DNA from: an uncultured bacterium | GTDB taxonomy: Bacteria > Patescibacteriota > Dojkabacteria > J137 | Direction of reading: 5' to 3' | DNA: 64,000 nucleotides | Assembly (NCBI GenBank): GCA_963700155.1 | Contig: OY969472.1 | Coordinates: forward strand, 176,271-240,270 | Part shown: one piece after another, positions 1-64,000 of the stretch | How positions within the stretch are numbered: position 1 is the first letter of the stretch | How the letters are laid out: the number at the start of each line of letters is the position of its first letter | The notes under the pieces: generated by a model | What the model saw: the letters and a program-made list of their open reading frames with translations, nothing else | Databases searched by the model: none | What the model was told of the DNA's origin: nothing | Translations under genes and position numbers: made by a program

Positions 1-1808
1 TTTCTAACTCTTTTTTCTAAAACAAATTTATAAATAAATACTAACAGTACTATAAAAAGTGCTATAAAAATAAGGTTTCGCAATAAATTTATTATATCAA
101 TTTTAAAAAATACATTTTTACTTGTACTCAAACTCGAGGAATCAATTTTATTCTCATCTACTCCAACCTTAATTTCTAAATCTTTAAATCCGTTATAAAG
201 ACTATCTGATTCTAAAAGATTCGAAAATGTAAAAATTGTAGCTTTGCCTGGTATTAAAGCTGGGTAAAAATTATCAGTTTTTAGTGCTGATAAATAATCA
301 TGACCATCAACTCCTATAGAGTTTAATTCTAAAAAATAATTTGATTTATTTTCTATACCCAAATCTGCTGAATAATAATCACCTGAATAAAGATCTCCAT
401 CTTGAGGTTTGAAATCAATATTAATTACTTTATTACTTTCCTCAATATTACTTCCATCTGAAATATTTACTGATACAGGATCTGAATCTACAGAGATCAA
501 TCCTAAGATATTATTGTAATCCATTCCTGGATGCCATCTCCCAAAAATTATTCTATCCATAGGTTCTTTAAAGTTATAATCAATGTTGAATACATCCTCT
601 AAAAAAGGATCAATAAAATATGAGCTATTACCATCATTTATTTCACACCATACATGAGGCTGCCGTTCATTCGATAATAATTCATTTGGAAGAAACATAT
701 ATCCATAAACAAGATTACCCTTATAACCTAGATACTCCGAAGCTGAAATAGCTAAATAACAATATTCTATTGAACTAAGTTTTGCAGACCCACCAAGTTT
801 GCTCCAGATATCACTAATCGATTTTATATCCAGTCTTTCGCTACTATAAGGTGTAAGATTTTCAACTAAATAATTATCAATCTCATTTAAATTTGTTTTA
901 AAGTCATTTTCTTTAGATATTTTTTTCAGAAGATTTTTAACAAAAAGACTGTCTGTATTCAAAGTCCAGTTATATTTTGGAATATTGAATTGCTGATTTG
1001 AATTATCTTGTATTAATGAAATATTAGAATCTAAATATACTTTGAAAGTATCACTTGGAGAAACATTTTTAACCGCAAAATTATCATTATACTCATCGTA
1101 AACACCTCCATCAACATTAGGAAAACTTCTATAATAGGTTGATTGATTTAAGTTAGATGGCAAATTAATTAAATATGCCTTATCACTATCCGAAACATTA
1201 TTAATTGAATAATTCAACTTTAAATCTAAACTAGCCTCTTCACCCCAAATAATTAATAGTGATTTAGATGTTTCAGCTGAAATTATTCCTGTATCATTTT
1301 GTGAAATATTTCTACTCGAAATAAAAGAGGTTTTAGGAAATTTTATAGGATACGTAATTGTATAATTTAAATTATCCAATTTAAAATTACTCTGAATTGC
1401 TGGCATATATAAATATTTCAAACCATACATATCTTTAACTAGTTTAGGAGCATCAAATTGAAGATTTAGAATCGTATCTTTGCTCAAATCTACTGTTAAA
1501 TTTTCAGTTTCAATTTTAATTATAGTTTGCCCATCAACACTTGTACTTGAGGAATCAATTTCTGAATCGTTAAGTTTTGCCGAAATACTATTCAAGTTTA
1601 TTTTGAATGGAACTGTAAACTGAAATCCAGTAAGAAAATTAACATTACTATTGTCTTTAAGATTAAATAAAAGATCAATTTTAGTATTCAGGTTATCTTC
1701 AATTTGAAGCTTTACAGAATTTAAATTTGAATCAGCATTTACTTTTAAAGTAAATACACTAATAAACGCGATTGAAATTATTAAAATACTTATTAACTTT
1801 TTAAACAT
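1..1808 (-). CDS. Secreted transglutaminase-like (Cys-His-Asp core) protein with a C-terminal TM anchor. Partial: the 3' end and stop codon lie beyond the window start.
   Basis: Absent from the ORF track because the stop is outside the window. By hand, the ATG (minus) is at 1806-1808 and gives MFKKLISILIISIAFISVFTLKVNA, a signal peptide. Frame continuity to position 1 is inferred from the absence of any other ORF here in the track and consistent spot translation. Around 600-700 it translates to NELLSNERQPHVWCEINDGNSSYFIDPF, preceded by EYCYLAISASEYLGY, which is the transglutaminase-like catalytic Cys, His and Asp spacing. Positions 3-95 encode LIFIALFIVLLVFIYKFVLEKRVR, a hydrophobic anchor. 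Confidence 0.6.
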   Translation of the reverse strand, partial: MFKKLISILIISIAFISVFTLKVNADSNLNSVKLQIEDNLNTKIDLLFNLKDNSNVNFLTGFQFTVPFKINLNSISAKLNDSEIDSSSTSVDGQTIIKIETENLTVDLSKDTILNLQFDAPKLVKDMYGLKYLYMPAIQSNFKLDNLNYTITYPIKFPKTSFISSRNISQNDTGIISAETSKSLLIIWGEEASLDLKLNYSINNVSDSDKAYLINLPSNLNQSTYYRSFPNVDGGVYDEYNDNFAVKNVSPSDTFKVYLDSNISLIQDNSNQQFNIPKYNWTLNTDSLFVKNLLKKISKENDFKTNLNEIDNYLVENLTPYSSERLDIKSISDIWSKLGGSAKLSSIEYCYLAISASEYLGYKGNLVYGYMFLPNELLSNERQPHVWCEINDGNSSYFIDPFLEDVFNIDYNFKEPMDRIIFGRWHPGMDYNNILGLISVDSDPVSVNISDGSNIEESNKVINIDFKPQDGDLYSGDYYSADLGIENKSNYFLELNSIGVDGHDYLSALKTDNFYPALIPGKATIFTFSNLLESDSLYNGFKDLEIKVGVDENKIDSSSLSTSKNVFFKIDIINLLRNLIFIALFIVLLVFIYKFVLEKRVR

Positions 1809-1900
1809 GAACTCATTGTTAATAAAAGATACTGACTGAGCACCAATACATAATACACTAAAATTAAGCTATAATTCATTATCTAATAATAAAAATAGTT

Positions 1901-2710
1901 ATGTTCAACAAACATCAATTTAAAAAGAGCTTCGGCCAGAATTTTTTAAGGAATGGAAAGTTTACAAATAAGCTGGCCGAAGCTCTTCAAATACAACCCG
2001 ATCAATCTGTGATTGAAATAGGTCCAGGAGAAGGAGTATTAACAAACTCGCTTTTAAAAGTGAAAGCTAAAGTTATCGCAGTTGAGATCGATTATTCTTT
2101 AATACCTAATTTAATAAAAAGATTTGGTGAAAATAAGAATTTCGAAATAATAAATGAAGATATTTTACACATTGATTTTACCGAAGCACTAGATAAATTT
2201 AATGCTACATCAGAAGTAAAAGCAGCAGGTTCGCTTCCATATAATATTTCAAAGAAGATTATAAAAAAATTTGAAGACTTTAACTTAGAACAAGATAAAT
2301 ACTTTGTCTCCCAAATGGCGTTTATTGTTCAAGATGAAGTTGCGAAAGAATATGCTTCTAAAGCACCAAAAGCAAGTTTATTGAGTAACTATATTAATTT
2401 ATATGCAGATGTTAAAAAATTAGAATCAATCCCTGCTTCTCAGTTTTTTCCACAACCAAGAGTTAACGGTGCTATATTATTAATTACACCTAAAAAAGAG
2501 GTAATTGAAAATGCTGGAGAAATTTATAAGTTTATGAGACTAGGGTTTTCCGCTCCGCGGAAAACCCTTCTAAAAAACTTAAAGAACTCAAATAAATGGG
2601 ATAAAGAGTTTCTTATCAAAACTTTTTCTGAACTAGAAATTAAAGAGAATGCTCGTGCTGCTGAAATTGAGAATGAAAAGTGGGTAGAATTATATGAAAA
2701 ATTAAATTGA
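1901..2710 (+). CDS. ksgA: 16S rRNA (adenine1518/1519-N6)-dimethyltransferase KsgA/RsmA
   Basis: N-terminal KKSFGQNFL motif and the SAM-binding VIEIGPGEGVLT motif. Length of 269 aa is typical. Confidence 0.9.
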   Translation: MFNKHQFKKSFGQNFLRNGKFTNKLAEALQIQPDQSVIEIGPGEGVLTNSLLKVKAKVIAVEIDYSLIPNLIKRFGENKNFEIINEDILHIDFTEALDKFNATSEVKAAGSLPYNISKKIIKKFEDFNLEQDKYFVSQMAFIVQDEVAKEYASKAPKASLLSNYINLYADVKKLESIPASQFFPQPRVNGAILLITPKKEVIENAGEIYKFMRLGFSAPRKTLLKNLKNSNKWDKEFLIKTFSELEIKENARAAEIENEKWVELYEKLN

Positions 2711-2721
2711 TTATATATAAA

Positions 2722-4488
2722 TTACTTTATTCTTAATCCACCTAACCTAAAAATCGGATTTAGATATCGCCTCATAATTCTTAACTCTTCAACTTTAAAT
2801 AAGAAACAAAGTAGATAATACACTAAGAAGCTTGTTATCACAGTTAAAGATGTTAAAAGAATCAAGTTCAAAGTAGTCGATCCAAAATATCCTTGTCCTG
2901 CAGAAGTAGGAAGAGCATAAGCAAATGTAGTCCAGATCTTATACATTACATACATTAAAATAAACATTATTCCACCGGCTGCAAATTTCAAACCAGTTGT
3001 TCTGGCAAGAGTTTTAAAATTCAACTTCAATTTCTTGTAATTAAAAATTATTAAAAGTGCAAAAAATTCTAATGAATACGCAACACTCATTCCTAAAGAA
3101 ATACCCCCAACTGCAGCCGGTCCATTGCCTCTAGTAAACAAATTATTAAGATTAATCTGTGTTAATGAGATGGCATAGTCAGCATTATGGCTGAATAAAT
3201 TAGTAAACATTATTGAAAGGAATACTGTTATAACAAGACTTGCTGCAGAAACTAAAAATGGTACAAAAGTATCTTTTGCTGCATAAAAAACTCTATACAT
3301 AAACCATCTTCCACAAACAAATACGTGACCAACAGCAAACCATAATAAAACCCAAGCAGTTTGATATGTAGCATCAAGAGTAAAGTTTGTATTAGGTAAA
3401 ATTCCGAAGACCAACCTTACAATCGGAACTCTTAATACTATTAAAGTAATTATAAACGGTAAAGCTAAGAACAAAATTTCATTTAATGTTTTAATTATTA
3501 CTGTTTGTGCCTTTTCTAAATTATTGTCTTCAAATAACTCTGATAAAATTGTGAACGATGCATATGAAAACGAGGCGGCGAAAAGCGTAGGAATCACTAA
3601 CGATAGTGAGTTTGCATAGTTCAGGGCAGAAATGCTATTTGCGCTAATTGCAAAAGCTAAAAAATCATCAATAGTTAAAGCTATATTCTCCGAAGCTAAA
3701 GCTAGTGTTCTAGGTAAACTAGATACAAGTATTTTCTTGAGATATCCATTCCATTCAAATTCAATTTTGTAATTAAGTCCAAGAGATTTAAATAATGGAA
3801 TTTGTATCAACAAATGTAATATAGAACCCATAAAGACTCCAATTACAATTGCCCATGGGCTGTAATTTAGGAGTGGAACTAAGATCAACAACCCAACAAT
3901 TCTTCCAATATTAAATAATAGTGGGGCAAGTTGAGGAACTACATATCTGTTATAAATGTTAAGTCCACTTGATATTAAGACACTCAAACCTAAAACTACC
4001 TGAGGGATTAATAAAACCCGCATCATAGAAATAACTGTCTGTATCTCTGAAGGTGACAAATCAACTTGCCCCTGCCCAAGCAGTTTTAATAAAAATGGGA
4101 ATATTGAATCAGCAAATATTGCAAATATTAAAGATGCGAAGACAAATAATGCTAAGAGTCCACTTATTATTGAATTGTAGAGCTTATAAAAAGCCTCTTT
4201 ACCTTCTTTTTTTCGAATCTCAATTAATGTAGGAATAATTACCGAACTAATTGCTCCTCCAAGGAGTATATTTGTCAGCATGTCTGGAATAGAACTTGCT
4301 AACTGAAATTGATTCCAGCCTTGGTTTCGAGTTCCAAAGTAAGAAGCAGCAATAAGATTAAAAAAGAGTCCGGAGAACTTAGTTAACAGAGATGGAATCA
4401 TCAAGATGATTGCAGTCTCAAGAATTTCTGTTTGTTCCTTACTTAAAATATTCTTGATGCTGTTAATGCTTTTTTGTAAAGCTGTCAT
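2722..4488 (-). CDS. murJ: Lipid II flippase MurJ/MviN (MOP superfamily), about 14 TM segments
   Basis: Polytopic membrane protein. The N-terminal pattern YFG...F..A..IPDML..ILLGGAISS..IP matches the conserved MurJ N-terminus. Size fits. Confidence 0.65.
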   Translation of the reverse strand: MTALQKSINSIKNILSKEQTEILETAIILMIPSLLTKFSGLFFNLIAASYFGTRNQGWNQFQLASSIPDMLTNILLGGAISSVIIPTLIEIRKKEGKEAFYKLYNSIISGLLALFVFASLIFAIFADSIFPFLLKLLGQGQVDLSPSEIQTVISMMRVLLIPQVVLGLSVLISSGLNIYNRYVVPQLAPLLFNIGRIVGLLILVPLLNYSPWAIVIGVFMGSILHLLIQIPLFKSLGLNYKIEFEWNGYLKKILVSSLPRTLALASENIALTIDDFLAFAISANSISALNYANSLSLVIPTLFAASFSYASFTILSELFEDNNLEKAQTVIIKTLNEILFLALPFIITLIVLRVPIVRLVFGILPNTNFTLDATYQTAWVLLWFAVGHVFVCGRWFMYRVFYAAKDTFVPFLVSAASLVITVFLSIMFTNLFSHNADYAISLTQINLNNLFTRGNGPAAVGGISLGMSVAYSLEFFALLIIFNYKKLKLNFKTLARTTGLKFAAGGIMFILMYVMYKIWTTFAYALPTSAGQGYFGSTTLNLILLTSLTVITSFLVYYLLCFLFKVEELRIMRRYLNPIFRLGGLRIK

Positions 4489-4506
4489 ATTTTCTTTAAA
4501 CTAAGA

Positions 4507-5106
4507 TTACTTGATTAGCCATGATAACACTCCAATAAACAAACCTGTCACAGTTCCTAAAAATAGCTGAAATTCATTATGCTTATGCAGCTTTATTCTC
4601 GCCCACCAAACTAATGGTAGCAAAAATAACAAGATAATAAATATATTATTTCCTTTATCAATAAGATAAACTGCAGAAAATGAAAAAGCTGCTGCATGCA
4701 TACTTATCTTATCAATATACTTATTTATTAAGAACATCAAACAGAAAAATACAAAAATAAGTATACTCTGAAACTGCCAAAAACTTAAATTTAAATATGA
4801 AAATATTAAGACATTAAACAAAAAAGAATATATTGCTATAAAATAAACGGGATTTCTTGTATCTCTTTCTAAAGATACAAAGTGCCAAAAATGTTTTTTA
4901 TGATGTAATAGCTGCTTAATATAAACAATAAATGGAAGTGTATAACCAATAACAATAAACATTAACAGTGGTCCCGGATCAGAAAATATATATTCTGAAT
5001 CTCCAACAATAATTGCAAAAAATATTATTACAAAAGGATTTGAGATAAAAGAAATTACTTTAGCTACAAATAGTTCTGTGTTCTCAGAAATTTTTAGAAG
5101 ATCCAT
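4507..5106 (-). CDS. Hypothetical polytopic membrane protein
   Basis: ORF with about 6 predicted hydrophobic helices. No recognisable motif. Confidence 0.5.
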   Translation of the reverse strand: MDLLKISENTELFVAKVISFISNPFVIIFFAIIVGDSEYIFSDPGPLLMFIVIGYTLPFIVYIKQLLHHKKHFWHFVSLERDTRNPVYFIAIYSFLFNVLIFSYLNLSFWQFQSILIFVFFCLMFLINKYIDKISMHAAAFSFSAVYLIDKGNNIFIILLFLLPLVWWARIKLHKHNEFQLFLGTVTGLFIGVLSWLIK

Positions 5107-5428
5107 CTTTTTAGTTATTAGAAATTAAAAAGCACTTTAAAATTGAGTATTTTAAAGGCGGAATTGATGTAGTTATACTACAACAATTCCGCCGACTAGT
5201 CGATATCTTTAGAATTAGACATTCACAAATGAAGAAGCAGAAAGATGATTTAAATACAAAATATTACTTGAAAAGTTTATTGAGATATCACTCTAATGCT
5301 ATTAATTGTCCTGATATTAGGACCACAAGTAATAAACTAAGAGAAACTTGTCAGATCATCTTACTTGGTTATTTTGTATTTACAATCACTTTCTGCTTCT
5401 ATATAAAATGGATAGTAAATTTTTGCTT

Positions 5429-7681
5429 TTAATATCTTGGTCTTCTATCATTAAATCTTCGTCTATCATTTCTTTGCTCAATTTGCATTTGACCTATTAC
5501 AGGATGTTCGAGAATTTCTTTTATTTTTGGACTTTGTTCTATTCCTTTGATCGTGAAATTAACTCTCCCATCTTCAACTTTCATAACTTGAACATTTAGT
5601 TCTTGTCCTTCTTTAAACATCTTTGATAAATCATATTGTCCCTGTTTTTCAAAAATCTCAGAAACATGAAGTAACCCAGAAATACTTGAGCTTACGTTTA
5701 CGAATACACCATAAGGCATAATCTTATCAATCTCACCGACATAAACTTTTCCTACTTCTGCTTCACCTAGCATTTCTTCTATTGTAGTTTTTATAAAATC
5801 TAATTGAGTTTTATTACCGGCAGTAATCATTACTCTTCCATCTTCATCAACATTAATATCAGCAGGAGTATTACTTTTGCTGTATTCTTGAGATCTCATT
5901 ACTAGTTCTTTAATATTCTTTCCACCTGGTCCGATAAGCTCGCCGATTTTATCCTGTTTAATTTGTACAAAATCTACAACTGGAGCATTTGGAGCAAGTT
6001 CTTTCCTCGGCTCGCTTATTGCTTTATTCATCACCTCTAAAACTGTTTCTCTTCCGGTTTTTGCTAATCTAAAAGCTTCTTTTAATACTGTTAATTTAAC
6101 TCCCCTTAATTTATTTTCAAACTGCATCGCAGTTATTCCATTTTTTGTCCCAGTTACTTTGAAGTCCATATCACCATAAAAGTCTTCGATTCCTTCAATA
6201 TCTAAAAGTAATTTATATTTATCTTCATTCCCATCTTCTGTAACAAGTCCAACTCCTATTCCAGCAACTTGTTCTTTCATTGGAACTCCTGCAGCCATTA
6301 AAGCCATACTTGATGCGCAAGTAGCTGCCATTGAAGTTGATCCATTTGAAGTTAAAATTTCTGAAACAACTCTTATTGTGTAAGGGAATTCATCCTGACT
6401 TGGAACCATATTTTTTAAAGCATTTTCTCCAATTGCACCATGTCCAATCTCTCTTCTCCCAGGCATATAGTTATATCTTCCAGCTTCACCTGTTGCCATT
6501 GGTGGCATGTTGTAATGATGCATAAATCTTTTACTTGCTTCTCCTTCCATGTTATCTGTCAAGAGTTCTTTACTTTGAGAACCAATTGTAACAATTGATA
6601 ATGATTGGGTTAAACCTCTATTGAATAATGCAGATCCATGTACAGTTGGTAGTAAGTCAATCTCTGCAGATAAAGGTCTTATCTCTGTAAGAGTTCTTTT
6701 AGTTACTCTTTTTTCATCTTTTAAGATAGCTTCTCTTACTATTTTTTTTGCGACATATTCTACTGCTAAATCAATTTCAAATTCAGAATATTTTTCAGTT
6801 TCTTCTGGTACATTTACAGTAATAAAGATTTCTTTTTTAATTGCATTCAGGTTTTGAGCCCTATCGGTATCTTTATCTTTTTCAACAAATAAACCTTTTT
6901 TTATTGAGTCTTTATAGTCTTTTTTAACTAAATCAATCAACTCTTGTGGAGCAGGTACATCACTAAATTCTTCTTTTATTTCATCTGGATTTAATACTTC
7001 TTTGCCAGCACCTTTAACAAATTCTCTTTGAATTTTATTTAACTTTTCAATTGCTCCATTAGCTTCATCTAAAAGTTGGTCCATTAAATCATCTGAGATT
7101 TCTTTACCCCAACCTTCTAAATTTAATAATCTTCCATCTAAACCTGATGCTGAAAATTCAGCATTATAATCTTCTCTTACTTCTACTTCAGGATTTAAAA
7201 CAATCTTATTGTCTTTATCAATGCAAGCAACAACACTCGAACTAGGTCCATAATAAGGAGCATTACTTAACATCAACGATAGACTGGCTCCAAAAACAGC
7301 TAATGTCTCTGGATCATTAACCTCATCATAACTTAATATTGTTAAGACGACTAATGTTGGTTTCCTGAAACTTTTAGGAAAAAGTGATCGAATCGAGTGA
7401 TCAACTTGTCTCGCTTTTATTATTGCGTCCTCAGATGGATGTCCTTCTCTCTTTGCAAATCTTGAGCCTGAGATTGCACCTCGAGCATACATCTTTTCAA
7501 TGTATTCAACTGATAATGGGAAAAAATCCTGTTCAGAATCTTTCTCATCAATTGTTGTTGTCGCTAAAACACTTGTTCCGCCAACTTGAAGTAATACCGA
7601 ACCTGCAGCCAATGTTGCTAACTTTCCTGTTGATAGCTTAATTTCTTTCCCTAGGAAATCATATGTTTTTGTATATTCCAT
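5429..7681 (-). CDS. pnp: Polynucleotide phosphorylase (PNPase)
   Basis: Two RNase PH-like domains, a KH domain (IGELIGPGGKNIKEL) and a C-terminal S1 domain (GKVYVGEIDKIMPYGVFVNV). The track ORF starts at 7753, but the conserved N-terminus MEYTKTYDFLGKEIKL begins at an ATG at 7679-7681, so the upstream 24 codons are probably not translated. Confidence 0.9.
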   Translation of the reverse strand: MEYTKTYDFLGKEIKLSTGKLATLAAGSVLLQVGGTSVLATTTIDEKDSEQDFFPLSVEYIEKMYARGAISGSRFAKREGHPSEDAIIKARQVDHSIRSLFPKSFRKPTLVVLTILSYDEVNDPETLAVFGASLSLMLSNAPYYGPSSSVVACIDKDNKIVLNPEVEVREDYNAEFSASGLDGRLLNLEGWGKEISDDLMDQLLDEANGAIEKLNKIQREFVKGAGKEVLNPDEIKEEFSDVPAPQELIDLVKKDYKDSIKKGLFVEKDKDTDRAQNLNAIKKEIFITVNVPEETEKYSEFEIDLAVEYVAKKIVREAILKDEKRVTKRTLTEIRPLSAEIDLLPTVHGSALFNRGLTQSLSIVTIGSQSKELLTDNMEGEASKRFMHHYNMPPMATGEAGRYNYMPGRREIGHGAIGENALKNMVPSQDEFPYTIRVVSEILTSNGSTSMAATCASSMALMAAGVPMKEQVAGIGVGLVTEDGNEDKYKLLLDIEGIEDFYGDMDFKVTGTKNGITAMQFENKLRGVKLTVLKEAFRLAKTGRETVLEVMNKAISEPRKELAPNAPVVDFVQIKQDKIGELIGPGGKNIKELVMRSQEYSKSNTPADINVDEDGRVMITAGNKTQLDFIKTTIEEMLGEAEVGKVYVGEIDKIMPYGVFVNVSSSISGLLHVSEIFEKQGQYDLSKMFKEGQELNVQVMKVEDGRVNFTIKGIEQSPKIKEILEHPVIGQMQIEQRNDRRRFNDRRPRY

Positions 7682-7882
7682 AATATACGAATAAAAAATA
7701 AATACATAAAATCTAAGGGGAATATAAAAAGAAGAAATTTTTCGTGTATGCAATATACGATGTGCTATATTCTACTGAACTTATAGCATATGGCATATAG
7801 TACATTGCATATTGACGCTGCTTCTTAACCCTTAATAATTTACTGAAGAATTATAAATTATAAATGAACCCTTTGGCAAATA

Positions 7883-9370
7883 TTAATAATGTGTTTTTCT
7901 ATATTTATAAACAGTAATACCCAGAACTATAAACAAAATTCCGATTAATATATCTAATCTATCATTTATTATTGCTGTATTAGGTAAACTTCCCGATGCC
8001 GAAGTTAAACAACTCCCACCATTTGCAGCAGCACATCCAGTTGAACTAGATGAAGAACCAGTTGGACAAGATGTTCCACTTGCAGTAAATGGAGAGCACG
8101 CATCGCCATCTGCTATAGAATCAGAGCAAGCATAACATGTAATATTATTTGTACTTTCTGTTGGGCAACTTCCACCTGCTGCTGTTGCGCAAGCATCTGA
8201 AGTAGTTGTTGATCCTGCTGGACATGATGAACCACTAACTACAAAAGACTCACAAGTATTTGAATCTGTTAATGCTGATGTGCATCTATAACAAGTAGTT
8301 GTAATAGCAGGTTCTACAATAATAGCTTGGCAAGCTTGCTGTATTTGCGAAAGTATAGGATTACTACCATTGATTGTTGCATAATTATTCCCCTGATCTC
8401 TTGAGACACACTTCGGAGCCAACCAACCTGTGGGATTTCCGTTATATATTGTACTAGGTAAACAATAAGTTGTTGAACTTAAGCTTCCACCAGAAGTACT
8501 ACAACTTGATCCAACAACATAAACACAAGATGAACCCGTTTGACATAATCCTAAAGATGCACTACATGGATTACCGCAAGCATTTAATGAAGAACAGTCA
8601 CAATTTGCACCGGGGAGACTTTTCCCGGCTGGACAAGCGGCATTTTCACAAATGCCGCTTCTACAAACTGCTGTTCCTCCATTAGCTGGAGCTGCACAAT
8701 CTGAATCTGATGTACATGAACCACCACATTGAACTATGGTCCCTGAAACTAGACCGCCTCCATTTGAAGATCCGCCCCCAGTGTTACCTCCAGTCCCAGT
8801 ATCATTTCCTGTTCCTGTATCTGAGCCATTTCCACCCCCGCCAGATGTTGAGGTTGCTGCACAGCAAACCCCACCGCCGGTACAAATACCAGATTTACTA
8901 GTTGTACCAGTTGGACAAATAGTTAAACTGCTGTAACAAGTTCCACCTGCAAAGGCACATGTTGGACCAGTTCCACCACAACTTGCACCATTATCTATAT
9001 TACCTGGATTAATACAACTAGTTGGGCAAATACATCCATCAACATCTGTACAACTATTATTACAATTATTTATTAGAGTTTTTTTATCATCACTCCCTGA
9101 TGTACTATTCTTTATACAGGCACATTCAAGCAAGCCATCAGATCCTTCACTACCAATAGATTGACATGTACCTGGTGCACTTGATATTGTACAAGAAGAA
9201 CCAATATCCCCTCCAACACATCCCGATCCTGAACCTTGAGTACTACATTTGCCTGAAGTTATTGTTCCACCAATATTCGTTAAGTCTGTACCATTTAATT
9301 TAGAAATTATAAAGAAAGCTACACCTGCAAATAATGCTATAACTATGAGAATTATAATTGTACGTCTCAC
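7883..9370 (-). CDS. Cys/Gly/Ser/Thr-rich cell-surface protein with an N-terminal signal anchor and a C-terminal TM helix
   Basis: N-terminal hydrophobic IIILIVIALFAGVAFFII. C-terminal ILIGILFIVLGITVYKYRKTHY. About 12% Cys in CxxC/CxC-like arrays. Locally GC-rich relative to the flanks. Confidence 0.6.
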   Translation of the reverse strand: MRRTIIILIVIALFAGVAFFIISKLNGTDLTNIGGTITSGKCSTQGSGSGCVGGDIGSSCTISSAPGTCQSIGSEGSDGLLECACIKNSTSGSDDKKTLINNCNNSCTDVDGCICPTSCINPGNIDNGASCGGTGPTCAFAGGTCYSSLTICPTGTTSKSGICTGGGVCCAATSTSGGGGNGSDTGTGNDTGTGGNTGGGSSNGGGLVSGTIVQCGGSCTSDSDCAAPANGGTAVCRSGICENAACPAGKSLPGANCDCSSLNACGNPCSASLGLCQTGSSCVYVVGSSCSTSGGSLSSTTYCLPSTIYNGNPTGWLAPKCVSRDQGNNYATINGSNPILSQIQQACQAIIVEPAITTTCYRCTSALTDSNTCESFVVSGSSCPAGSTTTSDACATAAGGSCPTESTNNITCYACSDSIADGDACSPFTASGTSCPTGSSSSSTGCAAANGGSCLTSASGSLPNTAIINDRLDILIGILFIVLGITVYKYRKTHY

Positions 9371-9437
9371 TTATAAAGTTTAAAAATCTTATCTTTATCA
9401 AGATATCATTTTTAGGAAACAAGAGCAAAATTGAAGT

Positions 9438-10913
9438 TTATTTGTTTTTCTCTAAATATTCTTTTGTGAATCTTAAAAGATCTAACTTTTTATTATAAGC
9501 TGGATCTTCTATTACTTTATCAAGAAGATACTTAAGTATATTTCCCATTTCTGGCCCTGGCTGAATTCCAAAATTATTTTGAATGTCTGTCCCTGTGATA
9601 TCTAAATCAGTAACTTTAAGAGCCATTTCTTTAGATCTTACTTCTGAAATACGGTCAGAAAGCGCATCCAGCTCCTTTGGATCAAATTCTGATTTCGGAT
9701 TTGAAGCTGCATCTGCAATTCTTAGTTTCATTAAATCATCGATTGCTTCTTCACCACCTACATTTTGGATCAATCTTCTTATTGCAGCATCTGACCATCC
9801 AAATTGCGATCTGCTGGATGCGCTCACAGAAGCTGAATCATCTGAGAACTGTTTTCTCCAGTCTGCTGAAGGATAATAAAACATATGCCACCTTACTAAT
9901 CTTACAGTCCTTTCAATTTCAGCATTGGAGAATTTCAATCTCTTCATAATTTCTTTAGTCATTTCTGCACCTTTTACATCATGTCCATAAAAATGAATTC
10001 CTTTCTCATCTTCAGTTCTTGTACTAGGTTTTGCAATATCATGAAAAAGAGCAGCAAGTTTCACTGAATCTTCAGCAAAATCTACTGTCTTTATTAAATG
10101 ATTAAAAACATCATCAGTATGAAATTGTGGTTGTACAATATCGATACCTTCTAAAAGTTCTGGTATAAACAATTGAAGTATCCCTGAATCTTTTAATAGA
10201 CCAAGACCTTTTGAAGGCTGAGGAGATTTTAATAAAAGTTTCATTAATTCTTCTCTGAATCGTTCTACTGAAACTTGTTTAGTAACATGCAAAGTTTCTT
10301 TTATAGCTTCAAAGGTTTTTGGCTTGATTTCAAAATCTAATTGCGAAGCTAATCTACAAGCTCTAACAGCTCTAAGACCATCTTCACTTAAACGTTCAAT
10401 AGGATCCCCAACAGCTTTGATAGTTTTATTTTTTAAATCAACTAAACCACTAAAAGGGTCTACAAGAACTTCTTGAACTGAAACATCACTTTCATCAAAA
10501 TGCTGGAGATCGAGGGCGATGGCATTAATTGTAAAATCTCTTCGTGACAGATCATCATCTATAGTTTTTGCAAATTCTACTTTAGAAGGCCATCGCCCTC
10601 CAACATAATCTGCTTCTGATCTATATGTTGTAACCTGAACATCAAATCTTTCTCCATTATCATCTTCAGTAATAACAGTTATGGTTCCAAATTTTGCACC
10701 AGTTGGGATTGATTTTTCGAAAATTTTTTCGATCTGCTCAGGATAAGCATTAGTAGCAATATCAAAGTCATCAGGTTCTTTATTCATTAGAACATCTCTA
10801 ATAGATCCACCTACAAGATAAGCTTCAAAATTATTTTTCTGCAATGTTTCTGCAATGTTTAATACATACTGAGGAATTAGTTTCTTAAATTGTGAGATTG
10901 TTAAATCATTCAT
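9438..10913 (-). CDS. cca: CCA-adding tRNA nucleotidyltransferase / poly(A) polymerase family with HD domain
   Basis: Pol-beta NTase head (LVGGSIRDVLM...DFDIAT), then an HD motif (FHDIAKP). Confidence 0.8.
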   Translation of the reverse strand: MNDLTISQFKKLIPQYVLNIAETLQKNNFEAYLVGGSIRDVLMNKEPDDFDIATNAYPEQIEKIFEKSIPTGAKFGTITVITEDDNGERFDVQVTTYRSEADYVGGRWPSKVEFAKTIDDDLSRRDFTINAIALDLQHFDESDVSVQEVLVDPFSGLVDLKNKTIKAVGDPIERLSEDGLRAVRACRLASQLDFEIKPKTFEAIKETLHVTKQVSVERFREELMKLLLKSPQPSKGLGLLKDSGILQLFIPELLEGIDIVQPQFHTDDVFNHLIKTVDFAEDSVKLAALFHDIAKPSTRTEDEKGIHFYGHDVKGAEMTKEIMKRLKFSNAEIERTVRLVRWHMFYYPSADWRKQFSDDSASVSASSRSQFGWSDAAIRRLIQNVGGEEAIDDLMKLRIADAASNPKSEFDPKELDALSDRISEVRSKEMALKVTDLDITGTDIQNNFGIQPGPEMGNILKYLLDKVIEDPAYNKKLDLLRFTKEYLEKNK

Positions 10914-10922
10914 TTCAGTAAT

Positions 10923-11474
10923 TTAAATTTGTTTCTTTTCTAAATCTTCAAGTTCTTCTGATGTATATAATTCGGTTGGATCTTTTATATATTTAATAAA
11001 AAGTATTCCATTTAAGTGATCAATTTCATGCTGCACTACATGTGCAAAATAATCATCTGCTGTTAACTCAACTTTATCTCCTTCAATATTAGTATACTCT
11101 ACAGTAATCTTTTCGGATCTTTCAACTTCTCCAAATAAATCACCTTCATTAACACTAAGACATCCTTCCCATTTTAGTGAAGTTGTATCACTCTGTTTTT
11201 TGATTTCTGGATTTATCATAACTTCCCAAATTGGTTCTCCCTCGCCTTTATCATTCTGATCTCTTTCCTCTTCTAAGTCTACTCTTCTACAAATAGCAAC
11301 TCTTAAAACTACGCCAATTTGAGGTGCGGATAAACCAGCAGAATGTTCTTTTACTGAATCCAAGACTTCAAGCATATCGTCAATCAACTTTGAAATTTTT
11401 GTATCTTTAGGATCACTAACATTTTTAGATTTTTGTTCAAGTACAGGACTCCCGTACTGAAGTATCTTCTTCAT
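10923..11474 (-). CDS. def: Peptide deformylase
   Basis: The three PDF motifs are present: GLSAPQIG, EGCLS and HEIDHLNG. An insertion sits between motifs 1 and 2. Confidence 0.85.
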   Translation of the reverse strand: MKKILQYGSPVLEQKSKNVSDPKDTKISKLIDDMLEVLDSVKEHSAGLSAPQIGVVLRVAICRRVDLEEERDQNDKGEGEPIWEVMINPEIKKQSDTTSLKWEGCLSVNEGDLFGEVERSEKITVEYTNIEGDKVELTADDYFAHVVQHEIDHLNGILFIKYIKDPTELYTSEELEDLEKKQI

Positions 11475-11580
11475 CTTTTAAATTTAAATATAATAATATC
11501 TTCCAACGGAATTATATCAATATTATTTGGGATATTCTATCTTATATTAGTTTATACAGCTTTTAAGTAATTCTCTTTTT

Positions 11581-12030
11581 TTAAGGTTTTATTCTTACGA
11601 TTGTAATTATTTTATTAAGACTAGGACGATAAATAATCGCAGTGTCTGGGTATATAATAATTAGATCGTCATTTTCTGCATCAGTATATAAGCTTGGGTT
11701 TTGTTTTTTGAGATTGTCTATATCAGTAATTTGGGCAACAGTTGGCTTTTCAGAAGAATCTACTTTGATAACATTAGAGATGCTTTCTTCTAATGATTGA
11801 ATGCTTGAATCATCAAAAGCATTTAAACTATTCAACTCTATTTTCTTTTGAACCAAAAATAATATTAACCCAAGAAAAATAACTACTATTAAAATAAGTA
11901 TTATCATTCTGTCTCGTTTAGTTTTTCTCCTTTGTTTTTCTAAATCAAAATTTAATTCTGGAAGAAATAATGCTTGCTTTAGAAGGGTTAATCTTTTTTT
12001 TAATCTTTTTAGGTAACTATTATCTGACAT
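11581..12030 (-). CDS. Hypothetical single-pass membrane protein, paralogous to the extracellular domain of 19644..20420
   Basis: Basic N-terminus, one TM (MIILILIVVIFLGLILFLV), then a domain with the motif ITDIDNLKKQNP..YTDAENDDLIIIYPDTAIIYRP that recurs in the other gene. Confidence 0.55.
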   Translation of the reverse strand: MSDNSYLKRLKKRLTLLKQALFLPELNFDLEKQRRKTKRDRMIILILIVVIFLGLILFLVQKKIELNSLNAFDDSSIQSLEESISNVIKVDSSEKPTVAQITDIDNLKKQNPSLYTDAENDDLIIIYPDTAIIYRPSLNKIITIVRIKP

Positions 12031-12080
12031 TGGATTAATATTACTTTACGAAGATTTAAATTACAATCTATGAAATAGTA

Positions 12081-15000
12081 TTAATTTATTATTAAGTAGT
12101 CTATTTTAACATCAGTTTCTTGAGCTTTTTCAATTTCTATTGTAAAGCCTTGTCCAGGAATAATAGATTTTACTATTGGAAGTACAAATTGATTACTCGT
12201 TAGTTGTATATGAGAATCTTCTGTAACAGAAGTATTGTCAACTGTGATTTCAGTCTCTCCAGAAGCAATATTTGCTTGTCCAATGCTAGAGTTTGGTCCG
12301 GATTTAAGTGTTAATTTACCATTAGTATCTACACCTAAAAGTGTGTTACCACCAGCATCTAATAATTTAAATGCATTTTCATTTGAAACGATTTGCATTG
12401 TTAAATCAAATCCGGAAATATTTGTATATGATTTTGCTTCAATTGAATTATTTACAGAAAGTACTTTGTCTAATGATAATTTAGCATCAGAAATCTTTAG
12501 TAATTGTTCAAGTGGTGTAGACCCAGATTCAGAGTTAGGATTTAAATCATTATTTACTGCTAAACCATTACCAAGATAATTTAAATTTACAAACATTGTT
12601 ACTTCTCCGATACCTTGATCATCAAAATTAGTTAATGCCATTCCAATTGCTAAACCTGAGCCTTTTGATTTCATAGCTACCCCAGGTGTTGAAGAAGGGG
12701 CTAAATAATCTCCAGCTTCAATTGGTCCGTTTTCTGTTGTAACTTTAACCGGGACTCTCCCTGACAAAGCTACTGGAACTATTGAACCATTACCTAAAGT
12801 TTTACCATCATCAAGAACCATTCCAGGTCTTGTTGAAACTACTCCTAATACTTTTGCATCATCAGTTCCCTGACTTTTTCTAACCCCAAGTTCTAGTGTT
12901 GGATCTATTGAAACTACCTCACCTAAATTCAAATTATCAGTTGTAGGATAAATTTCTGCCAAGTCAGCACCTGAGGCTGCAATTTCCTGAATTGTTAACA
13001 TAACCTCATCTATTGTTGCATTATTTCCAAAAGAACCATTGGTATCCCTGGTTGAAGCACAAACAGTGTATGTTTGAGGTGAAGTCGAAGCTGGTGAATC
13101 AATTACCGTGAATGGTATCCAAATCTGCTGTATTGGATCAGTCATTGCTGCAACAAAATCATTACCGATTTGTAATCCTGAACAGTTTCCACTTCCTCTT
13201 CTGACTCTAATTCTGACTGCAGTTTCAGTATCATCTCCTCCAGAAGGATTGGTATATTCAATAGCTCCAGTAATTAATATTCTTTGTGATGTATTGTCAG
13301 GACTAATTGTTGGATTTGTTGGAGTTAATACTTCAATTTCTGTCCCCCATGTTGGACTAGTTCCCGGTGTTGGTGAGGTAATACTTGAATCATCTACAGA
13401 TTCTGTTGACGAATTTGCTGCAGGATTTGAATTAGCTCCACCACTAGTTCCGATAACAAGTGCCTCTAGTCCCCAGTCATAAATATTAGTGTCACCTGCT
13501 GCTACAGAAGCACAAAGTGAGTAACTCTGCGCAGAATTTCCTGGATTTGATGCAACACCATAAATATGAAGATTACCTACAGGAGTTGTGTTACTATTAT
13601 TTGTTGATATTGTATATGTAACTGTAGCATTTCCTACTGTTGTACCTGAACAGTTATTAGTTGTTTCAATTGTTAAAGTAAATGGCTGGTCAGTATTATT
13701 ACCACTATGTAAATCTGCAAAACCTGAGACATAAACATCATCTGTAGTAGAACCTGGAGTTACAGAAACAGTACCTAATGTTGTTTGTGAAGAACTTGAA
13801 ATGTTTATAAAGCTATCACTTGTCTTGTATGCTGCATCGTGCTGTAGATTTATTCCTGTTCCTCCGATACAATTTGTCCAAGCCCCATTTTCATAACATC
13901 TAAATTTGTTAGTATTTGAATTATAGTAAATTGCACCGTTGGTGCCGGTGGGGTCGCCAGAGGTATTTTTGACATCAACTTTCAATAAATCCGGAGTTGC
14001 TGAACCAGAACCACCGGCACCAATCTGTACTGATCCAGTAGTCCCGGTTCCTGCTACCTGTAAATTAATATTTCCTGTTCCAGATTGAATTGTTGTTGTT
14101 GATGTTGATGTTGCTGAACCAAGCACTAATGTTTTTGCTGCAGCACCAGTTCCTACATTTATTGTTTCAGCACTTGCATCTCCACCAATTGTAATCGAGC
14201 CTGTAGTCCCAGACTCTATTGTTAAAGCTCTTGCAGCAGCAGTTGTAATATCTGTTCCAATTGTCCCGTTAAATTGTATCCCATTTGTAACTGTTCCTGC
14301 AGTTCTAGTAATGTTTAAAGCATTCGTAAGAGTTCCACCGGTAGTTTGATTAATCAACAAAGCATTAGTCAATGTTGTAGTACTTGTTAAGACTTCCGAA
14401 GTCCCAGCAATTGTTGTAAATGCTCCAGTAGATGGTGTTGTAGTACCTATTGCTGTTCCGTTTATTCCGGTTGAGGTAGTATTAATATTCGATGATGTTA
14501 ATGTTAACAAGTTTGCTCCAGTTGATATACTTGAAGCTGATAAACCTGAAAGTGCTAATGCTCCTGATGTTGATGTTAGATTGATAGCACCTGTTGTAAC
14601 TGTAAGACCAGTTGCAAATGTTGGATTTGAAACTGTCGCAAGTGTTATTGTTCCAGACCCGTTATTTGTTGTTGTTATATTTGTACCTTGTGCTAGTAAT
14701 AATGTTCCACCTTGGGATATCGTGCTATTTGTTCCGCTAGATGCTGAAGCAGTAAATATGCTGCCTCCAGATGTTAAACAAGTTGCACAAGTTAATGTTA
14801 ATCCAGCACCACCTAATGTTGCTGAACCCCCTCCTCCTAATGGTCCAGTAGTCCCTATAGTTACACTTGAATTTGCAAGTTGTGAATTTGTTATTCCTGC
14901 TGTTGCAGAAAGATTTGTTGTTGTTAGTCCTGAAATTGCAACATTAGCAGCAGCTGTTAACCTTCCTTGAGCATCAACTGTGTAAGTTGGGATATTTGTT

Positions 15001-18000
15001 GCACTTCCATAACTTCCTGCGGATACTGCAGTATTAGCTAAGTTTATAGTTGCTGATCCTCCTAACGCTAATGGTGAACCCCCTGTTATACTTATACCTG
15101 TTCCATTATTTAGAGTTACACTTGAATTTGCAAGATTAGCATTTGTTATTCCTGCACTTCCTGACAGATTGGAATTAGTTAATCCTGTTATTGTATTTGA
15201 ACCAGCTGCAATAGTTTTATTTGTTAGTACATCAATCGATGTAGGAGTAATATACCCTGCATCATTTGTCCATTGAGAAATATTTGCTGAAGTGAAGTTT
15301 GATGTTGTTAATCCTGAAATAGCAACACTTGCAGCGGCAGTTAACCTACCTTGAGCATCAACTGTAAATGTACCAATTGTTGAACCACTTCCATATGATC
15401 CTGGGGTAACAGTAGTATTTGCAATATTAATCGTTACAGTACCACTTCCATTATTAACTGTTGTGATTCCTGTACCTTGTGCTAAGGTAAGCGTTCCCCC
15501 ATCTGAAATTGTAGAATCAGAACCAGAACCTGCTGTAAGAGTAAACGATCCACCTCCGCTGGAACCTATGCAATCAACCCAGGAACTATTTTCAAAACAT
15601 CTAAATTTATCATTTGTAGTATTATAATAAATTCCACCGTTTGCCCCTGTAGGATCATTTGTCCCATTATCCAATACTAGTAAATCAGGAGTGTCTGTCC
15701 CACTATTCCCAATTAGAACCTGGCCGCTAGAACCAGTACTTCCAATTGTAAAATTTGCATTACCTGTACCTGATTTGATATTTAATGCTGTTGTAGTTGT
15801 ATTATTGCCTATTGTTATAGTTTTTGCATTTGTACTTGTTCCCAAATTTACCGCCCCTGTTGTACCTGAATCTAAAGTTAAGGCAGTTGCATTACCTGAT
15901 TTAACCGTTAAAGCTCCTCCTCCTGTGACAATTGCTCCTGCAGCTCCTAAATTAATCGCTGTAGCTGCTCCACCAACATTTAGTGTAGTAACATTTGTAT
16001 TGAATAAGTTTGCATTAGTAGCAGTTGTTGTTAAATCACCACCATTAACTCCAATATCACCTGCTGTAATAATGTTAAAGGCTCCAGTCTGATTCCAATC
16101 TTCAGTTAAATCTCCAAGGGAGACTGTATTTCCACTATTATTAAGTCCACTTGCAAAAGTAAAACTTGCGTTAGCTGAAAGTTGTACCCATCCACCAATA
16201 TGTGTTGAATATGTATATGAGATATCATGGTAAGCACTATTAGTATTTCCTACATAAAGTGCATCATTGTTGTTTGGAGATTCTGTTGTATATGTAAAAC
16301 TTCCTGGAGAACCACCAGAGATATGAATTTGATAATCTTTAAGTCCGGAAAGTGAACCTGCAGGAGTTGTACTTGAATTAAATGCAACTCCAAAACTATC
16401 ACCAACTGTTAGTGACTTTATTAAGACCCAAGTTGGATCTTGATATTGAACAAGATCACCAGGTGCAAATCCTGACCATACTCCTGTATTTCCACCAGTA
16501 TTAATCAAATAAGTATCATTATTTACTGGTGATCCAGGAGGAGTGCTTGCATCCTCTATTACATTTATTTCTTCTAACGGGTTATGCCATACAAGACCTG
16601 TAGCAATGTTATCAACATAAGTTTTTACAGCATTTTGAGTAGGATATAAAACGTCTGATGTTCCTAATGTTGTTGATGTCGATTTATTAGCAACATTTTC
16701 AGGGGTAAAGCCTAAAGCATCTTGCTTTCCATTAAACGTATTCCAGTCAGTTGATGTTAAAAATCCTGTTAAGGTAGAACTGGCAGCTTGGTCACCATCA
16801 TAATTCAGTGAAATAGCACCACTAGAATCAATAGTAGCATCTCCACTCAGAACCCTAGTAACCCAAGATGTACCGCTTCCAATTAATAAATTACCAGCAG
16901 TTGGAGTTGTTAAACCTAAAGTATTCCCATTAATCTTAGCTACAGTTGTAGCACCTTGTGTTCCTGTAACATCTCCGGCTAATGAACCTGTAAAATTTGT
17001 TGCAGATGTAGCTGTCGAAGCATTCCCTGAGACATCTATTGAATAGGTACCTGTGTTTATAACAGTGGAATAATTTCCAGCAGTAAGATTTGTTGCTGTT
17101 AAATTTGTTATTGTATTAAGTGATGCATTAATAGTTTTATTAGTTAATTCTTGTGTTGAACTTGCAGTGACATAACTAGAATCATTTGTCCATTGTGAAA
17201 TATTTGAAGATCCAAAATTGCTTACTGTTAAACCAGATATCCCAACATTACTTGCAGCAGTTAGTCTACCTTGAGCATCAACTGTATAAGTAGGAATAGT
17301 CGCTCCACCACCATAACTTCCAGCTGTCACAGTTGTATTTGCTAGGTTAATTGTTATTGTGCCTGATCCGCCGTTTACAGTTGTAATACCTGTGCCTTGT
17401 GATAATGTTAATGATCCCCCCTGTGATATGGTACTGTTGCTTCCACTACTAGCTACCGCAGTAAATAGGCTTCCTCCACTAGTTATACATGTAGTACAAG
17501 TTAATGTTAATGCAGAACCTCCAAGAGAAACTGACCCACCTCCTCCGAGTGGTCCAGAAGTATTTACAGTTACACTCGAATTTGCTAATTGAGAATTTGT
17601 TATTCCAGCTGTACCTGAAAGGTTTGTTGTTGTTAAACCTGCAATTGCTGTATTACTTGCAGAAGTTAACCTACCTTGCGCATCCACGGTAAATGAAGGC
17701 ACAGTAGTTCCACTACCATAACTCCCCGCAGTAACTAAAGTATCAGATAGATTAACCGTTGCTATACCTCCAAGAGCTAATGAACTACCTCCAGTAACAC
17801 TAATTCCTAAACCACTGTTTAATGTCACATAAGGAGTTGCTAAATTAGCATTTGTTATTCCCGCACTTCCAGATAAACTCGTATTAGTTAATCCCCCAAT
17901 TGCTACATTACTGGCTGAAGTCAACCTTCCATAAGTATCAACAGTAAATACTGGTACAGAATTCGAAGTCCCATAAGTAGCTGCAGTAATTCCTGATGGA

Positions 18001-18659
18001 CTTAACGCTGAACAAGATGGACAATCAATTGTTAATGAACCACCCAAACTAACTGAACCACCACCGGTTATTGGTCCTGATGTTTTTATATTTAAACTAG
18101 AATTCGCCAATTGTGAATTGGCTAACCCGAAAATACTATTTTGATCAAAATTTGAACCATTACCATTTGCTCCAACTATAGCAATGTCTCCAATATTAGT
18201 TCCGGGTACTCTTCCTTGAAGATACTCAGCATTTAAATTATTAATCAGACCAGTATCAGGGATTATAAGATATGAACTAGAAATAAGCTTAAGTGGTACT
18301 GTTGGGCTAAGTGTACTTGTTGGAGTTTCAGACTGTTGGCCACTATTATTACTTCCAAACCCACCTGTTCCTCCTGTACCCCCAGTCCCTCCATTATTAT
18401 TTGAAGAGCTTCCAGATGGATTAATCTGTAATACCTGGTTTGTATCTAATATAGTAACTTTTGTAACTTGATTGTAAGCATCTGGATTTACTGGTTTAAG
18501 CAAATCTAAAGATACTCTTCCAACAGGTTGAAATATACTTTGCAAAAAAGATGGCTGCTGCTCTTCAACACCATTTGTAACACCACCATTAGTATAGCCA
18601 AGTAAGTCAGAAGTTTGAGTCTGGGAAGAAATTAAACAATAAAAATAATAACAGTACAA
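12081..18659 (-). CDS. Giant (>=2192 aa) Gly/Thr/Ser/Asn-rich repeat protein, adhesin- or fibre-like. The start is probably wrong and it is likely fused to 18607..18978 by a +1 frame change.
   Basis: At least five copies of an approximately 100-aa module (..SGSAGITNANLANSSVTLN.G.GISITGG..LALGG.ATINLANT.V.AGSYGS...IPTYTVDAQGRLTAA.NVAISGLTT.N). Two copies of a G.IYYN..N.KFRC(F/Y)EN..W..CIG motif resembling phage tail-fibre-type repeats. A non-repetitive C-terminal domain. The track start is a TTG, and no Met occurs in the first roughly 700 residues. No signal peptide. Confidence 0.75.
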   Translation of the reverse strand: MYCYYFYCLISSQTQTSDLLGYTNGGVTNGVEEQQPSFLQSIFQPVGRVSLDLLKPVNPDAYNQVTKVTILDTNQVLQINPSGSSSNNNGGTGGTGGTGGFGSNNSGQQSETPTSTLSPTVPLKLISSSYLIIPDTGLINNLNAEYLQGRVPGTNIGDIAIVGANGNGSNFDQNSIFGLANSQLANSSLNIKTSGPITGGGSVSLGGSLTIDCPSCSALSPSGITAATYGTSNSVPVFTVDTYGRLTSASNVAIGGLTNTSLSGSAGITNANLATPYVTLNSGLGISVTGGSSLALGGIATVNLSDTLVTAGSYGSGTTVPSFTVDAQGRLTSASNTAIAGLTTTNLSGTAGITNSQLANSSVTVNTSGPLGGGGSVSLGGSALTLTCTTCITSGGSLFTAVASSGSNSTISQGGSLTLSQGTGITTVNGGSGTITINLANTTVTAGSYGGGATIPTYTVDAQGRLTAASNVGISGLTVSNFGSSNISQWTNDSSYVTASSTQELTNKTINASLNTITNLTATNLTAGNYSTVINTGTYSIDVSGNASTATSATNFTGSLAGDVTGTQGATTVAKINGNTLGLTTPTAGNLLIGSGTSWVTRVLSGDATIDSSGAISLNYDGDQAASSTLTGFLTSTDWNTFNGKQDALGFTPENVANKSTSTTLGTSDVLYPTQNAVKTYVDNIATGLVWHNPLEEINVIEDASTPPGSPVNNDTYLINTGGNTGVWSGFAPGDLVQYQDPTWVLIKSLTVGDSFGVAFNSSTTPAGSLSGLKDYQIHISGGSPGSFTYTTESPNNNDALYVGNTNSAYHDISYTYSTHIGGWVQLSANASFTFASGLNNSGNTVSLGDLTEDWNQTGAFNIITAGDIGVNGGDLTTTATNANLFNTNVTTLNVGGAATAINLGAAGAIVTGGGALTVKSGNATALTLDSGTTGAVNLGTSTNAKTITIGNNTTTTALNIKSGTGNANFTIGSTGSSGQVLIGNSGTDTPDLLVLDNGTNDPTGANGGIYYNTTNDKFRCFENSSWVDCIGSSGGGSFTLTAGSGSDSTISDGGTLTLAQGTGITTVNNGSGTVTINIANTTVTPGSYGSGSTIGTFTVDAQGRLTAAASVAISGLTTSNFTSANISQWTNDAGYITPTSIDVLTNKTIAAGSNTITGLTNSNLSGSAGITNANLANSSVTLNNGTGISITGGSPLALGGSATINLANTAVSAGSYGSATNIPTYTVDAQGRLTAAANVAISGLTTTNLSATAGITNSQLANSSVTIGTTGPLGGGGSATLGGAGLTLTCATCLTSGGSIFTASASSGTNSTISQGGTLLLAQGTNITTTNNGSGTITLATVSNPTFATGLTVTTGAINLTSTSGALALSGLSASSISTGANLLTLTSSNINTTSTGINGTAIGTTTPSTGAFTTIAGTSEVLTSTTTLTNALLINQTTGGTLTNALNITRTAGTVTNGIQFNGTIGTDITTAAARALTIESGTTGSITIGGDASAETINVGTGAAAKTLVLGSATSTSTTTIQSGTGNINLQVAGTGTTGSVQIGAGGSGSATPDLLKVDVKNTSGDPTGTNGAIYYNSNTNKFRCYENGAWTNCIGGTGINLQHDAAYKTSDSFINISSSSQTTLGTVSVTPGSTTDDVYVSGFADLHSGNNTDQPFTLTIETTNNCSGTTVGNATVTYTISTNNSNTTPVGNLHIYGVASNPGNSAQSYSLCASVAAGDTNIYDWGLEALVIGTSGGANSNPAANSSTESVDDSSITSPTPGTSPTWGTEIEVLTPTNPTISPDNTSQRILITGAIEYTNPSGGDDTETAVRIRVRRGSGNCSGLQIGNDFVAAMTDPIQQIWIPFTVIDSPASTSPQTYTVCASTRDTNGSFGNNATIDEVMLTIQEIAASGADLAEIYPTTDNLNLGEVVSIDPTLELGVRKSQGTDDAKVLGVVSTRPGMVLDDGKTLGNGSIVPVALSGRVPVKVTTENGPIEAGDYLAPSSTPGVAMKSKGSGLAIGMALTNFDDQGIGEVTMFVNLNYLGNGLAVNNDLNPNSESGSTPLEQLLKISDAKLSLDKVLSVNNSIEAKSYTNISGFDLTMQIVSNENAFKLLDAGGNTLLGVDTNGKLTLKSGPNSSIGQANIASGETEITVDNTSVTEDSHIQLTSNQFVLPIVKSIIPGQGFTIEIEKAQETDVKIDYLIIN

Positions 18660-18978
18660 TTATTATGTATATTAACGCGATTATTCCTAGAATAATCGCG
18701 GCTTTCTTTAGTCTCTTTAAAAGCTTAACTGTTCTTCTCTCCATCTGAAAATCTGCAAGTTTTGCGCGCTCTGCAATAGAAATTCCTTTATTTGCATTAA
18801 TTCTGGCAATATCTTCTTTTGTACTAACATGCATTCCTTGCAAAGTTAATTCTCTTAATTCTTTTACACTAATTCCTAACAATCTTGCTGCTTCTTCTTC
18901 AGGGAGACTTAGATTATTGTTTTGTCTAGAAGTTGGGTTATTATTTAATTGATTTTTTAAATTTGAAGTTTGTTCCAT
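18607..18978 (-). CDS. Small protein with an HTH-like segment and a C-terminal TM helix. Probably the true N-terminus of the giant protein.
   Basis: Starts at an ATG. EEAARLLGISVKELRELTLQGM is helix-turn-helix-like. The C-terminal AAIILGIIALIYIIIVLLLFLLFNFF is a TM. Its last 53 nt overlap the giant ORF in another frame. Confidence 0.55.
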   Translation of the reverse strand: MEQTSNLKNQLNNNPTSRQNNNLSLPEEEAARLLGISVKELRELTLQGMHVSTKEDIARINANKGISIAERAKLADFQMERRTVKLLKRLKKAAIILGIIALIYIIIVLLLFLLFNFFPDSNF

Positions 18979-19106
18979 TTATTTAAGACTAGTTTGATTA
19001 TTAATTATTTTATAACTTAATTAACAGCTGATTCTACATAGAAATCCAGACAAAAATCACTTATTGATCAACTCAATAACAATCTATACTAAATTGGAAA
19101 AAAAAT

Positions 19107-19529
19107 CTACATATTATCCTCAGTTTTTTTTTCTTCCTGGTCTAAGTTTTTCTTTTCATCATCTAATAACTTTTTGACCATTTGAAAAATGACCTCGAGA
19201 CTTGAATTTGCTTTTTCCAGAAAATATGAAGGGTGATCTTTTATGGCCTCAGTAATAATGCTAGTATCAGGCTCTAAGTTGGTAAGAATAATTACTTTAA
19301 CTTTTGAACCAAATTCCTCATCTGCCCTTAAATCAGTCAACATTTTCATACCATCCATTTCTGGCATTAATATGTCAGTTATAATTAAATCAGGATGTTG
19401 CTTTAAAGCTATATCTAAACCTACCTTGCCATTTTCAGCAGTCATAACTTCATAACCTAAATCTTTTAAACCATTTTCAAGCACCTCACTTAAAGAAAGT
19501 TCATCTTCAACAACTAATATTCGCTTCAT
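19107..19529 (-). CDS. Single-domain response regulator (CheY-like receiver)
   Basis: ILVVEDE...DLIITDILMPEMDG carries the phospho-acceptor Asp. ILTN and a downstream Lys follow. There is no output domain. Confidence 0.85.
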   Translation of the reverse strand: MKRILVVEDELSLSEVLENGLKDLGYEVMTAENGKVGLDIALKQHPDLIITDILMPEMDGMKMLTDLRADEEFGSKVKVIILTNLEPDTSIITEAIKDHPSYFLEKANSSLEVIFQMVKKLLDDEKKNLDQEEKKTEDNM

Positions 19530-19643
19530 AATGTTTATACCTTATAAAAATAAAATAGTAATTTAGAATATTTTTAACATAAATCTGAATCTATAGAAAA
19601 TATTTTATTGTATTTTCTAATCAATTGCTAATAATATTATTAA

Positions 19644-20420
19644 TTAAACCTTTTGATATGTGGTTGAGAAATTAGCCGAAGTGACAAAGCTTTGACTATC
19701 TGAATTATATACTGCAATCTTACCTGCATCACTAAAAATAACGATTATGTCATTTTTTCTAGCCAGTTTATAAAATTCTTTATTTGATTCACTTTGATTT
19801 CTTAATTGATCAGGATCAGCTATAACAGACAACTGAGGTATTTCATTAGAATCTTCAGAAATCAGTTTTTCAGATTTTGCTAATTTAATTATATTATTAA
19901 CAAGAATTTGTTGATTGTTTTTCTCAATAATACTAGGACTATCACCTTCATAAATAACTTTTCCCTCATCTTTTCGATAGATTATTATATTATCATTGTA
20001 AACAAGTACAATATCTCCATTTTTCGCATCTTTATATACTTGCTCATTTATAACATTGGAAGATTTCAATTGATCAATATCTGAAACTGTAGCAACTACA
20101 GGAATCTCTGTATCTGGATATTTGTTTTTAGCCTTAGAAAGAACTTCATTTATTAATAACTGATTTTGTATATTTTTAAAAAACTCAATTGGATTATATA
20201 CCGATAGGAGTGTGATTACTTGTAGCACAATAATTATAAACAACAGTCCCTTAAGAGTTCGAAGTTTAATTAAATTCTGTTTAATATTAACTTTTGAGAG
20301 ATTTAAATGAAATCTATTCTTATATTCTAAATTTTTTGATTGTTTGTCTATAGGTGTTGATTTGTATTTTAAGTTTTTTCCCAAAGTCTTAAATTCGCTT
20401 TTTATATTTGTTTTGATCAT
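19644..20420 (-). CDS. Hypothetical single-pass membrane protein with two copies of the domain found in 11581..12030
   Basis: The track ORF extends to 20477 but overlaps tRNA-Leu. It is trimmed to the ATG at 20418-20420 (MIKTNIK...). TM is LLFIIIVLQVITLLSV. Repeats are VATVSDIDQLKSS...GDIVLVYNDNIIIYRK and LSVIADPDQLRN...NDIIVIFSDAGKIAVY. Confidence 0.55.
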   Translation of the reverse strand: MIKTNIKSEFKTLGKNLKYKSTPIDKQSKNLEYKNRFHLNLSKVNIKQNLIKLRTLKGLLFIIIVLQVITLLSVYNPIEFFKNIQNQLLINEVLSKAKNKYPDTEIPVVATVSDIDQLKSSNVINEQVYKDAKNGDIVLVYNDNIIIYRKDEGKVIYEGDSPSIIEKNNQQILVNNIIKLAKSEKLISEDSNEIPQLSVIADPDQLRNQSESNKEFYKLARKNDIIVIFSDAGKIAVYNSDSQSFVTSANFSTTYQKV

Positions 20421-20437
20421 CAGCTTTGAAAAATATA

Positions 20438-20519
20438 TACCGAGGGAGGGACTCGAACCCTCACACCCTAAGGGCAAAGGATTTTAAGTCCTTCGTGTCT
20501 ACCATTCCACCACCTCGGC
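20438..20519 (-). tRNA. tRNA-Leu (anticodon TAA), type II with long variable arm, no encoded CCA
   Basis: Reverse complement is GCCGAGGTGGTGGAATGGTAGACACGAAGGACTTAAAATCCTTTGCCCTTAGGGTGTGAGGGTTCGAGTCCCTCCCTCGGTA. It has a 7-bp acceptor stem, anticodon loop CTTAAAA, a long variable arm, the GGTTCGAGTCC T-loop and discriminator A. Confidence 0.9.
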
Positions 20520-20582
20520 ATAAAATAAATTTGCGAAGAAATTATAACTATAAATTCAAAAACTTTCCATAAGATTATTTAA

Positions 20583-21659
20583 CTATCTTTCTCGAAATTT
20601 ATATGCTGGAAGATTTTGATCTTTTATATCGATTTGGTAAGTGTGGAATTTGTAATTTGGATGCTGTATAGAAACATTATATTTCCCAATTGGGATTTCT
20701 TGTTCAGAGAATCTACCATCTTGTGAACTTACTGCTTGAAAAGTTGAGTTATCTTCAAGATTTGTAAATGTAATTGATGCTTGAGAAATTGGATTATCTC
20801 TTTTATCTACAATAACTCCAAATACATTTTTTGTAGTTTTTACTACTGGAGTTACAACCATTCCGCTATTTCTTCCTATAGTTGATTGTATAGGATGATT
20901 TTGAGGATATTGCTGATTATTCATATTAATCAACTTAATTTCGCTATAAAGATCATTAATTCGAGAAAGAATTTCCTGTTCTTTTGGTTTATTATTTGTA
21001 TCTTTATTTAATCTTGACAATTCATATTTTAGTTTATTAATCTCGTTTTGGTAATCCTGAATTGAAATTGGTCTTGTCTGTTGTTGTTTATTAATAGTTT
21101 GTTGAAATTGTTGTTGGTTTTGTATCTGAGGAAGGGCTTTTTGTTGAATATTTCCTGAAAACTCTTGAGAGTATAATCTATCCAAGTTGGATTTCCTTAC
21201 TGGGTCACTTTCAAATGGAGTCTCAAGTTCAGTATATTCTTCAGGTTCTGCCTTTGAACTAAAAAGCTTGTCTAATGGAATTTTTGTTATATCAATTTTT
21301 TCCTCATTTTTCATCGAAGATACTTTTTGAGATTTTTTCACTTCTTTCTCTCCTTTTGCTTGTAATAGTTCTGGTGTAGATTCTTTCTTCATCCATACGT
21401 ATCTTGGTGAAATGAAAATTGACTTAATAAATCCAAACAACCAAACTCCAAAATTTTCATTAAGTGCAATTAAAATTCCTATTGCAACTGATAATAATAT
21501 TAGTGGTATTTTTATTAAAAGAGGGATGATCGGAAGCAAATAGATTACTACACCAACTAAACAACCAATAATAATCTTTGAAAACTGTTTTAAAGTAAAG
21601 CTTCCAAAAAGTTTAAATTCTACATCAATTATATTTTGTGGTACTGGATGTTGTTCCAA
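20583..21659 (-). CDS. Hypothetical membrane protein with a Gln-rich linker and a C-terminal carboxypeptidase-regulatory-like beta domain
   Basis: Two N-terminal TM helices, a Q/N-rich low-complexity middle, and a C-terminal VIVDKRDNPISQASITF...GKYNVSIQHPNYKF. Confidence 0.45.
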   Translation of the reverse strand: MEQHPVPQNIIDVEFKLFGSFTLKQFSKIIIGCLVGVVIYLLPIIPLLIKIPLILLSVAIGILIALNENFGVWLFGFIKSIFISPRYVWMKKESTPELLQAKGEKEVKKSQKVSSMKNEEKIDITKIPLDKLFSSKAEPEEYTELETPFESDPVRKSNLDRLYSQEFSGNIQQKALPQIQNQQQFQQTINKQQQTRPISIQDYQNEINKLKYELSRLNKDTNNKPKEQEILSRINDLYSEIKLINMNNQQYPQNHPIQSTIGRNSGMVVTPVVKTTKNVFGVIVDKRDNPISQASITFTNLEDNSTFQAVSSQDGRFSEQEIPIGKYNVSIQHPNYKFHTYQIDIKDQNLPAYKFRER

Positions 21660-21715
21660 ATTCTTATGTTAAGAACTATTCATTTACAGTTTACATTTTT
21701 CAAAAAAGTTTGTCA

Positions 21716-22384
21716 TCATATTAGTTTTTGTTCTTTAAAACTAAACCAAATGTCCTTAACTATAATTAAATGATCTAAAACATCAATACCTAAAATTTCT
21801 CCTGCTTTAACTAATCTTTTTGTTATATCAATATCTGCTTCAGATGGGCTTGAATTACCCGACGGATGATTATGGACAAGTATAATTGAAGCTGCGTTAT
21901 TTTTTATAGCGACTTCAAAAACTTCTCTTGGATGAACCAAACTTGCTGTTAAGGTGCCAATAGAAACAATTTCTCTTTTTATTTCTTGATTTCTACTATC
22001 TAAAAACAACACAATAAAATGCTCTTTTTTGGCAAAAGAATATTCACGCAATTCCTGATAAATTTCTTGTGGAGATAAATAAATATTAACTTTCTTATTT
22101 TCAAAAATTCTTTTGCCAATCTCAATAGTTGCAATAATTTCACACGCTTTAACATTCCCTAGACCTTGAAAATTAATTATGTCAGTATATTTAATGTTAG
22201 TGATTTTTTCTTTATTAAATTTTTTTAATACTTTCTCAGACAACTTAAGTACATTTTCGCCTTTCCTGCCTGTTCTTAAAATTATTGCAAAAAGCTCAGC
22301 GTCAGAAAGTTTTTCAGGACCATACCTAATCAGTTTTTCCCTTGGTCGAAGTATTATTGGAAGATCATGAATAGTCTGCTGCAT
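21716..22384 (-). CDS. radC: RadC-like JAB/MPN domain protein (UPF0758)
   Basis: The C-terminal HNHPSGNSSPSEADIDITKRL JAMM-like motif and overall RadC layout. Confidence 0.8.
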   Translation of the reverse strand: MQQTIHDLPIILRPREKLIRYGPEKLSDAELFAIILRTGRKGENVLKLSEKVLKKFNKEKITNIKYTDIINFQGLGNVKACEIIATIEIGKRIFENKKVNIYLSPQEIYQELREYSFAKKEHFIVLFLDSRNQEIKREIVSIGTLTASLVHPREVFEVAIKNNAASIILVHNHPSGNSSPSEADIDITKRLVKAGEILGIDVLDHLIIVKDIWFSFKEQKLI

Positions 22385-22453
22385 CTGATACTAATAAAAA
22401 CTAATATCAGATTTTAAAAAAAAGTTCTTACAAAATTATTACATGAATTATAT

Positions 22454-22975
22454 TTAAGATAGAATTATTTTAAAGGCTTCATTAAGGTAGTTAATTTCAC
22501 TATTTGAGTAACTTCTTTTTTTAAGCATTTCAATAACTTGTGCTACCAAGGATCTTATAAGTTCGTTAGACTTATAGAGATCTGATAAGGCGTATCGTGC
22601 AGATGATACAACACTCCTATATAAAATTTTTGTACTTTCATCAGTTTCCATAGAGCCAGGGACAATAACCTCAAGTAGAGCAAAAATTAACAAAATAGCA
22701 ATATTCTCAACTTGAGGTTTGAGAGTTTCGTTACTTTCTAAACTCACTTTTGAATCCTTTACAAGGTCAGCTTGTTCTTTTAGTTCACCTATAGCTAATA
22801 TTAAACTTCCGTTATGCTCTTTTTCTAGACCTTCTACCATTTTATTTAGCCTTTTTACATCCAACCAAGGGGAAAATAATTCATCTACAATTACAGTTTT
22901 ATACTCATTAAAATTCCTTTTCTCTTCACTTTCTCTAAATAATTTCATAAATAACAAAACTAAGGTAAAAGCCAT
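22454..22975 (-). CDS. Hypothetical protein
   Basis: ORF only. Overlaps the upstream gene by 16 nt, consistent with co-transcription. Confidence 0.45.
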   Translation of the reverse strand: MAFTLVLLFMKLFRESEEKRNFNEYKTVIVDELFSPWLDVKRLNKMVEGLEKEHNGSLILAIGELKEQADLVKDSKVSLESNETLKPQVENIAILLIFALLEVIVPGSMETDESTKILYRSVVSSARYALSDLYKSNELIRSLVAQVIEMLKKRSYSNSEINYLNEAFKIILS

Positions 22976-24810
22976 TTAAATCCTAGCAGATTTTCTAAGA
23001 AAGTGTCTAGTCCAGATGGAGTTTTGTTTTTTCTTTGTCGATTTGAGGTTGAATTATTATTAATTTCAAGTTCATATTTATTTTTCAGGTCGTTCAAAAC
23101 CCCCTTATCATAAGCATCTTTGATTACATTCCCATTCATACCACAGTTAGGGCAATTTTGATCCAAGTCGCAAACATCTATCGATCCTTCTCCACAAATT
23201 GGACATTTTATATGTCTCTCAACTTTTTTAGTCTCTTTATTATATTTATCAAAGAACTCAAGAATCTCACCTTTCTTCCCAATTACTTTATCAAAATTGC
23301 CCACAAGAGTATTATTACCAACGCTTTGACTATTTCGAGATTCTGAATTTTCAGACGCTGGTAAAGTTTTATTTTCAGAATTAATATTTTTTATTTGAAT
23401 ATTTACAACACCACATTCTGCCCCTTCTGAAATCTCAGAAATATTAACTTTTCCATCTTTAGAATTTTTACCAACATCAGTATTTTGGGATACGAAACCA
23501 GAAACTGTATTACCTGAGACTACACTTTGTAATAAGTTAGAATTGATTTTATCTTGATCCTCAATAGATATATTTTTATGTTTTGGCATATAAGTCATCC
23601 AAGCTGCATCAAGAACTTGTTGATATCTTTCTGAGAATTTTTGTAATTCAGTTGAATTTAAAGCAGCATTAGGAAGATTTGCCATAAGACTCTGTATAAA
23701 TGGATGAATAGTTAAGCCGATTGCATCTATTTTTGGTTTTATTAAATCATCATTAAGTCTCAAAATATCTAGTCCCCCTAAAGAATTTATTAAATTTAGT
23801 CTTTCGAGCAAATCTTCTTCTTCTATTCCCCTGATAATAAAAGTTTCGGATAAAATCTTATTTTGTGAAGATTTTAAGTTCCCAGTTTGAGTGGCAATCG
23901 AGAGTTCTCGCAGATTTTGTAGATCAAAAGCAAGTGCCTCTAGATTATTTGGCAATGAAAAGATTCTCGATTGCCACCCGTTTTTTGAATATTTATAAAT
24001 TCTCAACATAATATCCTTTTGATGTTTATAAATTGGTGGACTAAATTCAATAAATAAATCACCATTTTGAATTTGGACATCTTTCAATCCAGAGAGCTGT
24101 GAATATAAATAATTCAAGGTATTGCTATCAAAATCTTCTTCTAACAACAAGTTCAAAAGTTCTTCAGAATTTTTATATTTTAATTCCCATAATTTTAATA
24201 AATTCAAAAGTTCTACTAACTCTCTTTCATTATGTTTTACAGTAAAACACCTTATAGCAGAATCAATCATCATTTTATGTTTTTTTTGATCAAAATCGTT
24301 TTTAAAAATTCTTCCTCGCAGACTATTTTTATTCATAAATCTATTAAATTTATTTACTGTCTCACCTGAATAATTTTCTAAAATTTGATATGAATCCGCA
24401 TCTTTTAAAATAGATTCAAAATCATATAGCTTGCCTTCTTTTAGCTGAGTAAGAATATCCTGTTCAATTTGAGAATAAATTTCCCAGTAGCTTTCTGAAA
24501 TATTTAAATATTTTAACTTATCTTTGAAATTCAATTTCGATAAGTCAGCTGAATTTTCTAAAAGCTTTGACCAATAATCCCATTCAGAAAAAATATTTAT
24601 TAAATCTTCTAGTGAAAGTTCACTATTTCTAAAGTTATCTCCTAAAATTTGCAACAATAATCTGAATTTATCTTTTATAGATAAGGATAAACTATATCCT
24701 TTATCTTTAATTTCGAATGACTCTTCATATGTAGGTTTTAACCTTTGTAAAAAAGATTCAATGTATCTATCTAATAATGTAGAATTATCTACTGATTCAA
24801 CAAATTCCAT
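22960..24810 (-). CDS. Hypothetical 616-aa protein with a C-terminal Cys4 zinc-ribbon
   Basis: Long helical, Leu/Asn-rich ORF. The C-terminal CPICGEGSIDVCDLDQNCPNCG is a zinc-ribbon. Confidence 0.5.
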   Translation of the reverse strand: MEFVESVDNSTLLDRYIESFLQRLKPTYEESFEIKDKGYSLSLSIKDKFRLLLQILGDNFRNSELSLEDLINIFSEWDYWSKLLENSADLSKLNFKDKLKYLNISESYWEIYSQIEQDILTQLKEGKLYDFESILKDADSYQILENYSGETVNKFNRFMNKNSLRGRIFKNDFDQKKHKMMIDSAIRCFTVKHNERELVELLNLLKLWELKYKNSEELLNLLLEEDFDSNTLNYLYSQLSGLKDVQIQNGDLFIEFSPPIYKHQKDIMLRIYKYSKNGWQSRIFSLPNNLEALAFDLQNLRELSIATQTGNLKSSQNKILSETFIIRGIEEEDLLERLNLINSLGGLDILRLNDDLIKPKIDAIGLTIHPFIQSLMANLPNAALNSTELQKFSERYQQVLDAAWMTYMPKHKNISIEDQDKINSNLLQSVVSGNTVSGFVSQNTDVGKNSKDGKVNISEISEGAECGVVNIQIKNINSENKTLPASENSESRNSQSVGNNTLVGNFDKVIGKKGEILEFFDKYNKETKKVERHIKCPICGEGSIDVCDLDQNCPNCGMNGNVIKDAYDKGVLNDLKNKYELEINNNSTSNRQRKNKTPSGLDTFLENLLGFKWLLP

Positions 24811-25010
24811 TCAATTTGAATTATATTTATTCATGCTCGTGAACTCTCTATCGAGAATGCAGAAATTTGCTGGTATCCGGACTTTCAAAAATGATTACCG
24901 TTGCGGCACAGTGAAGGATTTTCACCTTCTTCCCCAGCGCCTATCATCTAAGTTTAGACTTCGGCTTCTGTGATATAAACAATAGTTTAAATTTTAAAAA
25001 TATTCAAGAA

Positions 25011-25280
25011 TTATTGGATAAAATCTGTACTTTTTTCTCTGGTACTTCCTTGCAGCTTAGCGATTTCAGCTTTAATTTTAGAAGCGATTTCATTATAATC
25101 ACCGCTATATTGTGCAGTATATTTGAAAATATAGTCATCTATCGATACTTTAGGATTATTTTCACTTTCAATAAGTATTTTTAAAGCAATTCTTTTGACT
25201 TCTGAATCTGTTAAATTTTTGTTTTTCGCTTCAACAGCCTTAATATCTTCAAGGGTACTTGGTTTATTTGTTAAATTCAT
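25011..25280 (-). CDS. Hypothetical small protein
   Basis: ORF only. Confidence 0.4.
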   Translation of the reverse strand: MNLTNKPSTLEDIKAVEAKNKNLTDSEVKRIALKILIESENNPKVSIDDYIFKYTAQYSGDYNEIASKIKAEIAKLQGSTREKSTDFIQ

Positions 25281-25384
25281 ATGGAAAATATTAATATTAA
25301 ATAAGATTAATTTACCATAAAATCTTGTATATAGTATATAATCCCTAAATTACTTTAATATACAAATGAAAAGTATTACTTATA

Positions 25385-25708
25385 ATGGAAACAGAAGCAC
25401 AGGAAGCAAAGAAAGAAATTTTGTTACAAAAAGTTTTTGATTTACTGAAAAGTTACTTTCAATATAAGCTTTTATTTAACAAACCTGAAGTTATCTCAAA
25501 GCGAAATTTAATTAAACTACTAAAAGAAAATCTTCCAGAGTACTCAATGCAAGAAGTACTAGAATCTATAAATACTCTATTTACAATGAAAATTTTATTT
25601 TCCGATGAAATCGATAATCAAGGTGTCTGTGCTTTTTCTGATCAAATAAGAGAATTATATTTAAACGAGATTAGAGTCATTCAAAAAGATATTACCATTC
25701 AGCCTTAG
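25385..25708 (+). CDS. Hypothetical small protein
   Basis: ORF only. Confidence 0.4.
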   Translation: METEAQEAKKEILLQKVFDLLKSYFQYKLLFNKPEVISKRNLIKLLKENLPEYSMQEVLESINTLFTMKILFSDEIDNQGVCAFSDQIRELYLNEIRVIQKDITIQP

Positions 25709-26237
25709 TTTCCTCAATTAACTCAGCACCAGAATCAGAAAGAATAGTATTAACCTCTTCCTCATTCTCTTCATCTATTGGAACAGCTATTAATACATAA
25801 TTTTCTTTCATATAATTTTCGATGAACGTTGTATCTTCTAGTTTTAAACCAAGTTTTTCAAGAATTTTATCAAATTCTATTTCGGGCCTACCTTCTTGAG
25901 TAACCTCGTCTTCAAAATCAGATTCCAGGTCCTCCTCTTCAACAATATTTCCTATCGGCCCTGCAAAAATCATATCTCCTACGTTAGGAACAACAACTTC
26001 AACTGTTCCAAATTCTCCAGTAGCAATCGGATCTATTAACCCACGTACTTCTTCCATTCCTTCTCCGTCAAGTTCACTACTATAATCCTCATTATTTTCT
26101 TCAGGTTCTGGTTCTTCATTTTCATTTTTTGTAATTAAAGATACTTCTTGTAAAAAGCCAGATTCGCTAAGTTCGTTTATTGCTGTTTGAGCATCTTCTA
26201 TTTCTTTAAATATAGCAACCAATAATTTTTGCGACAT
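25692..26237 (-). CDS. Highly acidic YflT/general-stress-protein-like protein (two half-domains)
   Basis: N-terminal LLVAIFKEIEDAQTAINELSESGF resembles the YflT-type heat/general stress domain. The second half YVLIAVPIDEENEEEVNTIL repeats the pattern. About 30% Asp+Glu. Confidence 0.4.
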   Translation of the reverse strand: MSQKLLVAIFKEIEDAQTAINELSESGFLQEVSLITKNENEEPEPEENNEDYSSELDGEGMEEVRGLIDPIATGEFGTVEVVVPNVGDMIFAGPIGNIVEEEDLESDFEDEVTQEGRPEIEFDKILEKLGLKLEDTTFIENYMKENYVLIAVPIDEENEEEVNTILSDSGAELIEETKAEW

Positions 26238-26329
26238 ATTTTCAAATTAAAAGTTAAACAATAATTAAAGTTTATCTTAAGTATTTTAAAAAGTATAGAC
26301 AATATTAATAATCTAAAATATAATACGAA

Positions 26330-26728
26330 TTGCTTTTACATACAATAATGATAGAGGAATTACTCTTTAACGAAACAATCGAAATAAATACTTGTATAGA
26401 AGAAATTGCAAATTATTTACTAAAATATACTGGTTTTGATATATATACTGAAGAAGAGCTAAATAAAATTATCTCACTTCTAAGAACTGATCATAAAAAA
26501 GCCAGAAAATTAAGAGTAATGATATATCTTGTCTTAAAAGAAGGGACAAAGCGAAAAGCAAGTGAATATGCTCAAGGTATTCTTAATCAGAAAGGTTATA
26601 GCAATGTTAATTTCACTATTTATCTATGTAAAAAAAACGTTCGTAATTTAATTGAGGAATACTTAAATAACGAAATAAATATGAATGTTTTTTTTCAAAG
26701 AATTTCTACTAAACAAATAGAGAGTTAA
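26330..26728 (+). CDS. Hypothetical protein
   Basis: ORF only. Confidence 0.4.
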   Translation: MLLHTIMIEELLFNETIEINTCIEEIANYLLKYTGFDIYTEEELNKIISLLRTDHKKARKLRVMIYLVLKEGTKRKASEYAQGILNQKGYSNVNFTIYLCKKNVRNLIEEYLNNEINMNVFFQRISTKQIES

Positions 26729-26731
26729 ATA

Positions 26732-27535
26732 TTATTTACTCTCAAAATAATTATATAATCTTGCAAAAACGTAAAGTATAAAGGCAATTGTAGCTATAAA
26801 GAAGCTTACCGGCCAAGAAATATAATAGGATAATATAATACCTGAAATAACCTCAAATAACCCAATCATTATTGCTAGGATTATTGTATTAATCGGCCTC
26901 GAAGATAAATATTGAGCTGTCGCAGCAGGAACTAAAATTAAAGTAAATATCAATAGAACTCCCACAACTTGAACTGCAATTGAAACACTAACAGCAAGGA
27001 CAATGAAGAAAACTATTGATAAAGTTTTAACTGGAAGTCCTTTAGCTTCAGCAACTACTGGATCAATAGAATAAAATAATAGCTGTTTGTAAATAATTGC
27101 AATTATAACTACACAAATTATACTTAGAACCAAAGTCTGAATTACATCCTGTCCACTAACTCCTAAAATCGTTCCAAATAAAATAGAAAAAACCTGAGTT
27201 GCGTATTTTGTATAAAGACTTAAAAATAACGCCCCCAACCCAAGACTAAATGAAAGTACAACTCCAATTGAAACATCTCGACCTCTAACCTTTTCTCCTA
27301 AAAATCCCATTACAACTCCAGCAATAACCGTAAATACCAAAAGTCCAACTAATGGATTAAGACCAATTAGAACTGCTCCTGTAGCTCCTGCAAACCCAAT
27401 ATGAGCAAGTGAATGTGCAGCAAAAGACAAACCTCTTATTACTACAAAATACCCTATTACAGCAGCAAGAATAGCAACCAATGAGCCTACTATCAATGCA
27501 TTCCTAACAAATTCAAACTGTAAAAAATCAATCAT
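26732..27535 (-). CDS. Metal (Zn/Mn) ABC transporter permease, ABC-3 (ZnuB/TroCD) family
   Basis: Polytopic membrane protein. It sits in an operon after the ATPase and the cluster-9 binding protein. Confidence 0.75.
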   Translation of the reverse strand: MIDFLQFEFVRNALIVGSLVAILAAVIGYFVVIRGLSFAAHSLAHIGFAGATGAVLIGLNPLVGLLVFTVIAGVVMGFLGEKVRGRDVSIGVVLSFSLGLGALFLSLYTKYATQVFSILFGTILGVSGQDVIQTLVLSIICVVIIAIIYKQLLFYSIDPVVAEAKGLPVKTLSIVFFIVLAVSVSIAVQVVGVLLIFTLILVPAATAQYLSSRPINTIILAIMIGLFEVISGIILSYYISWPVSFFIATIAFILYVFARLYNYFESK

Positions 27536-27548
27536 ATAAATTATCTAA

Positions 27549-28337
27549 TCAATTATTTAATTTATTATATTTTTCAATCGCTGCGACAAAAATTCTGCCA
27601 TTTACATCAAAGACTTTAACAGTCGAATCATATAACTTAGACAATACATCCTCTTGAATTACTTCTTTTGGAGTCCCAATTTCCGCATGCTTATTTGCAA
27701 GATATATTACTTTATCTATATAAGGCAGCAAAGGATTTACATCATGAGCAACAAGTAGAATTGTATGACAATGCTCTTTGTGATATTTTGAGATCCTTTG
27801 TAAAATTTCAGACTGATATGAAATATCAAGATTAGCTAAAGGCTCATCTAATAAAAGCAAATGAGGATCACTCACTAAAGCTTGTGCTAAAGAAATCCTT
27901 TGCTGCTCTCCACCAGACATTTTTCCAAGTTTTTTATGTGCTAAATCTTCAGCATCCATCTGCCTTAGTACTTTATCTGTTTTTGATTTAACTCCTGCAA
28001 TTGGTAAAAAAGAGGCGAAGCCATTAGTAACTAACCCTAAAGATACATAATCTCTTCCAGTAATTGGAATATCAGGATCAAAAGGCTTCGCCTGAGGAGA
28101 ATATCCTATTTTCTGATTTCCTCTTTTAATCTTCTTCCCAAATACTTTTATATCTCCCGCTGTTGGGGTGATTAATCCTAAAATTGCTTTTAAAAGTGTT
28201 GATTTCCCTGAACCATTCGGGCCTAATACAGCTATAAAATCTCCCCTATCAATTGTCAAATTAATATTTTCAAGAACATTCTCTCCAGCAAGGTTTATTG
28301 ATAAGTTTTTTATTTCTATTATTGGTTCTTTTTTCAT
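27549..28337 (-). CDS. Metal ABC transporter ATP-binding protein (ZnuC/TroB-like)
   Basis: Walker A GPNGSGKSTLLK, signature LSGGEQQRISLAQAL and Walker B LLLDEP. Confidence 0.85.
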   Translation of the reverse strand: MKKEPIIEIKNLSINLAGENVLENINLTIDRGDFIAVLGPNGSGKSTLLKAILGLITPTAGDIKVFGKKIKRGNQKIGYSPQAKPFDPDIPITGRDYVSLGLVTNGFASFLPIAGVKSKTDKVLRQMDAEDLAHKKLGKMSGGEQQRISLAQALVSDPHLLLLDEPLANLDISYQSEILQRISKYHKEHCHTILLVAHDVNPLLPYIDKVIYLANKHAEIGTPKEVIQEDVLSKLYDSTVKVFDVNGRIFVAAIEKYNKLNN

Positions 28338-29230
28338 TTATTTGAATTTAAAGCATTTTTTAAATCGTTAAGTTGACTTTGCATCCAGCTTTGATAAGTG
28401 GCCCCTATTGGCATTGTCTCAGTTACTCCGACTACTGGAACATTATTTTCTTCGGCAAAAGTTTTCTCTTTTAAAGTTAACTGCGACTCCGTCTGATTAT
28501 TATAAATTAAAACTTTTGCCTCATGAGTCTTTAAAATATTTTCAAAAGAATTTATTGCTGTTACTGATGGATCATTTTCTTCCTCTACAGCTTTTTGAAA
28601 ATCATTTTTTATTGGAATAAGTCCGCATTTCAAAAGCATATAATCCGCAACTCTTTCCATTGCAACAACTTTAGTTCCATTATACAGATTTTTGATGCTA
28701 AGACATTCGCTTTCTATTGAATTCAATGAGTTTATAAAACTATTGTAGCCATCTTTATACCTTCCCTGATTTAAACTATCCATCTCGACTAATTTATCTA
28801 AAAGATTTGTTGCAAAAGTTTTTATTATATCTGTACTGTACCAGACATGAGGATTATCTTCTTCTGTTATTCCTGAAAGATTAGCAACATTTATCACAAT
28901 CTTATTCGAAGTTGTTGATAAAATATTACCCATAAAAGGATCATATCCAGCTCCACTTTCAATAACTATATCAGCGTTACTAATATCCCTTGCATCCTTA
29001 GAAGTAGCATCATAATCATGTGGGTCCTGGCTTGGATTTGAAAGTATACTTAAAACTTCAACATTATCTCCACCTATCTGTGAAGCAATATTCCCATAAA
29101 AGTTTTCGGCTGCGACGATTTTAACTTTATCCAGTGTATTATTTGGTAAATTAGTCCTATTAGCAATCATCAATATTCCTATAATTCCAACAATAATTAT
29201 GACTGGTATAAGAAATATTAATTTCTTCAT
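28334..29230 (-). CDS. Metal-binding lipoprotein/substrate-binding protein, ZnuA/TroA (cluster A-I) family
   Basis: Signal/TM N-terminus. DPHDY and NPHVWYS motifs are typical of ZnuA/TroA metal ligands. Overlaps znuC-like by 4 nt. Confidence 0.7.
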   Translation of the reverse strand: MKKLIFLIPVIIIVGIIGILMIANRTNLPNNTLDKVKIVAAENFYGNIASQIGGDNVEVLSILSNPSQDPHDYDATSKDARDISNADIVIESGAGYDPFMGNILSTTSNKIVINVANLSGITEEDNPHVWYSTDIIKTFATNLLDKLVEMDSLNQGRYKDGYNSFINSLNSIESECLSIKNLYNGTKVVAMERVADYMLLKCGLIPIKNDFQKAVEEENDPSVTAINSFENILKTHEAKVLIYNNQTESQLTLKEKTFAEENNVPVVGVTETMPIGATYQSWMQSQLNDLKNALNSNK

Positions 29231-29319
29231 ATTTCACAGTAAGAAGTTAAACATAAGCAGCATAATATCAGAGTAAAATTCTAATTGCAAATTATTCGCA
29301 TTTAAAATATAATCAAAAA

Positions 29320-29739
29320 ATGAAAACTCAAACTGAAAACATAAGTCAGATACTAAAAATGTATGATATTAAGTCTACATTAGGTACAATTTTAATATAT
29401 AAAATTCTAGATAAAAGTGATAATCCAATTAGTTTGATAGAAATTAAAAAAAAAGTTAATGGAGAAATACATTTAGCAACAATATACCGCATTTTAGAAA
29501 AATTAGAGAATAAAGGAGTTGTTAATAAATTACAATTTAACGAACAAAAATCTTTTTATGAATTAAATCGATCCCCGCATAATCATTTTATTTGTTCTCA
29601 TTGTAATAAAGTTATTGATATTTACTTAGAAAGCGAAAATCTTAGTTTTATAAAAAAAGATATACTAAATAAATATAATCTCAAAGTCCAATCTGCAAGC
29701 ATAAACTTCACAGGAATTTGTTCGGAGTGTAAAAAGTAA
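29320..29739 (+). CDS. Fur-family metalloregulator (Zur-like), divergent from the metal ABC operon
   Basis: A winged-helix N-terminus, then an HxHHxxC...CxxC pattern (HNHFICSHCNKV ... ICSECKK) typical of Fur/Zur. Confidence 0.7.
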   Translation: MKTQTENISQILKMYDIKSTLGTILIYKILDKSDNPISLIEIKKKVNGEIHLATIYRILEKLENKGVVNKLQFNEQKSFYELNRSPHNHFICSHCNKVIDIYLESENLSFIKKDILNKYNLKVQSASINFTGICSECKK

Positions 29740-29760
29740 AAAATAACTTTTTACTTTTTT
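29731..29760 (+). terminator. Putative AT-rich intrinsic terminator after the Fur-family gene
   Basis: AAAAAGTAAAAA-ATAAC-TTTTTACTTTTT is a hairpin with a 12-bp mostly A/T stem containing only one G-C pair, followed by a T-run. Confidence 0.4.
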
Positions 29761-29804
29761 AGATAGTGTTTATAATATAAGTTATAAGTTTTTATATTTA
29801 CTAA

Positions 29805-30941
29805 ATGGAACTCTCCAAAAATGATCAAGATTTGTTAATTAATTCATCCAAAGTCAATGTTTTTAAATTAGCAGTGAAAAGTGCATTTAACCATATAATA
29901 ATAACTAACATAGATGGGAAAATAATTTTTGCAAACTCAGCTGCAGAAAGAATCACAGGTTATTCAAAAGAAGAAATAATAGGTAGTACACCTAGACTAT
30001 GGGGAGGACAGATGCCAAAAGGATTCTATGAAAACATGTGGCATGTTATCAAAGATGAAGGAAAGCCTTTTCAGGGAGAATTAACAAACAGAAGAAAAAA
30101 CGGAATTTTATATATTGCAAAATCGATTATTTCTCCAATTTTTGATGATGAAAATAAAATTATTGGATTTGTTGGAACAGAAGAAGATATAACAAAAGCA
30201 AAAGAGGCTGACAGAATGAAAACAGAGTTTGTTTCAATAACTGCTCATCAATTGAAAACCCCTATGACAAGTATCAAATGGAACTTAGAACTCTTAAAAG
30301 GAAAAATATTCGATAAATTAGATGATGAAGGAAAAGAAGCTTTCAGCTTCATTGATAAATCTAATCTTAATTTAATAAATTTAACAGATATCCTTTTAAA
30401 TATCACAAGAATAGAGTCTGGTCGACTAACTATAATACCTAAACCTATAAAATTAGGAGAATTGTTAAATAACGTTATAAAAACCCTTGAACCCGAAATT
30501 AGAAATAAAAATATTCAATTAAATAAAGAAATAGTTAAAGAAGATGAGGTAAATGCTGATAGTGAATTGGTTTATCAACTTCTCAGTAATCTTATTAGTA
30601 ATGCAATAAAATATTCTCCTGATAATTCAAAGATTGATATAAAAATAATGAAAGACAATGAGAACTTTATCTTAAGTATTAAAGATAATGGATATGGAAT
30701 ACCTGAAAGTGAAAAAAAGAAAGTGTTTCAAAAACATTTTAGAGGGACAAATATTATTGATAAAAGAATTGGAGGAACTGGTCTCGGATTATATTTTGTT
30801 AAATTAATAGTAGATTCTTATGGTGGTGAGATTTGGTTTGAAAGTAAAGAGAATGAAGGTTCAACCTTTACTTTTACCATCCCCATAATTGGTATGAAAA
30901 GCAAAGATGGAGAAATTAGATTAACTTCAGTTGGAAAATAA
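29805..30941 (+). CDS. Cytoplasmic PAS-domain sensor histidine kinase
   Basis: PAS fold (NIDGKIIFANSAAERITGYSKEEIIG). HisKA H-box ITAHQLKTPMTSI. HATPase_c N, G1 and G2 boxes (NAIKYSP, DNGYGIP, GGTGLGLYFVK). No TM. Confidence 0.85.
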   Translation: MELSKNDQDLLINSSKVNVFKLAVKSAFNHIIITNIDGKIIFANSAAERITGYSKEEIIGSTPRLWGGQMPKGFYENMWHVIKDEGKPFQGELTNRRKNGILYIAKSIISPIFDDENKIIGFVGTEEDITKAKEADRMKTEFVSITAHQLKTPMTSIKWNLELLKGKIFDKLDDEGKEAFSFIDKSNLNLINLTDILLNITRIESGRLTIIPKPIKLGELLNNVIKTLEPEIRNKNIQLNKEIVKEDEVNADSELVYQLLSNLISNAIKYSPDNSKIDIKIMKDNENFILSIKDNGYGIPESEKKKVFQKHFRGTNIIDKRIGGTGLGLYFVKLIVDSYGGEIWFESKENEGSTFTFTIPIIGMKSKDGEIRLTSVGK

Positions 30942-30946
30942 TTAAA

Positions 30947-31020
30947 CGGGGTGAAAGGGGATCGAACCCTCAACCTTTCGCGTGACAGGCGAATGCTCTA
31001 ACCAGTTGAGCTATCACCCC
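30947..31020 (-). tRNA. tRNA-Asp (anticodon GTC), 74 nt, no encoded CCA
   Basis: Reverse complement is GGGGTGATAGCTCAACTGGTTAGAGCATTCGCCTGTCACGCGAAAGGTTGAGGGTTCGATCCCCTTTCACCCCG. It folds as a cloverleaf with anticodon loop CTGTCAC. Confidence 0.9.
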
Positions 31021-31082
31021 AAAATTTGGAGCATGTACATTTTAACAAAAATCAGGGATTTTTCTAGTCTAAATATACATAA

Positions 31083-31679
31083 TCAACCTTCAGCATCTTT
31101 ATAGGAATATCTTAAAGTAAAACTTTGCAATTCATTGTTATATTGATCATAACTTTTAAGGTAAAGTTTTCCATTTTTATTAAAATCAAGCCAAAATCCA
31201 TCAACTCTAAAATTACTTGTTGATTGAGATGGTGTCCACCTTGAAATACTCCAATCATCCACAGGTAAATACTGCATCCATATACCGGAAATTCTATCAG
31301 AAAATCCACCAGCTCCATACATTCCCCATTCACTTGTCTGATTGTTATCGTAATCCAATCCAGCCATATTAACTATTGCTATTGAGCGATCTCTTTTAGT
31401 TATCATATATATTTCACTAAGTAATGATATCCTATCAAAATCAGGTTGTTCAGATAAATACATATTAGAAAACAAATCCGGTAGAGGTAATTGGGCTTCT
31501 AATAATTTTGCATCAAGGTAATTTTTCTGCCAAGAAATATCACTATGCATTTCTGGAGATACGGTTGGCACTTGTCTAGAAATTGGAGTAATAGTTGGAG
31601 CCTGTGTTGCTTGAGGATTTCCACCACAAGCTGAAAGGGCTAACAAGCCTGCTGCTACTTCAAGGCGAGAGAACTTCAT
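31083..31679 (-). CDS. Putative lipoprotein
   Basis: Signal peptide with lipobox LLALSAC|GGN. The rest is a hydrophilic, Trp/Tyr-rich domain. Confidence 0.6.
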   Translation of the reverse strand: MKFSRLEVAAGLLALSACGGNPQATQAPTITPISRQVPTVSPEMHSDISWQKNYLDAKLLEAQLPLPDLFSNMYLSEQPDFDRISLLSEIYMITKRDRSIAIVNMAGLDYDNNQTSEWGMYGAGGFSDRISGIWMQYLPVDDWSISRWTPSQSTSNFRVDGFWLDFNKNGKLYLKSYDQYNNELQSFTLRYSYKDAEG

Positions 31680-31759
31680 TAATATGAACTTAATATATCA
31701 AATATAATTGAATAATAGCATATAAAAAAGGAATCTTTAAAATGAAGTTCTCTCGCCTT
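31662..31759. repeat. Perfect 19-bp inverted repeat (AAGGCGAGAGAACTTCATT / AATGAAGTTCTCTCGCCTT) flanking a 60-bp AT-rich spacer
   Basis: Left arm at 31662-31680 is the first 6 codons of the lipoprotein gene. Right arm at 31741-31759 overlaps the 3' end of the HAD gene. Confidence 0.8.
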
Positions 31760-32335
31760 TTAAATTTGGAGAAAATCTATTCCACACTTATCTGCAGCAA
31801 CTCCATCATTTAATCTGCTGTCACCTATCATTAAATATTTTGATTTATCTTCATCTTCACGATAAAGATCTTTAAAGCCAACTGGATCTGGTTTTAAATA
31901 TTTAACACTATCTCTTGTTACAAGTTTTGAAAAAGCACTTCTTATATTTTGTTCACCTAAAATTTTGTCTACCGTAGTCAAAGTGTTTGAAGTCCAAAGG
32001 TAAAAAGTATATTTATCTTTATTCTTTCTAATAAAATCTATTATTTCTTTATTTGGAGTATACCCTTTAAGATTTTTTCTCTCGAAATCAATCCATAACT
32101 TTGCAATAATTACCCACGATGGCGGTCCAAACCTTTTTACAATCATATTAGCAACAACTGAGATATCATTAACCATTTTAACTTTTGAAGTGAAGCTTTT
32201 ATCTACATTCTTTTCGAAATATTTTAATTGTTCTGTTAACTTAGACCAAGGAAGTATTAAAGTTGCAATTGTATGATCAAAATCAAAGATTAAGAATTCT
32301 TTTGGATGATCTTCGAGGTATTTTTCAAGTTCCAT
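31760..32335 (-). CDS. HAD-superfamily hydrolase
   Basis: Motif I FDFDHTIA (DxDxT) near the N-terminus. Size is typical of small HAD phosphatases. Confidence 0.6.
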   Translation of the reverse strand: MELEKYLEDHPKEFLIFDFDHTIATLILPWSKLTEQLKYFEKNVDKSFTSKVKMVNDISVVANMIVKRFGPPSWVIIAKLWIDFERKNLKGYTPNKEIIDFIRKNKDKYTFYLWTSNTLTTVDKILGEQNIRSAFSKLVTRDSVKYLKPDPVGFKDLYREDEDKSKYLMIGDSRLNDGVAADKCGIDFLQI

Positions 32336-32428
32336 AAATAAATTATATCAGAAGTTTTATGAAAGTCTTGTGATTTCTATAATCTTTTTTATAAAAGGAA
32401 CATAGAGTATAATTCTACTGAAATTCAA

Positions 32429-32446
32429 GCAGACGTGGCGGAATTG
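32429..32446 (+). repeat. 18-nt duplicate of the 5' end of tRNA-Leu(GAG) (GCAGACGTGGCGGAATTG), 124 nt upstream of the intact gene
   Basis: Exact match to tRNA positions 1-18. The sequence diverges after that. Confidence 0.8.
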
Positions 32447-32552
32447 ATCATAAGGTCAATTGAGACAAATGTAATGTAGTCGAAATAAAGACCGCATGAA
32501 TCCCCTGAGGGGAGCATACTTGAGTAGCAGAAGTTTGGTAATATTGTTTTAT

Positions 32553-32636
32553 GCAGACGTGGCGGAATTGGCATACGCGCTACCTTGAGGTGGTAGTCCA
32601 AGCAATTGGGTGCAGGTTCAAGTCCTGTCGTCTGCA
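32553..32636 (+). tRNA. tRNA-Leu (anticodon GAG), type II, 84 nt
   Basis: GCAGACGTGGCGGAATTGGCATACGCGCTACCTTGAGGTGGTAGTCCAAGCAATTGGGTGCAGGTTCAAGTCCTGTCGTCTGCA. Anticodon loop TTGAGGT, long variable arm, T-loop GGTTCAAGTCC. Confidence 0.85.
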
Positions 32637-32697
32637 TTAGCTTACCAAAAAGAAATTATATATAACTCAAGTATTTTAGATGTTCTAATTTACAAAT

Positions 32698-33408
32698 ATG
32701 AAACTTTACAGAGGATTTATTGTTGATCATAATAAACCACAAAACGATCCATTCCGACAGGAATCTTCAATTAACATTGCGGAGGCTATACGGGTGCCAG
32801 AAAAATTTGATCCTCATTCTTCAAATAACTCAAATCAACTATTGTGGGCAACTCCAGAAGAAAACTATGCAAAAGGGGTAAATCTAGCGAGATTTCTAAG
32901 CAGGTATATTTTTAGTTCAGCTTTTCGCGAGAGTGTGGGCCAAGGCAAAGTACAGCTAGCAATAGCAGAATATAATGTAGAAGAGGGTAATGTTTATCTC
33001 GTAAATGAAGATGGAGTTCACAAGTATTCCCCAGATGGAGAACAATATTTAATTCAGAAAAGTAATGACAGACCTCAGATACGTACCATTAGTCAGGATT
33101 CATTTACAGAAATAGTAGGATTATTAGGTCGGAAAGGTATGCAGGATTATATAGCGAGAGCGGCGTATAGATTATCTCAGCTATATAAATTAAGTATTAA
33201 CTGGAATAAAGAAAGAATAGTTAATGAGATGACTTTTTATGAAGGTGTAAATTATATACTCTCAAAATACTTTCCCCAAGTACTCTTACAAGAAGAGCTG
33301 TTAGAAGAATTTGCAGAAGGATTATTTGGAACCAGTCTTCGATTCAATAGAATTGCGGAAAATTCAAATTATTCAAACTTATTTGAAGGGGAAATAGATC
33401 TAAGATAA
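32698..33408 (+). CDS. Hypothetical protein (first gene of the repeat-punctuated segment)
   Basis: ORF only, no motif recognised. Confidence 0.45.
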   Translation: MKLYRGFIVDHNKPQNDPFRQESSINIAEAIRVPEKFDPHSSNNSNQLLWATPEENYAKGVNLARFLSRYIFSSAFRESVGQGKVQLAIAEYNVEEGNVYLVNEDGVHKYSPDGEQYLIQKSNDRPQIRTISQDSFTEIVGLLGRKGMQDYIARAAYRLSQLYKLSINWNKERIVNEMTFYEGVNYILSKYFPQVLLQEELLEEFAEGLFGTSLRFNRIAENSNYSNLFEGEIDLR

Positions 33409-33545
33409 ACTCTAATTCAATTTAAGAGAATTGAGATCAAACTGTATTAATTAGTTCATATCCTATTGTTTATTTATAAATACTTGCAGTTTAGCTTCTA
33501 GTGATATTTCTTTCTTTGTATTCAATAAGTTGCTATGGCTAGGAA

Positions 33546-33626
33546 ATTCAAGAGATTCTATAATAGTAGCGAATTCTTGGAGTTCTTCTATGATTTGGGT
33601 TCGCTTTCGATCCTCTAAGTTGCATT
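33546..33626 (+). repeat. Segment repeat copy 1, short subtype (...GATTCTATAATAGTAGCGAATTCTTGGAGTTCTTCTATGATTTGGGTTCGCTTTCGATCCTCTAAGTTGCATT)
   Basis: Near-identical to copies at 36231 and 39204 and to the 3' half of copies 2 and 3. Confidence 0.85.
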
Positions 33627-33684
33627 GAGTTGTTTTATAAATCTTTTATTGATAGAATCCAGGAATAAATTTTAACATCATATT

Positions 33685-33978
33685 ATGAGTGATCAACTCT
33701 TTGTTCAAAGACAAAGTATCTTTAACGCTAAGATTACAACAGCTGAAAGCTTGCTTGAAGCACTCCGAGTAGATAAGCCATACTTACAAGCAGAAACTGC
33801 TGAAGTTACAATAGTAAAGTACGAAGAGGTAGAAGGTATCGATTATTTTACTATCTCTGCTAGTTATTTCGTTTCGAATTCTCCAACTAGTAATCCATAT
33901 AAAAAAACTGAATTAATTACGATTACAGTAGATAAAGGAGAAATTAGTAATTTTGGTTCTAGAGTTATAGAAGGATAG
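33685..33978 (+). CDS. Hypothetical small protein
   Basis: ORF only. Confidence 0.4.
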   Translation: MSDQLFVQRQSIFNAKITTAESLLEALRVDKPYLQAETAEVTIVKYEEVEGIDYFTISASYFVSNSPTSNPYKKTELITITVDKGEISNFGSRVIEG

Positions 33979-34010
33979 GTGTTTAAATTTTACTCTTCAA
34001 AATTAATATA

Positions 34011-34108
34011 TTCCATAATGGTACTGAAAACTTTGAATTCTTCTAATATTACTCGAACTGAGCTACTACTCAGTTCACCGGTTCGCTTTCGATCCTCTAA
34101 GTTGCATT
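34011..34108 (+). repeat. Segment repeat copy 2, long subtype with a 27-nt insertion carrying the GAACTGAGCTACTACTCAGTTC hairpin
   Basis: Shares ...TTCTTCTAATATTACTCGAACTGAGCTACTACTCAGTTCACCGGTTCGCTTTCGATCCTCTAAGTTGCATT with copy 3. Confidence 0.85.
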
Positions 34109-34129
34109 ATTTTATTATAAACTCCTGAT

Positions 34130-34753
34130 TTAAGACTCTCTTCTTGACCTACTTAAAATGGTATCTATTGCCTGTACAAGATCAGCTCTATAGGTTTTAT
34201 AATTCCTAATAAAACTCTCCTCAGAACTAATTATTTGAGCAAATCTGTCAGCCAATGATTTATAATGGCCTGTCAAAGGTAGCATTAAAGAATATTCCAT
34301 ACTTAACAAAGTATTAACTGCATCTATATTAAAAAAGGTTTCAAATAAATCCCCAATCATTTCCAAAGTATATTCATTACCTATATCAGGATCTGCATCT
34401 GGAATACCAGCAAGCACTGGAAGTGAACCGCCATTTCCCATATATTCTAAAATCAAAGCCGTTGATTCCTTAAGTATACCGAGTATTTGCTTTCCTACAT
34501 CTGATAGACCTTCTAGTGCAGTTAACATACTTAAATCCCCTGATATATTTCGCCTTGCTAAATACCTTATTACATCAAATGGGATTTTAGGTGAAGCATT
34601 TAAAACATCCGCGATCTTGAATATTATTCCATTAATTTGAATAGTTTCTCCTAATTCTTCTCTTGAAAGTATTTTTGATCCTATCTCATCTGTTATTTTT
34701 GATACAAACAACGCTGGATTAGATTGAACTCTTTCTAGTGCATTTACATCCAT
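34130..34753 (-). CDS. Hypothetical protein
   Basis: ORF only. Confidence 0.45.
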   Translation of the reverse strand: MDVNALERVQSNPALFVSKITDEIGSKILSREELGETIQINGIIFKIADVLNASPKIPFDVIRYLARRNISGDLSMLTALEGLSDVGKQILGILKESTALILEYMGNGGSLPVLAGIPDADPDIGNEYTLEMIGDLFETFFNIDAVNTLLSMEYSLMLPLTGHYKSLADRFAQIISSEESFIRNYKTYRADLVQAIDTILSRSRRES

Positions 34754-34830
34754 ATATTAGTATTAAAATATAATTGTACGGAATATATAATTTTAATATA
34801 GAAAAAGCAAGTTGAATTTAAATAGCCTCA

Positions 34831-34939
34831 CATTCAATGGATTCTATAATAGTACTAAATTCTTGGAGTTCTTCTAATATTATTCGAACTGAGCTACTAC
34901 TCAATTCACCGGTTCTCTTTCGATCCTCTAAGTTGCATT
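34831..34939 (+). repeat. Segment repeat copy 3, long subtype
   Basis: CAATGGATTCTATAATAGTACTAAATTCTTGGAGTTCTTCTAATATTATTCGAACTGAGCTACTACTCAATTCACCGGTTCTCTTTCGATCCTCTAAGTTGCATTGA. Confidence 0.85.
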
Positions 34940-34946
34940 GACTTAT

Positions 34947-35591
34947 TCAATAAGGATTTTTCTTCTTGTCTTTTATATATTTTTCGTAATACTTCTTAGA
35001 GTCAAGAGCTTCTGGTCCAGTTCCATTCTCGAAATATTCTAAGAGTTGATCTTCAATATAATCATTCTCATCTGAATAAGAGACATTCCAATCATCTATT
35101 GTAATCAAAATACCTAACAAAACCTTATCTTTGAAGTTATAATCATAATACGTTGCTTTAGGGAACTTATGCATAATCTCAAACACAACCTCATGTAAAA
35201 AATTTTCAGAGATCTCATCATCAAAATAAAGCTTTAATACTTTTTTTATTAAAATTTTTACATCATCTTCAGTTGGTTTAGTTTTAGGAAAATTCTCATT
35301 TCGTATATATTCTCCAACTGTTGATTCGAGTTTATCTTCATCATTAGAGGCTAGTGTTTGATAAAAATCTAAAATCCTACCTCTTACCTCGATAAATTCT
35401 GTTGTTGGCTGTCTTACACTCCAATTCAAAGCTAATTCCACCAATGCTCTCAAGTTAGAATCAGATTTATCAATTTTTTGACAGAGAGATCTAGCATTTT
35501 CTGCGAGCTGCTTTCGAGATATTTGACCATCGAAATAACGCTTTATTGCATTTTCGAAAATTTTTCGAGTATTTGAATCATTAATTTTCAT
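34947..35591 (-). CDS. Hypothetical protein
   Basis: ORF only. Helical and Lys/Glu/Asp-rich. Confidence 0.45.
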   Translation of the reverse strand: MKINDSNTRKIFENAIKRYFDGQISRKQLAENARSLCQKIDKSDSNLRALVELALNWSVRQPTTEFIEVRGRILDFYQTLASNDEDKLESTVGEYIRNENFPKTKPTEDDVKILIKKVLKLYFDDEISENFLHEVVFEIMHKFPKATYYDYNFKDKVLLGILITIDDWNVSYSDENDYIEDQLLEYFENGTGPEALDSKKYYEKYIKDKKKNPY

Positions 35592-35786
35592 AGTTTACTA
35601 ATTATAATAATTAAAATTTTATATAGATTTTACCCCTTAAAAATATTTAAACCAACTTTGTCTTTTGGTAAAGCTCGTCACTGCTGACGAGAGAATTGTA
35701 GTCTGTTTCCAGATCTACACTTCTACAAAGTTGGTTTAACTTTTAGCTTCAGATCTACAAATCAACGATTTTGATACTGTTATGGA

Positions 35787-36035
35787 TCAGCCACCGAACC
35801 AGGAGCCGAAGCCACCTTTTTTTTCCTTCTTGCCCTTGCGGTCTTTGACAACACCCGTCTCGATGGTCAGTTTGCGCCCGTTGTCGTGATCGGTCTGGTG
35901 ATCCCCTGTCTTCGATCCATCAGGGTGGCGATCATGAGACCGGTGTAAACCGGGCTGGTGTTTTACCGTGTGAACATACGGTTTTCCATTCTTATCTTTC
36001 TTGTTCTCATTTTTCGTTGTATGTTTCCTAACCAC
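35787..36035 (-). CDS. GC-rich small His/Lys/Gly/Asp-rich hydrophilic protein (disordered, possibly stress- or metal-related)
   Basis: GTG start 5 nt after a strong AGGAGGTG SD. No hydrophobic core. About 50% GC against roughly 30% flanks. The 5'UTR has a GTGTCCGAAAAGGAACAC hairpin. Confidence 0.45.
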   Translation of the reverse strand: MVRKHTTKNENKKDKNGKPYVHTVKHQPGLHRSHDRHPDGSKTGDHQTDHDNGRKLTIETGVVKDRKGKKEKKGGFGSWFGG

Positions 36036-36230
36036 TTTACACCTCCTAAGGGTGTTCCTTTTCGGACACTTAATGTGTCATGAGTAATAATATTATCACT
36101 CAATCTATATATAATGTCAATATACTAGAGACGTTTGTAGAGCTCATCTACTAATATTTATCTAAAACTTTGATGAAATAAATCTTTATCTGCGGTAACT
36201 TCAACTGTTCGGATAGCTTCCGCATTGTCT

Positions 36231-36316
36231 TCAAACTCAATGGATTCTATAATAGTGCTGAACACTTGGAGCTCTTCGATGATTTGGGTTCGCTTTCGAT
36301 CCTCTAAGTTGCATTT
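36231..36316 (+). repeat. Segment repeat copy 4, short subtype
   Basis: CAATGGATTCTATAATAGTGCTGAACACTTGGAGCTCTTCGATGATTTGGGTTCGCTTTCGATCCTCTAAGTTGCATT. Confidence 0.85.
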
Positions 36317-36367
36317 GAATTTAGCTTTCACAACATTTATACTAAGGATAATAAAGTTAATTATCCT

Positions 36368-36976
36368 ATGAATAATATTGATTTACCCAATGCACTTCCA
36401 CAAGACATCATCGCAAAAGAAAAGCTTATAGAATTAGTTAGAGAAAAGTTAATACCAAAACTTGATTTATATAGAGATAGATTTTCTGACTTTCCAGAAC
36501 TACAGAAAAAGGTTTCAGACGAAACTATTGAAATCATGGTAGAAAGTTTTGCTGAATGTTTCTTACTACTTAATTTAACGCAGGAACATATTCCTGATTT
36601 TTTTGTATTTGATGAGAAGTTTAGAGAAGAAATAAGTATGATAACAAATACCGTATGGATTCTAAATAGTGAAGATGGACCTGTTTTTAATATAAACTAT
36701 GATCGTCTTTATGAAATATCACAAAGAATTTCAGAAAAAAATTCAAAATTAAATTTAATGGAAAAAGATCATTTACGACAAATGATTGCCCATGAAGTAC
36801 ACCATATTTATGATATATATTTTGATCCTGAAAGAGCAAAAATTTCAGGAATAGCAAATGCAAGAAGTGACTTAGCTTTCTTAGACCCAGGAGAAAATGC
36901 TGCTCAACAATTTGGTTTTAGATATCGTGATCTAAAAAAAGATGAAGATGACTTAAAAGTTAATAATAAAAACTGA
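36368..36976 (+). CDS. Hypothetical protein with an HExxH motif (possible zincin-like metallopeptidase)
   Basis: MIAHEVHHIYD contains HEVHH. No other support. Confidence 0.4.
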   Translation: MNNIDLPNALPQDIIAKEKLIELVREKLIPKLDLYRDRFSDFPELQKKVSDETIEIMVESFAECFLLLNLTQEHIPDFFVFDEKFREEISMITNTVWILNSEDGPVFNINYDRLYEISQRISEKNSKLNLMEKDHLRQMIAHEVHHIYDIYFDPERAKISGIANARSDLAFLDPGENAAQQFGFRYRDLKKDEDDLKVNNKN

Positions 36977-37142
36977 ACAAAATCGTTCTACCTCTACTTT
37001 CTATCATAATGACATCTAATCTAATCTTAATTTACCTCAATACTTACTTTTAACTTGGTTTTGGAAATTACAATATAGGAACTGTACTTGAACCATTAAT
37101 TATTTTCAGATGTTCAGAAAAGAAAAAATAAATTAAAATAGT

Positions 37143-37994
37143 ATGATGATTATTAAGACATACATTCCAAGCTCACCTTTAAATACATTTATAAAAGTTA
37201 TGTGGATTTCCGAAGGGGTAGCACAAACAAAAAGGATTAAGATTCTCCCCGACACATCACTTCATCTAATGATCAATTTAGGTGAGCCTTATAGAATATA
37301 CAAAACAGATACCGTGGAATGTATTACAACATGTAAAGAAAGTTGGTGCGTAGGAATATGGAAGAATTCCCACTTAATGGATTACCCCACTAAAATGCAT
37401 ATCTTAAATATTACGTTTTTACCTGGTGGAGCATTTCCATTTATTGGTTATCCAGCGATTGAGGTGGAAAACAATATTGTTCCACTAGAGGCAATTTGGG
37501 GATCTAAAGCTTTGGAGTTACGAGAGAAACTTTATTATGCACGTTCTGCAGATGAACGATTTAAAATTCTTGAAGTAAGTTTATTTCAAAGATTGAAAAA
37601 TACTGAAATATCAAAAGAACTTATTATGATCCAAGATGTTATTCGTCAAATTTCAGTTAATAATGGAGTTTTATCTATCTCTTCATTAAGTGAACTTTAC
37701 AATATTAGTCAAAAACACTTGATACATTTGTTCCTTAAGTTTGTGGGGGCTACTCCAAAAGAAGTTGCCAAGATATTTCGATTTAACTTTATACTTTCGC
37801 AAATAAATTCTAATTCCGACATAAACTGGACAAATATTTCTCAAGATTCCGGATACTATGATCAGTCTCATTTTAATAAGGACTTTAAATCATTCACTCA
37901 GATGACACCAAGTGAATATTTGAAGGAAACAATATTGGCAAATGGGAGGGTTCCGGAGTTGTCCTCTTCCCCAAATAATTTAGCAACTGGTTAA
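37143..37994 (+). CDS. AraC-family transcriptional regulator
   Basis: The C-terminal dual HTH (ISQKHLIHLFLKFVGATPKEVAKIFRFNFILSQI ... SGYYDQSHFNKDFKSFTQMTPSEYL) is diagnostic of AraC/XylS. Confidence 0.8.
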   Translation: MMIIKTYIPSSPLNTFIKVMWISEGVAQTKRIKILPDTSLHLMINLGEPYRIYKTDTVECITTCKESWCVGIWKNSHLMDYPTKMHILNITFLPGGAFPFIGYPAIEVENNIVPLEAIWGSKALELREKLYYARSADERFKILEVSLFQRLKNTEISKELIMIQDVIRQISVNNGVLSISSLSELYNISQKHLIHLFLKFVGATPKEVAKIFRFNFILSQINSNSDINWTNISQDSGYYDQSHFNKDFKSFTQMTPSEYLKETILANGRVPELSSSPNNLATG

Positions 37995-38022
37995 ATTTTT
38001 ACAAGCATTACCTCTATCATGG

Positions 38023-38517
38023 ATGTATTATTATAAAATATTAGGAGGTAATATGAAGAAATCAAATACATCTACAAATCAAGAAATTATAACAGTCAAG
38101 ACAATAAATGCATCCCCTGAACGCATTTGGAAAGCTTGGACAAATTCTGATGAAGTACGTACGTGGTGGGGTCCTGCTGGATTTTCAACTGAAACTCAAT
38201 TAATGGATGTGAAGCCGGGTGGAAACTGGGTATATATTATGCACGGACCAGACGGGAAAGACTATGCTAATGCTTTAGTTTATGATGAAGTTCAAGAACC
38301 AAATCGTTTAGTCTATACACATAAAGCAAGCCCTGAATTCAATTTAGACGGCTGGAAAATGATAAATACTTTTGAAGATATTGGAGGGAAAACAAAAGTA
38401 ACCATGCACGCTATTTATGCCTCTCCAGAGGAATACAATAAACATATCACTTTTTTTAATGCTGTTAAGGGAGCAAAAGAAATGCTTCAGCGGCTAGAAA
38501 AGTTTGTCAAGGAATAA
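38023..38517 (+). CDS. SRPBCC-superfamily protein, AHSA1/Aha1-like
   Basis: PERIWKAWTNSDEVRTWWGP and overall length are typical of the AHSA1 domain family. Confidence 0.65.
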   Translation: MYYYKILGGNMKKSNTSTNQEIITVKTINASPERIWKAWTNSDEVRTWWGPAGFSTETQLMDVKPGGNWVYIMHGPDGKDYANALVYDEVQEPNRLVYTHKASPEFNLDGWKMINTFEDIGGKTKVTMHAIYASPEEYNKHITFFNAVKGAKEMLQRLEKFVKE

Positions 38518-38543
38518 TTTAAGTTAATTTTTAAAAAGAAATT

Positions 38544-39149
38544 ATGAGAAAAATAATAGTCACAACAATGATAACAATCGATGGAGTGATGCAAGCTCCT
38601 GGAGGATCTAAAGAAGATACTGCTGAGGGCTTTTCATTTGGTGGGTGGACCGGACCTTACAACGACAAATTTACAGAAAAAATGTTTACAAGAGACATGT
38701 CAGGAAAATTTGATCTTTTGTTAGGGCGAAAAACCTATGAAATTTTCAAAGGATACTGGCCGGAGCATGCCTATGCTTGGCCTCGAATCAATGAAGTAAT
38801 GAAATATGTAGTGTCACGGAATTCTTCACTTAAAACAGATTGGAATAACTCTGTGCTTATTGGTATAGATATAGTCAAAGAAATAAAAAAACTTAAACGA
38901 GGTAACGGGCTTGATATTGAGATTTGGGGAAGCAGTAATCTAATCCAGACACTATTAAAAAATGATTTAGTAGATGAAATTTGGCTTAAAATATATCCTA
39001 TAACTTTAGGCACTGGGAAAAAGCTATTTTCTGAGGGGACAATCCCAGTTGCTTTCAAGCTAGAAGAGTGCAAAATTTCACCAAAAGGAGTCATTTTTGC
39101 TAATTATAAGAAAACCGGAAAAGTTAAAACAAGCGAGGTTAAAGACTAA
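38544..39149 (+). CDS. Dihydrofolate reductase-like (RibD C-terminal domain / YwjB family) protein
   Basis: MRKIIVTTMITIDGVMQAPGG ... YPITLGTGKKLF matches the DHFR-like RibD_C fold pattern. Confidence 0.65.
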   Translation: MRKIIVTTMITIDGVMQAPGGSKEDTAEGFSFGGWTGPYNDKFTEKMFTRDMSGKFDLLLGRKTYEIFKGYWPEHAYAWPRINEVMKYVVSRNSSLKTDWNNSVLIGIDIVKEIKKLKRGNGLDIEIWGSSNLIQTLLKNDLVDEIWLKIYPITLGTGKKLFSEGTIPVAFKLEECKISPKGVIFANYKKTGKVKTSEVKD

Positions 39150-39203
39150 GACGTGAGCATTAGTTATCGATAATCTTTTCACAGCTTAAGCATTAGAGTT
39201 TTT

Positions 39204-39243
39204 TCAATGATTTAGGTTCGCTTGCAGTCTTCTAAACTGCAAT
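39204..39243 (+). repeat. Segment repeat copy 5, degenerate 3' part of the short subtype
   Basis: TCAATGATTTAGGTTCGCTTGCAGTCTTCTAAACTGCAATG matches the consensus GATGATTTGGGTTCGCTTTCGATCCTCTAAGTTGCATTG. Confidence 0.6.
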
Positions 39244-39247
39244 GAAA

Positions 39248-39682
39248 TTACACATTAGTGATTTTTTCTCCTAATTCCTTTGCTCTCCATTGTAAATCTA
39301 TTAACACTCTAAACCTAGCATTCTTGGTTACATCAGTTTGTTTCAATAATTTTAATATCAACTCTGTTTCAAAATTCTTCATTCCTGTTGAATTTATAAG
39401 AAAATCAAGCATTACACAATTATTTGTACCAATGTCTTCCATCAATTGATTTGATACATTGCAAGTTGTAACTAAAAAAGTTCTCACTCCATTTAATTGA
39501 AAATACCCCTCATAAATCTTAATTAAATTATCTATACCTTCTTTAAGTATTAATACTGTAATATCCTGAGGATATTTTTCCAATAATTCTTTGATAGCAT
39601 TCTGACAAATAATTACATCACTAGTAGGTTCTTTATCCATAATATATAAATATGAGTTAATTTTCTGGATTATACATAACAA
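39248..39682 (-). CDS. Hypothetical protein (likely starts at the internal Met, MDKEPTSD, at 39640)
   Basis: ORF only. Confidence 0.4.
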   Translation of the reverse strand: MLCIIQKINSYLYIMDKEPTSDVIICQNAIKELLEKYPQDITVLILKEGIDNLIKIYEGYFQLNGVRTFLVTTCNVSNQLMEDIGTNNCVMLDFLINSTGMKNFETELILKLLKQTDVTKNARFRVLIDLQWRAKELGEKITNV

Positions 39683-39714
39683 TTCATGAATTTATCAAGT
39701 TGTGTTGGTTGTTA

Positions 39715-39756
39715 GGCGCGGCGTTAAATGCCGCGCCATCTCAACCTTGCTAATTA
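39715..39756. repeat. Cassette-1 3' element: GGCGCGGCG-TTAAA-TGCCGCGCC hairpin plus terminal IR AACCTTGCTAATTA
   Basis: Nearly identical elements at 40943-40980 and 41751-41782. The 14-bp IR partner TAATTAGCAAGGTT is at 40798-40811. Confidence 0.85.
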
Positions 39757-40635
39757 TCAATTAGTCCGACGCCTGATCATCTCCAGTACTTGTTGGGCTT
39801 GATATGTAGAACAGGATGGGGTAAGCCCCCATACATGAGTATTGTCGTCTGTCAGGTATATAGGTTCACGGGTAAGCCAGGCGTTCGAATATAAGCCATT
39901 TCGCACTACAATCATCCACTCTCCTTCTGTTGGAAGAAGTTGTTTCGACATTAGCCCATCGGTGTCAAAGAGTGGAGTCCAGTATCCGCCTGGACCATTC
40001 TTAATCTGACCTGCGACTTCACCATTGATCTTATAAATGACTTCTCCGAAGTCGCAGAACGGGACATCCTCACCAGGGCTTGGTGCCACATAGTCGGACG
40101 TCTTGTCGAAATCCACCCACACTGACGCTTCAGAGCCATCAATTCCGACCCGGACAGCGTTACCCTCGCAGGATTGCACTGTGGTGTCGTAACCAATGAC
40201 CGAGATCCCCGCTTCAAGCTGAAGCTGGGAGTCAAGATAAATCTCGACGCTCGGCGGAACGCGAATCGGATTATCGATAGCGCAATGCCTTACTGTCTCC
40301 TGCACTCCGCCAAGTTGATCAGTGTAGCTGGAGGTTTCATCGAAATCCGCCAAGTCTACCCACACACCAGCATCCACACTAGCTACTGATCTATCGTGGA
40401 AAATGACAAGAGCTGCATTTCCCTGGCATGCTCTAACTTCACCATCGAAGCCAGCGATCAAGGATCCAGCACTAACTTGAAGCTGAGAGTCAAGGTAAAG
40501 TGCAGTACCTGCTGGAACATGAATCGAGGGGAGTCCTGTGACACAGTAACGCTGATGAACATCCTGCCCAAGAGCAGGCTGAATCAGTCCGATAGTGAGC
40601 AATACGCCCACGAATATTACCACTAATTTCTTCAT
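39757..40635 (-). CDS. Secreted protein, paralogue 1 of a three-member family (two internal about 70-aa repeats plus a shared C-terminal domain). GC-rich.
   Basis: Signal peptide MKKLVVIFVGVLLTIGLIQPALGQ. Internal duplication YCVTGLPSIHVPAGTALYLDSQLQ... and HCAIDNPIRVPPSVEIYLDSQLQ.... C-terminus GEWMIVVRNG...HVWGLTPSC...VLEMI is shared with paralogues 2 and 3. Confidence 0.7.
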   Translation of the reverse strand: MKKLVVIFVGVLLTIGLIQPALGQDVHQRYCVTGLPSIHVPAGTALYLDSQLQVSAGSLIAGFDGEVRACQGNAALVIFHDRSVASVDAGVWVDLADFDETSSYTDQLGGVQETVRHCAIDNPIRVPPSVEIYLDSQLQLEAGISVIGYDTTVQSCEGNAVRVGIDGSEASVWVDFDKTSDYVAPSPGEDVPFCDFGEVIYKINGEVAGQIKNGPGGYWTPLFDTDGLMSKQLLPTEGEWMIVVRNGLYSNAWLTREPIYLTDDNTHVWGLTPSCSTYQAQQVLEMIRRRTN

Positions 40636-40724
40636 TTCCGGTCTCCAGTATATTATGATTTTGCAGCTACGCTTATAAAGGACGCTACTTACCCTCAGTC
40701 TTTAAAGTTCGAGCTCGTTCAGCT

Positions 40725-40782
40725 TTAAAGATGCGCAAACTAACCTCATTTTATTTTTAAAGTCAGTTTGCGCATCTTAAAG
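40725..40782. promoter_or_regulatory. Large palindromic operator-like element upstream of paralogue 1 (TTTAAAGATGCGCAAACTAAC ... GTCAGTTTGCGCATCTTAAAG)
   Basis: A roughly 21-bp inverted repeat around a 16-nt AT spacer. It is related to the elements upstream of paralogues 2 and 3. Confidence 0.55.
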
Positions 40783-40942
40783 TACAAACTCAAGCAATAA
40801 TTAGCAAGGTTGTTAATGAACTGTAAAACTAACAAATGATTAGAATTTACAAGGGGATTATATCATGGTGATATACTTATGTCACATTAAAGTATCATAG
40901 GTACTTATTTAGGAAGGAATTAAGGAAGTTAGATTAGGTTCA

Positions 40943-40980
40943 GGCGCGGCGTTAAACGCCGCGCCTTCTCAACCTTGCTA
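40943..40980. repeat. Cassette-2 3' element: GGCGCGGCGTTAAACGCCGCGCC hairpin plus AACCTTGCTA
   Basis: A perfect 9-bp GC stem with a 5-nt loop. The IR partner AGCAAGGTT is at 41554-41562. Confidence 0.85.
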
Positions 40981-40981
40981 G

Positions 40982-41389
40982 CTATCCTAGGAAAATCCCG
41001 ATGAGATGAAGTAACCAAACGAGAAACTCGAGCTGCGGTTTTACGCACCCAATTGAATAGGTCCAAACCCTTGAGCCAGGTTTGACACTATCATATGGGG
41101 TTGCTGATACTTCGGCAGTGCTGAACAGTATTCGATCATTATGCAATCTTGCTACGATTAACCACTGCCCCGAAGGATTTACAAATATTGCTCCTCCGTT
41201 ATCAGTACTTAGCGAATCGAAGTACCATCCATTACTCATTGGTACCTGACGAAGCCCTTTTATTAGAATGCACTCAGTCACTCCAAGTGACATCCCCGAG
41301 CTGGAGCTATCGGCGAGAGCTGGGATAATTTGCAGTCCCAGCAATCCAATGAGCAATATGCTCACTAAGAATAATGGAATTCTATTCAT
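40982..41389 (-). CDS. Secreted protein, paralogue 2 (135 aa), GC-rich
   Basis: Signal peptide MNRIPLFLVSILLIGLLGLQIIPALA. GQWLIVARLHND...RVWTYSIGC...LEFLV aligns with the shared C-terminal domain. Confidence 0.65.
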   Translation of the reverse strand: MNRIPLFLVSILLIGLLGLQIIPALADSSSSGMSLGVTECILIKGLRQVPMSNGWYFDSLSTDNGGAIFVNPSGQWLIVARLHNDRILFSTAEVSATPYDSVKPGSRVWTYSIGCVKPQLEFLVWLLHLIGIFLG

Positions 41390-41476
41390 TCTACCTCCAT
41401 TACAAGCTACTGCAGCTTCGCTAACTCAAGGATGCTGCTACCCTTATCATCAAGTACTGAGCTCATTCGGACTCGA

Positions 41477-41524
41477 TGACGCGCAAAGTAACTTAAAATT
41501 TAATTATCGTCACTTTGCGCGTCA
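41477..41524. promoter_or_regulatory. Palindromic operator-like element upstream of paralogue 2 (TGACGCGCAAAGTAAC-N16-GTCACTTTGCGCGTCA)
   Basis: A 16-bp IR with one mismatch. Near-identical copy at 42479-42526. Confidence 0.6.
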
Positions 41525-41553
41525 CCAATCTTAAAATTTTCAAGGATATTATC

Positions 41554-41650
41554 AGCAAGGTTATCAGTAATCTTTCATAGCTTTCGCATATGATTTTGAT
41601 TACTAACAACATTAATCCCATAAGTGGGATTGCTGTTATTAATGTGCTTA
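41554..41650. repeat. Conserved about 100-nt AT-rich structured block (AGCAAGGTTATCAGTAATCTTTCATAGCTTTCGCATATGATTTTGATTACTAACAACATTAATCCCATAAGTGGGATTGCTG...)
   Basis: Repeated at 42555-42660 with a few substitutions. Contains AGTAATC/GATTACT and AATCCCA/TGGGATT hairpins. Confidence 0.8.
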
Positions 41651-41750
41651 TAATACTATTATACACTAAGAGATTATTTTATATAATATAAGAAGTATAT
41701 AAGGATTTTAAAGATATCTATATTTATTTGAAAGTTATCAGGCGCGGCGT

Positions 41751-41782
41751 TAAACGCCGCGCCTACATCGATAACCTTGCTA
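41751..41782. repeat. Cassette-3 3' element: GGCGCGGCGTTAAACGCCGCGCC hairpin plus AACCTTGCTA (overlaps the stop codon)
   Basis: As for cassettes 1 and 2. The IR partner CATAGT..TAGCAAGGTTAT is at 42543-42566. Confidence 0.85.
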
Positions 41783-42406
41783 ACTATGCATAATCTCCAA
41801 GATGTGATCAAGATCCCCCTGATCACACCCATTGTTCAGCGCCCAGACGTGGGCGCCGAAAATCGAGCTGACGAACGTGTAATTGACAAACCGAGCGGTC
41901 TGCCAGAGATCGTTGCCTTCAGGTCCTTTGTCCACTACTAAGAGCAGTTGCCCGTAATAGTGGAGATCAGTCGAGGGATGAACAAAGACGATTCCTCCTT
42001 GATTAGTCTCACGACCGGCATGATAATCTCCGTCACCGATGGCGTCGCCGCCAAAAACCTTCTGAATACGGCAGATCGGGCGAGTAACTTGCGGTCCATC
42101 AGGCATAATTGAGCCTTCAAAGATGGAATTCCTTATATCATCAACCGCAACCCATAACCGATGATCGGAGCCGTGAATACTGATCTCTGCTGAATCGATG
42201 TCATCTGCGCAAGTATTCACAACAGCACCAAATCCTTCCGTTGTCAGACCATATTGTTCGGTCCGACCCGCGTCATTGAATAGCCAGGTGCCTGGCTGGA
42301 CAATTACGTAGCCATTCGTACATGCCACATTTTCTTGCCCGATGGCTGGCGTAACCAGCATGGCTGAAAGGACAATGAACACAATGAACAGAACTAGCTT
42401 CTTCAT
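41780..42406 (-). CDS. Secreted protein, paralogue 3 (208 aa), GC-rich
   Basis: Signal peptide MKKLVLFIVFIVLSAMLVTPAIGQ. The C-terminus GQLLLVVDKG...HVWALNNGC...ILEIM aligns with paralogues 1 and 2. Confidence 0.7.
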   Translation of the reverse strand: MKKLVLFIVFIVLSAMLVTPAIGQENVACTNGYVIVQPGTWLFNDAGRTEQYGLTTEGFGAVVNTCADDIDSAEISIHGSDHRLWVAVDDIRNSIFEGSIMPDGPQVTRPICRIQKVFGGDAIGDGDYHAGRETNQGGIVFVHPSTDLHYYGQLLLVVDKGPEGNDLWQTARFVNYTFVSSIFGAHVWALNNGCDQGDLDHILEIMHS

Positions 42407-42478
42407 TTTCTTATCTCCGTTTTGAACTCTTTCTCTCGAAGTATGCTTATCATCTTCCCGAATGATTCCTGGGTTTAA

Positions 42479-42526
42479 TGACGCGCAAAGTAACTTAAAA
42501 TTTAATTATTGTCACTTTGCGCGTCA
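42479..42526. promoter_or_regulatory. Palindromic operator-like element upstream of paralogue 3
   Basis: TGACGCGCAAAGTAACTTAAAATTTAATTATTGTCACTTTGCGCGTCA. Confidence 0.6.
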
Positions 42527-42554
42527 CTAACTTTCAGTTCTAACATAGTTATAT

Positions 42555-42660
42555 TAGCAAGGTTATCAGTAATCCTTTCATAGCTTTCACATATGATTTT
42601 GATTACTAACAACATTAATCCCATAAAAGGAATTGCTGTTGTTAATGTTCTAAGTAAACT
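42555..42660. repeat. Second copy of the conserved about 100-nt block, beginning with TAGCAAGGTT
   Basis: See 41554-41650. Confidence 0.8.
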
Positions 42661-42774
42661 CATAAATGAATCTACTCGATTGAATTATATCATCGGTATA
42701 TATTTCTTATCAAACTTTTATTTATGAATAAGTTAACTTTAAAATTTCTTTTTCAAAAGCTATACTATTGATAT

Positions 42775-43245
42775 ATGGAAATAAAAATAAGTAAAAATAA
42801 AATAAGTTTATTTTTCAAAATATTAATAACATCAATAATTTTATTAGCTGTACTTGCTTTCTTTCTACCATTTATAGAAAAAGACGCTTCGAGTTTTGAT
42901 AATAGCAATGTTAACTCAAATGGGTATATTGATAACTTGGGATATGTTAATTATTCTCCAGCCATAAAGAGCTTTTCAAATAAAAAGAATGTTTTATTCT
43001 TTAAAGCAAATTGGTGTTCCACTTGTACAACGGCTGATCTGAACTTTCAGAAAGAACTTCAAAATAAAAGTATTCCAAACTACTTAACTATTTATAAAGT
43101 AGATTTTGAAAAAGATGTTGCCTTAAAACAGAAATACGGAGTAACTCTTCAACATACTTTTGTTCAGGTAGATAATAACGGAAATGAACTAAAAAAATGG
43201 ATCGGAAGTTATACTATTGATGAAGTTCTTAAAGAAATCGTTTAA
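42775..43245 (+). CDS. Thioredoxin-fold protein with an N-terminal TM anchor (CxxC)
   Basis: TM ILITSIILLAVLAFFLPF. FFKANWCSTCTTAD is a thioredoxin-like CxxC active site. Confidence 0.55.
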   Translation: MEIKISKNKISLFFKILITSIILLAVLAFFLPFIEKDASSFDNSNVNSNGYIDNLGYVNYSPAIKSFSNKKNVLFFKANWCSTCTTADLNFQKELQNKSIPNYLTIYKVDFEKDVALKQKYGVTLQHTFVQVDNNGNELKKWIGSYTIDEVLKEIV

Positions 43246-43721
43246 ATTACATCTTCAATCTGAGGATTACATAATATCAGCCAATTTTTTGAATTCATTA
43301 ATATTGAAATTGATCTATCCCCAGCATTAAATGCTATTTCATCATTATTTAATAAAGTTTTTTCAGCAATCATTTTTATTCCAAAAAGATTTCCAAAAGG
43401 TGGCACTCCACCAGGAATTACACCGTTTGTAATCTGAAATACTTCATCAGCAGTAGCAAAACTTAGTTTATTTATTCCTAGAATACCTCTGACTTTTTTA
43501 GAATCAAATCTTTGATCACCAGGGACAATAACCATTGCAAATTCATAAACTTTATCTTTGTTTTTATATTTGACTATTAATGCTTTTGCTCCTTGAGTAA
43601 TGCTAATGTCACCTCTTACCTTTGCTGCTTCTTCAGAGGTCCTTACAGGTTCATGCCTAAATTCTTTATATGAAATATTATTATCTTTTAGTAGCTGATT
43701 AATTTTTTCGTATGTGTTCAT
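43242..43721 (-). CDS. ybaK: YbaK/ProX-family aminoacyl-tRNA deacylase (Cys-tRNA(Pro) trans-editing)
   Basis: GAKALIVKY...VIVPGDQRFDSKKV...TNGVIPGGVPPFG matches the YbaK/EbsC deacylase domain pattern. Confidence 0.7.
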   Translation of the reverse strand: MNTYEKINQLLKDNNISYKEFRHEPVRTSEEAAKVRGDISITQGAKALIVKYKNKDKVYEFAMVIVPGDQRFDSKKVRGILGINKLSFATADEVFQITNGVIPGGVPPFGNLFGIKMIAEKTLLNNDEIAFNAGDRSISILMNSKNWLILCNPQIEDVI

Positions 43722-43786
43722 CTTTATAAATTTAGATATACGAAAAAGATTTTAATCTATTTAATTTTTATATTCTACCTTTAGGA

Positions 43787-44218
43787 TTATTTCTTTGTTG
43801 TAGTTTTCTTAGTTGCAGTTTTTTTTGCAGCTGACTTTGTTACCTGTTTTTTTACTGTCGAAGTTTTTTTAATTATTGGTTTCGTATCAACTTTAGTTGA
43901 TGGCATTACATCTATTTCTGTAGGCTTAACTTCTCCACCTTGAACAACAGCTGAAGCACTCTCAACAACATCAACATATTTTTGATGTCTTTTATATCCT
44001 GTCATTCTTCTGAATGCAACGAAGCCTAGTTTTGTTGCATAAAGTGTGAAATCTCTTCCTTGTTTAACATTTACACCTGGATAAAATTCAGAACCTCTTT
44101 GTCTGACAATAATTTCTCCTGGATTAACTTTTTCTCCACCAAATTTTTTAATGCCTAGTCTTTTTCCTATGACATCAACTGTTCTTTTTGCTGAACCGGT
44201 GGCGGCTGAATGTGCCAT
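43787..44218 (-). CDS. rpmA: 50S ribosomal protein L27 with a Lys/Thr-rich C-terminal extension
   Basis: RLGIKKFGGEKVNPGEIIVRQRGSEFYPGVNVKQGRDFTLYA is the conserved L27 core. Confidence 0.9.
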   Translation of the reverse strand: MAHSAATGSAKRTVDVIGKRLGIKKFGGEKVNPGEIIVRQRGSEFYPGVNVKQGRDFTLYATKLGFVAFRRMTGYKRHQKYVDVVESASAVVQGGEVKPTEIDVMPSTKVDTKPIIKKTSTVKKQVTKSAAKKTATKKTTTKK

Positions 44219-44228
44219 TCTCTACAAT

Positions 44229-44546
44229 TTAATATTTAATAGATGTAACTTTAAATTTAGTTACTGATTTTCTGAAACCTCTATTTCTTCTATATCTTGA
44301 TTTTGCCTTAAAAATTCTGCTATTTACTTTTTCACCTTTTCCTTGTTCTAAAATTTCTAATTCAACAACTCCTTTAACAACATTTGGAGTGCCTACAACT
44401 AATTTATCTTCGTCTCCAACTGCTAAAACACTTTCAACTTTCATCTTTTTTCCTACTTCTGCTGTAAAATTAGGCACAGTATATTCTCTGCCTTCATTGA
44501 CAGTATATTGAAACATTCCGATTTGTATTATTGCGTATTTACTCAT
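44229..44546 (-). CDS. rplU: 50S ribosomal protein L21
   Basis: MSKYAIIQIGMFQYTVNEG... and the L21 fold pattern. It is in an operon with rpmA. Confidence 0.85.
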   Translation of the reverse strand: MSKYAIIQIGMFQYTVNEGREYTVPNFTAEVGKKMKVESVLAVGDEDKLVVGTPNVVKGVVELEILEQGKGEKVNSRIFKAKSRYRRNRGFRKSVTKFKVTSIKY

Positions 44547-44675
44547 ATTGAATATTTATTTTTTAGGCTGATGTAGTGTACTACAAAGCACAATTTATAT
44601 CAAGAATTATAGCATAGACTTGCTTATTTGTGAGTATATATACTATATTTATTATTATTTTGTTAAGTTATATAT

Positions 44676-44912
44676 ATGCAAGGAGAATCTCAAATAAAAT
44701 CAATAAAATCTGATTTAGAAGATCTTGAAAATAACATCGCATTGGGATTAAGTTATGAAGATATTGAAAAAACTTGGACTGATGCACAAAGTACAAGAAT
44801 TGAAGAAAATGTTGTCAGACACTTACAATCTAAAGATCTTTTATACCATGGATTACAGTTATGGGAAGTTTTAAGAATTAACGCGATTGTAAAAAATATA
44901 GATGGTAATTGA
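44676..44912 (+). CDS. Hypothetical small protein
   Basis: ORF only. Confidence 0.35.
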   Translation: MQGESQIKSIKSDLEDLENNIALGLSYEDIEKTWTDAQSTRIEENVVRHLQSKDLLYHGLQLWEVLRINAIVKNIDGN

Positions 44913-45014
44913 TATGTTTTAAATGATTTTGTAGACCTAATTGATCAGATATTTCTAAAAGTTAGTTTATATGGTGAAAGTAATTATGCAGATCTTAATA
45001 GTGAAATAAGGACA

Positions 45015-45404
45015 TTGTTAATTAAAAACCTTAAATCTGAAAACTCTCCATTAAAAAGATTTGAAAACGATCAAACTAGAAAAACAAAAGACGCAAGCAT
45101 AAATTATGTAATGAGATGGGTAAAACTTCCAAATTTTACACTAAATGAAAAATTTTTATCAAAGTCTGGGAAAGTAAGCATGGCAGATTTTGAAAAGATT
45201 ATGACTCCATTTTGGAGAAGTTTATGTAACGCTATGCTTGACTTCAATCTCAAAGAGAGTGATCTTAAAGATATTATATTAGAATTAAATATAGCTGGTT
45301 ACGACAGTAAACTATTTCCATTAAAATTTCTAAGAGAAGTTTTCAAATCAGTTGAAAAAGAACAACAAAATATTACACACAGAAAAGATCTTGGTATGGA
45401 TTAG
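45015..45404 (+). CDS. Hypothetical protein
   Basis: ORF only. Confidence 0.4.
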   Translation: MLIKNLKSENSPLKRFENDQTRKTKDASINYVMRWVKLPNFTLNEKFLSKSGKVSMADFEKIMTPFWRSLCNAMLDFNLKESDLKDIILELNIAGYDSKLFPLKFLREVFKSVEKEQQNITHRKDLGMD

Positions 45405-45407
45405 TTT

Positions 45408-45436
45408 ATAAAATTGGGGAAAGCGAAGCTTTCCCC
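45408..45436. terminator. Bidirectional intrinsic terminator between convergent genes (AATTGGGGAAAGC-GAA-GCTTTCCCCAATT)
   Basis: A perfect 13-bp inverted repeat with a G/C core, flanked by A/T runs on both sides. It sits between the stop of 45015..45404 and the stop of thrS. Confidence 0.7.
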
Positions 45437-45463
45437 AATTACTTTTAACTTTGAAAGTATAAG

Positions 45464-47206
45464 TTAAAGATCCAAAGCTTTACTAGAAACTTTTGCATTC
45501 ATTCGTTTACTAAATTCATCAATTTTTAATTCACCTAAATTTTCACCGGACCTCAATCTTACATTAACACTTCCATTCTGCATTTCTTTATCTCCCATAA
45601 CAAGCATATACGGAATTTTCTGTTCTTGAGCTTTGCGGATTCTGTTTCCAAGAGTCTCAGAAGCATCATCAACTTCTACCCTAAATCCTGCATCTTTCAA
45701 TTGCTTATAAACAGAATCCGCATATTCACCATGTTTATCTGTTGATATCGGCAAGACAACAGCCTGAACTGGTGAAAGCCATAATGGGAAAGCTCCTGCA
45801 AAATGTTCTATGATAACTCCTATAAATCGTTCTAGTGATCCATATATAACTCTATGAATAACTACAGGCGTTCTTTCTTTACCATCTTTATCTGTATATT
45901 TAAGATTAAATCTTTGAGGTTGTTGAAAATCTAATTGAATTGTTCCCATTTGCCATTCTCTCCCAATCGCATCTTTCATTAAAATATCAACCTTTGGACC
46001 ATAAAATGCTCCATCTCCTTCTAAAATTGAATATTCTTTCCCTGAATTTGCTAACACTTTTTTAAGTTTTTCTTCTGCTTTATTCCAAGTCTCCAACTCT
46101 CCTAAAAAGCCTTCAGGTCTAGTTCCCATTCTAAATTTATATTCCAAACCGAAGATTGAATAAAATTCTTCACAGATCTTAAATACTTCTTCATATTCAC
46201 TTTCAATCATCTCTTCCGAAATATAATTGTGCGAATCATCCTGCTGGAATGATCTTACTCTGAATAACCCATTTAGAGTTCCAGATCTTTCATATCTATG
46301 AAGTCTATCTGTATCTGATAGTCTTAATGGTAATTCTCTATAACTTCTTGGTTTTGATCCAAAAACAATCATTGCGTTAGGACAATTCATTGGTTTGACT
46401 CCATATACTTCATTTTCACCCATATCGGCGATAAACATATCATCTTTATAATGATCCCAATGACCAGATGTTACATATAGATCTGTTTTATTTAACAACG
46501 GACTAGATATTTCTTGATATCCATGTTCATCATGATATTTTCTCCAAAAGCTAACCAATTCGTTATAAATGACTAATCCTTTAGGGAGCCAGTAAGGCAT
46601 TCCAGGTGAAGTCTCATGGAACATAAATAAATCAAGTTTAGGTCCTAAAATTTTATGATCTCTTTTTTTTGCTTCTTCAAGCATTTGCAAATATGAATCT
46701 AACTCTTCCTGTGTTGGGAAAGCGGTTGCATAAATTCTTGTCAGCATTTTATTTTTCTCGTCACCTCTCCAATATGCTCCAGCTAAAGAAAGAATTTTAA
46801 AAGCTCCAATCTCTTTTGAAGGGTTTTCAACATGTCCGCCTCTGCAAAGATCTTCAAAATCTCCAGCTTTATAAAAAGTGATCTTTTGTCCCTCATTTGA
46901 GAATTCATTTATTAACTCAACTTTATATTCATTCCCTTTAACCTTTTCTAAGGCTTCTTCTTTTGAAACCTCAACATGGTTAAAGTGATCCCAAGATTTT
47001 AAAATCTCTTTCATTTTTTCTTCAATCTTTGGGAAATCATCTTCTGAAATTGAATCTTCACCAAAATCAAAATCGTAATAAAATCCATTTTCAATTGCAG
47101 GACCTATAGTTCTTTTTGCATTAGGCCAGATTTCAATAACTGCTGCTGCAAGCAAATGTGCTGTACTGTGTCTTAGTTTGTTTAAATAGTCTTTATCTTC
47201 ATTCAT
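45464..47206 (-). CDS. thrS: Threonyl-tRNA synthetase
   Basis: N-terminal editing-domain HSTAHLL motif. Class II core. TGHWDHYKDDMF and the C-terminal anticodon-binding domain. Confidence 0.9.
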   Translation of the reverse strand: MNEDKDYLNKLRHSTAHLLAAAVIEIWPNAKRTIGPAIENGFYYDFDFGEDSISEDDFPKIEEKMKEILKSWDHFNHVEVSKEEALEKVKGNEYKVELINEFSNEGQKITFYKAGDFEDLCRGGHVENPSKEIGAFKILSLAGAYWRGDEKNKMLTRIYATAFPTQEELDSYLQMLEEAKKRDHKILGPKLDLFMFHETSPGMPYWLPKGLVIYNELVSFWRKYHDEHGYQEISSPLLNKTDLYVTSGHWDHYKDDMFIADMGENEVYGVKPMNCPNAMIVFGSKPRSYRELPLRLSDTDRLHRYERSGTLNGLFRVRSFQQDDSHNYISEEMIESEYEEVFKICEEFYSIFGLEYKFRMGTRPEGFLGELETWNKAEEKLKKVLANSGKEYSILEGDGAFYGPKVDILMKDAIGREWQMGTIQLDFQQPQRFNLKYTDKDGKERTPVVIHRVIYGSLERFIGVIIEHFAGAFPLWLSPVQAVVLPISTDKHGEYADSVYKQLKDAGFRVEVDDASETLGNRIRKAQEQKIPYMLVMGDKEMQNGSVNVRLRSGENLGELKIDEFSKRMNAKVSSKALDL

Positions 47207-47408
47207 TGTTTTAATAATAAGATTTAATTTAATAATTCGAAATTAATTTGATTATATAGTTTTTCTAGTTTATTTGAAAATTTGATATAGAAAAGTGATA
47301 AATTTTTGGTGTAGTGATTTTTCCCCTTACGGGGTAGTAGTGAAAGTTGTTGAAGTGTAACCGTTAATTGTGAAAATGACTTCCTTATTCATTAATGTGA
47401 TTATACTA

Positions 47409-48362
47409 TTAGCCTTCAATTTGTGCAAAATCAGCAATATCAATCTGATCTAAATGATAGCCATCTGTAATCAAAGTTATTAATAATCGATTAATTCTTT
47501 CCATTACCTCAAGTTTAACTTGATAATCTTTTATATTTTGTACAGACTGAAGTAAGAAGTGATAATTATTATAATCATGAGAGCCTCTTTCATAAACTGT
47601 AGAATTTCTTAAGATATCAATATAAAGCTGAACTTGTTTGTCATCCCACGTTCTTATATCATCAACACTTACCTGCATTAAAGGGAGAGCGCATTCTCTT
47701 TCTGCAAATTCAATTTCATCTTCCGAATCAGGATTATCCATTGGTAGTCCTCCATTCATACCATAACAGGTTTTTATCCATTTATCCGGCAGTACATGAA
47801 TAGGAGCTCGCTGAGAATGCGCTCTCCCGACTTTTGTACTAAAAAACTCTGCTCTTTTATGATCTCTTGCATTCACCTGCCCCATAATATTTTCAGAACT
47901 TCCACCTTCATCATAAATATCATCACCTAATAGCAATACATCAATCAACCCTTCAATATGTGAGAGAGAATACTGATTTTTCCCAGATCCATTTTTTGCT
48001 GCAAAAATAAATTGAGGTGCATTTGAATAAGTTAATAAACTTTGATAAAGTGAGAACCTTTTCATCAGCTCATAATATTTAAGTAGTCCTCCGTTTAAAG
48101 GGGTGCATTCAGCTAAATTTACACCTCGTTCAATATAGTCTTTAATTTCATTAAATAAAAAATCAGAAAAATTATTTATATGATCGATTATATGTTGAGG
48201 AACTAATATCTCATTCTTTCTAGTTGAAGGATTTACAAAAGTTACCACATCAAGACCTGGTAAACTAATTCTTAACTGCTCTGCAAATATGTCTAGGTCA
48301 TCTTGCCTAGTGGCTTCGAAAGGAAACGTTGTTAAAACTCTGTTTGACATCAAAAAAAACAA
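47409..48362 (-). CDS. Hypothetical protein (possible weak phosphoesterase-like LLLGDDIYDEGG motif)
   Basis: ORF only. The motif resemblance is weak. Confidence 0.4.
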   Translation of the reverse strand: MFFLMSNRVLTTFPFEATRQDDLDIFAEQLRISLPGLDVVTFVNPSTRKNEILVPQHIIDHINNFSDFLFNEIKDYIERGVNLAECTPLNGGLLKYYELMKRFSLYQSLLTYSNAPQFIFAAKNGSGKNQYSLSHIEGLIDVLLLGDDIYDEGGSSENIMGQVNARDHKRAEFFSTKVGRAHSQRAPIHVLPDKWIKTCYGMNGGLPMDNPDSEDEIEFAERECALPLMQVSVDDIRTWDDKQVQLYIDILRNSTVYERGSHDYNNYHFLLQSVQNIKDYQVKLEVMERINRLLITLITDGYHLDQIDIADFAQIEG

Positions 48363-48504
48363 AAGGGTAACTTTGGATTCTATAAAAATTTTTTTAAAGA
48401 ATCAATACCTTATATTGTACAAAATACTTCCTTTGATTAATCTTTAGACTAAGTTATAATTTTCAACACTAGGCATATTGTTCCTATATAATATATTTTA
48501 GGAT

Positions 48505-50376
48505 TTGAACATGTGTGGGATTGTTGGATTTTCGGGAGAAGGAGATAGTTATGCTCTAAAGAGAATGACTGATTCAATTTATCATAGAGGACCTGATGAT
48601 GAAGGATTCTTAGAGACAGGTCATTTTTCATTAGGATTTCGAAGACTTGCAATAATCGATTTAACTCCTAATATTTATCCAGTAAAAAATGAAGATGAAG
48701 ACATTTTTGTTTTCTTAAACGGAGAAATTTACAATTATCAGGATATTAAATCTGAATTAATTAATCGTGGCCATAAATTCTCTACAGAATCAGATACAGA
48801 AGTTATCGCTCATGGATATGAAGAGTGGGGAGAAGAAGTATTGAATTATCTTCGAGGTATGTTTGCTTTTATGCTTTATGATAAGAAAAAAGACCATATC
48901 TTTATTGCAAGAGATAGATTAGGAATAAAACCTTTATACTATGCTGAATTTAATAATCGAATAGTTTTTGCTTCAGAAATTAAAGCTTTGTTTGCGGGTT
49001 TTGAAATTGACAGAGAACCAGATAAAGAAGTCGTTTTAAAGTTTCTGTTAGCAAGAGTTCACGATGATACAAAATCTACATTTTTCAAAAATGTAAAACG
49101 ACTTCTTCCTGGACACTTTATGATTATCGACAATCAAAATAATTTTAGAATTCAAAAATATTGGGAACCAACTTATAACAAAGACTTTTCAATTTCAAAA
49201 CCCGCCCAAGAGTATATTGATGAATTTAGGGATATTTTTACTGAAGCAATGAATCTTCATCTTATTGCAGATGTTCCAGTTGGTGTAACACTTTCTGGGG
49301 GATTAGATTCAAGTGGAATTACTGCTCTTGCTGCAAAACTTTACAGCGAATCCAATAATGAGCATATAAATGCTAACAAGCAGAAAATGTATTCATTTTC
49401 TGCAATACACCCAGGCGAAACTATAAACGAAGAAGAATATATTGATTCAGTAGTTGAAGCTACAAATGTTGAACCTATAAAAATACAGCCTGAAATTGAT
49501 AAATTTTGGGATGATTTAGATATCTGGACATATTTTCAAGAAGAACCAGTAATAAGTGGAGCTCCATATGCTTATTACACAGTGATGAGAGAAGCACGTA
49601 AATACGTAACTGTTTTGTTAAGTGGTCAAGGTGGGGATGAATTACTCGCTGGATATCTTCCATATTTTATGACTTATTTACAATCTGCATTTTCAAGTAA
49701 TAAATATTTCACAGCAATAAAAGAAATATTTGCCGGTAAAGATTTATACTGGAAATATTTTTTTGATAAAATAGGAAAACAATTTTCTAAAGGAAATTAC
49801 CTTGATCCCAATTTTATGATTATTAAAGGTGAAAACGAGGTAAATTATAATTTCTCAAACTATAAAAACTTAAATGAAAGATTATTTAAAGATGTTACCT
49901 CTCTAACTACTCCAAGTTTATTAAGATATGAAGATAAGAATTCGATGGCAAACTCTCTTGAATCAAGAGTTCCTTTTTTTGACCATCTTGTTGTTGAATA
50001 TATATTTAATCTTCCGATCGAAATGAAGTTAAAAAACGGTTGGACTAGATATATTTATAGAGAAGCGATGAAAGGGATTATTCCAGAAAAGAACAGGTTA
50101 AGAAGAAGCAAGATTGGTTTTACAAACCCTGAATGGGAATGGATTGAAAGAAAGAAAGAAAACTTTTTGGGAGTATTTGATTCTCAAAGTTTTAGATCTA
50201 GAGAATTCTGGGATGCAGATAAAGTTATTCACGAATTCTTGAATACTCTTGATGGTAAAAGAAAGGGCGACTTATTAATATTCTGGAGATTATTCTCAGT
50301 AGAAATGTGGTTGAGGAAATATGTAGATAACTTTCAAGTTATGGATACTTCAAAACTAGTTTACTTCAGAAGTTAA
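48505..50376 (+). CDS. asnB: Asparagine synthase (glutamine-hydrolysing)
   Basis: N-terminal MCGIVGF (Ntn Cys2). PP-loop SGGLDSS. Overall length fits. Confidence 0.9.
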   Translation: MNMCGIVGFSGEGDSYALKRMTDSIYHRGPDDEGFLETGHFSLGFRRLAIIDLTPNIYPVKNEDEDIFVFLNGEIYNYQDIKSELINRGHKFSTESDTEVIAHGYEEWGEEVLNYLRGMFAFMLYDKKKDHIFIARDRLGIKPLYYAEFNNRIVFASEIKALFAGFEIDREPDKEVVLKFLLARVHDDTKSTFFKNVKRLLPGHFMIIDNQNNFRIQKYWEPTYNKDFSISKPAQEYIDEFRDIFTEAMNLHLIADVPVGVTLSGGLDSSGITALAAKLYSESNNEHINANKQKMYSFSAIHPGETINEEEYIDSVVEATNVEPIKIQPEIDKFWDDLDIWTYFQEEPVISGAPYAYYTVMREARKYVTVLLSGQGGDELLAGYLPYFMTYLQSAFSSNKYFTAIKEIFAGKDLYWKYFFDKIGKQFSKGNYLDPNFMIIKGENEVNYNFSNYKNLNERLFKDVTSLTTPSLLRYEDKNSMANSLESRVPFFDHLVVEYIFNLPIEMKLKNGWTRYIYREAMKGIIPEKNRLRRSKIGFTNPEWEWIERKKENFLGVFDSQSFRSREFWDADKVIHEFLNTLDGKRKGDLLIFWRLFSVEMWLRKYVDNFQVMDTSKLVYFRS

Positions 50377-50439
50377 AACAATCTTGCCAAAATTCACTTC
50401 TACGCTGTAAAATCCACGCATAAATAATACTTATTTTCT

Positions 50440-50808
50440 ATGGAGAAATTTAAAAGAATAAATACTATATTTAAAGATGCTGGTATTGCTTTTAATTATG
50501 AGATGGAGCAGATATTTACAACCGATAAAATTCGAAAATATCTCTTTGAATTTTATGAAACATTACAAGAATGGGAAAGAATGGGAAGATTAGATAGAGA
50601 GCCTGATTATATTATTGGCAGATTTATTAATGCCTATGTAGAAATTCAAGGATATGAACATAATTGGAGAAAAAGACATAATTTCCCTCCAAAATTTAAA
50701 CTTTTACAGAATTTTGCTCTAGATAATAAATCTGGGACTTTTAAAGAATATTGCTTTGTGAAATACGGGTACAATATCGAAACTGATGAATATATTTCTG
50801 AGTCTTAG
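50440..50808 (+). CDS. Hypothetical protein
   Basis: ORF only. Confidence 0.4.
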   Translation: MEKFKRINTIFKDAGIAFNYEMEQIFTTDKIRKYLFEFYETLQEWERMGRLDREPDYIIGRFINAYVEIQGYEHNWRKRHNFPPKFKLLQNFALDNKSGTFKEYCFVKYGYNIETDEYISES

Positions 50809-50814
50809 ATGAAT

Positions 50815-51156
50815 TTATCCTTCTTTTGAATCATCTTTATTACCATTAATCATTTCCATCATTATATTCAAAATCAATCCATATCCAACTGTCTCTCTAA
50901 TTTTTTGATCAAAATATTGTTCAATTTCAACTAACATTTTTGCTGCTTGTTCAATATTTCCAGCTTCGGCATATGAAGATACAACTATTCTTAAATTTTC
51001 AGCATCTGCTGCTCTATCCTCAGGTAATCCGGATAATATTACATCTAATAATGCAATAAAGTTTGTTTCTGAAGGATCAAATGTATATTTATTCATTGTA
51101 TCAACTGCTCTTTTGTCAAAATCTGATGCTTCAAGTTTAATTTGATTTATTGCCAT
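50815..51156 (-). CDS. Hypothetical protein
   Basis: ORF only. Confidence 0.4.
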   Translation of the reverse strand: MAINQIKLEASDFDKRAVDTMNKYTFDPSETNFIALLDVILSGLPEDRAADAENLRIVVSSYAEAGNIEQAAKMLVEIEQYFDQKIRETVGYGLILNIMMEMINGNKDDSKEG

Positions 51157-51197
51157 TAATTGTATCTAAAAATTAAATTATTAAATTCTAGCACAAC

Positions 51198-51578
51198 CTA
51201 TTTCAACTCAATAGCTTCTTTGATTAGAGACTTCAATGCAGCTTCATCTATATGATCATTTTCATAGAAATCTACTGCTCTAACAGTTTTACTATCTAAA
51301 CGGGTATTAAAGATTTTTTTTGGATCTTTCAGCTTTGCACCATTAAAAAATGTTAATCTAACTCTATTCTTAAGAATATTTCCTACACATATTATTCCAT
51401 CATGAGACCAAACAGGAACTCCGAGCGGATTTGAATGCATCTTCCATTTTACTTCCTCTACAATTTCTGGGTCAGATTCTTTTATTATAGATCGAAGTTC
51501 TGACATTGTTTTACCACGCCAGTCGCCAGAGCTTTTGATAATAGCTTCTATTTGTTCAGATATAGATAAATCTTTCAT
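51198..51578 (-). CDS. DUF1801/YdhG-like small protein
   Basis: Spacing and composition (W..KTMSELR...VKWKMHSNP) resemble the DUF1801 family. Confidence 0.4.
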   Translation of the reverse strand: MKDLSISEQIEAIIKSSGDWRGKTMSELRSIIKESDPEIVEEVKWKMHSNPLGVPVWSHDGIICVGNILKNRVRLTFFNGAKLKDPKKIFNTRLDSKTVRAVDFYENDHIDEAALKSLIKEAIELK

Positions 51579-51604
51579 ATTAATTTATATAACAATTAAT
51601 ATTA

Positions 51605-52849
51605 TTAAATAAGACTTTTTATCTCTTCAAGTTCTACAATTCTTGAACTATCTTCATTCCTATTCTTTATTTCAAGTTGGGTTCCTGTTTTTTTAGAAAC
51701 AACAACTCTCAAAGGAATTCCAATTAAATCAGAATCTGCAAACTTTTCTCCAGCTCTAGTATCGACTCTGTCATCATAAAGAACATCAAAACCCAAATCT
51801 GTGAGCGTTTTGTAAACTTCTTCTGCCCTGTTATTTACTTCAACTTCTTCAAGATTAAGCCCTACAAGATGAACTTGAAAAGGAGCTAAAGATTTTGGCC
51901 ATACAATTCCTTTATCATCTGAAAGTTTTTCAACAACAACTCCCATTAACCTTGTTATTCCTATCCCATATGAACCCAATATAACAGGCTTTCTGTTTCC
52001 TTCCTCGTCAGTAAAGTAAAGATCTAACTGTTCAGATTTAGTACTCCCAAAACTAAATATATTTCCAACTTCTGCGGTTTTTACCTTTTCAAGTTCATCT
52101 TTTTTAAGATTTAATTGGTTAATAACATCATCACTAAAGACTTCTTCATTTATCGCAATCTTTTTATTTCTATCAAGATAAATTGTATCCTCACCAGCTT
52201 CAGTTATTGTCTGAAACTCATGGCTGAATTGAGTAAATGCACCACCAGAAGCGAAAGTAAAAAATGTATCTTCTCCAATTCCTGCTCTCTCAAATACTTT
52301 TTTGTAGGCTTCTGTTGTCTTGTCATAAATATCCTTATGTGCTTTCTCATCTACAGAATAAGAATACATATCTTTCATAACAAATTCTCTTCCTCTCATA
52401 ATTCCACTTTTAGCCCTTAATTCATTTCTTAATTTAGTTTGAAATTGATAAACATAAACAGGAAGATCTCTGTAACTTGAGATAAATTCTTTCATCATCT
52501 CAGTAATTGGTTCTTCATGCGACCATCCAAATCCAACTTCAGTTCCGTTTTTTAATTGTGACTTAAACCAGACATCGACTTTTTCATCACTCCACCTATC
52601 AGTTTTCTCCCAAAGTTCTTTTTTTTGTAGCGCAGTCATAATAATTTCTTGTCCACCAATTGCATTCATCTCTTCCCGAACAATTTGTTTTATTTTCTCT
52701 AGAACTTTCAAACCGAGTGGAAGATAAGCATATGCTCCAGCCATCTCTTTATGAATAAAGCCAGCTTTTATTAAAAGCTGAGCATTTTTTGATATTTCTT
52801 CAGCTGGTACATTTTTATTAGTTTTCGAAAACAGTTTCGAATATCTCAT
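51605..52849 (-). CDS. proS: Prolyl-tRNA synthetase, short form lacking the INS editing domain
   Basis: N-terminal MRYSKLF..KNVPAEEISKNAQLLIKAGFI..AYAYLPLGLKVLEKI. Class II motif 2 RGREFVMKDMYS. The anticodon-binding C-terminus is present. At 414 aa it is too short for an INS domain. Confidence 0.85.
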   Translation of the reverse strand: MRYSKLFSKTNKNVPAEEISKNAQLLIKAGFIHKEMAGAYAYLPLGLKVLEKIKQIVREEMNAIGGQEIIMTALQKKELWEKTDRWSDEKVDVWFKSQLKNGTEVGFGWSHEEPITEMMKEFISSYRDLPVYVYQFQTKLRNELRAKSGIMRGREFVMKDMYSYSVDEKAHKDIYDKTTEAYKKVFERAGIGEDTFFTFASGGAFTQFSHEFQTITEAGEDTIYLDRNKKIAINEEVFSDDVINQLNLKKDELEKVKTAEVGNIFSFGSTKSEQLDLYFTDEEGNRKPVILGSYGIGITRLMGVVVEKLSDDKGIVWPKSLAPFQVHLVGLNLEEVEVNNRAEEVYKTLTDLGFDVLYDDRVDTRAGEKFADSDLIGIPLRVVVSKKTGTQLEIKNRNEDSSRIVELEEIKSLI

Positions 52850-53110
52850 TTTTATAAAATTAATAATTACGAAAATAAAAAATCGCCCATTAATAAATTT
52901 AGTCTACATCATTTTAAACTAAATTTATTATAAGGACGATTTGAATCGTGTTACCACCTTAATTTGTTTTGATATTTCTACCAAAACCTTAGTAGCTGCT
53001 AATAACAGCCTCCTTATTTCATTTGTACTAGTTAGGGTTCTAGTGAAAGTTACCTTTCAAAGTTTCCTTTCCTGCTCCAAGGCTGGGAACCTTTTCATTG
53101 CAGACTATAG
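52850..53110 (-). promoter_or_regulatory. Putative T-box riboswitch leader of proS
   Basis: The minus-sense AATTAAGGTGGTAACACG (52964-52947) matches the T-box consensus AATTAGGGTGGTACCGCG at 15 of 18 positions. AAGG-[UGGUAAC]-ACGAUUCAAAUCGU-CCUU gives the canonical antiterminator with a 7-nt UGGN bulge. Its 3' strand, AAAUCGUCC, is also the 5' strand of a downstream terminator hairpin (52942-52879) that is followed by UUUUUUAUUUU and lies 30 nt before the start codon. Confidence 0.55.
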
Positions 53111-53361
53111 GATTTTATAGGATAAGAAAATATTAGTCAATAAAACAAAATTCTTTAGGATATAATTCACTATATAAACAAAATATTATATAAAATATAA
53201 CAATTAGATTTTACAAACTACCTATTTTAGGAATATAATCTATACAATTACACAAGGATATGAGAATACTGCTTATGTATATGCTTATTTATAAAAATTA
53301 GTTCTGACTTGAATATTTATGTAATATCAATTAAACTCGAGAACTAAGAATTTATAGTAAC

Positions 53362-54861
53362 ATGCATCCACTTTTAGAAAAACAATTAGAAGAAATTCAA
53401 AACTCCGACAATGAAGTTATAGTAATACCAGGATTAGGAGGACATTCAGGTGCATCCTGGGCCCAAGTATTAAATTCTCACAACAATATTAATTTTGTAT
53501 TAATTTTTAACTCTTTCGATGATGGAGGTGATACTGGCAAAGTTACTGCAGCATTAGGAACACCTTCAATGGGAGATTTTAGAAACACTTTAGGGCATAT
53601 TTGGGAAGTTTCTGGAAATTTCGAATTGAAAAATCTTGCAAGTATTTTTAACCAAAGAGTAAACAATTTTTATGAACTAAAAATACTTGCAAGAGAAGCA
53701 TTAATGCAAATTGCAAAAATATCAGGTCGCAATGAAATCGGGAGGTTTGATATTGAAAAATATATCGATATTTATGAAGCAGAATGTCAAAAACTTGATC
53801 CAGACTATTTATATGGACCTGATGGGAATCTTATTAAACATAATGTTGGTAATATAATTCTTTCTGCCTTATACACACATTTAGGAGGTATTGATGAACT
53901 GGTATACGCTTTTAAGTCATGTTTGTTAATCAATAAAAATATTTATTGTGTTTCAATGGCAGAAAACGAAAATGTTGAGTTAAGGGGAATAGATGAAGAA
54001 GGAAATCTTATTCGTAGAGAGAAAAATATTGATAACCATAGAAAACGAATTGCTTTAAAATCACTTTTTTGTGCAAGAAGAGGTACAAACCCATCAGAAA
54101 ATTACACTACTAAAAATGAGTTTATTAGTGAAGTAATTAAGCTTGCAAAAATGATAAATTTCCCACAAAGTTCACCAAATAATTGGTCAGTAATAACAAA
54201 AATGTATCAAGATGAAATAACTTATGCATTATCAAAAGTAGATCCTGCAATTGCTGTGTGCTGGACTCCAGTAACACAAGAAGAAAATACTTTTGGGATT
54301 GCTGACATTATCTTATACCTTTGGGAAATGTTCCCTAATAAAGTGAAATTTATCATCCCCGAAACACCGGATAGACTTATACAAGAACATTTTTTTGAGT
54401 ACGGTAATATTCTAAAAGCATATAGAAAAGAAGGTAAAACTTTGCAACTTTTTAATTTAAATCAATTTGCAGAAGCTCTATCTTATGTACTTGAAAATTT
54501 TTATCCAAATCTTAATGTATTTACTGGAGAAGAAATATTAAGAAGTATGTACAATGTTTCGGGATCAGTTAGTATTGTATATGACCATCCAGATGGAGAA
54601 GTTTATGAAATTCCTCTAACGTCAGAACAAAGTGATCTTCATGCAAGACTAGCACTTGAAAATAGAGGAATAAAACATAATCCAAAATTTATGACTGAAT
54701 TTATTAAAAGACTTATAGAATCTAATTGGGAATTATCATGTGAAGTATTTAAGGAAATCGAAAAAGAAGTAAATAGTAACTTTAGAAGCTTGGCAAATAT
54801 TGAAACGAGAGAGCTTAAAGTACGACAAGATAATATCAACACAGAATTAGTAGCAAAATAA
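53362..54861 (+). CDS. Divergent CofD/YvcK (UPF0052) family protein
   Basis: VIVIPGLGGHSG... and FNSFDDGGDTGKV...MGDFRNTL match the family GGGTG / DDGGSSG / PGDxRN motif series. The protein is longer than usual. Confidence 0.5.
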   Translation: MHPLLEKQLEEIQNSDNEVIVIPGLGGHSGASWAQVLNSHNNINFVLIFNSFDDGGDTGKVTAALGTPSMGDFRNTLGHIWEVSGNFELKNLASIFNQRVNNFYELKILAREALMQIAKISGRNEIGRFDIEKYIDIYEAECQKLDPDYLYGPDGNLIKHNVGNIILSALYTHLGGIDELVYAFKSCLLINKNIYCVSMAENENVELRGIDEEGNLIRREKNIDNHRKRIALKSLFCARRGTNPSENYTTKNEFISEVIKLAKMINFPQSSPNNWSVITKMYQDEITYALSKVDPAIAVCWTPVTQEENTFGIADIILYLWEMFPNKVKFIIPETPDRLIQEHFFEYGNILKAYRKEGKTLQLFNLNQFAEALSYVLENFYPNLNVFTGEEILRSMYNVSGSVSIVYDHPDGEVYEIPLTSEQSDLHARLALENRGIKHNPKFMTEFIKRLIESNWELSCEVFKEIEKEVNSNFRSLANIETRELKVRQDNINTELVAK

Positions 54862-54901
54862 CTTTCTATGTGATTTAATATTCCAGTATTAAAAAAGATT
54901 A

Positions 54902-55912
54902 ATGGATTCAGATAATAGATTTACGCGGGAAAATATCGACAAAATTATTTATGACCCTACTGATTCTACACTTGTAAGAATTTTAAAAGAATATGTTTTA
55001 ATACCTATACTAGATTTCTTTGCTGTTTATCTTCTTTTCATTTGGACAGATTTATATTTAATTTTCAAATTTGACTACAGATTATTTTTAATAGTATTTG
55101 CTTTTCTTGTTTTTTTAAGTATTGCACAAATTTTTCTAATATTTTTTGAATATTATTCAATTAATATTAATAACTATAGATTTAAGGTAGGTAAAATAAA
55201 AGATTCATTTAAATTTATTTTTATCAGCGATATACATATAGGGAGAAGATATTATGGAACTAACTCTAAAAGATTAAGAAAAATCATAGACAAAATAAAT
55301 AATTTAAATTTAGATTTAGTAATAATTGGTGGCGATTTTGTATGCGATAAGATTGAAGAAGATTTGATAATTGAATTAAAAAAAATAAAAGCTAATTATA
55401 AGTTAGCAGTCTATGGCAATCATGATTGTGATTATCTTAAAGAAGAAAAATTAAAAAAAGAACCGGTAAAACTTTTAGATATTCTCGAAGATGCAGGTTT
55501 TAAGGTTCTTATTAACTCAGGAGAATTAGTAGAAATTAATAATGAGAAAGTCTATATAGGTGGAATTCCTGATTTATATACAAGAAGGTTTGACATCAAT
55601 AAAGCTTTTGAGAAGGCGCCAAAAGATACACCGAAAATTTTGCTTTCCCATAATCCCGATATTATTGACTTTGTTGAAGATTCAGATGATATAGATTTAA
55701 TATTATCTGGGCATAACCACTCCGGAATGATTTACCTAAAACCTTTTGGCGCCATTCTCCCTATGCCTTCAAAATACAAATGGCTTACAAAAGGAGTATT
55801 CGATATTGGTAAACGTACAAAGCTTTTCTTAAGTCAAGGAATTGGATACTCAGGAACAAGACTTAGAATAGGAACCGAGTCTGAGATTGCAGTGATTGAA
55901 CTTAAGAAATAA
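54902..55912 (+). CDS. Membrane-anchored calcineurin-like metallophosphoesterase
   Basis: Two N-terminal TM helices. MPE motifs FISDIHIG, IIGGDFV, VYGNHD, LLSHNPD and ILSGHNH. Confidence 0.8.
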   Translation: MDSDNRFTRENIDKIIYDPTDSTLVRILKEYVLIPILDFFAVYLLFIWTDLYLIFKFDYRLFLIVFAFLVFLSIAQIFLIFFEYYSININNYRFKVGKIKDSFKFIFISDIHIGRRYYGTNSKRLRKIIDKINNLNLDLVIIGGDFVCDKIEEDLIIELKKIKANYKLAVYGNHDCDYLKEEKLKKEPVKLLDILEDAGFKVLINSGELVEINNEKVYIGGIPDLYTRRFDINKAFEKAPKDTPKILLSHNPDIIDFVEDSDDIDLILSGHNHSGMIYLKPFGAILPMPSKYKWLTKGVFDIGKRTKLFLSQGIGYSGTRLRIGTESEIAVIELKK

Positions 55913-55966
55913 TAATAGTTTCAAGTGTGTTAAGATTAGTTCTAATAAGATTTTACTTACTTAGCA

Positions 55967-56341
55967 GTGGATACTAGCAATTGGGATGAAATTATCCCTG
56001 ATTTAGAACTAAAAATAAATTATGCTGAAATCAATAAACTCTTCAGCTATCTATATATCTTCGTCCAAAATTTATCTAAATCCGATTCATATACTCGATC
56101 ACTATTTGCAGAATTCAAACTCAGGATGTTAAATTTAATGGTTGCTTCGAATTTAAATACTTTACGAAATATTTTCACAAATATTGAAGATACAAAACTC
56201 CGTCAAGAAGCTTACAAAATTGTTAACGAAATTACTAATCTCTTAAAAGAAAATAAATTCGATTTTGAACCTTATACAGAAAAAGAGATAGAATTATCTG
56301 TAAAGCAACTAATAGAATTCTTATTCAGTAAAGAAAATTAA
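55967..56341 (+). CDS. Hypothetical protein
   Basis: ORF only. Confidence 0.4.
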   Translation: MDTSNWDEIIPDLELKINYAEINKLFSYLYIFVQNLSKSDSYTRSLFAEFKLRMLNLMVASNLNTLRNIFTNIEDTKLRQEAYKIVNEITNLLKENKFDFEPYTEKEIELSVKQLIEFLFSKEN

Positions 56342-56365
56342 CCCCCAGCATGTTAAAATGCATGG

Positions 56366-57469
56366 ATGTATAAATCAATTTTAAACTTACAAGAACCTAT
56401 AATTGCGCTTTCTCCCATGGATGGAGTTTCTGATGCATCTTTCAGATTTATTACTAAGAAATATGGGAATCCTGACATTGTTTTCACAGAATTCGTAAAT
56501 GTTATGGGACTTTGCATTGCCGGATACAACACTTTAAAAGAACTTTATTATGATGAAATAGAAAGACCAATTATTGGGCAAATTTATGGAAAAGATCCTG
56601 AATACTTTTATCATGCTGCAAAGATCATTTGTGCATTAGGTTTTGATGGGGTCGATATAAATATGGGCTGCCCCGCAAAAAATGTTTCAAACAGTGGAAG
56701 CGGGGCAGCCCTAATAAGAACTCCAGATTTAGCAAGGGAAATCGTTGCAGCAGTAAAACAAGGTGTCCAAGACTGGGTTGAAGATGGAAAGCTTACAGGT
56801 TTGAATGAAAAGACTTTGGCAGCAGTAAAAAAACAACTTTCAGAATATAAAGAAAGAATTAATACGGCTCCTGATGAAAAATATTTGAATAATGAAGCTT
56901 TAAAAGGATTTAAGAATTTAAAATCAAACTATTCAGATCAGGAGCCAAGATATAAAATTCCTGTCTCAGTAAAAACTAGGATTGGATATGATCATCCAGT
57001 AACAGAAGAATGGATCCGAAATTTAGATAAAGCAGACCCTGCGTGGATCAGCGTTCATGGTAGAACATTAAAGCAAATGTATACTGGAATTGCAGATAGA
57101 ACTGAATTAAAAAAAGCTGTTGAATCAACTGATAAAGCTGTATTAATAAATGGCGACCTGGATACAAAAACTATTGCACTTCAAGCAATTGAAGAAACGG
57201 GCGCCTTCGGCGCCCTTATCGGACGCGGATCATTTGGCAACCCTTGGACATTTTTAAACCCTTTTCCAGATATTTCTTTAGAACAAAAGAAAAAAGTTAT
57301 GATAGAACATACAAAAAAGTTTATAGAATTAAATTCAGAACCGAAAGCTTTTTTTCAGATGCGAAAACATTTTGGATGGTATATGAAAGGCTTTGATGGA
57401 GCAAAAGAACTCAGAATAAAACTACTTCATACAAATAATCTTGAAGAAGTGAAAAATATTCTCATATAA
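56366..57469 (+). CDS. tRNA-dihydrouridine synthase
   Basis: ALSPMDGVSDASFR...IYGKDPE...DGVDINMGCPAKNV has the conserved Dus catalytic Cys context. It carries a long insertion before the C-terminal helical domain. Confidence 0.8.
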   Translation: MYKSILNLQEPIIALSPMDGVSDASFRFITKKYGNPDIVFTEFVNVMGLCIAGYNTLKELYYDEIERPIIGQIYGKDPEYFYHAAKIICALGFDGVDINMGCPAKNVSNSGSGAALIRTPDLAREIVAAVKQGVQDWVEDGKLTGLNEKTLAAVKKQLSEYKERINTAPDEKYLNNEALKGFKNLKSNYSDQEPRYKIPVSVKTRIGYDHPVTEEWIRNLDKADPAWISVHGRTLKQMYTGIADRTELKKAVESTDKAVLINGDLDTKTIALQAIEETGAFGALIGRGSFGNPWTFLNPFPDISLEQKKKVMIEHTKKFIELNSEPKAFFQMRKHFGWYMKGFDGAKELRIKLLHTNNLEEVKNILI

Positions 57470-57475
57470 ATAAAT

Positions 57476-57904
57476 TTAGAAATTCGAATTTTCAATATTT
57501 CTTGCTCTAACACCAGCATTCATACAAATTCTAACAAGCTCTTTCATAGATCCGATAGTATTGTTGCTTACATTAAACACATCATAATCAAGAATTTTGT
57601 ATAATACTAAAATAGCATATTTTTCTTCGGCACCTAATTCATATCCAATTCTTTGTATTGCCCAATACATAAATAATCTAGCTATTTTGCTTGTTGTTTC
57701 GTTGAATAATCCAGAAAAGTTTTGATCTAATATTTCAGCAACATCACTAAATCCTTGGGACATTTCAATATTCTCTGTTACGATTGTCTCAAGAATCTCA
57801 TCAGTTCTTATTGAAAAAGATAATTCTTCAGCATCATCTGATTTTAAAAATTGCCTAGCAAATGCTGCTTCTACTGGTAAGTCATTCCAAGAAAGTTGAT
57901 CCAT
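57476..57904 (-). CDS. Hypothetical protein (last gene of a co-directional block of unknowns)
   Basis: ORF only. Confidence 0.45.
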   Translation of the reverse strand: MDQLSWNDLPVEAAFARQFLKSDDAEELSFSIRTDEILETIVTENIEMSQGFSDVAEILDQNFSGLFNETTSKIARLFMYWAIQRIGYELGAEEKYAILVLYKILDYDVFNVSNNTIGSMKELVRICMNAGVRARNIENSNF

Positions 57905-57906
57905 AA

Positions 57907-58395
57907 TTATATATTTACAACCATAGATTTTTGAACAGTATATCCATTAATTTTTCGAAAAAGTTCTCCCATTTTATCCCATTCCTCCTTTTCAAATAAT
58001 TCTCGAAGATTTTTTATAAAAGAAAGCTTTAAAGTTTTTTCAGTCTGATCTTGAAGTTCATTAATATCTTTTTCAAGATAATCAATCTGATCTGCAACAA
58101 ATGTTTTTAAAGTTGAAGTAAGAGATTCATCCATTTTTTCATCAAAATCGATAGATTTATCTTGTAACTTTTGCTTTACAGCTAAAACAAACTGTTCTTT
58201 TGTAGTCCTTTTTTTAGTCATCTTATTTACAAAATGATGATATTCATCAGTCCCAAGAAGTTCTTCTAAATCTTCAGCAAGAAATTTAAACCAAGCAGAT
58301 TCTTCAAGACCTGATTCTAGATCGGTTCTTTCATCACCATCAACATCCAATCCAACCACATCCCAAATGTAATAATCTAAAATTTTCATCTCCAC
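57907..58395 (-). CDS. Hypothetical acidic protein
   Basis: ORF only. A 2-nt gap separates it from the downstream gene. Confidence 0.45.
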   Translation of the reverse strand: MEMKILDYYIWDVVGLDVDGDERTDLESGLEESAWFKFLAEDLEELLGTDEYHHFVNKMTKKRTTKEQFVLAVKQKLQDKSIDFDEKMDESLTSTLKTFVADQIDYLEKDINELQDQTEKTLKLSFIKNLRELFEKEEWDKMGELFRKINGYTVQKSMVVNI

Positions 58396-58456
58396 TTTAT
58401 TTAAACTTAAAAACTAAGCTACTTTTTGTATTTTATTATTATAATTCTGCTCCATT

Positions 58457-59707
58457 CTATCTACTTTTTCCTTCAATACACCACTTAATGTCAAATTCAA
58501 TCTTGGATATAAGTTCTTTTCCTTTATTAACGAAATCAAAAGGGGTGATTTGATCATCTTTTGGTAATGTTGATACAGGAACTAGTTCAACTATCTCATC
58601 AAAAATATCCTCAGATAATGAACATAGTACAAAATTTCTTTGGTTCAAATAAATATTTACTAATAATCTATTTAATACATTGTTCAGAAGAACTATTTGG
58701 TTTTGCTTTAATGAACTCAAAATTATTCCTACTGTATCTCTTTCTTTTTCGTTTTTGTGTAAAAGTAAATAAAGTTCTTTTAGAACTTCAATTAGTTCTC
58801 TAGGATTTCCTGTAAGATCAATCCTTCTAAAATAAGATTCAATTTGAGCTGCTTCGTCCTCATAACCTTCTTCTGGTTTAACTTCATCCGGAATAGCTGG
58901 TTCTCTTACTATTTCTTCAAGGAAAGCAAAGATATCTAAATCATTAAATGTCCTCATAAACTCAGTGTTTCCATTTCTTTGCTGAAGTTTAGAAGTTCTA
59001 TCTCTAAATTCACTATTTTTTTGCCTTAAATTTGAATATACTTTTGCAACAAATTCTGTTGCGTTACCAAAAATATAGCTTGTAGAAGACCTACCATTTT
59101 TAGTAAGAATATCTCTAACTATCATTCCATAAGTCTTATCATTATTTACAAATTTTATTAATATTTTTTCAATAACAATTGTTTTGACATCATCAGGCAA
59201 CAATTCCCATACAGAAGGCTTTAGTACAGAACTGACAAGAAGTATTTCAATGATTCTTATGTCTAAATTATTTAAAGGTTCTCTCTCGATTGTAGTTTCA
59301 TAAAGTTTAGAGAGGAGCTCTTTAAATCCAGGAACTTCAGAATAAGATCTTAGTAATGCTGGGGAAGATATAACTCTTTCTAATTCAACAGTACTTTGAT
59401 ATCTTACATGCGAAATATCATCATAAATTTCAACAAGCTGATTCTTTTTTTCTCTTAGTGCTTCAAGTTGTTTTGCTGAAGAGTTAAAAACTGATTGTCC
59501 ATTTTTTAATTTTATTGCTTCAGCTCTTTGATTTTTATATTCAACATTATATCTAACTGAAGCTACATTCAAATTAGCATCCCATATTGCAAAAGGAAAA
59601 GCTTTAACCTCTTCTGGCAAAATATCAACAATCACAGGATTGAATAACGCTTTATTAAGAATCATTAGAACTTTTTCTCTGAAACCCTTTAGGATTATTA
59701 CTTTCAT
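58457..59707 (-). CDS. Hypothetical 416-aa protein
   Basis: ORF only. The start may be the internal Met at about 59665. Confidence 0.45.
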   Translation of the reverse strand: MKVIILKGFREKVLMILNKALFNPVIVDILPEEVKAFPFAIWDANLNVASVRYNVEYKNQRAEAIKLKNGQSVFNSSAKQLEALREKKNQLVEIYDDISHVRYQSTVELERVISSPALLRSYSEVPGFKELLSKLYETTIEREPLNNLDIRIIEILLVSSVLKPSVWELLPDDVKTIVIEKILIKFVNNDKTYGMIVRDILTKNGRSSTSYIFGNATEFVAKVYSNLRQKNSEFRDRTSKLQQRNGNTEFMRTFNDLDIFAFLEEIVREPAIPDEVKPEEGYEDEAAQIESYFRRIDLTGNPRELIEVLKELYLLLHKNEKERDTVGIILSSLKQNQIVLLNNVLNRLLVNIYLNQRNFVLCSLSEDIFDEIVELVPVSTLPKDDQITPFDFVNKGKELISKIEFDIKWCIEGKSR

Positions 59708-61418
59708 ACAAATTCTTTAAAGTTATGAAAATATTCCTGATTAATTCTAAATTAGAGGGAACAAGGGCAAATCTTTCAAGATCCTTGAAAGATTTGCCCT
59801 CAGGATCTCCCAAAAAATATGCATTCAACATATTAATAGCATCATCAACCTCAAGTGGGATCTGATCTTCAACTGATACTTTAGCTTTCTCAGTTTCTTT
59901 TTCTCTCCATTTATTATTAAAGAAATTTCTAAACCTTGAAACTGGAATCTTGTTAGCAACTTTCATAAAGTTTGAAGTAGATTCTCTAGATTCTACTTCC
60001 TGCTCAACAGCTCCTTTTCTATCATTCAATTTTGCGAATTTTTGATTAACAGCCTCAAGATCACTCCCTATTGTATTTGATTTTTCAACGTCTTTATCAA
60101 GCAATTTTGCGTTTACTTCTGACTTTACTTCAGGATTAATAAGCAAAATTGCTTTCACTAAATTCTGTAAGTTTGCAGTCCTCTTGCCTTCATTATCTGG
60201 AGTTCTATCAACAATAAGCAGTACAACATTTGCTAACGATTCTATACTTTGAGTATTTAAAAAATTTAAGATTAATTCCAAAGGATCCTGTTTTAAACTT
60301 CTTAAGGACAAACTTAATAATCTTTCAAAAGTATAAAAGCTTGCAGGATCGTTTATTAGAGATAAAAGCTTTTGCCCAACTTGATTATTAAAATTATCAG
60401 ACCAAACTTTTGGGGATTGTTCTTCACTGTCTTGTAAATCTGAAACTATAACTTGAATTTCTCTATTAGTTGAATTTGCTGATAAATTATTAACTTCTCC
60501 TAAAATTTTTATTTCTAACTCTTCATCAAATTTTTCAATTGTTTCTGTTTCTGGTTCTTTAGCAACTTCATTTTCAGATGCAACTTCTTCTACTTTAGAT
60601 TCTAGTAACATTGATTCAGATATGTCTTTTACAGTCTGTAATATTTCCGGCTCATCTTTGACTTTCTCTCTAGTCATTTCAACAAAATTTTCTATCTGGG
60701 CTTTTGGAAACAAATTCTTATCTACAGTCTCCAATAACTTATTAAAGAATGATTTCCTTGTTTGGAATAATACCGATAAAAATTTGAAAAGTTTAAAATT
60801 TCTAGGACTATTCCTAAAATACAAATACATTATTGTATCTGCAATTTCTGGTTCTGAATCTATTAATAAAGGATCTCCTGCTAGTGTATATAAGACTTTG
60901 TATAGGAGCTTGCCTAATAAAAGTCCTTCAAATTTTTCTCTATTATCAATAAGATATCTTATTACTATATTTGCAAAAAATAAATTTTTAGAAATAGATG
61001 ATGCTAAATTTACGTCCAAAAGTGTTATATATTTTTGAGAATCATAAAATTCCATATCAAACTTACCATAAGCTTCGGCAAATCTTTCAATAAGATCAAG
61101 ATCTTTTATTTCAGTAAAATCAAAATTAGGAGCTCCTTTTATTAATGCAGAGACAATTTCAGGAAAATTATCTAAAGTATAAACTGCTTTTTCTTTTCGT
61201 TCACAAAGTGTATTTAACAAATCTATTAAAAAACTTAATTGATCTTCATTCAATGGGGAATTAATTTTCTCAAAATAACTTGAAATTTCATCAAGTGCTG
61301 AATTACCAACATCGATATTAGAAGAAAATAAATTATTCTTTAATGATGATAGATCTATTGTGTTAACAGCTATATTAGGAGCTTCATTTACTTCTGCTAT
61401 TGCAGGATTATCAGCCAT
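59655..61418 (-). CDS. Hypothetical 587-aa helical, acidic protein
   Basis: ORF only. Confidence 0.45.
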   Translation of the reverse strand: MADNPAIAEVNEAPNIAVNTIDLSSLKNNLFSSNIDVGNSALDEISSYFEKINSPLNEDQLSFLIDLLNTLCERKEKAVYTLDNFPEIVSALIKGAPNFDFTEIKDLDLIERFAEAYGKFDMEFYDSQKYITLLDVNLASSISKNLFFANIVIRYLIDNREKFEGLLLGKLLYKVLYTLAGDPLLIDSEPEIADTIMYLYFRNSPRNFKLFKFLSVLFQTRKSFFNKLLETVDKNLFPKAQIENFVEMTREKVKDEPEILQTVKDISESMLLESKVEEVASENEVAKEPETETIEKFDEELEIKILGEVNNLSANSTNREIQVIVSDLQDSEEQSPKVWSDNFNNQVGQKLLSLINDPASFYTFERLLSLSLRSLKQDPLELILNFLNTQSIESLANVVLLIVDRTPDNEGKRTANLQNLVKAILLINPEVKSEVNAKLLDKDVEKSNTIGSDLEAVNQKFAKLNDRKGAVEQEVESRESTSNFMKVANKIPVSRFRNFFNNKWREKETEKAKVSVEDQIPLEVDDAINMLNAYFLGDPEGKSFKDLERFALVPSNLELIRNIFITLKNLYESNNPKGFQRKSSNDS

Positions 61419-61485
61419 AAAAAAGGATTCTAAAATAATCTATGACATTTATAGAATATTCTATTAGAAAATCATTTGCAAGAAG

Positions 61486-62841
61486 TTATCCAACACTACC
61501 TTTCATCGACATTTTTATTAATTCGTTCATTTCAACTGCATATTCCATAGGAAGTTCTTTTGCTATTGGATCAATAAAACCAGCAACTATTAGTCCTGAA
61601 GCTTCTTCTTCAGTAAGACCTTTTGACATCAAATAATAAAGCTGAGATTCAGACACCTTGCTCACAGTTGCTTCATGTTCAACTCTCGATTGTTTTTCAT
61701 AAATTTCATTATAAGGATAAGTATCAGTCTGTGAAATGTCATCTAGTATTAATGCATCACATACCACTTTATCTTTTGAATTTGTTGCACCTTTTGTAAC
61801 TTTAATAAGGCCGCGATAACTTGTCCTGCCACCATTTTTACAGATAGATTTTGTTTTAATAATCCCGCTGGTATTTTTTCCCATATGTATCATTTTTCCA
61901 CCTGAATCTAAATGTTGATTACCATCAGCCACAGCAATTGATAAAACTTCACCATGAGAATGATTTCCAACAAGAAGAACTGATGGATATTTCATTGTAA
62001 CTTGAGAACCTAAGTTGCAGTCAACCCATTCAACTGTTGCATTCTCATATGCTAATCCACGCTGTGTAACAAGGTTATAGACATTTTTCGACCAATTTTG
62101 AATTGTTGTATATCGTATCTTTGAATTTTTTAAAGCAATTAATTCAATAACGCCAGAATGCAGAATTTCAGAAGAATAAGTCGGCGCCGAGCACCCCTCT
62201 ACATAATGAACCTCGGCGCCTTCATCAGCAATAATCATTGTTCGCTCAAATTGACCTAAACTTTCAGTTTGTATATAAAAATATGCTTGAAGCGGCACTT
62301 CAACTTTTACTCCTTTTGGGACATATACAAATGAGCCACCTGACCAACAAGCTGTATTTAGTGCCGCATATTTGTTATCTGTCATTGGGATAGCTTTACC
62401 AAACCATTTTTTAAATAATTCTGGATGCTCCCTCAGACCTGTATCAGTATCAGTAAATATCACACCTTGAGATTCCCATTGCTCTTTAAGTCTGCCGTAA
62501 ATTACATTTGAGTCAAATTGAGTTTCCACTCCTGCAAGAAATTTTCGTTCAGCTTCGGGAACTTTTAGGTCATCAAAAGTCTTTTTGACAGAAGCTGGTA
62601 CCTCATCCCAGCTTCGACCTTTTTTTGAACCTGGGGTTACATAAAATCTAATCTCTTCATCTTTAAAACCATCTAAATTAGCGCCCCAGGTTGGGACAGG
62701 ACGTTGAATGTAATGGTCATAGGCTTTGAGGCGATTATCGGTCATCCATCGAGGTTCCTCTTTAAAGACCGAAATCGCCTCAACAACATCTTTAGAAAGT
62801 CCTTTTTTTGAAAGTATTTTTACAGCTTCGCTTATATTCAT
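61486..62841 (-). CDS. sufB: Fe-S cluster assembly protein SufB (SufB/SufD family), without an adjacent sufC or sufD
   Basis: The C-terminal GGRTSYRGLIKV...DALILDD...TYPYNEI...EHEATVSKVSESQLYYLMSKGLTEEEA...ELPMEYAVEMNELI is strongly SufB-like. Confidence 0.8.
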   Translation of the reverse strand: MNISEAVKILSKKGLSKDVVEAISVFKEEPRWMTDNRLKAYDHYIQRPVPTWGANLDGFKDEEIRFYVTPGSKKGRSWDEVPASVKKTFDDLKVPEAERKFLAGVETQFDSNVIYGRLKEQWESQGVIFTDTDTGLREHPELFKKWFGKAIPMTDNKYAALNTACWSGGSFVYVPKGVKVEVPLQAYFYIQTESLGQFERTMIIADEGAEVHYVEGCSAPTYSSEILHSGVIELIALKNSKIRYTTIQNWSKNVYNLVTQRGLAYENATVEWVDCNLGSQVTMKYPSVLLVGNHSHGEVLSIAVADGNQHLDSGGKMIHMGKNTSGIIKTKSICKNGGRTSYRGLIKVTKGATNSKDKVVCDALILDDISQTDTYPYNEIYEKQSRVEHEATVSKVSESQLYYLMSKGLTEEEASGLIVAGFIDPIAKELPMEYAVEMNELIKMSMKGSVG

Positions 62842-62846
62842 AATTT

Positions 62847-63131
62847 TTACATTGAGTCTAAAATCATTGTTATTTCAACATATTTTGCTATTTCTAATTT
62901 TTCAGAATCACTAAATCCCTCAAAAGAAATTCCGAATAATTCTAAAAGAATAATAAAGTCTACAAGAAAAATTGAGTGATCCATTATAGTCTTGTTAGCG
63001 TAAAGACTTGCTAATCGAATATTAAAATCTGGATTATTATTTTGAAGATTTTCTAATTCAATATTAATTGAATCAATTTTTTGTGTAATAGCTTCCAATC
63101 GACTTACTAAGCCAGGTGTGTCTAAACCCAT
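62847..63131 (-). CDS. Hypothetical small protein with a C-terminal ISFEGFSDSE motif
   Basis: ORF only. It shares the (F/I)SFEGF(T/S)(E/D) motif with the next gene. Confidence 0.4.
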   Translation of the reverse strand: MGLDTPGLVSRLEAITQKIDSINIELENLQNNNPDFNIRLASLYANKTIMDHSIFLVDFIILLELFGISFEGFSDSEKLEIAKYVEITMILDSM

Positions 63132-63178
63132 ATTTTATTAAATTTAATTATATATAAAACATTTTAACATGTTGGATT

Positions 63179-63565
63179 TTATCCTTCTTTTGGACTTTGA
63201 GTTAATAAATAAATCATTGCATTATAAATCTGATCTTCAGTAAAACCTTCAAATGAAAATCCATGATTTTCAAGATAATGTCTAAAATTTGAAGTTAATA
63301 TATTTACTTCCTCTTTTAATTTAACCATTCTGGGATCATCATCTCGCCAGTTAGCAGAATCTGGATCTGTAGGATTTATTTTAACTAATTTCTTTCTATA
63401 TCTTAGAAGTGAACGTCGAATTACATCTCTTCTATCTGAATCTTCAAAAAGGAAAAGATCAATTAGCTCTAAGAGAAATTTTATTCCTAGTTCTTCAGAC
63501 TCATCTATGATTTTTTCATCATTTTCATCTTGTTCAATTATGTCAGATTCTGAAGTTCTTTCCAT
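63179..63565 (-). CDS. Hypothetical small acidic protein with an FSFEGFTEDQ motif
   Basis: ORF only. Confidence 0.4.
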   Translation of the reverse strand: MERTSESDIIEQDENDEKIIDESEELGIKFLLELIDLFLFEDSDRRDVIRRSLLRYRKKLVKINPTDPDSANWRDDDPRMVKLKEEVNILTSNFRHYLENHGFSFEGFTEDQIYNAMIYLLTQSPKEG

Positions 63566-63596
63566 AAAAATATTTTAACATGAGGGACATTATAAA

Positions 63597-64000
63597 CTAG
63601 TTAACTTTAAAACCAATTTTACTATCTGATTTATCTTCTGAAATTTTAGTCAACTCATCAAAAAGAAGTTTCAACTGAATAGAATGATTGGAAAGTTCAT
63701 CTTCGATAGATTTAAGTTTAAGTTCAATATTACTATTAAGAAGGTATGCTTTACGTATTTGAACAAAGATCTTTATAATCATTATATTTATTTCAATAGC
63801 TTTTTTACTTTTTAATACACTTGATAACATTGCAACTCCTAACTCAGTAAATGCCCAGGGAGTACTTCTGTTATATGTTTTATGAGTTGCGGTCACAAAT
63901 TGTGACCGCAACCCCCGAATCTCCTTATCATTAAGGATTATCATAAATTCATCTGGGAATCTTTCAATATTTCTTCTAACTGACTGTTTTAAAGCTTTTG
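63597..64000 (-). CDS. ORF6N-domain protein (phage antirepressor-associated N-terminal domain). Partial: the 5' end lies beyond the window.
   Basis: LRSQFVTATHKTYNRSTPWAFTELGVAMLSSVLKSKKAIEINIMIIKIF matches the ORF6N core. The frame stays open upstream of the track's Met to the window edge (...KALKQSVRRNIERFPDEFMIILND), which matches the conserved KRNIERFPDEF segment, so the true start is outside the window. Confidence 0.7.
   Translation of the reverse strand, partial: KALKQSVRRNIERFPDEFMIILNDKEIRGLRSQFVTATHKTYNRSTPWAFTELGVAMLSSVLKSKKAIEINIMIIKIFVQIRKAYLLNSNIELKLKSIEDELSNHSIQLKLLFDELTKISEDKSDSKIGFKVN

Follow-up and report, generated by a model that had tools for sequence, protein, structure and literature searches.

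Three large palindromes precede three tandem genes for secreted proteins in this genome, and the question is whether they are sites read in duplex DNA by a regulator, sites for a recombinase, or structures that act once transcribed. The analysis covered the whole 64-kb stretch of DNA, referred to here as the window. The sequence-only reading had described three inverted repeats upstream of secreted paralogues and proposed a dimeric-repressor operator or a recombinase site. Its coordinates and sequences hold, as does its view of the sites as one common, nonrandom cis-element linked to the gene trio; all three open reading frames (ORFs) lie on the minus strand, a point it had left unstated, and have signal-peptide-like N termini. 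The operator and recombinase functions are not favored here. A larger repeated module, undescribed in that reading, includes the palindromes as one of its elements, and our preferred interpretation, to which we assign about an even chance, is that each forms a sense-strand 5'-UTR hairpin serving RNase III-type processing, mRNA stabilization, or protein binding.

The palindromes and their gene array

All features of the trio are on the minus strand. The first palindrome, P1 (40725-40782), has a stem of CUUUAAGAUGCGCAAACUGAC and GUUAGUUUGCGCAUCUUUAAAG, which contains a single bulged U and a single G.U pair and closes an AT-rich loop of ~17 nt; its 20-nt arms are 90% complementary, and the spacer is 17 nt rather than the 16 nt first reported. 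In both P2 (41477-41524) and P3 (42479-42526), the core consists of two 16-nt arms around an AT-rich spacer of 16 nt. G.U pairs on the minus strand lengthen both stems to an unbroken 20 bp, giving hairpins at 41473-41528, with three sense-strand G.U pairs, and at 42475-42530, with two, each with a 16-nt AT-rich loop. P3 is 96% identical to P2, and each of the three palindromes lies upstream of a minus-strand ORF, at a distance of 74 to 94 nt from the ATG.

The half-site GCGCAAASTNAC occurs eight times in the 64-kb window against an expected 0.59, and six of these occurrences are palindrome arms. The other two fall within unrelated ORFs, at 35866 and 13521; the former was considered as a further copy of the module and taken as chance, as it sits in an unrelated small ORF without a module. 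A motif search across the genome had been proposed as a check; over the 64 kb, a covariance model run with its filters off returned P1 to P3 only.

ORF1 (39757-40635) encodes 292 amino acids with a signal-peptide-like N terminus and an internally duplicated N-domain (GC, 0.50; GC3, 0.47). ORF2 (40982-41389; 135 amino acids; GC3, 0.43) encodes a secreted paralogue that has only the C-terminal domain in common, and ORF3 (41780-42406; 208 amino acids; GC3, 0.51) encodes another. The relationship among the three is weak, with BLASTP E values of 8e-8 to 4e-3 and identities of 21 to 31%. Pfam searches with the three proteins found nothing, and a k-mer protein search returned the query itself only, so that the sole clear database match of ORF3 was ORF3. 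An exhaustive profile search of 1.84 billion representatives (~15 billion proteins) gave no clear homologue outside the window ORFs; beyond those three, it produced two marginal matches (E values of 1.6e-4 and 7.7e-4). The predicted structure of ORF3, with a pLDDT of 55, was of too low confidence for a fold search.

The array, of ~3 kb, is also foreign in composition, with a GC3 of 0.43 to 0.51 versus 0.15 to 0.22. GTDB relatives at 64 to 65% ThrRS identity have no synteny in common with this region. The closest syntenic relative, Logan contig L147 (ThrRS, 79%), keeps the order ThrRS-L21-L27-YbaK-Trx but lacks the island, the motif, and any GC-rich insert. On sequence grounds, the 3-kb array is a horizontally acquired, lineage-specific island.

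Conserved base pairing and a repeated frame

Folding of the palindromes is exceptionally stable, with z scores of -8.5 to -8.7 against 200 dinucleotide shuffles, none of which folded equally well. It is also strand specific. As sense RNA, P1 has a minimum free energy of -31.9 kcal/mol (z = -8.5), P2 of -32.5 kcal/mol (z = -8.7), and P3 of -30.1 kcal/mol, versus -21.5 to -24.9 kcal/mol for the antisense RNAs of P1 and P2; RNA folding thus favors the sense strand by 7 to 11 kcal/mol, a preference that shrinks to ~2 kcal/mol under DNA parameters. The covariance model scores 80 to 90 bits on the sense strand versus 45 to 49 on the antisense strand (P2, 89.5 versus 45). Every non-Watson-Crick position in the stems is a sense-strand G.U pair (1, 3, and 2 in P1 to P3, respectively), with no antisense G.U, and these positions would be A.C mismatches on the opposite strand; within the palindromes, this asymmetry amounts to ~3 independent events (one-sided p of ~0.125).

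Comparison of P1 with P2 and P3, effectively two independent sequences, revealed four stem differences, all four compensatory. Pairs altered on both sides number 4 of 20, a figure reached by 6 of 500 shuffles, although such counts cover four to five events, and related sequences can beat shuffles without any structure. The stem core contains no disruptive changes, and 98.3% of the alignment cells are paired versus 30 to 47% in slid controls. Intrastrand template switching can keep palindromes perfect without selection. We nevertheless argue for selection, because the hairpin is kept in three of three units, with compensatory changes, despite saturated divergence of the ORFs. The aligned stems indicate that base pairing is what is conserved in the palindromes.

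Each palindrome belongs to a frame with a fixed order: promoter, long structured leader, 5' AACCTTGCTA motif, hairpin, Shine-Dalgarno (SD) sequence, ORF, 3' TAGCAAGGTT motif, and GC hairpin. We number these units U1 to U3 with their ORFs. The two boundary motifs can also be written as AACCUUGCUA, in the leader, and UAGCAAGGUU, which overlaps or abuts the stop codon. In U1, the 5' motif CAACCTTGCTAATTAT (40797-40812) is a perfect 16-nt complement of the 3' motif ATAATTAGCAAGGTTG (39742-39757), which abuts the ORF1 stop codon; the predicted duplex has a free energy of -26.9 kcal/mol. In U3, GATAACCTTGCTAATA (42552-42567) is a perfect 14-nt complement of TTAGCAAGGTTATC (41770-41783), whose TAG is the ORF3 stop codon (-27.3 kcal/mol). 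Between the U1 and U3 pairings, the outer pair covaries from C-G to U-A. For these two units the end motifs match best within the unit, with matches between units of 9 to 12 nt. The U2 5' motif, GATAACCTTGCTGATA (41550-41566), pairs better with the 3' motif of the upstream unit than with its own, ATAGCTAGCAAGGTTG (40970-40985), which overlaps the ORF2 stop codon. By sequence inspection and duplex folds, this U2 motif pairs via wobbles, not mismatches.

GC hairpins follow ORF1 (39715-39737; GGCGCGGC-AUUUAAC-GCCGCGCC; -18.3 kcal/mol), ORF2 (40943-40965; GGCGCGGCG-UUUAA-CGCCGCGCC; -23.0 kcal/mol), and ORF3 (41741-41763; -23.7 kcal/mol), in each case without a U tract. The U1 GC hairpin has a sense-strand A.C at the loop edge, a counterexample to the wobble pattern. 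We considered these hairpins as target hairpins of diversity-generating retroelements (DGRs) and rejected the idea by inspection, as the C termini lack variable-repeat character and the scanned ORFs include no reverse transcriptase.

The distal leader contains a further repeat, an 86-nt block in U2 (41572-41657) with the hairpin AAUCCCA-CUUA-UGGGAUU and a second stem, beginning at the predicted transcription start site (TSS). The corresponding U3 block (42575-42660) is 88% identical. Similarity between the two starts at ~41651/42654, the predicted U2 TSS, and continues through the palindrome hairpin. By inspection, a C-to-U change in the distal leader hairpin gives a sense-strand U.G in U3. 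An upstream ORF or leader peptide was also considered and rejected; a 1-nt indel breaks the apparent reading frame between U2 and U3, so the block is noncoding. Overall, the noncoding frames, within intergenic modules of 346 to 390 bp, are 78 to 88% identical (distal leader, 88% for U2 versus U3; 3' motif plus GC hairpin, 78 to 86%), whereas the identity of the mature coding sequences equals the shuffled baseline. Near-constant frames around fully diverged ORFs would imply strong structural constraint, or else concerted evolution or cassette exchange, and we regard this as the more intriguing part of the locus.

Leader hairpin or duplex-DNA operator

The position of the palindromes relative to predicted promoters bears directly on their function. 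U1 has a promoter-like site at 40857-40885 (GTGACA-17-TATAAT with TG), and U3 has one at 42684-42713 (TTGATA-18-TATAAT with TG); the TGATATAAT boxes of both are perfect and host type. The U2 -10 element, TGTATAAT (41658-41665), is a weaker call, read from the sequence and with a poor -35. These promoters and start sites are consensus predictions in AT-rich DNA, in which 13 of 23 TGnTAnAAT boxes are intergenic versus the ~16% of the sequence that is noncoding, an enrichment. A sigma-54 reading of the TTGCT sequence, with -24/-12 elements, was discarded on inspection, as the GG-GC spacing is wrong.

Host genes begin 7 to 60 nt past TGnTAnAAT boxes, and the host's own genes in the window mostly have very short leaders or none; the predicted leaders of the trio, at ~215 to 270 nt, are unusually long. 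As the TGATATAAT box lies 222 nt before the ATG in U1 and 278 nt before it in U3, the palindromes fall inside the predicted leaders, a placement that agrees with the conservation seen from the predicted TSS. Overlap with -35/-10 elements had been proposed as a check on the operator; the promoter scan found no sigma-70-like element overlapping any of the three palindromes. In the predicted transcripts the palindromes would fall at about +70 to +200, and the best boxes are 75 to 160 nt upstream of them.

Under our preferred reading, each palindrome would be transcribed within the long 5' leader of its own gene, forming a very stable minus-strand stem-loop (20-bp stem, AT-rich loop of ~16 nt, -30 to -32.5 kcal/mol). 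The leader may then be cleaved at the hairpin or held by it, leaving a processed mRNA with a protected 5' end, and the amount or translation of the three messages would be set jointly. Alternatively, the hairpin could be the site for an RNA-binding regulator. The GC hairpin would act as a stabilizer of the 3' end, and the whole frame would have changed little, even though the three secreted-protein ORFs that it surrounds in the acquired island have diverged strongly. An uninterrupted 20-bp RNA duplex is the classical size of an RNase III substrate, which makes a posttranscriptional mechanism the most probable. The palindromes have this trait, with ~20 bp or more of double-stranded RNA upheld by covariation, uninterrupted in P2 and P3 and with one bulge in P1. 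The scanned window ORFs include no RNase III gene.

A precedent is Staphylococcus aureus cspA, in which cleavage of a long 5'-UTR hairpin by RNase III increases both the stability and the translation of the mRNA (PMC3386247). Leaders of this type resemble those described here in having a long, near-perfect sense-strand stem of ~20 bp in the 5' leader, well upstream of the SD, with function residing in structure, not sequence. They differ in that the present element has no sequence or Rfam relationship to them (searches of the leaders against Rfam 15 gave chance-level matches only, with E values of 1.2 or worse, far below gathering scores), in that cleavage here is putative, and in that the element is repeated before three tandem paralogues in a foreign island, accompanied by a 3' GC hairpin and by boundary motifs that are complementary between the 5' and 3' ends. 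Further RNase III-processed or stabilizing 5'-UTR hairpins are those of Escherichia coli ompA and the leaders of phages T7 and lambda. Pairing between 5' and 3' ends occurs in hok-family mRNAs and in rRNA precursors, which likewise have a leader motif complementary to a 3' motif of the same unit, as in U1 (16 nt) and U3 (14 nt), both perfect; unlike in those systems, the pairing here is predicted, U2 favors the 3' motif of the upstream unit, and the context is neither that of a toxin nor that of an rRNA. It is an evenly balanced proposition, in our judgment, that the element is a lineage-restricted version of this known type of 5'-leader hairpin.

To our knowledge, almost nothing is known of posttranscriptional control in Patescibacteria/CPR. 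If the leader-hairpin interpretation is correct, this group would gain a candidate for a new type of cis-acting RNA leader, and an acquired set of secreted-protein genes would have arrived with a complete expression frame of its own, from the promoter through the structured leader to the 3' hairpin. The practical value is small, as the element is known from a single genome and the encoded proteins are orphans.

The best surviving alternative, which we nonetheless consider unlikely, is that both arms are bound in duplex DNA by a transcription factor, dimeric or tetrameric, which coregulates the three genes, either as a roadblock to transcription past the promoter or from a promoter that escaped recognition. 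Dyad symmetry is strong, the GC-rich core GCGCAAA is conserved in six of six arms, and the AT-rich, bendable spacer is nearly constant at 16 to 17 bp. The promoter positions that place the palindromes within leaders are themselves predictions only. The window also supplies possible regulators: the gene at 37143, the nearest regulator and outside the island, does belong to the AraC family, as the sequence-only reading had it, and a histidine kinase and a response regulator are also encoded in the window. However, as that reading also noted, there is no regulator gene inside the trio, and a foreign island absent from relatives and without its own regulator would need to recruit one from the host. 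Proteins of the AraC type usually recognize repeats that are direct or irregular. In operators for a single helix-turn-helix (HTH) dimer, half-site centers are about one to two helical turns apart, and the present arms, 16 to 20 bp long with centers 32 to 33 bp apart, are atypical. Operators of the LacI, TetR, and Cro types share with these palindromes the dyad symmetry, the conservation of a core in each arm, and use by colocated genes; here, by contrast, the sites are off the promoter, the arms covary, and the imperfections are all G.U on one strand. Compensatory changes in both arms and such one-strand wobbles are unexpected for DNA read by a protein as a duplex. Promoter distance, arm spacing, covariation, and the G.U pattern together weigh against the dimeric-repressor operator that had been proposed.

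Possible cassettes, switches, or remnants

Somewhat less probable again is a recombination site, folded as single-stranded DNA or a cruciform, in a cassette-like mobile unit whose hairpin and/or TAGCAAGGTT repeats are recognized by a recombinase encoded elsewhere. The layout is cassette-like, with near-constant noncoding frames around unrelated-looking ORFs, stop codons that abut the boundary motif, and U1 and U3 end motifs that match best within their units. Leader similarity is a mosaic, U2 resembling U3 distally and U1 proximally, and the foreign composition and the absence from the syntenic relative fit as well. Folded single-stranded DNA would also tolerate G.T wobbles, but the strand preference under DNA parameters is small. 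A Pfam scan of 49 window ORFs found no recombinase, integrase, transposase, reverse transcriptase, HUH, or RAYT protein, and the island edges show no target-site, att, or boundary repeats of 9 nt or more. Nor is there any sign of mobility, as no other copy was found in genome, metagenome, viral, phage, or plasmid collections: the exact-core palindrome pattern had no matches in 185,579 species genomes or, as a palindrome pattern, in IMG/VR; a looser pattern gave 65 matches in metagenomes, all of them unrelated hairpins that differed in their arms, had GC-rich loops, or came from high-GC hosts; and the island DNA matched nothing in phage and plasmid collections. A REP/BIME or MITE (Correia-like) repeat was likewise rejected, as the three copies in 64 kb are all within the island, with no consistent GTAG and no target-site duplications (TSDs).

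Integron cassettes are similarly tandem arrays of unrelated-looking, promoter-proximal ORFs of foreign composition, parted by conserved hairpin-forming noncoding elements that start at the stop codon. The palindrome arms, however, lack the attC R''/R' cores (RYYYAAC...GTTRRRY), with outer ends such as UUGGUGAC and GUCAUCGA, and the stems lack attC-type extrahelical bases, P2 and P3 being uninterrupted and P1 having its single bulge. There is no IntI among the 49 ORFs scanned. Whereas attC sites are found 3' of every cassette ORF, the last included, each palindrome here lies 5' of its ORF, with one before the first gene (U3) and none after the last (U1), and each unit apparently has its own promoter. 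Sites of attC type span 57 to 141 bp, versus the far longer intergenic modules here. These differences, and the absence of a recombinase from the ORFs scanned and of boundary repeats from the island edges, disfavor the recombinase site of the sequence-only reading. On sequence inspection, the sole GTTTAAC is in the loop of a separate GC hairpin.

It is improbable, though worth stating, that the units are an undescribed type of CPR gene cassette. Each would be a self-contained module for expression, with AACCTTGCTA and TAGCAAGGTT ends and a hairpin that serve in the capture and shuffling of diverse secreted-protein ORFs by recombination, without attC or IntI, or else in a programmed pathway of 5'-3' RNA pairing and RNA processing. 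Both of these uses would account for frames so alike around ORFs at random-level identity.

Quite improbable is a phase-variation switch, in which the TAGCAAGGTT/AACCTTGCTA inverted repeats flank invertible promoter spacers (40802-40980 and 41553-41782) and the palindromes are accessory, for example as insulators blocking read-through in the OFF state. Segments of 157 and ~207 bp in the promoter spacers of U1 and U2 are indeed bracketed by perfect inverted repeats of 11 to 12 bp; a promoter-like box lies in each, together with a bidirectional GC hairpin, and tandem paralogues for secreted or surface proteins follow downstream. In Mycoplasma penetrans, promoter inversion drives each of 38 mpl lipoprotein genes (PMC10502178), and mpl and E. 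coli fimS share with this locus a short promoter segment between inverted repeats of 10 to 12 bp. The likeness, however, concerns the TAGCAAGGTT repeats, not the palindromes, to which a switch gives no necessary role. Promoter inversion would be impossible in U3, the first unit, which has no second repeat; the scanned window ORFs yielded no invertase, and the match is closer between repeats on either side of an ORF than between those on either side of a promoter.

The least probable explanation is that the palindromes are terminators or attenuators, or functionless remnants of a small MITE-like insertion duplicated with the genes: a very stable stem-loop does lie between promoter and ORF, and template switching could perfect a quasi-palindrome, but remnants are disfavored by the lack of dispersed copies and TSDs and by the retention of the hairpin noted above, a competing antiterminator is implausible at -30 kcal/mol, and no copy is followed by a U tract or flagged by the terminator scan, host terminators, such as those at 45411-45441 and 59763-59801, being of a different form in which the loop is 3 nt long and A/T tracts are present.

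Three inverted repeats with conserved pairing

The three large inverted repeats picked out by the sequence-only reading are present in the DNA at the positions given: P1 (40725-40781) has 20-nt arms, 90% complementary, around a 17-nt spacer, while P2 (41477-41524) and P3 (42479-42526), which are 96% identical across 53 nt, each have 16-nt arms around an AT-rich spacer of 16 nt. Each lies upstream of a minus-strand open reading frame (ORF), namely, ORF1 (39757-40635, 292 aa), ORF2 (40982-41389, 135 aa), and ORF3 (41780-42406, 208 aa), respectively. The palindromes are far above chance expectation. The half-site pattern matches 8 times in the window (0.59 expected), and 6 of these matches are palindrome arms; folding z-scores are -8.5 to -8.7, with none of 200 shuffles folding equally well; and an unfiltered covariance model matched only P1, P2, and P3 over the 64 kb. 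One chance half-site, GCGCAAACTGAC (35866-35877), falls inside a small GC-rich ORF (35787-36035, minus strand, 82 aa, GC 0.47 versus 0.32 for the genome) that is rich in Lys, His, and Gly and has no Pfam match. Just downstream of this ORF, GTTAAACCAACTTTGT / ACAAAGTTGGTTTAAA (35650-35742) form a long-range inverted repeat that weakly matches the aspC motif (E of 1.9).

Pairing rather than sequence is conserved, on one strand, among what are effectively two independent sequences. Stem cells are paired in 98.3% of cases across P1 to P3, compared to 30 to 47% with partner columns slid. Between P1 and P2/P3, which for covariation count as two sequences, 4 of 20 stem pairs differ on both sides (U-A/A-U, C-G/U-A, G-C/C-G, and, at the stem base, G-C/A-U), a result reached by 6 of 500 shuffles. 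Template switching can perfect palindromes without selection. The minus (mRNA-sense) strand has G.U at every non-Watson-Crick stem position, of which P1 contains one, P2 three, and P3 two; none of them is G.U on the plus strand, where they would be A.C mismatches, and the asymmetry amounts to about three independent events within the palindrome. RNA folding gives -30.1 to -32.5 kcal/mol for the sense strand and -21.5 to -24.9 kcal/mol for the antisense strand (two copies folded), a difference reduced to about 2 kcal/mol by DNA parameters, and the covariance model scores 80 to 90 bits sense and 45 to 49 bits antisense. By inspection, a C-to-U change in a small distal-leader hairpin makes a U.G pair in U3, a sense-strand wobble, and the boundary motifs of U2 pair with wobbles, not mismatches; a single opposite case occurs in the GC hairpin of U1, at the edge of the loop. 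U1 to U3 here denote the repeated units, each comprising leader, ORF, and 3' elements.

A repeated frame around diverged genes

When the intergenic regions of the trio are aligned, the palindrome proves to be part of a larger module that is repeated. In gene orientation, the stop codon is followed by a TAGCAAGGTT motif and a GC hairpin, GGCGCGGCG-UUUAA-CGCCGCGCC (39715-37, 40943-65, and 41741-63), then by an AT-rich spacer with a promoter-like box, an 86-nt leader block conserved in U2 and U3, a AACCTTGCTAAT motif, about 30 nt, the palindrome, a proximal leader of 68 to 89 nt, and finally GGAG and ATG. The palindrome is tied to the 5' side of genes, being found before the first gene (U3) and not after the last (U1), and the GC hairpin is tied to the 3' side, being found after U1 and not before U3, so that each unit resembles a complete transcription unit. 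Within each unit, reverse complementarity links the 5' motif in the leader to the 3' motif at the stop codon. In U1 and U3 the best match is within the same unit, with perfect complementarity over 16 nt (-26.9 kcal/mol) and 14 nt (-27.3 kcal/mol), respectively, and an outer pair that covaries (C-G in U1, U-A in U3); for U2, pairing is slightly better with the 3' motif of U3.

Conservation sits mainly in the non-coding parts of the units. Identity is 88% in the distal leader of U2 versus U3 (shuffled baseline, 51%) and 78 to 86% in the 3' motif and GC hairpin (baseline, 34 to 44%), whereas mature coding sequence is at baseline (60 to 62% versus 53 to 58%). The similarity of the leaders is mosaic, U2 resembling U1 proximally and U3 distally. 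Such a pattern implies that the frames either are under strong structural constraint or have evolved in concert or been exchanged around ORFs that diverged. The contrast between frame and ORF, along with the possible 5'-3' pairing, is what is genuinely odd about the locus.

The predicted leaders are themselves unusual. Identical promoter-like TGATATAAT boxes precede the start codon of ORF1 by 222 nt (U1, 40865-40857) and that of ORF3 by 278 nt (U3, 42692-42684), and U2 has TGTATAAT at 41665-41658. With promoters at these boxes, the palindromes would fall between about +70 and +200 in leaders longer than is usual for the genome. Nucleotide similarity between U2 and U3 starts abruptly at about 41651/42654, near the predicted U2 start site, and extends through the hairpin; apparent small ORFs in this stretch do not keep their frame owing to a 1-nt indel, so what is conserved is non-coding. 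The putative promoter signal of the host can be recognized as a TGnTAnAAT box, which is enriched in intergenic DNA (13 of 23 matches, compared to about 16% of the window being non-coding). Host genes start 7 to 60 nt past this box and several appear leaderless, which suggests that many host mRNAs have no leader or a very short one, in contrast to the 215- to 270-nt leaders of the island genes. Five extended -10 boxes of this form (32342-32350, 56351-56359, 63572-63580, 11511-11519, and 44606-44614) end 7 nt, or 37 to 60 nt, ahead of start codons.

A leader hairpin and its alternatives

The best-supported reading, to which we give about even chances, is that the palindrome forms a stem-loop in sense-strand RNA, as part of a 5' leader that is long and structured. 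An uninterrupted 20-bp duplex is of canonical RNase III substrate size. In Staphylococcus aureus, RNase III cuts a hairpin in the long 5' untranslated region of cspA, making the mRNA more stable and better translated (PMC3386247). By analogy with the cspA leader, the hairpin would control the three genes jointly, at the level of processing, stability, or translation; the GC hairpin would protect the mRNA 3' end. The element has no Rfam family match and no homologue in any collection searched, and it is best described as a lineage-restricted structured 5'-leader hairpin on a foreign island of a CPR bacterium, where it forms part of an unusual expression frame that is repeated. Support comes from three copies in one genome.

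The sequence-only reading was right that a cis-element is shared by the three genes, but the dimeric repressor operator or recombinase site that it proposed is unlikely. A duplex-DNA operator acting as a roadblock retains a small chance: the gene at 37143-37994 is, as claimed, of the AraC family, but the position, spacing, and covariation of the palindromes disfavor an operator, and the check for overlap with -35/-10 elements that had been suggested shows no sigma-70-like site overlapping any of them. Slimmer still is the chance of a single-stranded DNA or cruciform recombination site. Because near-constant frames surround diverged ORFs, the locus looks cassette-like, which makes this reading attractive, but attC cores are lacking, the palindrome lies 5' of each ORF, which is the wrong side, the 49 window ORFs scanned yielded no recombinase, and no sign of mobility appeared in any collection searched. 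Promoter inversion at the TAGCAAGGTT repeats, as known for the mpl genes of Mycoplasma penetrans (PMC10502178), is improbable, as it leaves the palindromes unexplained and the second repeat is missing in U3. Least probable is a terminator, attenuator, or functionless remnant, given the absence of a U tract, a shape that differs from host terminators, and the retention of the hairpin with compensatory changes.

A conserved hairpin with 23-bp arms and variable loops, CCGAGTCGGCGCAAAGTGACCCC-loop-GGGGTCACTTTGCGCCGACTCGG, recurs in short intergenic gaps of 13 soil-metagenome contigs with a GC content of about 70% (8592-8625 in L001, 12154-12187 in L019, 2517-2551 in L040, and 10 further loci). This hairpin has no Rfam family match and has the look of a repeat family, REP-like or terminator, that is as yet undescribed, and the 12-nt core that it has in common with P2/P3 arises largely because the search pattern forced the match.

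The island, its proteins, and their surroundings

ORF1 to ORF3 each have a signal-peptide-like N terminus and a GGAG Shine-Dalgarno sequence and are weak paralogues (21 to 31% identity, BLASTP E values of 8e-8 to 4e-3). When 1.84 billion representatives were searched exhaustively with a profile, these three and two marginal matches were returned and nothing else; there is no Pfam match, and the AlphaFold model is unusable (pLDDT of 55). All three proteins come from one 1.14-Mb contig, and each is a singleton at the 90% identity level. The family is an orphan.

The window is otherwise ordinary chromosome of a small-genome bacterium, encoding KsgA, MurJ, PNPase, CCA-adding enzyme, Def, ZnuABC, RadC, ThrRS, L21/L27, SufB, and Dus; a Pfam scan of 49 of its ORFs turned up no recombinase, integrase, transposase, or reverse transcriptase. 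The closest ThrRS in the species-genome collection is from Patescibacteria metagenome-assembled genomes (64 to 65% identity). A closer relative, the contig L147, was recovered via the neighboring YbaK-like gene (79% identity for ThrRS, 78% for L21, and 80% for L27); it keeps the order ThrRS-L21-L27-YbaK-Trx and has no island, motifs, hairpin-model match, or GC-rich segment. ORF1 to ORF3 have a GC content of 0.44 to 0.50 and a GC3 of 0.43 to 0.51, compared to a GC3 of 0.15 to 0.22 for host genes. Foreign in composition and absent from L147, the 3-kb array is thus an insertion specific to this lineage, in a region that varies. No repeats of at least 9 nt occur at its flanks.

The island starts just past the promoter of a Trx-like gene (42775-43245, plus strand), which converges on and overlaps by 4 nt the YbaK-like gene (43242-43721, minus strand). 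In relatives (contigs L146 and L147), a DsbD_TM (CcdA-like) gene comes after the membrane-anchored thioredoxin-like gene, a partner missing at this locus. The L27 protein (43787-44218, minus strand) has 143 aa, with a C-terminal tail of about 50 aa rich in Lys, Thr, and Ala, compared to 115 to 117 aa in the nearest relatives (L147 and a further contig, L148). Elsewhere on the minus strand are a giant ORF (12081-18659) that starts with TTG and encodes 2192 aa and, adjoining RadC, a fusion (20583-21659) of an N-terminal region of the PrgI family (type IV secretion-like) with a beta-sandwich domain of the CarboxypepD_reg type.

Follow-up and report, generated by a model that had tools for sequence, protein, structure and literature searches.

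The window, by which we mean the entire 64,000-nt stretch of DNA that was analysed (G+C content 31.8%), encodes a bacterial-type prolyl-tRNA synthetase (ProRS) on its minus strand. A gap of 512 nt separates this proS gene from a divergently transcribed CofD-like gene, and two small ORFs lie 3' of proS. Judged only by the short gaps, these ORFs are possibly co-transcribed with proS; the next terminator-like site on the minus strand 3' of proS is at 50692-50664. The original prediction that this ProRS lacks an editing domain was borne out, since Pfam detects the class II core and the anticodon-binding domain in the ORF and no other domain. Upstream of proS lies an RNA leader composed of the following elements.

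53362-54861, plus strand: CofD-like gene, divergent
53140-53112, minus strand: promoter-like site TTGACT, 17-nt spacer, TAAAAT (sequence match)
53103-52872, minus strand: complete T-box leader of about 230 nt, between the promoter-like site and proS
53103-53072, minus strand: ultrashort Stem I of 32 nt, CUGC-AAUGAA-AAGG-UUCCCAG-CCUU-GGA-GCAG (Rfam alignment, covariation, RNAalifold)
53089-53083, minus strand: apical Specifier loop UUCCCAG, 7 nt
53071-53045, minus strand: Stem II, GAAAG/CUUUC around GAA...GGUAA, an S-turn-like internal motif (helix 3 covariation)
53043-53028, minus strand: Stem IIA hairpin, CUAG-AACCCUAA-CUAG (helix 4 covariation, RNAalifold)
53014-53012, minus strand: AGG of the Stem IIB pseudoknot; its pairing partners in the IIA loop are C53036, C53035 and U53034
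53010-52994, minus strand: extra linker hairpin "X", GGCUGUU-AUU-AGCAGCU (helix 6 covariation)
52987-52966, minus strand: Stem III, GUUUUGGUA-GAAA-UAUCAAAAC (fold, helix 7 covariation, RNAalifold)
52960-52932, minus strand: T-box/antiterminator, helix A1 AAGG/CCUU, bulge UGGUAAC, helix A2 ACGAU/AUCGU (Rfam, fold, covariation)
52942-52880, minus strand: terminator hairpin, AAAUCGUCC...GGGCGAUUU (fold)
to 52872, minus strand: U-tract UUUAUUUU after the terminator hairpin
52849-51605, minus strand: proS, bacterial-type ProRS, 414 aa (PF00587 and PF03129 only)
51578-50815, minus strand: two small ORFs 3' of proS, a DUF1801 protein of 126 aa and another ORF of 113 aa

In the linkers, the AGG of the pseudoknot closes an A-rich stretch 3' of Stem IIA, ACUAAG (with a purine-rich AAG at its end) lies between hairpin X and Stem III, and AAAUU lies between Stem III and the antiterminator. 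Single promoter matches occur at chance level in the AT-rich DNA of the window (91 found versus 93 expected), and thus the argument for the promoter lies solely in where it sits with respect to Stem I, which is conserved. In the window leader the end of the -10 hexamer is 8 nt 5' of Stem I and, as read by eye, a -35/-10 pair is located 7-11 nt 5' of Stem I in seven of the eight complete leaders (see below).

The leader had been predicted to be a T-box, and the sequence elements on which that prediction was based are those we found. The T-box core AAUUAAGGUGGUAACACG is present at 52965-52948 (minus strand) with the UGGU bulge at 52956-52953, and it folds as described into the antiterminator AAGG-UGGUAAC-ACGAU-UCAA-AUCGU-CCUU. 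The terminator hairpin and its U-tract are also where they had been placed, the stem ending 30 nt 5' of the proS ATG at 52849.

When Rfam was run on the window at its default thresholds it reported three tRNAs and one cobalamin riboswitch, with no T-box listed. We rejected this apparent absence as a threshold effect, because scans with permissive filters matched all 219 positions of the T-box model (RF00230) at 52929-53107 (minus strand) with 52.8 bits, the E value being 1e-10 in a 601-nt scan and 1.1e-8 over the whole 64-kb window searched on both strands. The Rfam gathering score is 93. The shortfall is due to the natural replacement of 76 Stem I model positions (middle and distal) by 7 nt in the window leader, and not to poor overall fit; the kink-turn base of Stem I, Stem II, the GUUA box, Stem III and the T-box/antiterminator are all well aligned to the model. 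The original prediction had named a below-threshold RF00230 score as evidence against a T-box. Such a score was indeed obtained, but it does not refute the assignment because the E values are 1e-8 or below, the deficit is confined to the truncated Stem I and homologous leaders covary in every helix. The remaining weak Rfam matches in the leader region were clearly noise. With our custom covariance model of the discriminator domain (R1), the window leader scored 77.1 bits (E value 1.3e-16).

The cobalamin riboswitch found in the same scan (RF00174, 24851-24999, minus strand) passed its gathering score of 31.5 with 43 bits. It lies directly 5' of two ORFs on the minus strand, 22960-24810 (616 aa) and 22454-22975 (173 aa), neither of which has a Pfam match, and judging from this arrangement the two ORFs would be B12-controlled proteins in a Patescibacteria genome.

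ProRS homologues of the window protein comprise hundreds of Patescibacteria proteins of about 415 residues, the nearest named relatives (73-74% identity) being from Candidatus Dojkabacteria metagenome-assembled genomes. We scanned 176 loci (about 860 kb) carrying ProRS relatives with an nhmmer profile and the R1 model; the 160 loci that came from genome and metagenome collections were all of the Patescibacteria type, a few of them being labelled otherwise, apparently by mistake. Eight further leaders were found, each 5' either of proS itself or of a small operon with proS as its last gene, mostly in Dojkabacteria-like organisms. In the list below, loci are designated by L numbers.

L003: leader directly before proS; loop UUCCCAG; degenerate Stem II
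L081 (identical to L163/L164): leader directly before proS; loop UACCCAG
L169: leader directly before proS; loop cut off; the closest relative (77%), its 5' third missing because the contig ends there
L002: leader before a 242-aa ORF, then proS; loop UUCCCAG
L011: leader before two small ORFs, then proS; loop CCUCCUA
L005: leader before an IS200-like transposase ORF, then proS; loop CCUCCUA
L165 (identical to L166): leader before proS; loop AUUCCUA; a divergent form
L115: leader before tRNA-Pro(GGG), then proS; internal loop with CCG-G; higher G+C

All of these related leaders have the UGGU sequence, and their RF00230 scores of 31-64 bits are all under the threshold. Beyond the window leader and its eight relatives no T-box was detected in the scanned loci. 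A strict regular expression for the T-box core, applied 5' of proS, had found only L003. We abandoned it as too narrow, because leaders can sit 700-950 nt 5' of proS, before small operons, and because helix A2 of L005 has GUG. The distribution is patchy: leaders were present in six of 160 loci in two unbiased scans and in about half of the 17 nearest ProRS relatives examined, and were absent from L161, L162, L167, L170-L172 and L174-L176. L163 and L175 have alike gene orders (Na/Ca exchanger, PLDc_N protein, proS), with a 279-nt gap containing the leader in L163 (2223-2500) versus a 1-nt gap lacking it in L175 (2499-2501), a clean presence/absence polymorphism of the riboswitch. Its absence from most close relatives indicates that the leader is dispensable.

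Several of these loci have peculiarities of their own. The L005 ORF inserted between leader and proS (932-1480) is an IS200-like Y1 transposase (PF01797). In L165 (2299-2445) a Specifier hairpin, AGGAG-AUUCCUA-CUCUU, and a GC-rich hairpin, UCCGCCUCGGCGGA, stand on one basal Stem I helix, and the Rfam alignment gives no Stem III. In L115 the T-box (2062-2254) has its own terminator and is followed by tRNA-Pro(GGG) (2321-2397) and proS (2501-3736); the sensed codon CCG mismatches the GGG anticodon of the adjacent tRNA. A short ORF between leader and proS in L011 (1150-1350) resembles, by eye, a tRNA-binding domain of the CsaA/EMAP type and is apparently interrupted. Directly 3' of the L169 proS (1456-1525) is a sub-threshold tmRNA-like match (30.9 bits; gathering score 47) that covers the tRNA-like ends only.

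Eight leaders were segmented by hand and checked against the sequence, with the register fixed by N padding. The main covariation count was made on an alignment hand-fitted to the structure, with nine helices including the pseudoknot. In this alignment 99.1% of 326 cells form standard pairs, versus 31-44% when the 3' partners were slid by 1-3 columns, and none of 500 shuffles reached the observed value on any of five measures. Compensatory changes were present in every one of the nine helices (basal and upper Stem I, Stem II, Stem IIA, the pseudoknot, hairpin X, Stem III, A1 and A2), and double-sided changes were found in 37 of 49 pairs. For instance, basal Stem I occurs as CUGC/GCAG, UUAC/GUAA, AUGC/GCAU, UCGC/GCGA, UCAC/GUGA and AGC/GCU, and all nine pairs of Stem III (helix 7) show double changes. 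So many compensatory changes with the structure kept argue for purifying selection on the structure. As the main alignment had been fitted to the structure, we also ran MAFFT and RNAalifold on the raw sequences. This unguided procedure recovered upper Stem I with its 7-nt loop, Stem IIA, Stem III, A1 and A2, with 21 of 28 pairs compensatory, and missed only the helices beside length-variable loops. The proposed T-box leader with an antiterminator/terminator switch on proS is thus supported by the Rfam match, by the folds and by covarying homologous leaders, and we conclude that the proS leader is a genuine T-box.

Stem I consists of a basal helix (CUGC/GCAG), a kink-turn with an AAU bulge and tandem G.A/A.G pairs, and a 4-bp upper helix (AAGG/CCUU). 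The segments GCAAUGAAAAGG...CCUUGGAGC align to the Stem I base and kink-turn consensus of RF00230, and GC-AAU-GA...GGA-GC aligns to the kink-turn of the model, by which a kink is predicted. None of the seven complete leaders in alignment A3 has lost the tandem GA/GA. Recovery of the upper helix and loop by RNAalifold was unguided. Distal Stem I, with the AG bulge and distal loop that form the tRNA-elbow platform, is missing from the window leader.

Although a Pro Specifier had not been located in the original prediction, which named the lack of a foldable Stem I with such a codon as evidence against a T-box, we found one and it is conserved. It had been missed because the codon is in the apical loop (UUCCCAG, 53089-53083) and not in an internal loop. 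In T-boxes with short Stem I the Specifier is in the apical loop and is directly followed by a conserved purine, A19 in Nocardia (PMC7583486, PMC10482949). Given the apical loops of the window, L003 and L002 (UUCCCAG), L081 (UACCCAG), L011 and L005 (CCUCCUA) and L165 (AUUCCUA), only one reading fits every leader, a Pro codon with a single purine after it beside the 3' strand. In the window leader this gives two candidates, CCC at 53087-53085 with A as the next nucleotide and CCA at 53086-53084 with G next, and both are proline codons. If a U.G pair closes the loop to leave a pentaloop the reading would be CCC-A, and if the 7-nt loop is left open it would be CCA-G; the loop-closing U.G pair can form in all four UNCCCAG leaders. 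L011, L005 and L165 read CCU-A, and CCU is an accepted Pro Specifier in Bacillus proBA and proI (PMC3858371). A uniform register at loop positions 3-5 was discarded, as it gives UCC (Ser) in L011, L005 and L165. Of the class III residues described, C14 is in the loop, and U17 belongs to Stem I and is touched by the S-turn of Stem II (PMC10482949, PMC10651847); by analogy to the class III structures the codon plus purine would form the 3' end of the loop in the leaders described here.

Among the proline codons of the long ORFs of the window CCA (161) and CCU (149) are common and CCC (14) is rare. No tRNA-Pro gene is present within the 64-kb window, and about 730 kb of fetched CPR proS loci contained three tRNA genes, only one of which (that of L115, anticodon GGG) is a tRNA-Pro. 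The UGGU bulge predicts a tRNA having discriminator A73, and the L115 tRNA-Pro has A73-CCA. Bacterial tRNA-Pro carries A73, as found in E. coli identity studies.

The Stem II S-turn motif of the window leader is only approximate (GAA / AGGUAA). As read from the segmentation, a GAA / xUAA Stem II motif is present in four of seven leaders (window, L081, L011 and L005), and it is absent from the segmented L003 sequence. The Stem II helix (helix 3) has double changes in four of its five pairs. In the Stem IIB pseudoknot (helix 5) three of four pairs have double changes and 96% of the cells pair, the pairs being CCU/AGG, with GCAA/UUGC in L003 and L002, CUUA/UAAG in L011, CCA/UGG in L081 and CCC/GGG in L115. 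Hairpin X (helix 6), which has no counterpart in the Rfam consensus, is present in eight leaders including L115; five of its seven pairs show double changes and all of its cells (100%) pair. The linker of the M. tuberculosis ileS T-box is 14 nt (PMC11297988).

The competing folds differ greatly in predicted stability. The antiterminator alone is weak (-5.5 kcal/mol, z -1.0) and the terminator is strong (-25 kcal/mol, z -7.65, with none of 200 shuffles as stable), and the antiterminator 3' strand (AAAUCGUCC) is common to both; Stem III also folds stably (z -7.97). GGUGGUA is invariant in all nine leaders, each of which also has a hairpin that takes the antiterminator 3' strand together with a U-tract. 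A run of 6-7 U immediately follows the GC-clamped stem in eight of the nine, the exception being L115 with 4 U. A simple terminator scanner did not list the terminator of the leader, the stem of which is long and interrupted, and hence the evidence for the terminator is its fold. In L002 (737-753) and L011 (774-786) the terminator 3' strand contains GAGG(A) and an AUG starts directly after the U-tract, and there a single hairpin could serve as transcription terminator and also mask the ribosome-binding site of a small ORF without a Pfam match.

Taken as a whole, the leader is very probably a T-box riboswitch that responds to tRNA-Pro and attenuates transcription of proS. From the sequence elements, the covariation, the competing folds and the gene context we infer tRNA binding, the Pro isoacceptor read (CCC by GGG or CCA by UGG) and termination itself. 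Transcription would start a few nucleotides 5' of Stem I and give a minimal decoding module composed of the 32-nt Stem I with its Pro codon, the adjacent Stem II and the IIA/B pseudoknot, which together may form a class III-like anticodon-binding groove; the tRNA elbow would have no distal platform stacked on it. Upon binding of uncharged tRNA-Pro its 3' ACCA would pair with the UGGU bulge and stabilize the weak antiterminator, such that RNA polymerase would read through into proS. When the tRNA is charged or absent the terminator would take the antiterminator 3' strand and transcription would stop at the U-tract. Attenuation possibly extends to the two small ORFs 3' of proS.

Chance resemblance to a T-box, or membership of another RNA family, would fit a score under the Rfam gathering threshold and the presence of other weak, noise-level Rfam matches nearby, but not E values of 1e-8 or below with coverage of the whole model, nor covarying homologues at the same position 5' of the same gene in other genomes. 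The Rfam matches and the covariation have effectively refuted this reading already and we consider its probability negligible. Another argument concerns the mode of control. T-boxes with short or ultrashort Stem I have been described as mostly translational (PMC10482949, PMC7583486), and in L002 and L011 the GAGG(A) of the hairpin 3' strand lies 6-9 nt before the AUG. The switch might then be mainly or additionally translational, the "terminator" being a sequestrator that hides the ribosome-binding site. Against this, the 3' strand of the window hairpin, GGGCGAUUU, is not Shine-Dalgarno-like, the proS AUG is 30 nt past the stem and follows UUUUAUAAAA without a purine-rich site, and the U-tract, a mark of intrinsic terminators that sequestration does not need, has 6-7 U in eight of nine leaders. 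On these sequence grounds a translational mode seems unlikely for the window leader, and we think it very improbable as an account of the switch in general.

The leader might instead be a decaying relic that lost distal Stem I and with it useful tRNA binding, and that now acts as a constitutive partial terminator or does nothing. Such decay would be in keeping with the patchy distribution, including absence from relatives of the same synteny (L163 versus L175), with the degenerate Stem II of L003 and with the transposase ORF located between leader and proS in L005. It is difficult to reconcile with the retention in diverged leaders of nine helices, the kink-turn G.A pairs, the Pro codon, UGGU and the terminator, and the loss of the platform need not abolish binding, given that class III T-boxes bind tRNA tightly without it (Kd about 24 nM; PMC10482949). 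We therefore regard decay as very unlikely and retain the interpretation of a functional, tRNA-Pro-responsive transcriptional T-box.

The interest of such a T-box lies in what it lacks. According to the literature, transcriptional T-boxes depend on the elbow platform to capture tRNA quickly, and readthrough in vivo is lost when the platform is disabled (PMC7583486). The long Stem I has been explained by kinetics, in that the platform speeds tRNA capture before polymerase reaches the terminator, and only translational switches, being under no time limit, are said to be able to afford a short Stem I (PMC7583486). Terminator output without an elbow-gripping arm is treated as the exception in the literature consulted. 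If the platform is needed in this way, a terminator-coupled leader that lacks it may work poorly or may need something else. We entertain, as a doubtful proposal with an outside chance of being correct, that these leaders represent a fifth T-box architecture, terminator-coupled and with timely tRNA capture without the elbow, in which hairpin X (53010-52994) replaces the platform. In that architecture hairpin X would touch the tRNA body, or would pause transcription or slow the folding race, and if this were true the elbow platform would not be a general requirement for transcriptional T-boxes. As a tRNA-Pro-responsive attenuator, the element is a natural and conserved counter-example to a stated design rule of T-boxes and not a new principle; a conserved natural family that joins a minimal decoding module to an intrinsic terminator would allow a direct test of the kinetic argument.

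Within the paper collection covered, a full-text search returned no paper that joined T-boxes with Patescibacteria or CPR clade names. The older surveys consulted gave Firmicutes, Actinobacteria, Chloroflexi, Deinococcus-Thermus and a few Proteobacteria as T-box hosts (PMC2494555). New here are the combination of an ultrashort Stem I with a terminator, its Pro specificity, the covarying linker hairpin and the Patescibacteria host, although the "truncated Stem I" entries of TBDB may list such leaders. T-box regulation is thereby extended to Patescibacteria, which have very small genomes with few known regulators; the organisms with these leaders have so far resisted growth on their own. Routine annotation overlooks leaders of this kind because of the Rfam gathering threshold. 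The leader marks proS as a gene predicted to respond to proline starvation, as it would in relatives also a tRNA-Pro gene and small ORFs.

The window leader shares with class I T-boxes (RF00230; Bacillus subtilis tyrS) the kink-turn Stem I base, Stem II, the IIA/B pseudoknot, Stem III, a T-box with a UGGN bulge, an antiterminator that competes with an intrinsic terminator and control of an aminoacyl-tRNA synthetase gene. It differs in that its Stem I is 32 nt versus about 90-100 nt and has no internal Specifier loop with an S-turn and no AG bulge or distal loop, and hence no interdigitated T-loop platform for the tRNA elbow. It also has an extra linker hairpin, a host within Patescibacteria and a score below the gathering threshold of the family. 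The T-boxes of Bacillus proBA and proI and of Firmicute proS genes resemble it in having a Pro Specifier (CCU in Bacillus; PMC3858371), UGGN and attenuation, but unlike the window leader they have the canonical long Stem I.

Closer parallels are found among the T-boxes with reduced Stem I. Classes III and IV were described from actinobacterial ileS genes as "mostly" translational (PMC10482949). Class III, the "ultrashort Stem I" type, is known from ileS of Nocardia farcinica and of Mycobacterium tuberculosis/smegmatis (Sherwood et al. 2015, as cited in PMC7583486 and PMC10482949), and its architecture comprises a kink-turn Stem I, an apical-loop Specifier, an S-turn Stem II and the IIA/B pseudoknot (PMC10482949, PMC10651847, PMC7583486). 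The window leader likewise has a short kink-turn Stem I without elbow platform, an apical-loop Specifier with one purine after it, and Stem II plus the IIA/B pseudoknot adjoining Stem I. The loop measures 7 nt, or 5 nt should the U.G pair close it, versus 5-6 nt in class III (PMC10482949), its Stem II S-turn motif is only approximate and it has the added linker hairpin. Class III is Ile-specific, actinobacterial and translational through Shine-Dalgarno sequestration, whereas the window leader is Pro-type, has a Patescibacteria host and carries a U-tract terminator at its 3' end; the Shine-Dalgarno-sequestering platform usual in class III is not found in the window leader, "mostly" translational describing what is typical of the class and not a strict rule. 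L115 is instead like class IV, the "intermediate Stem I" type of Actinomyces odontolyticus ileS, in having an internal Specifier loop (AAUAGUA / GAA-CCG-G) and above it a minimal distal hairpin without elbow platform. It departs from class IV in being Pro-specific, terminator-coupled and located before tRNA-Pro(GGG) and proS, and the window leader is shorter still than L115. By analogy, then, the decoding module of the window leader fits class III, and that of L115 fits class IV, among the four published classes (PMC10482949).
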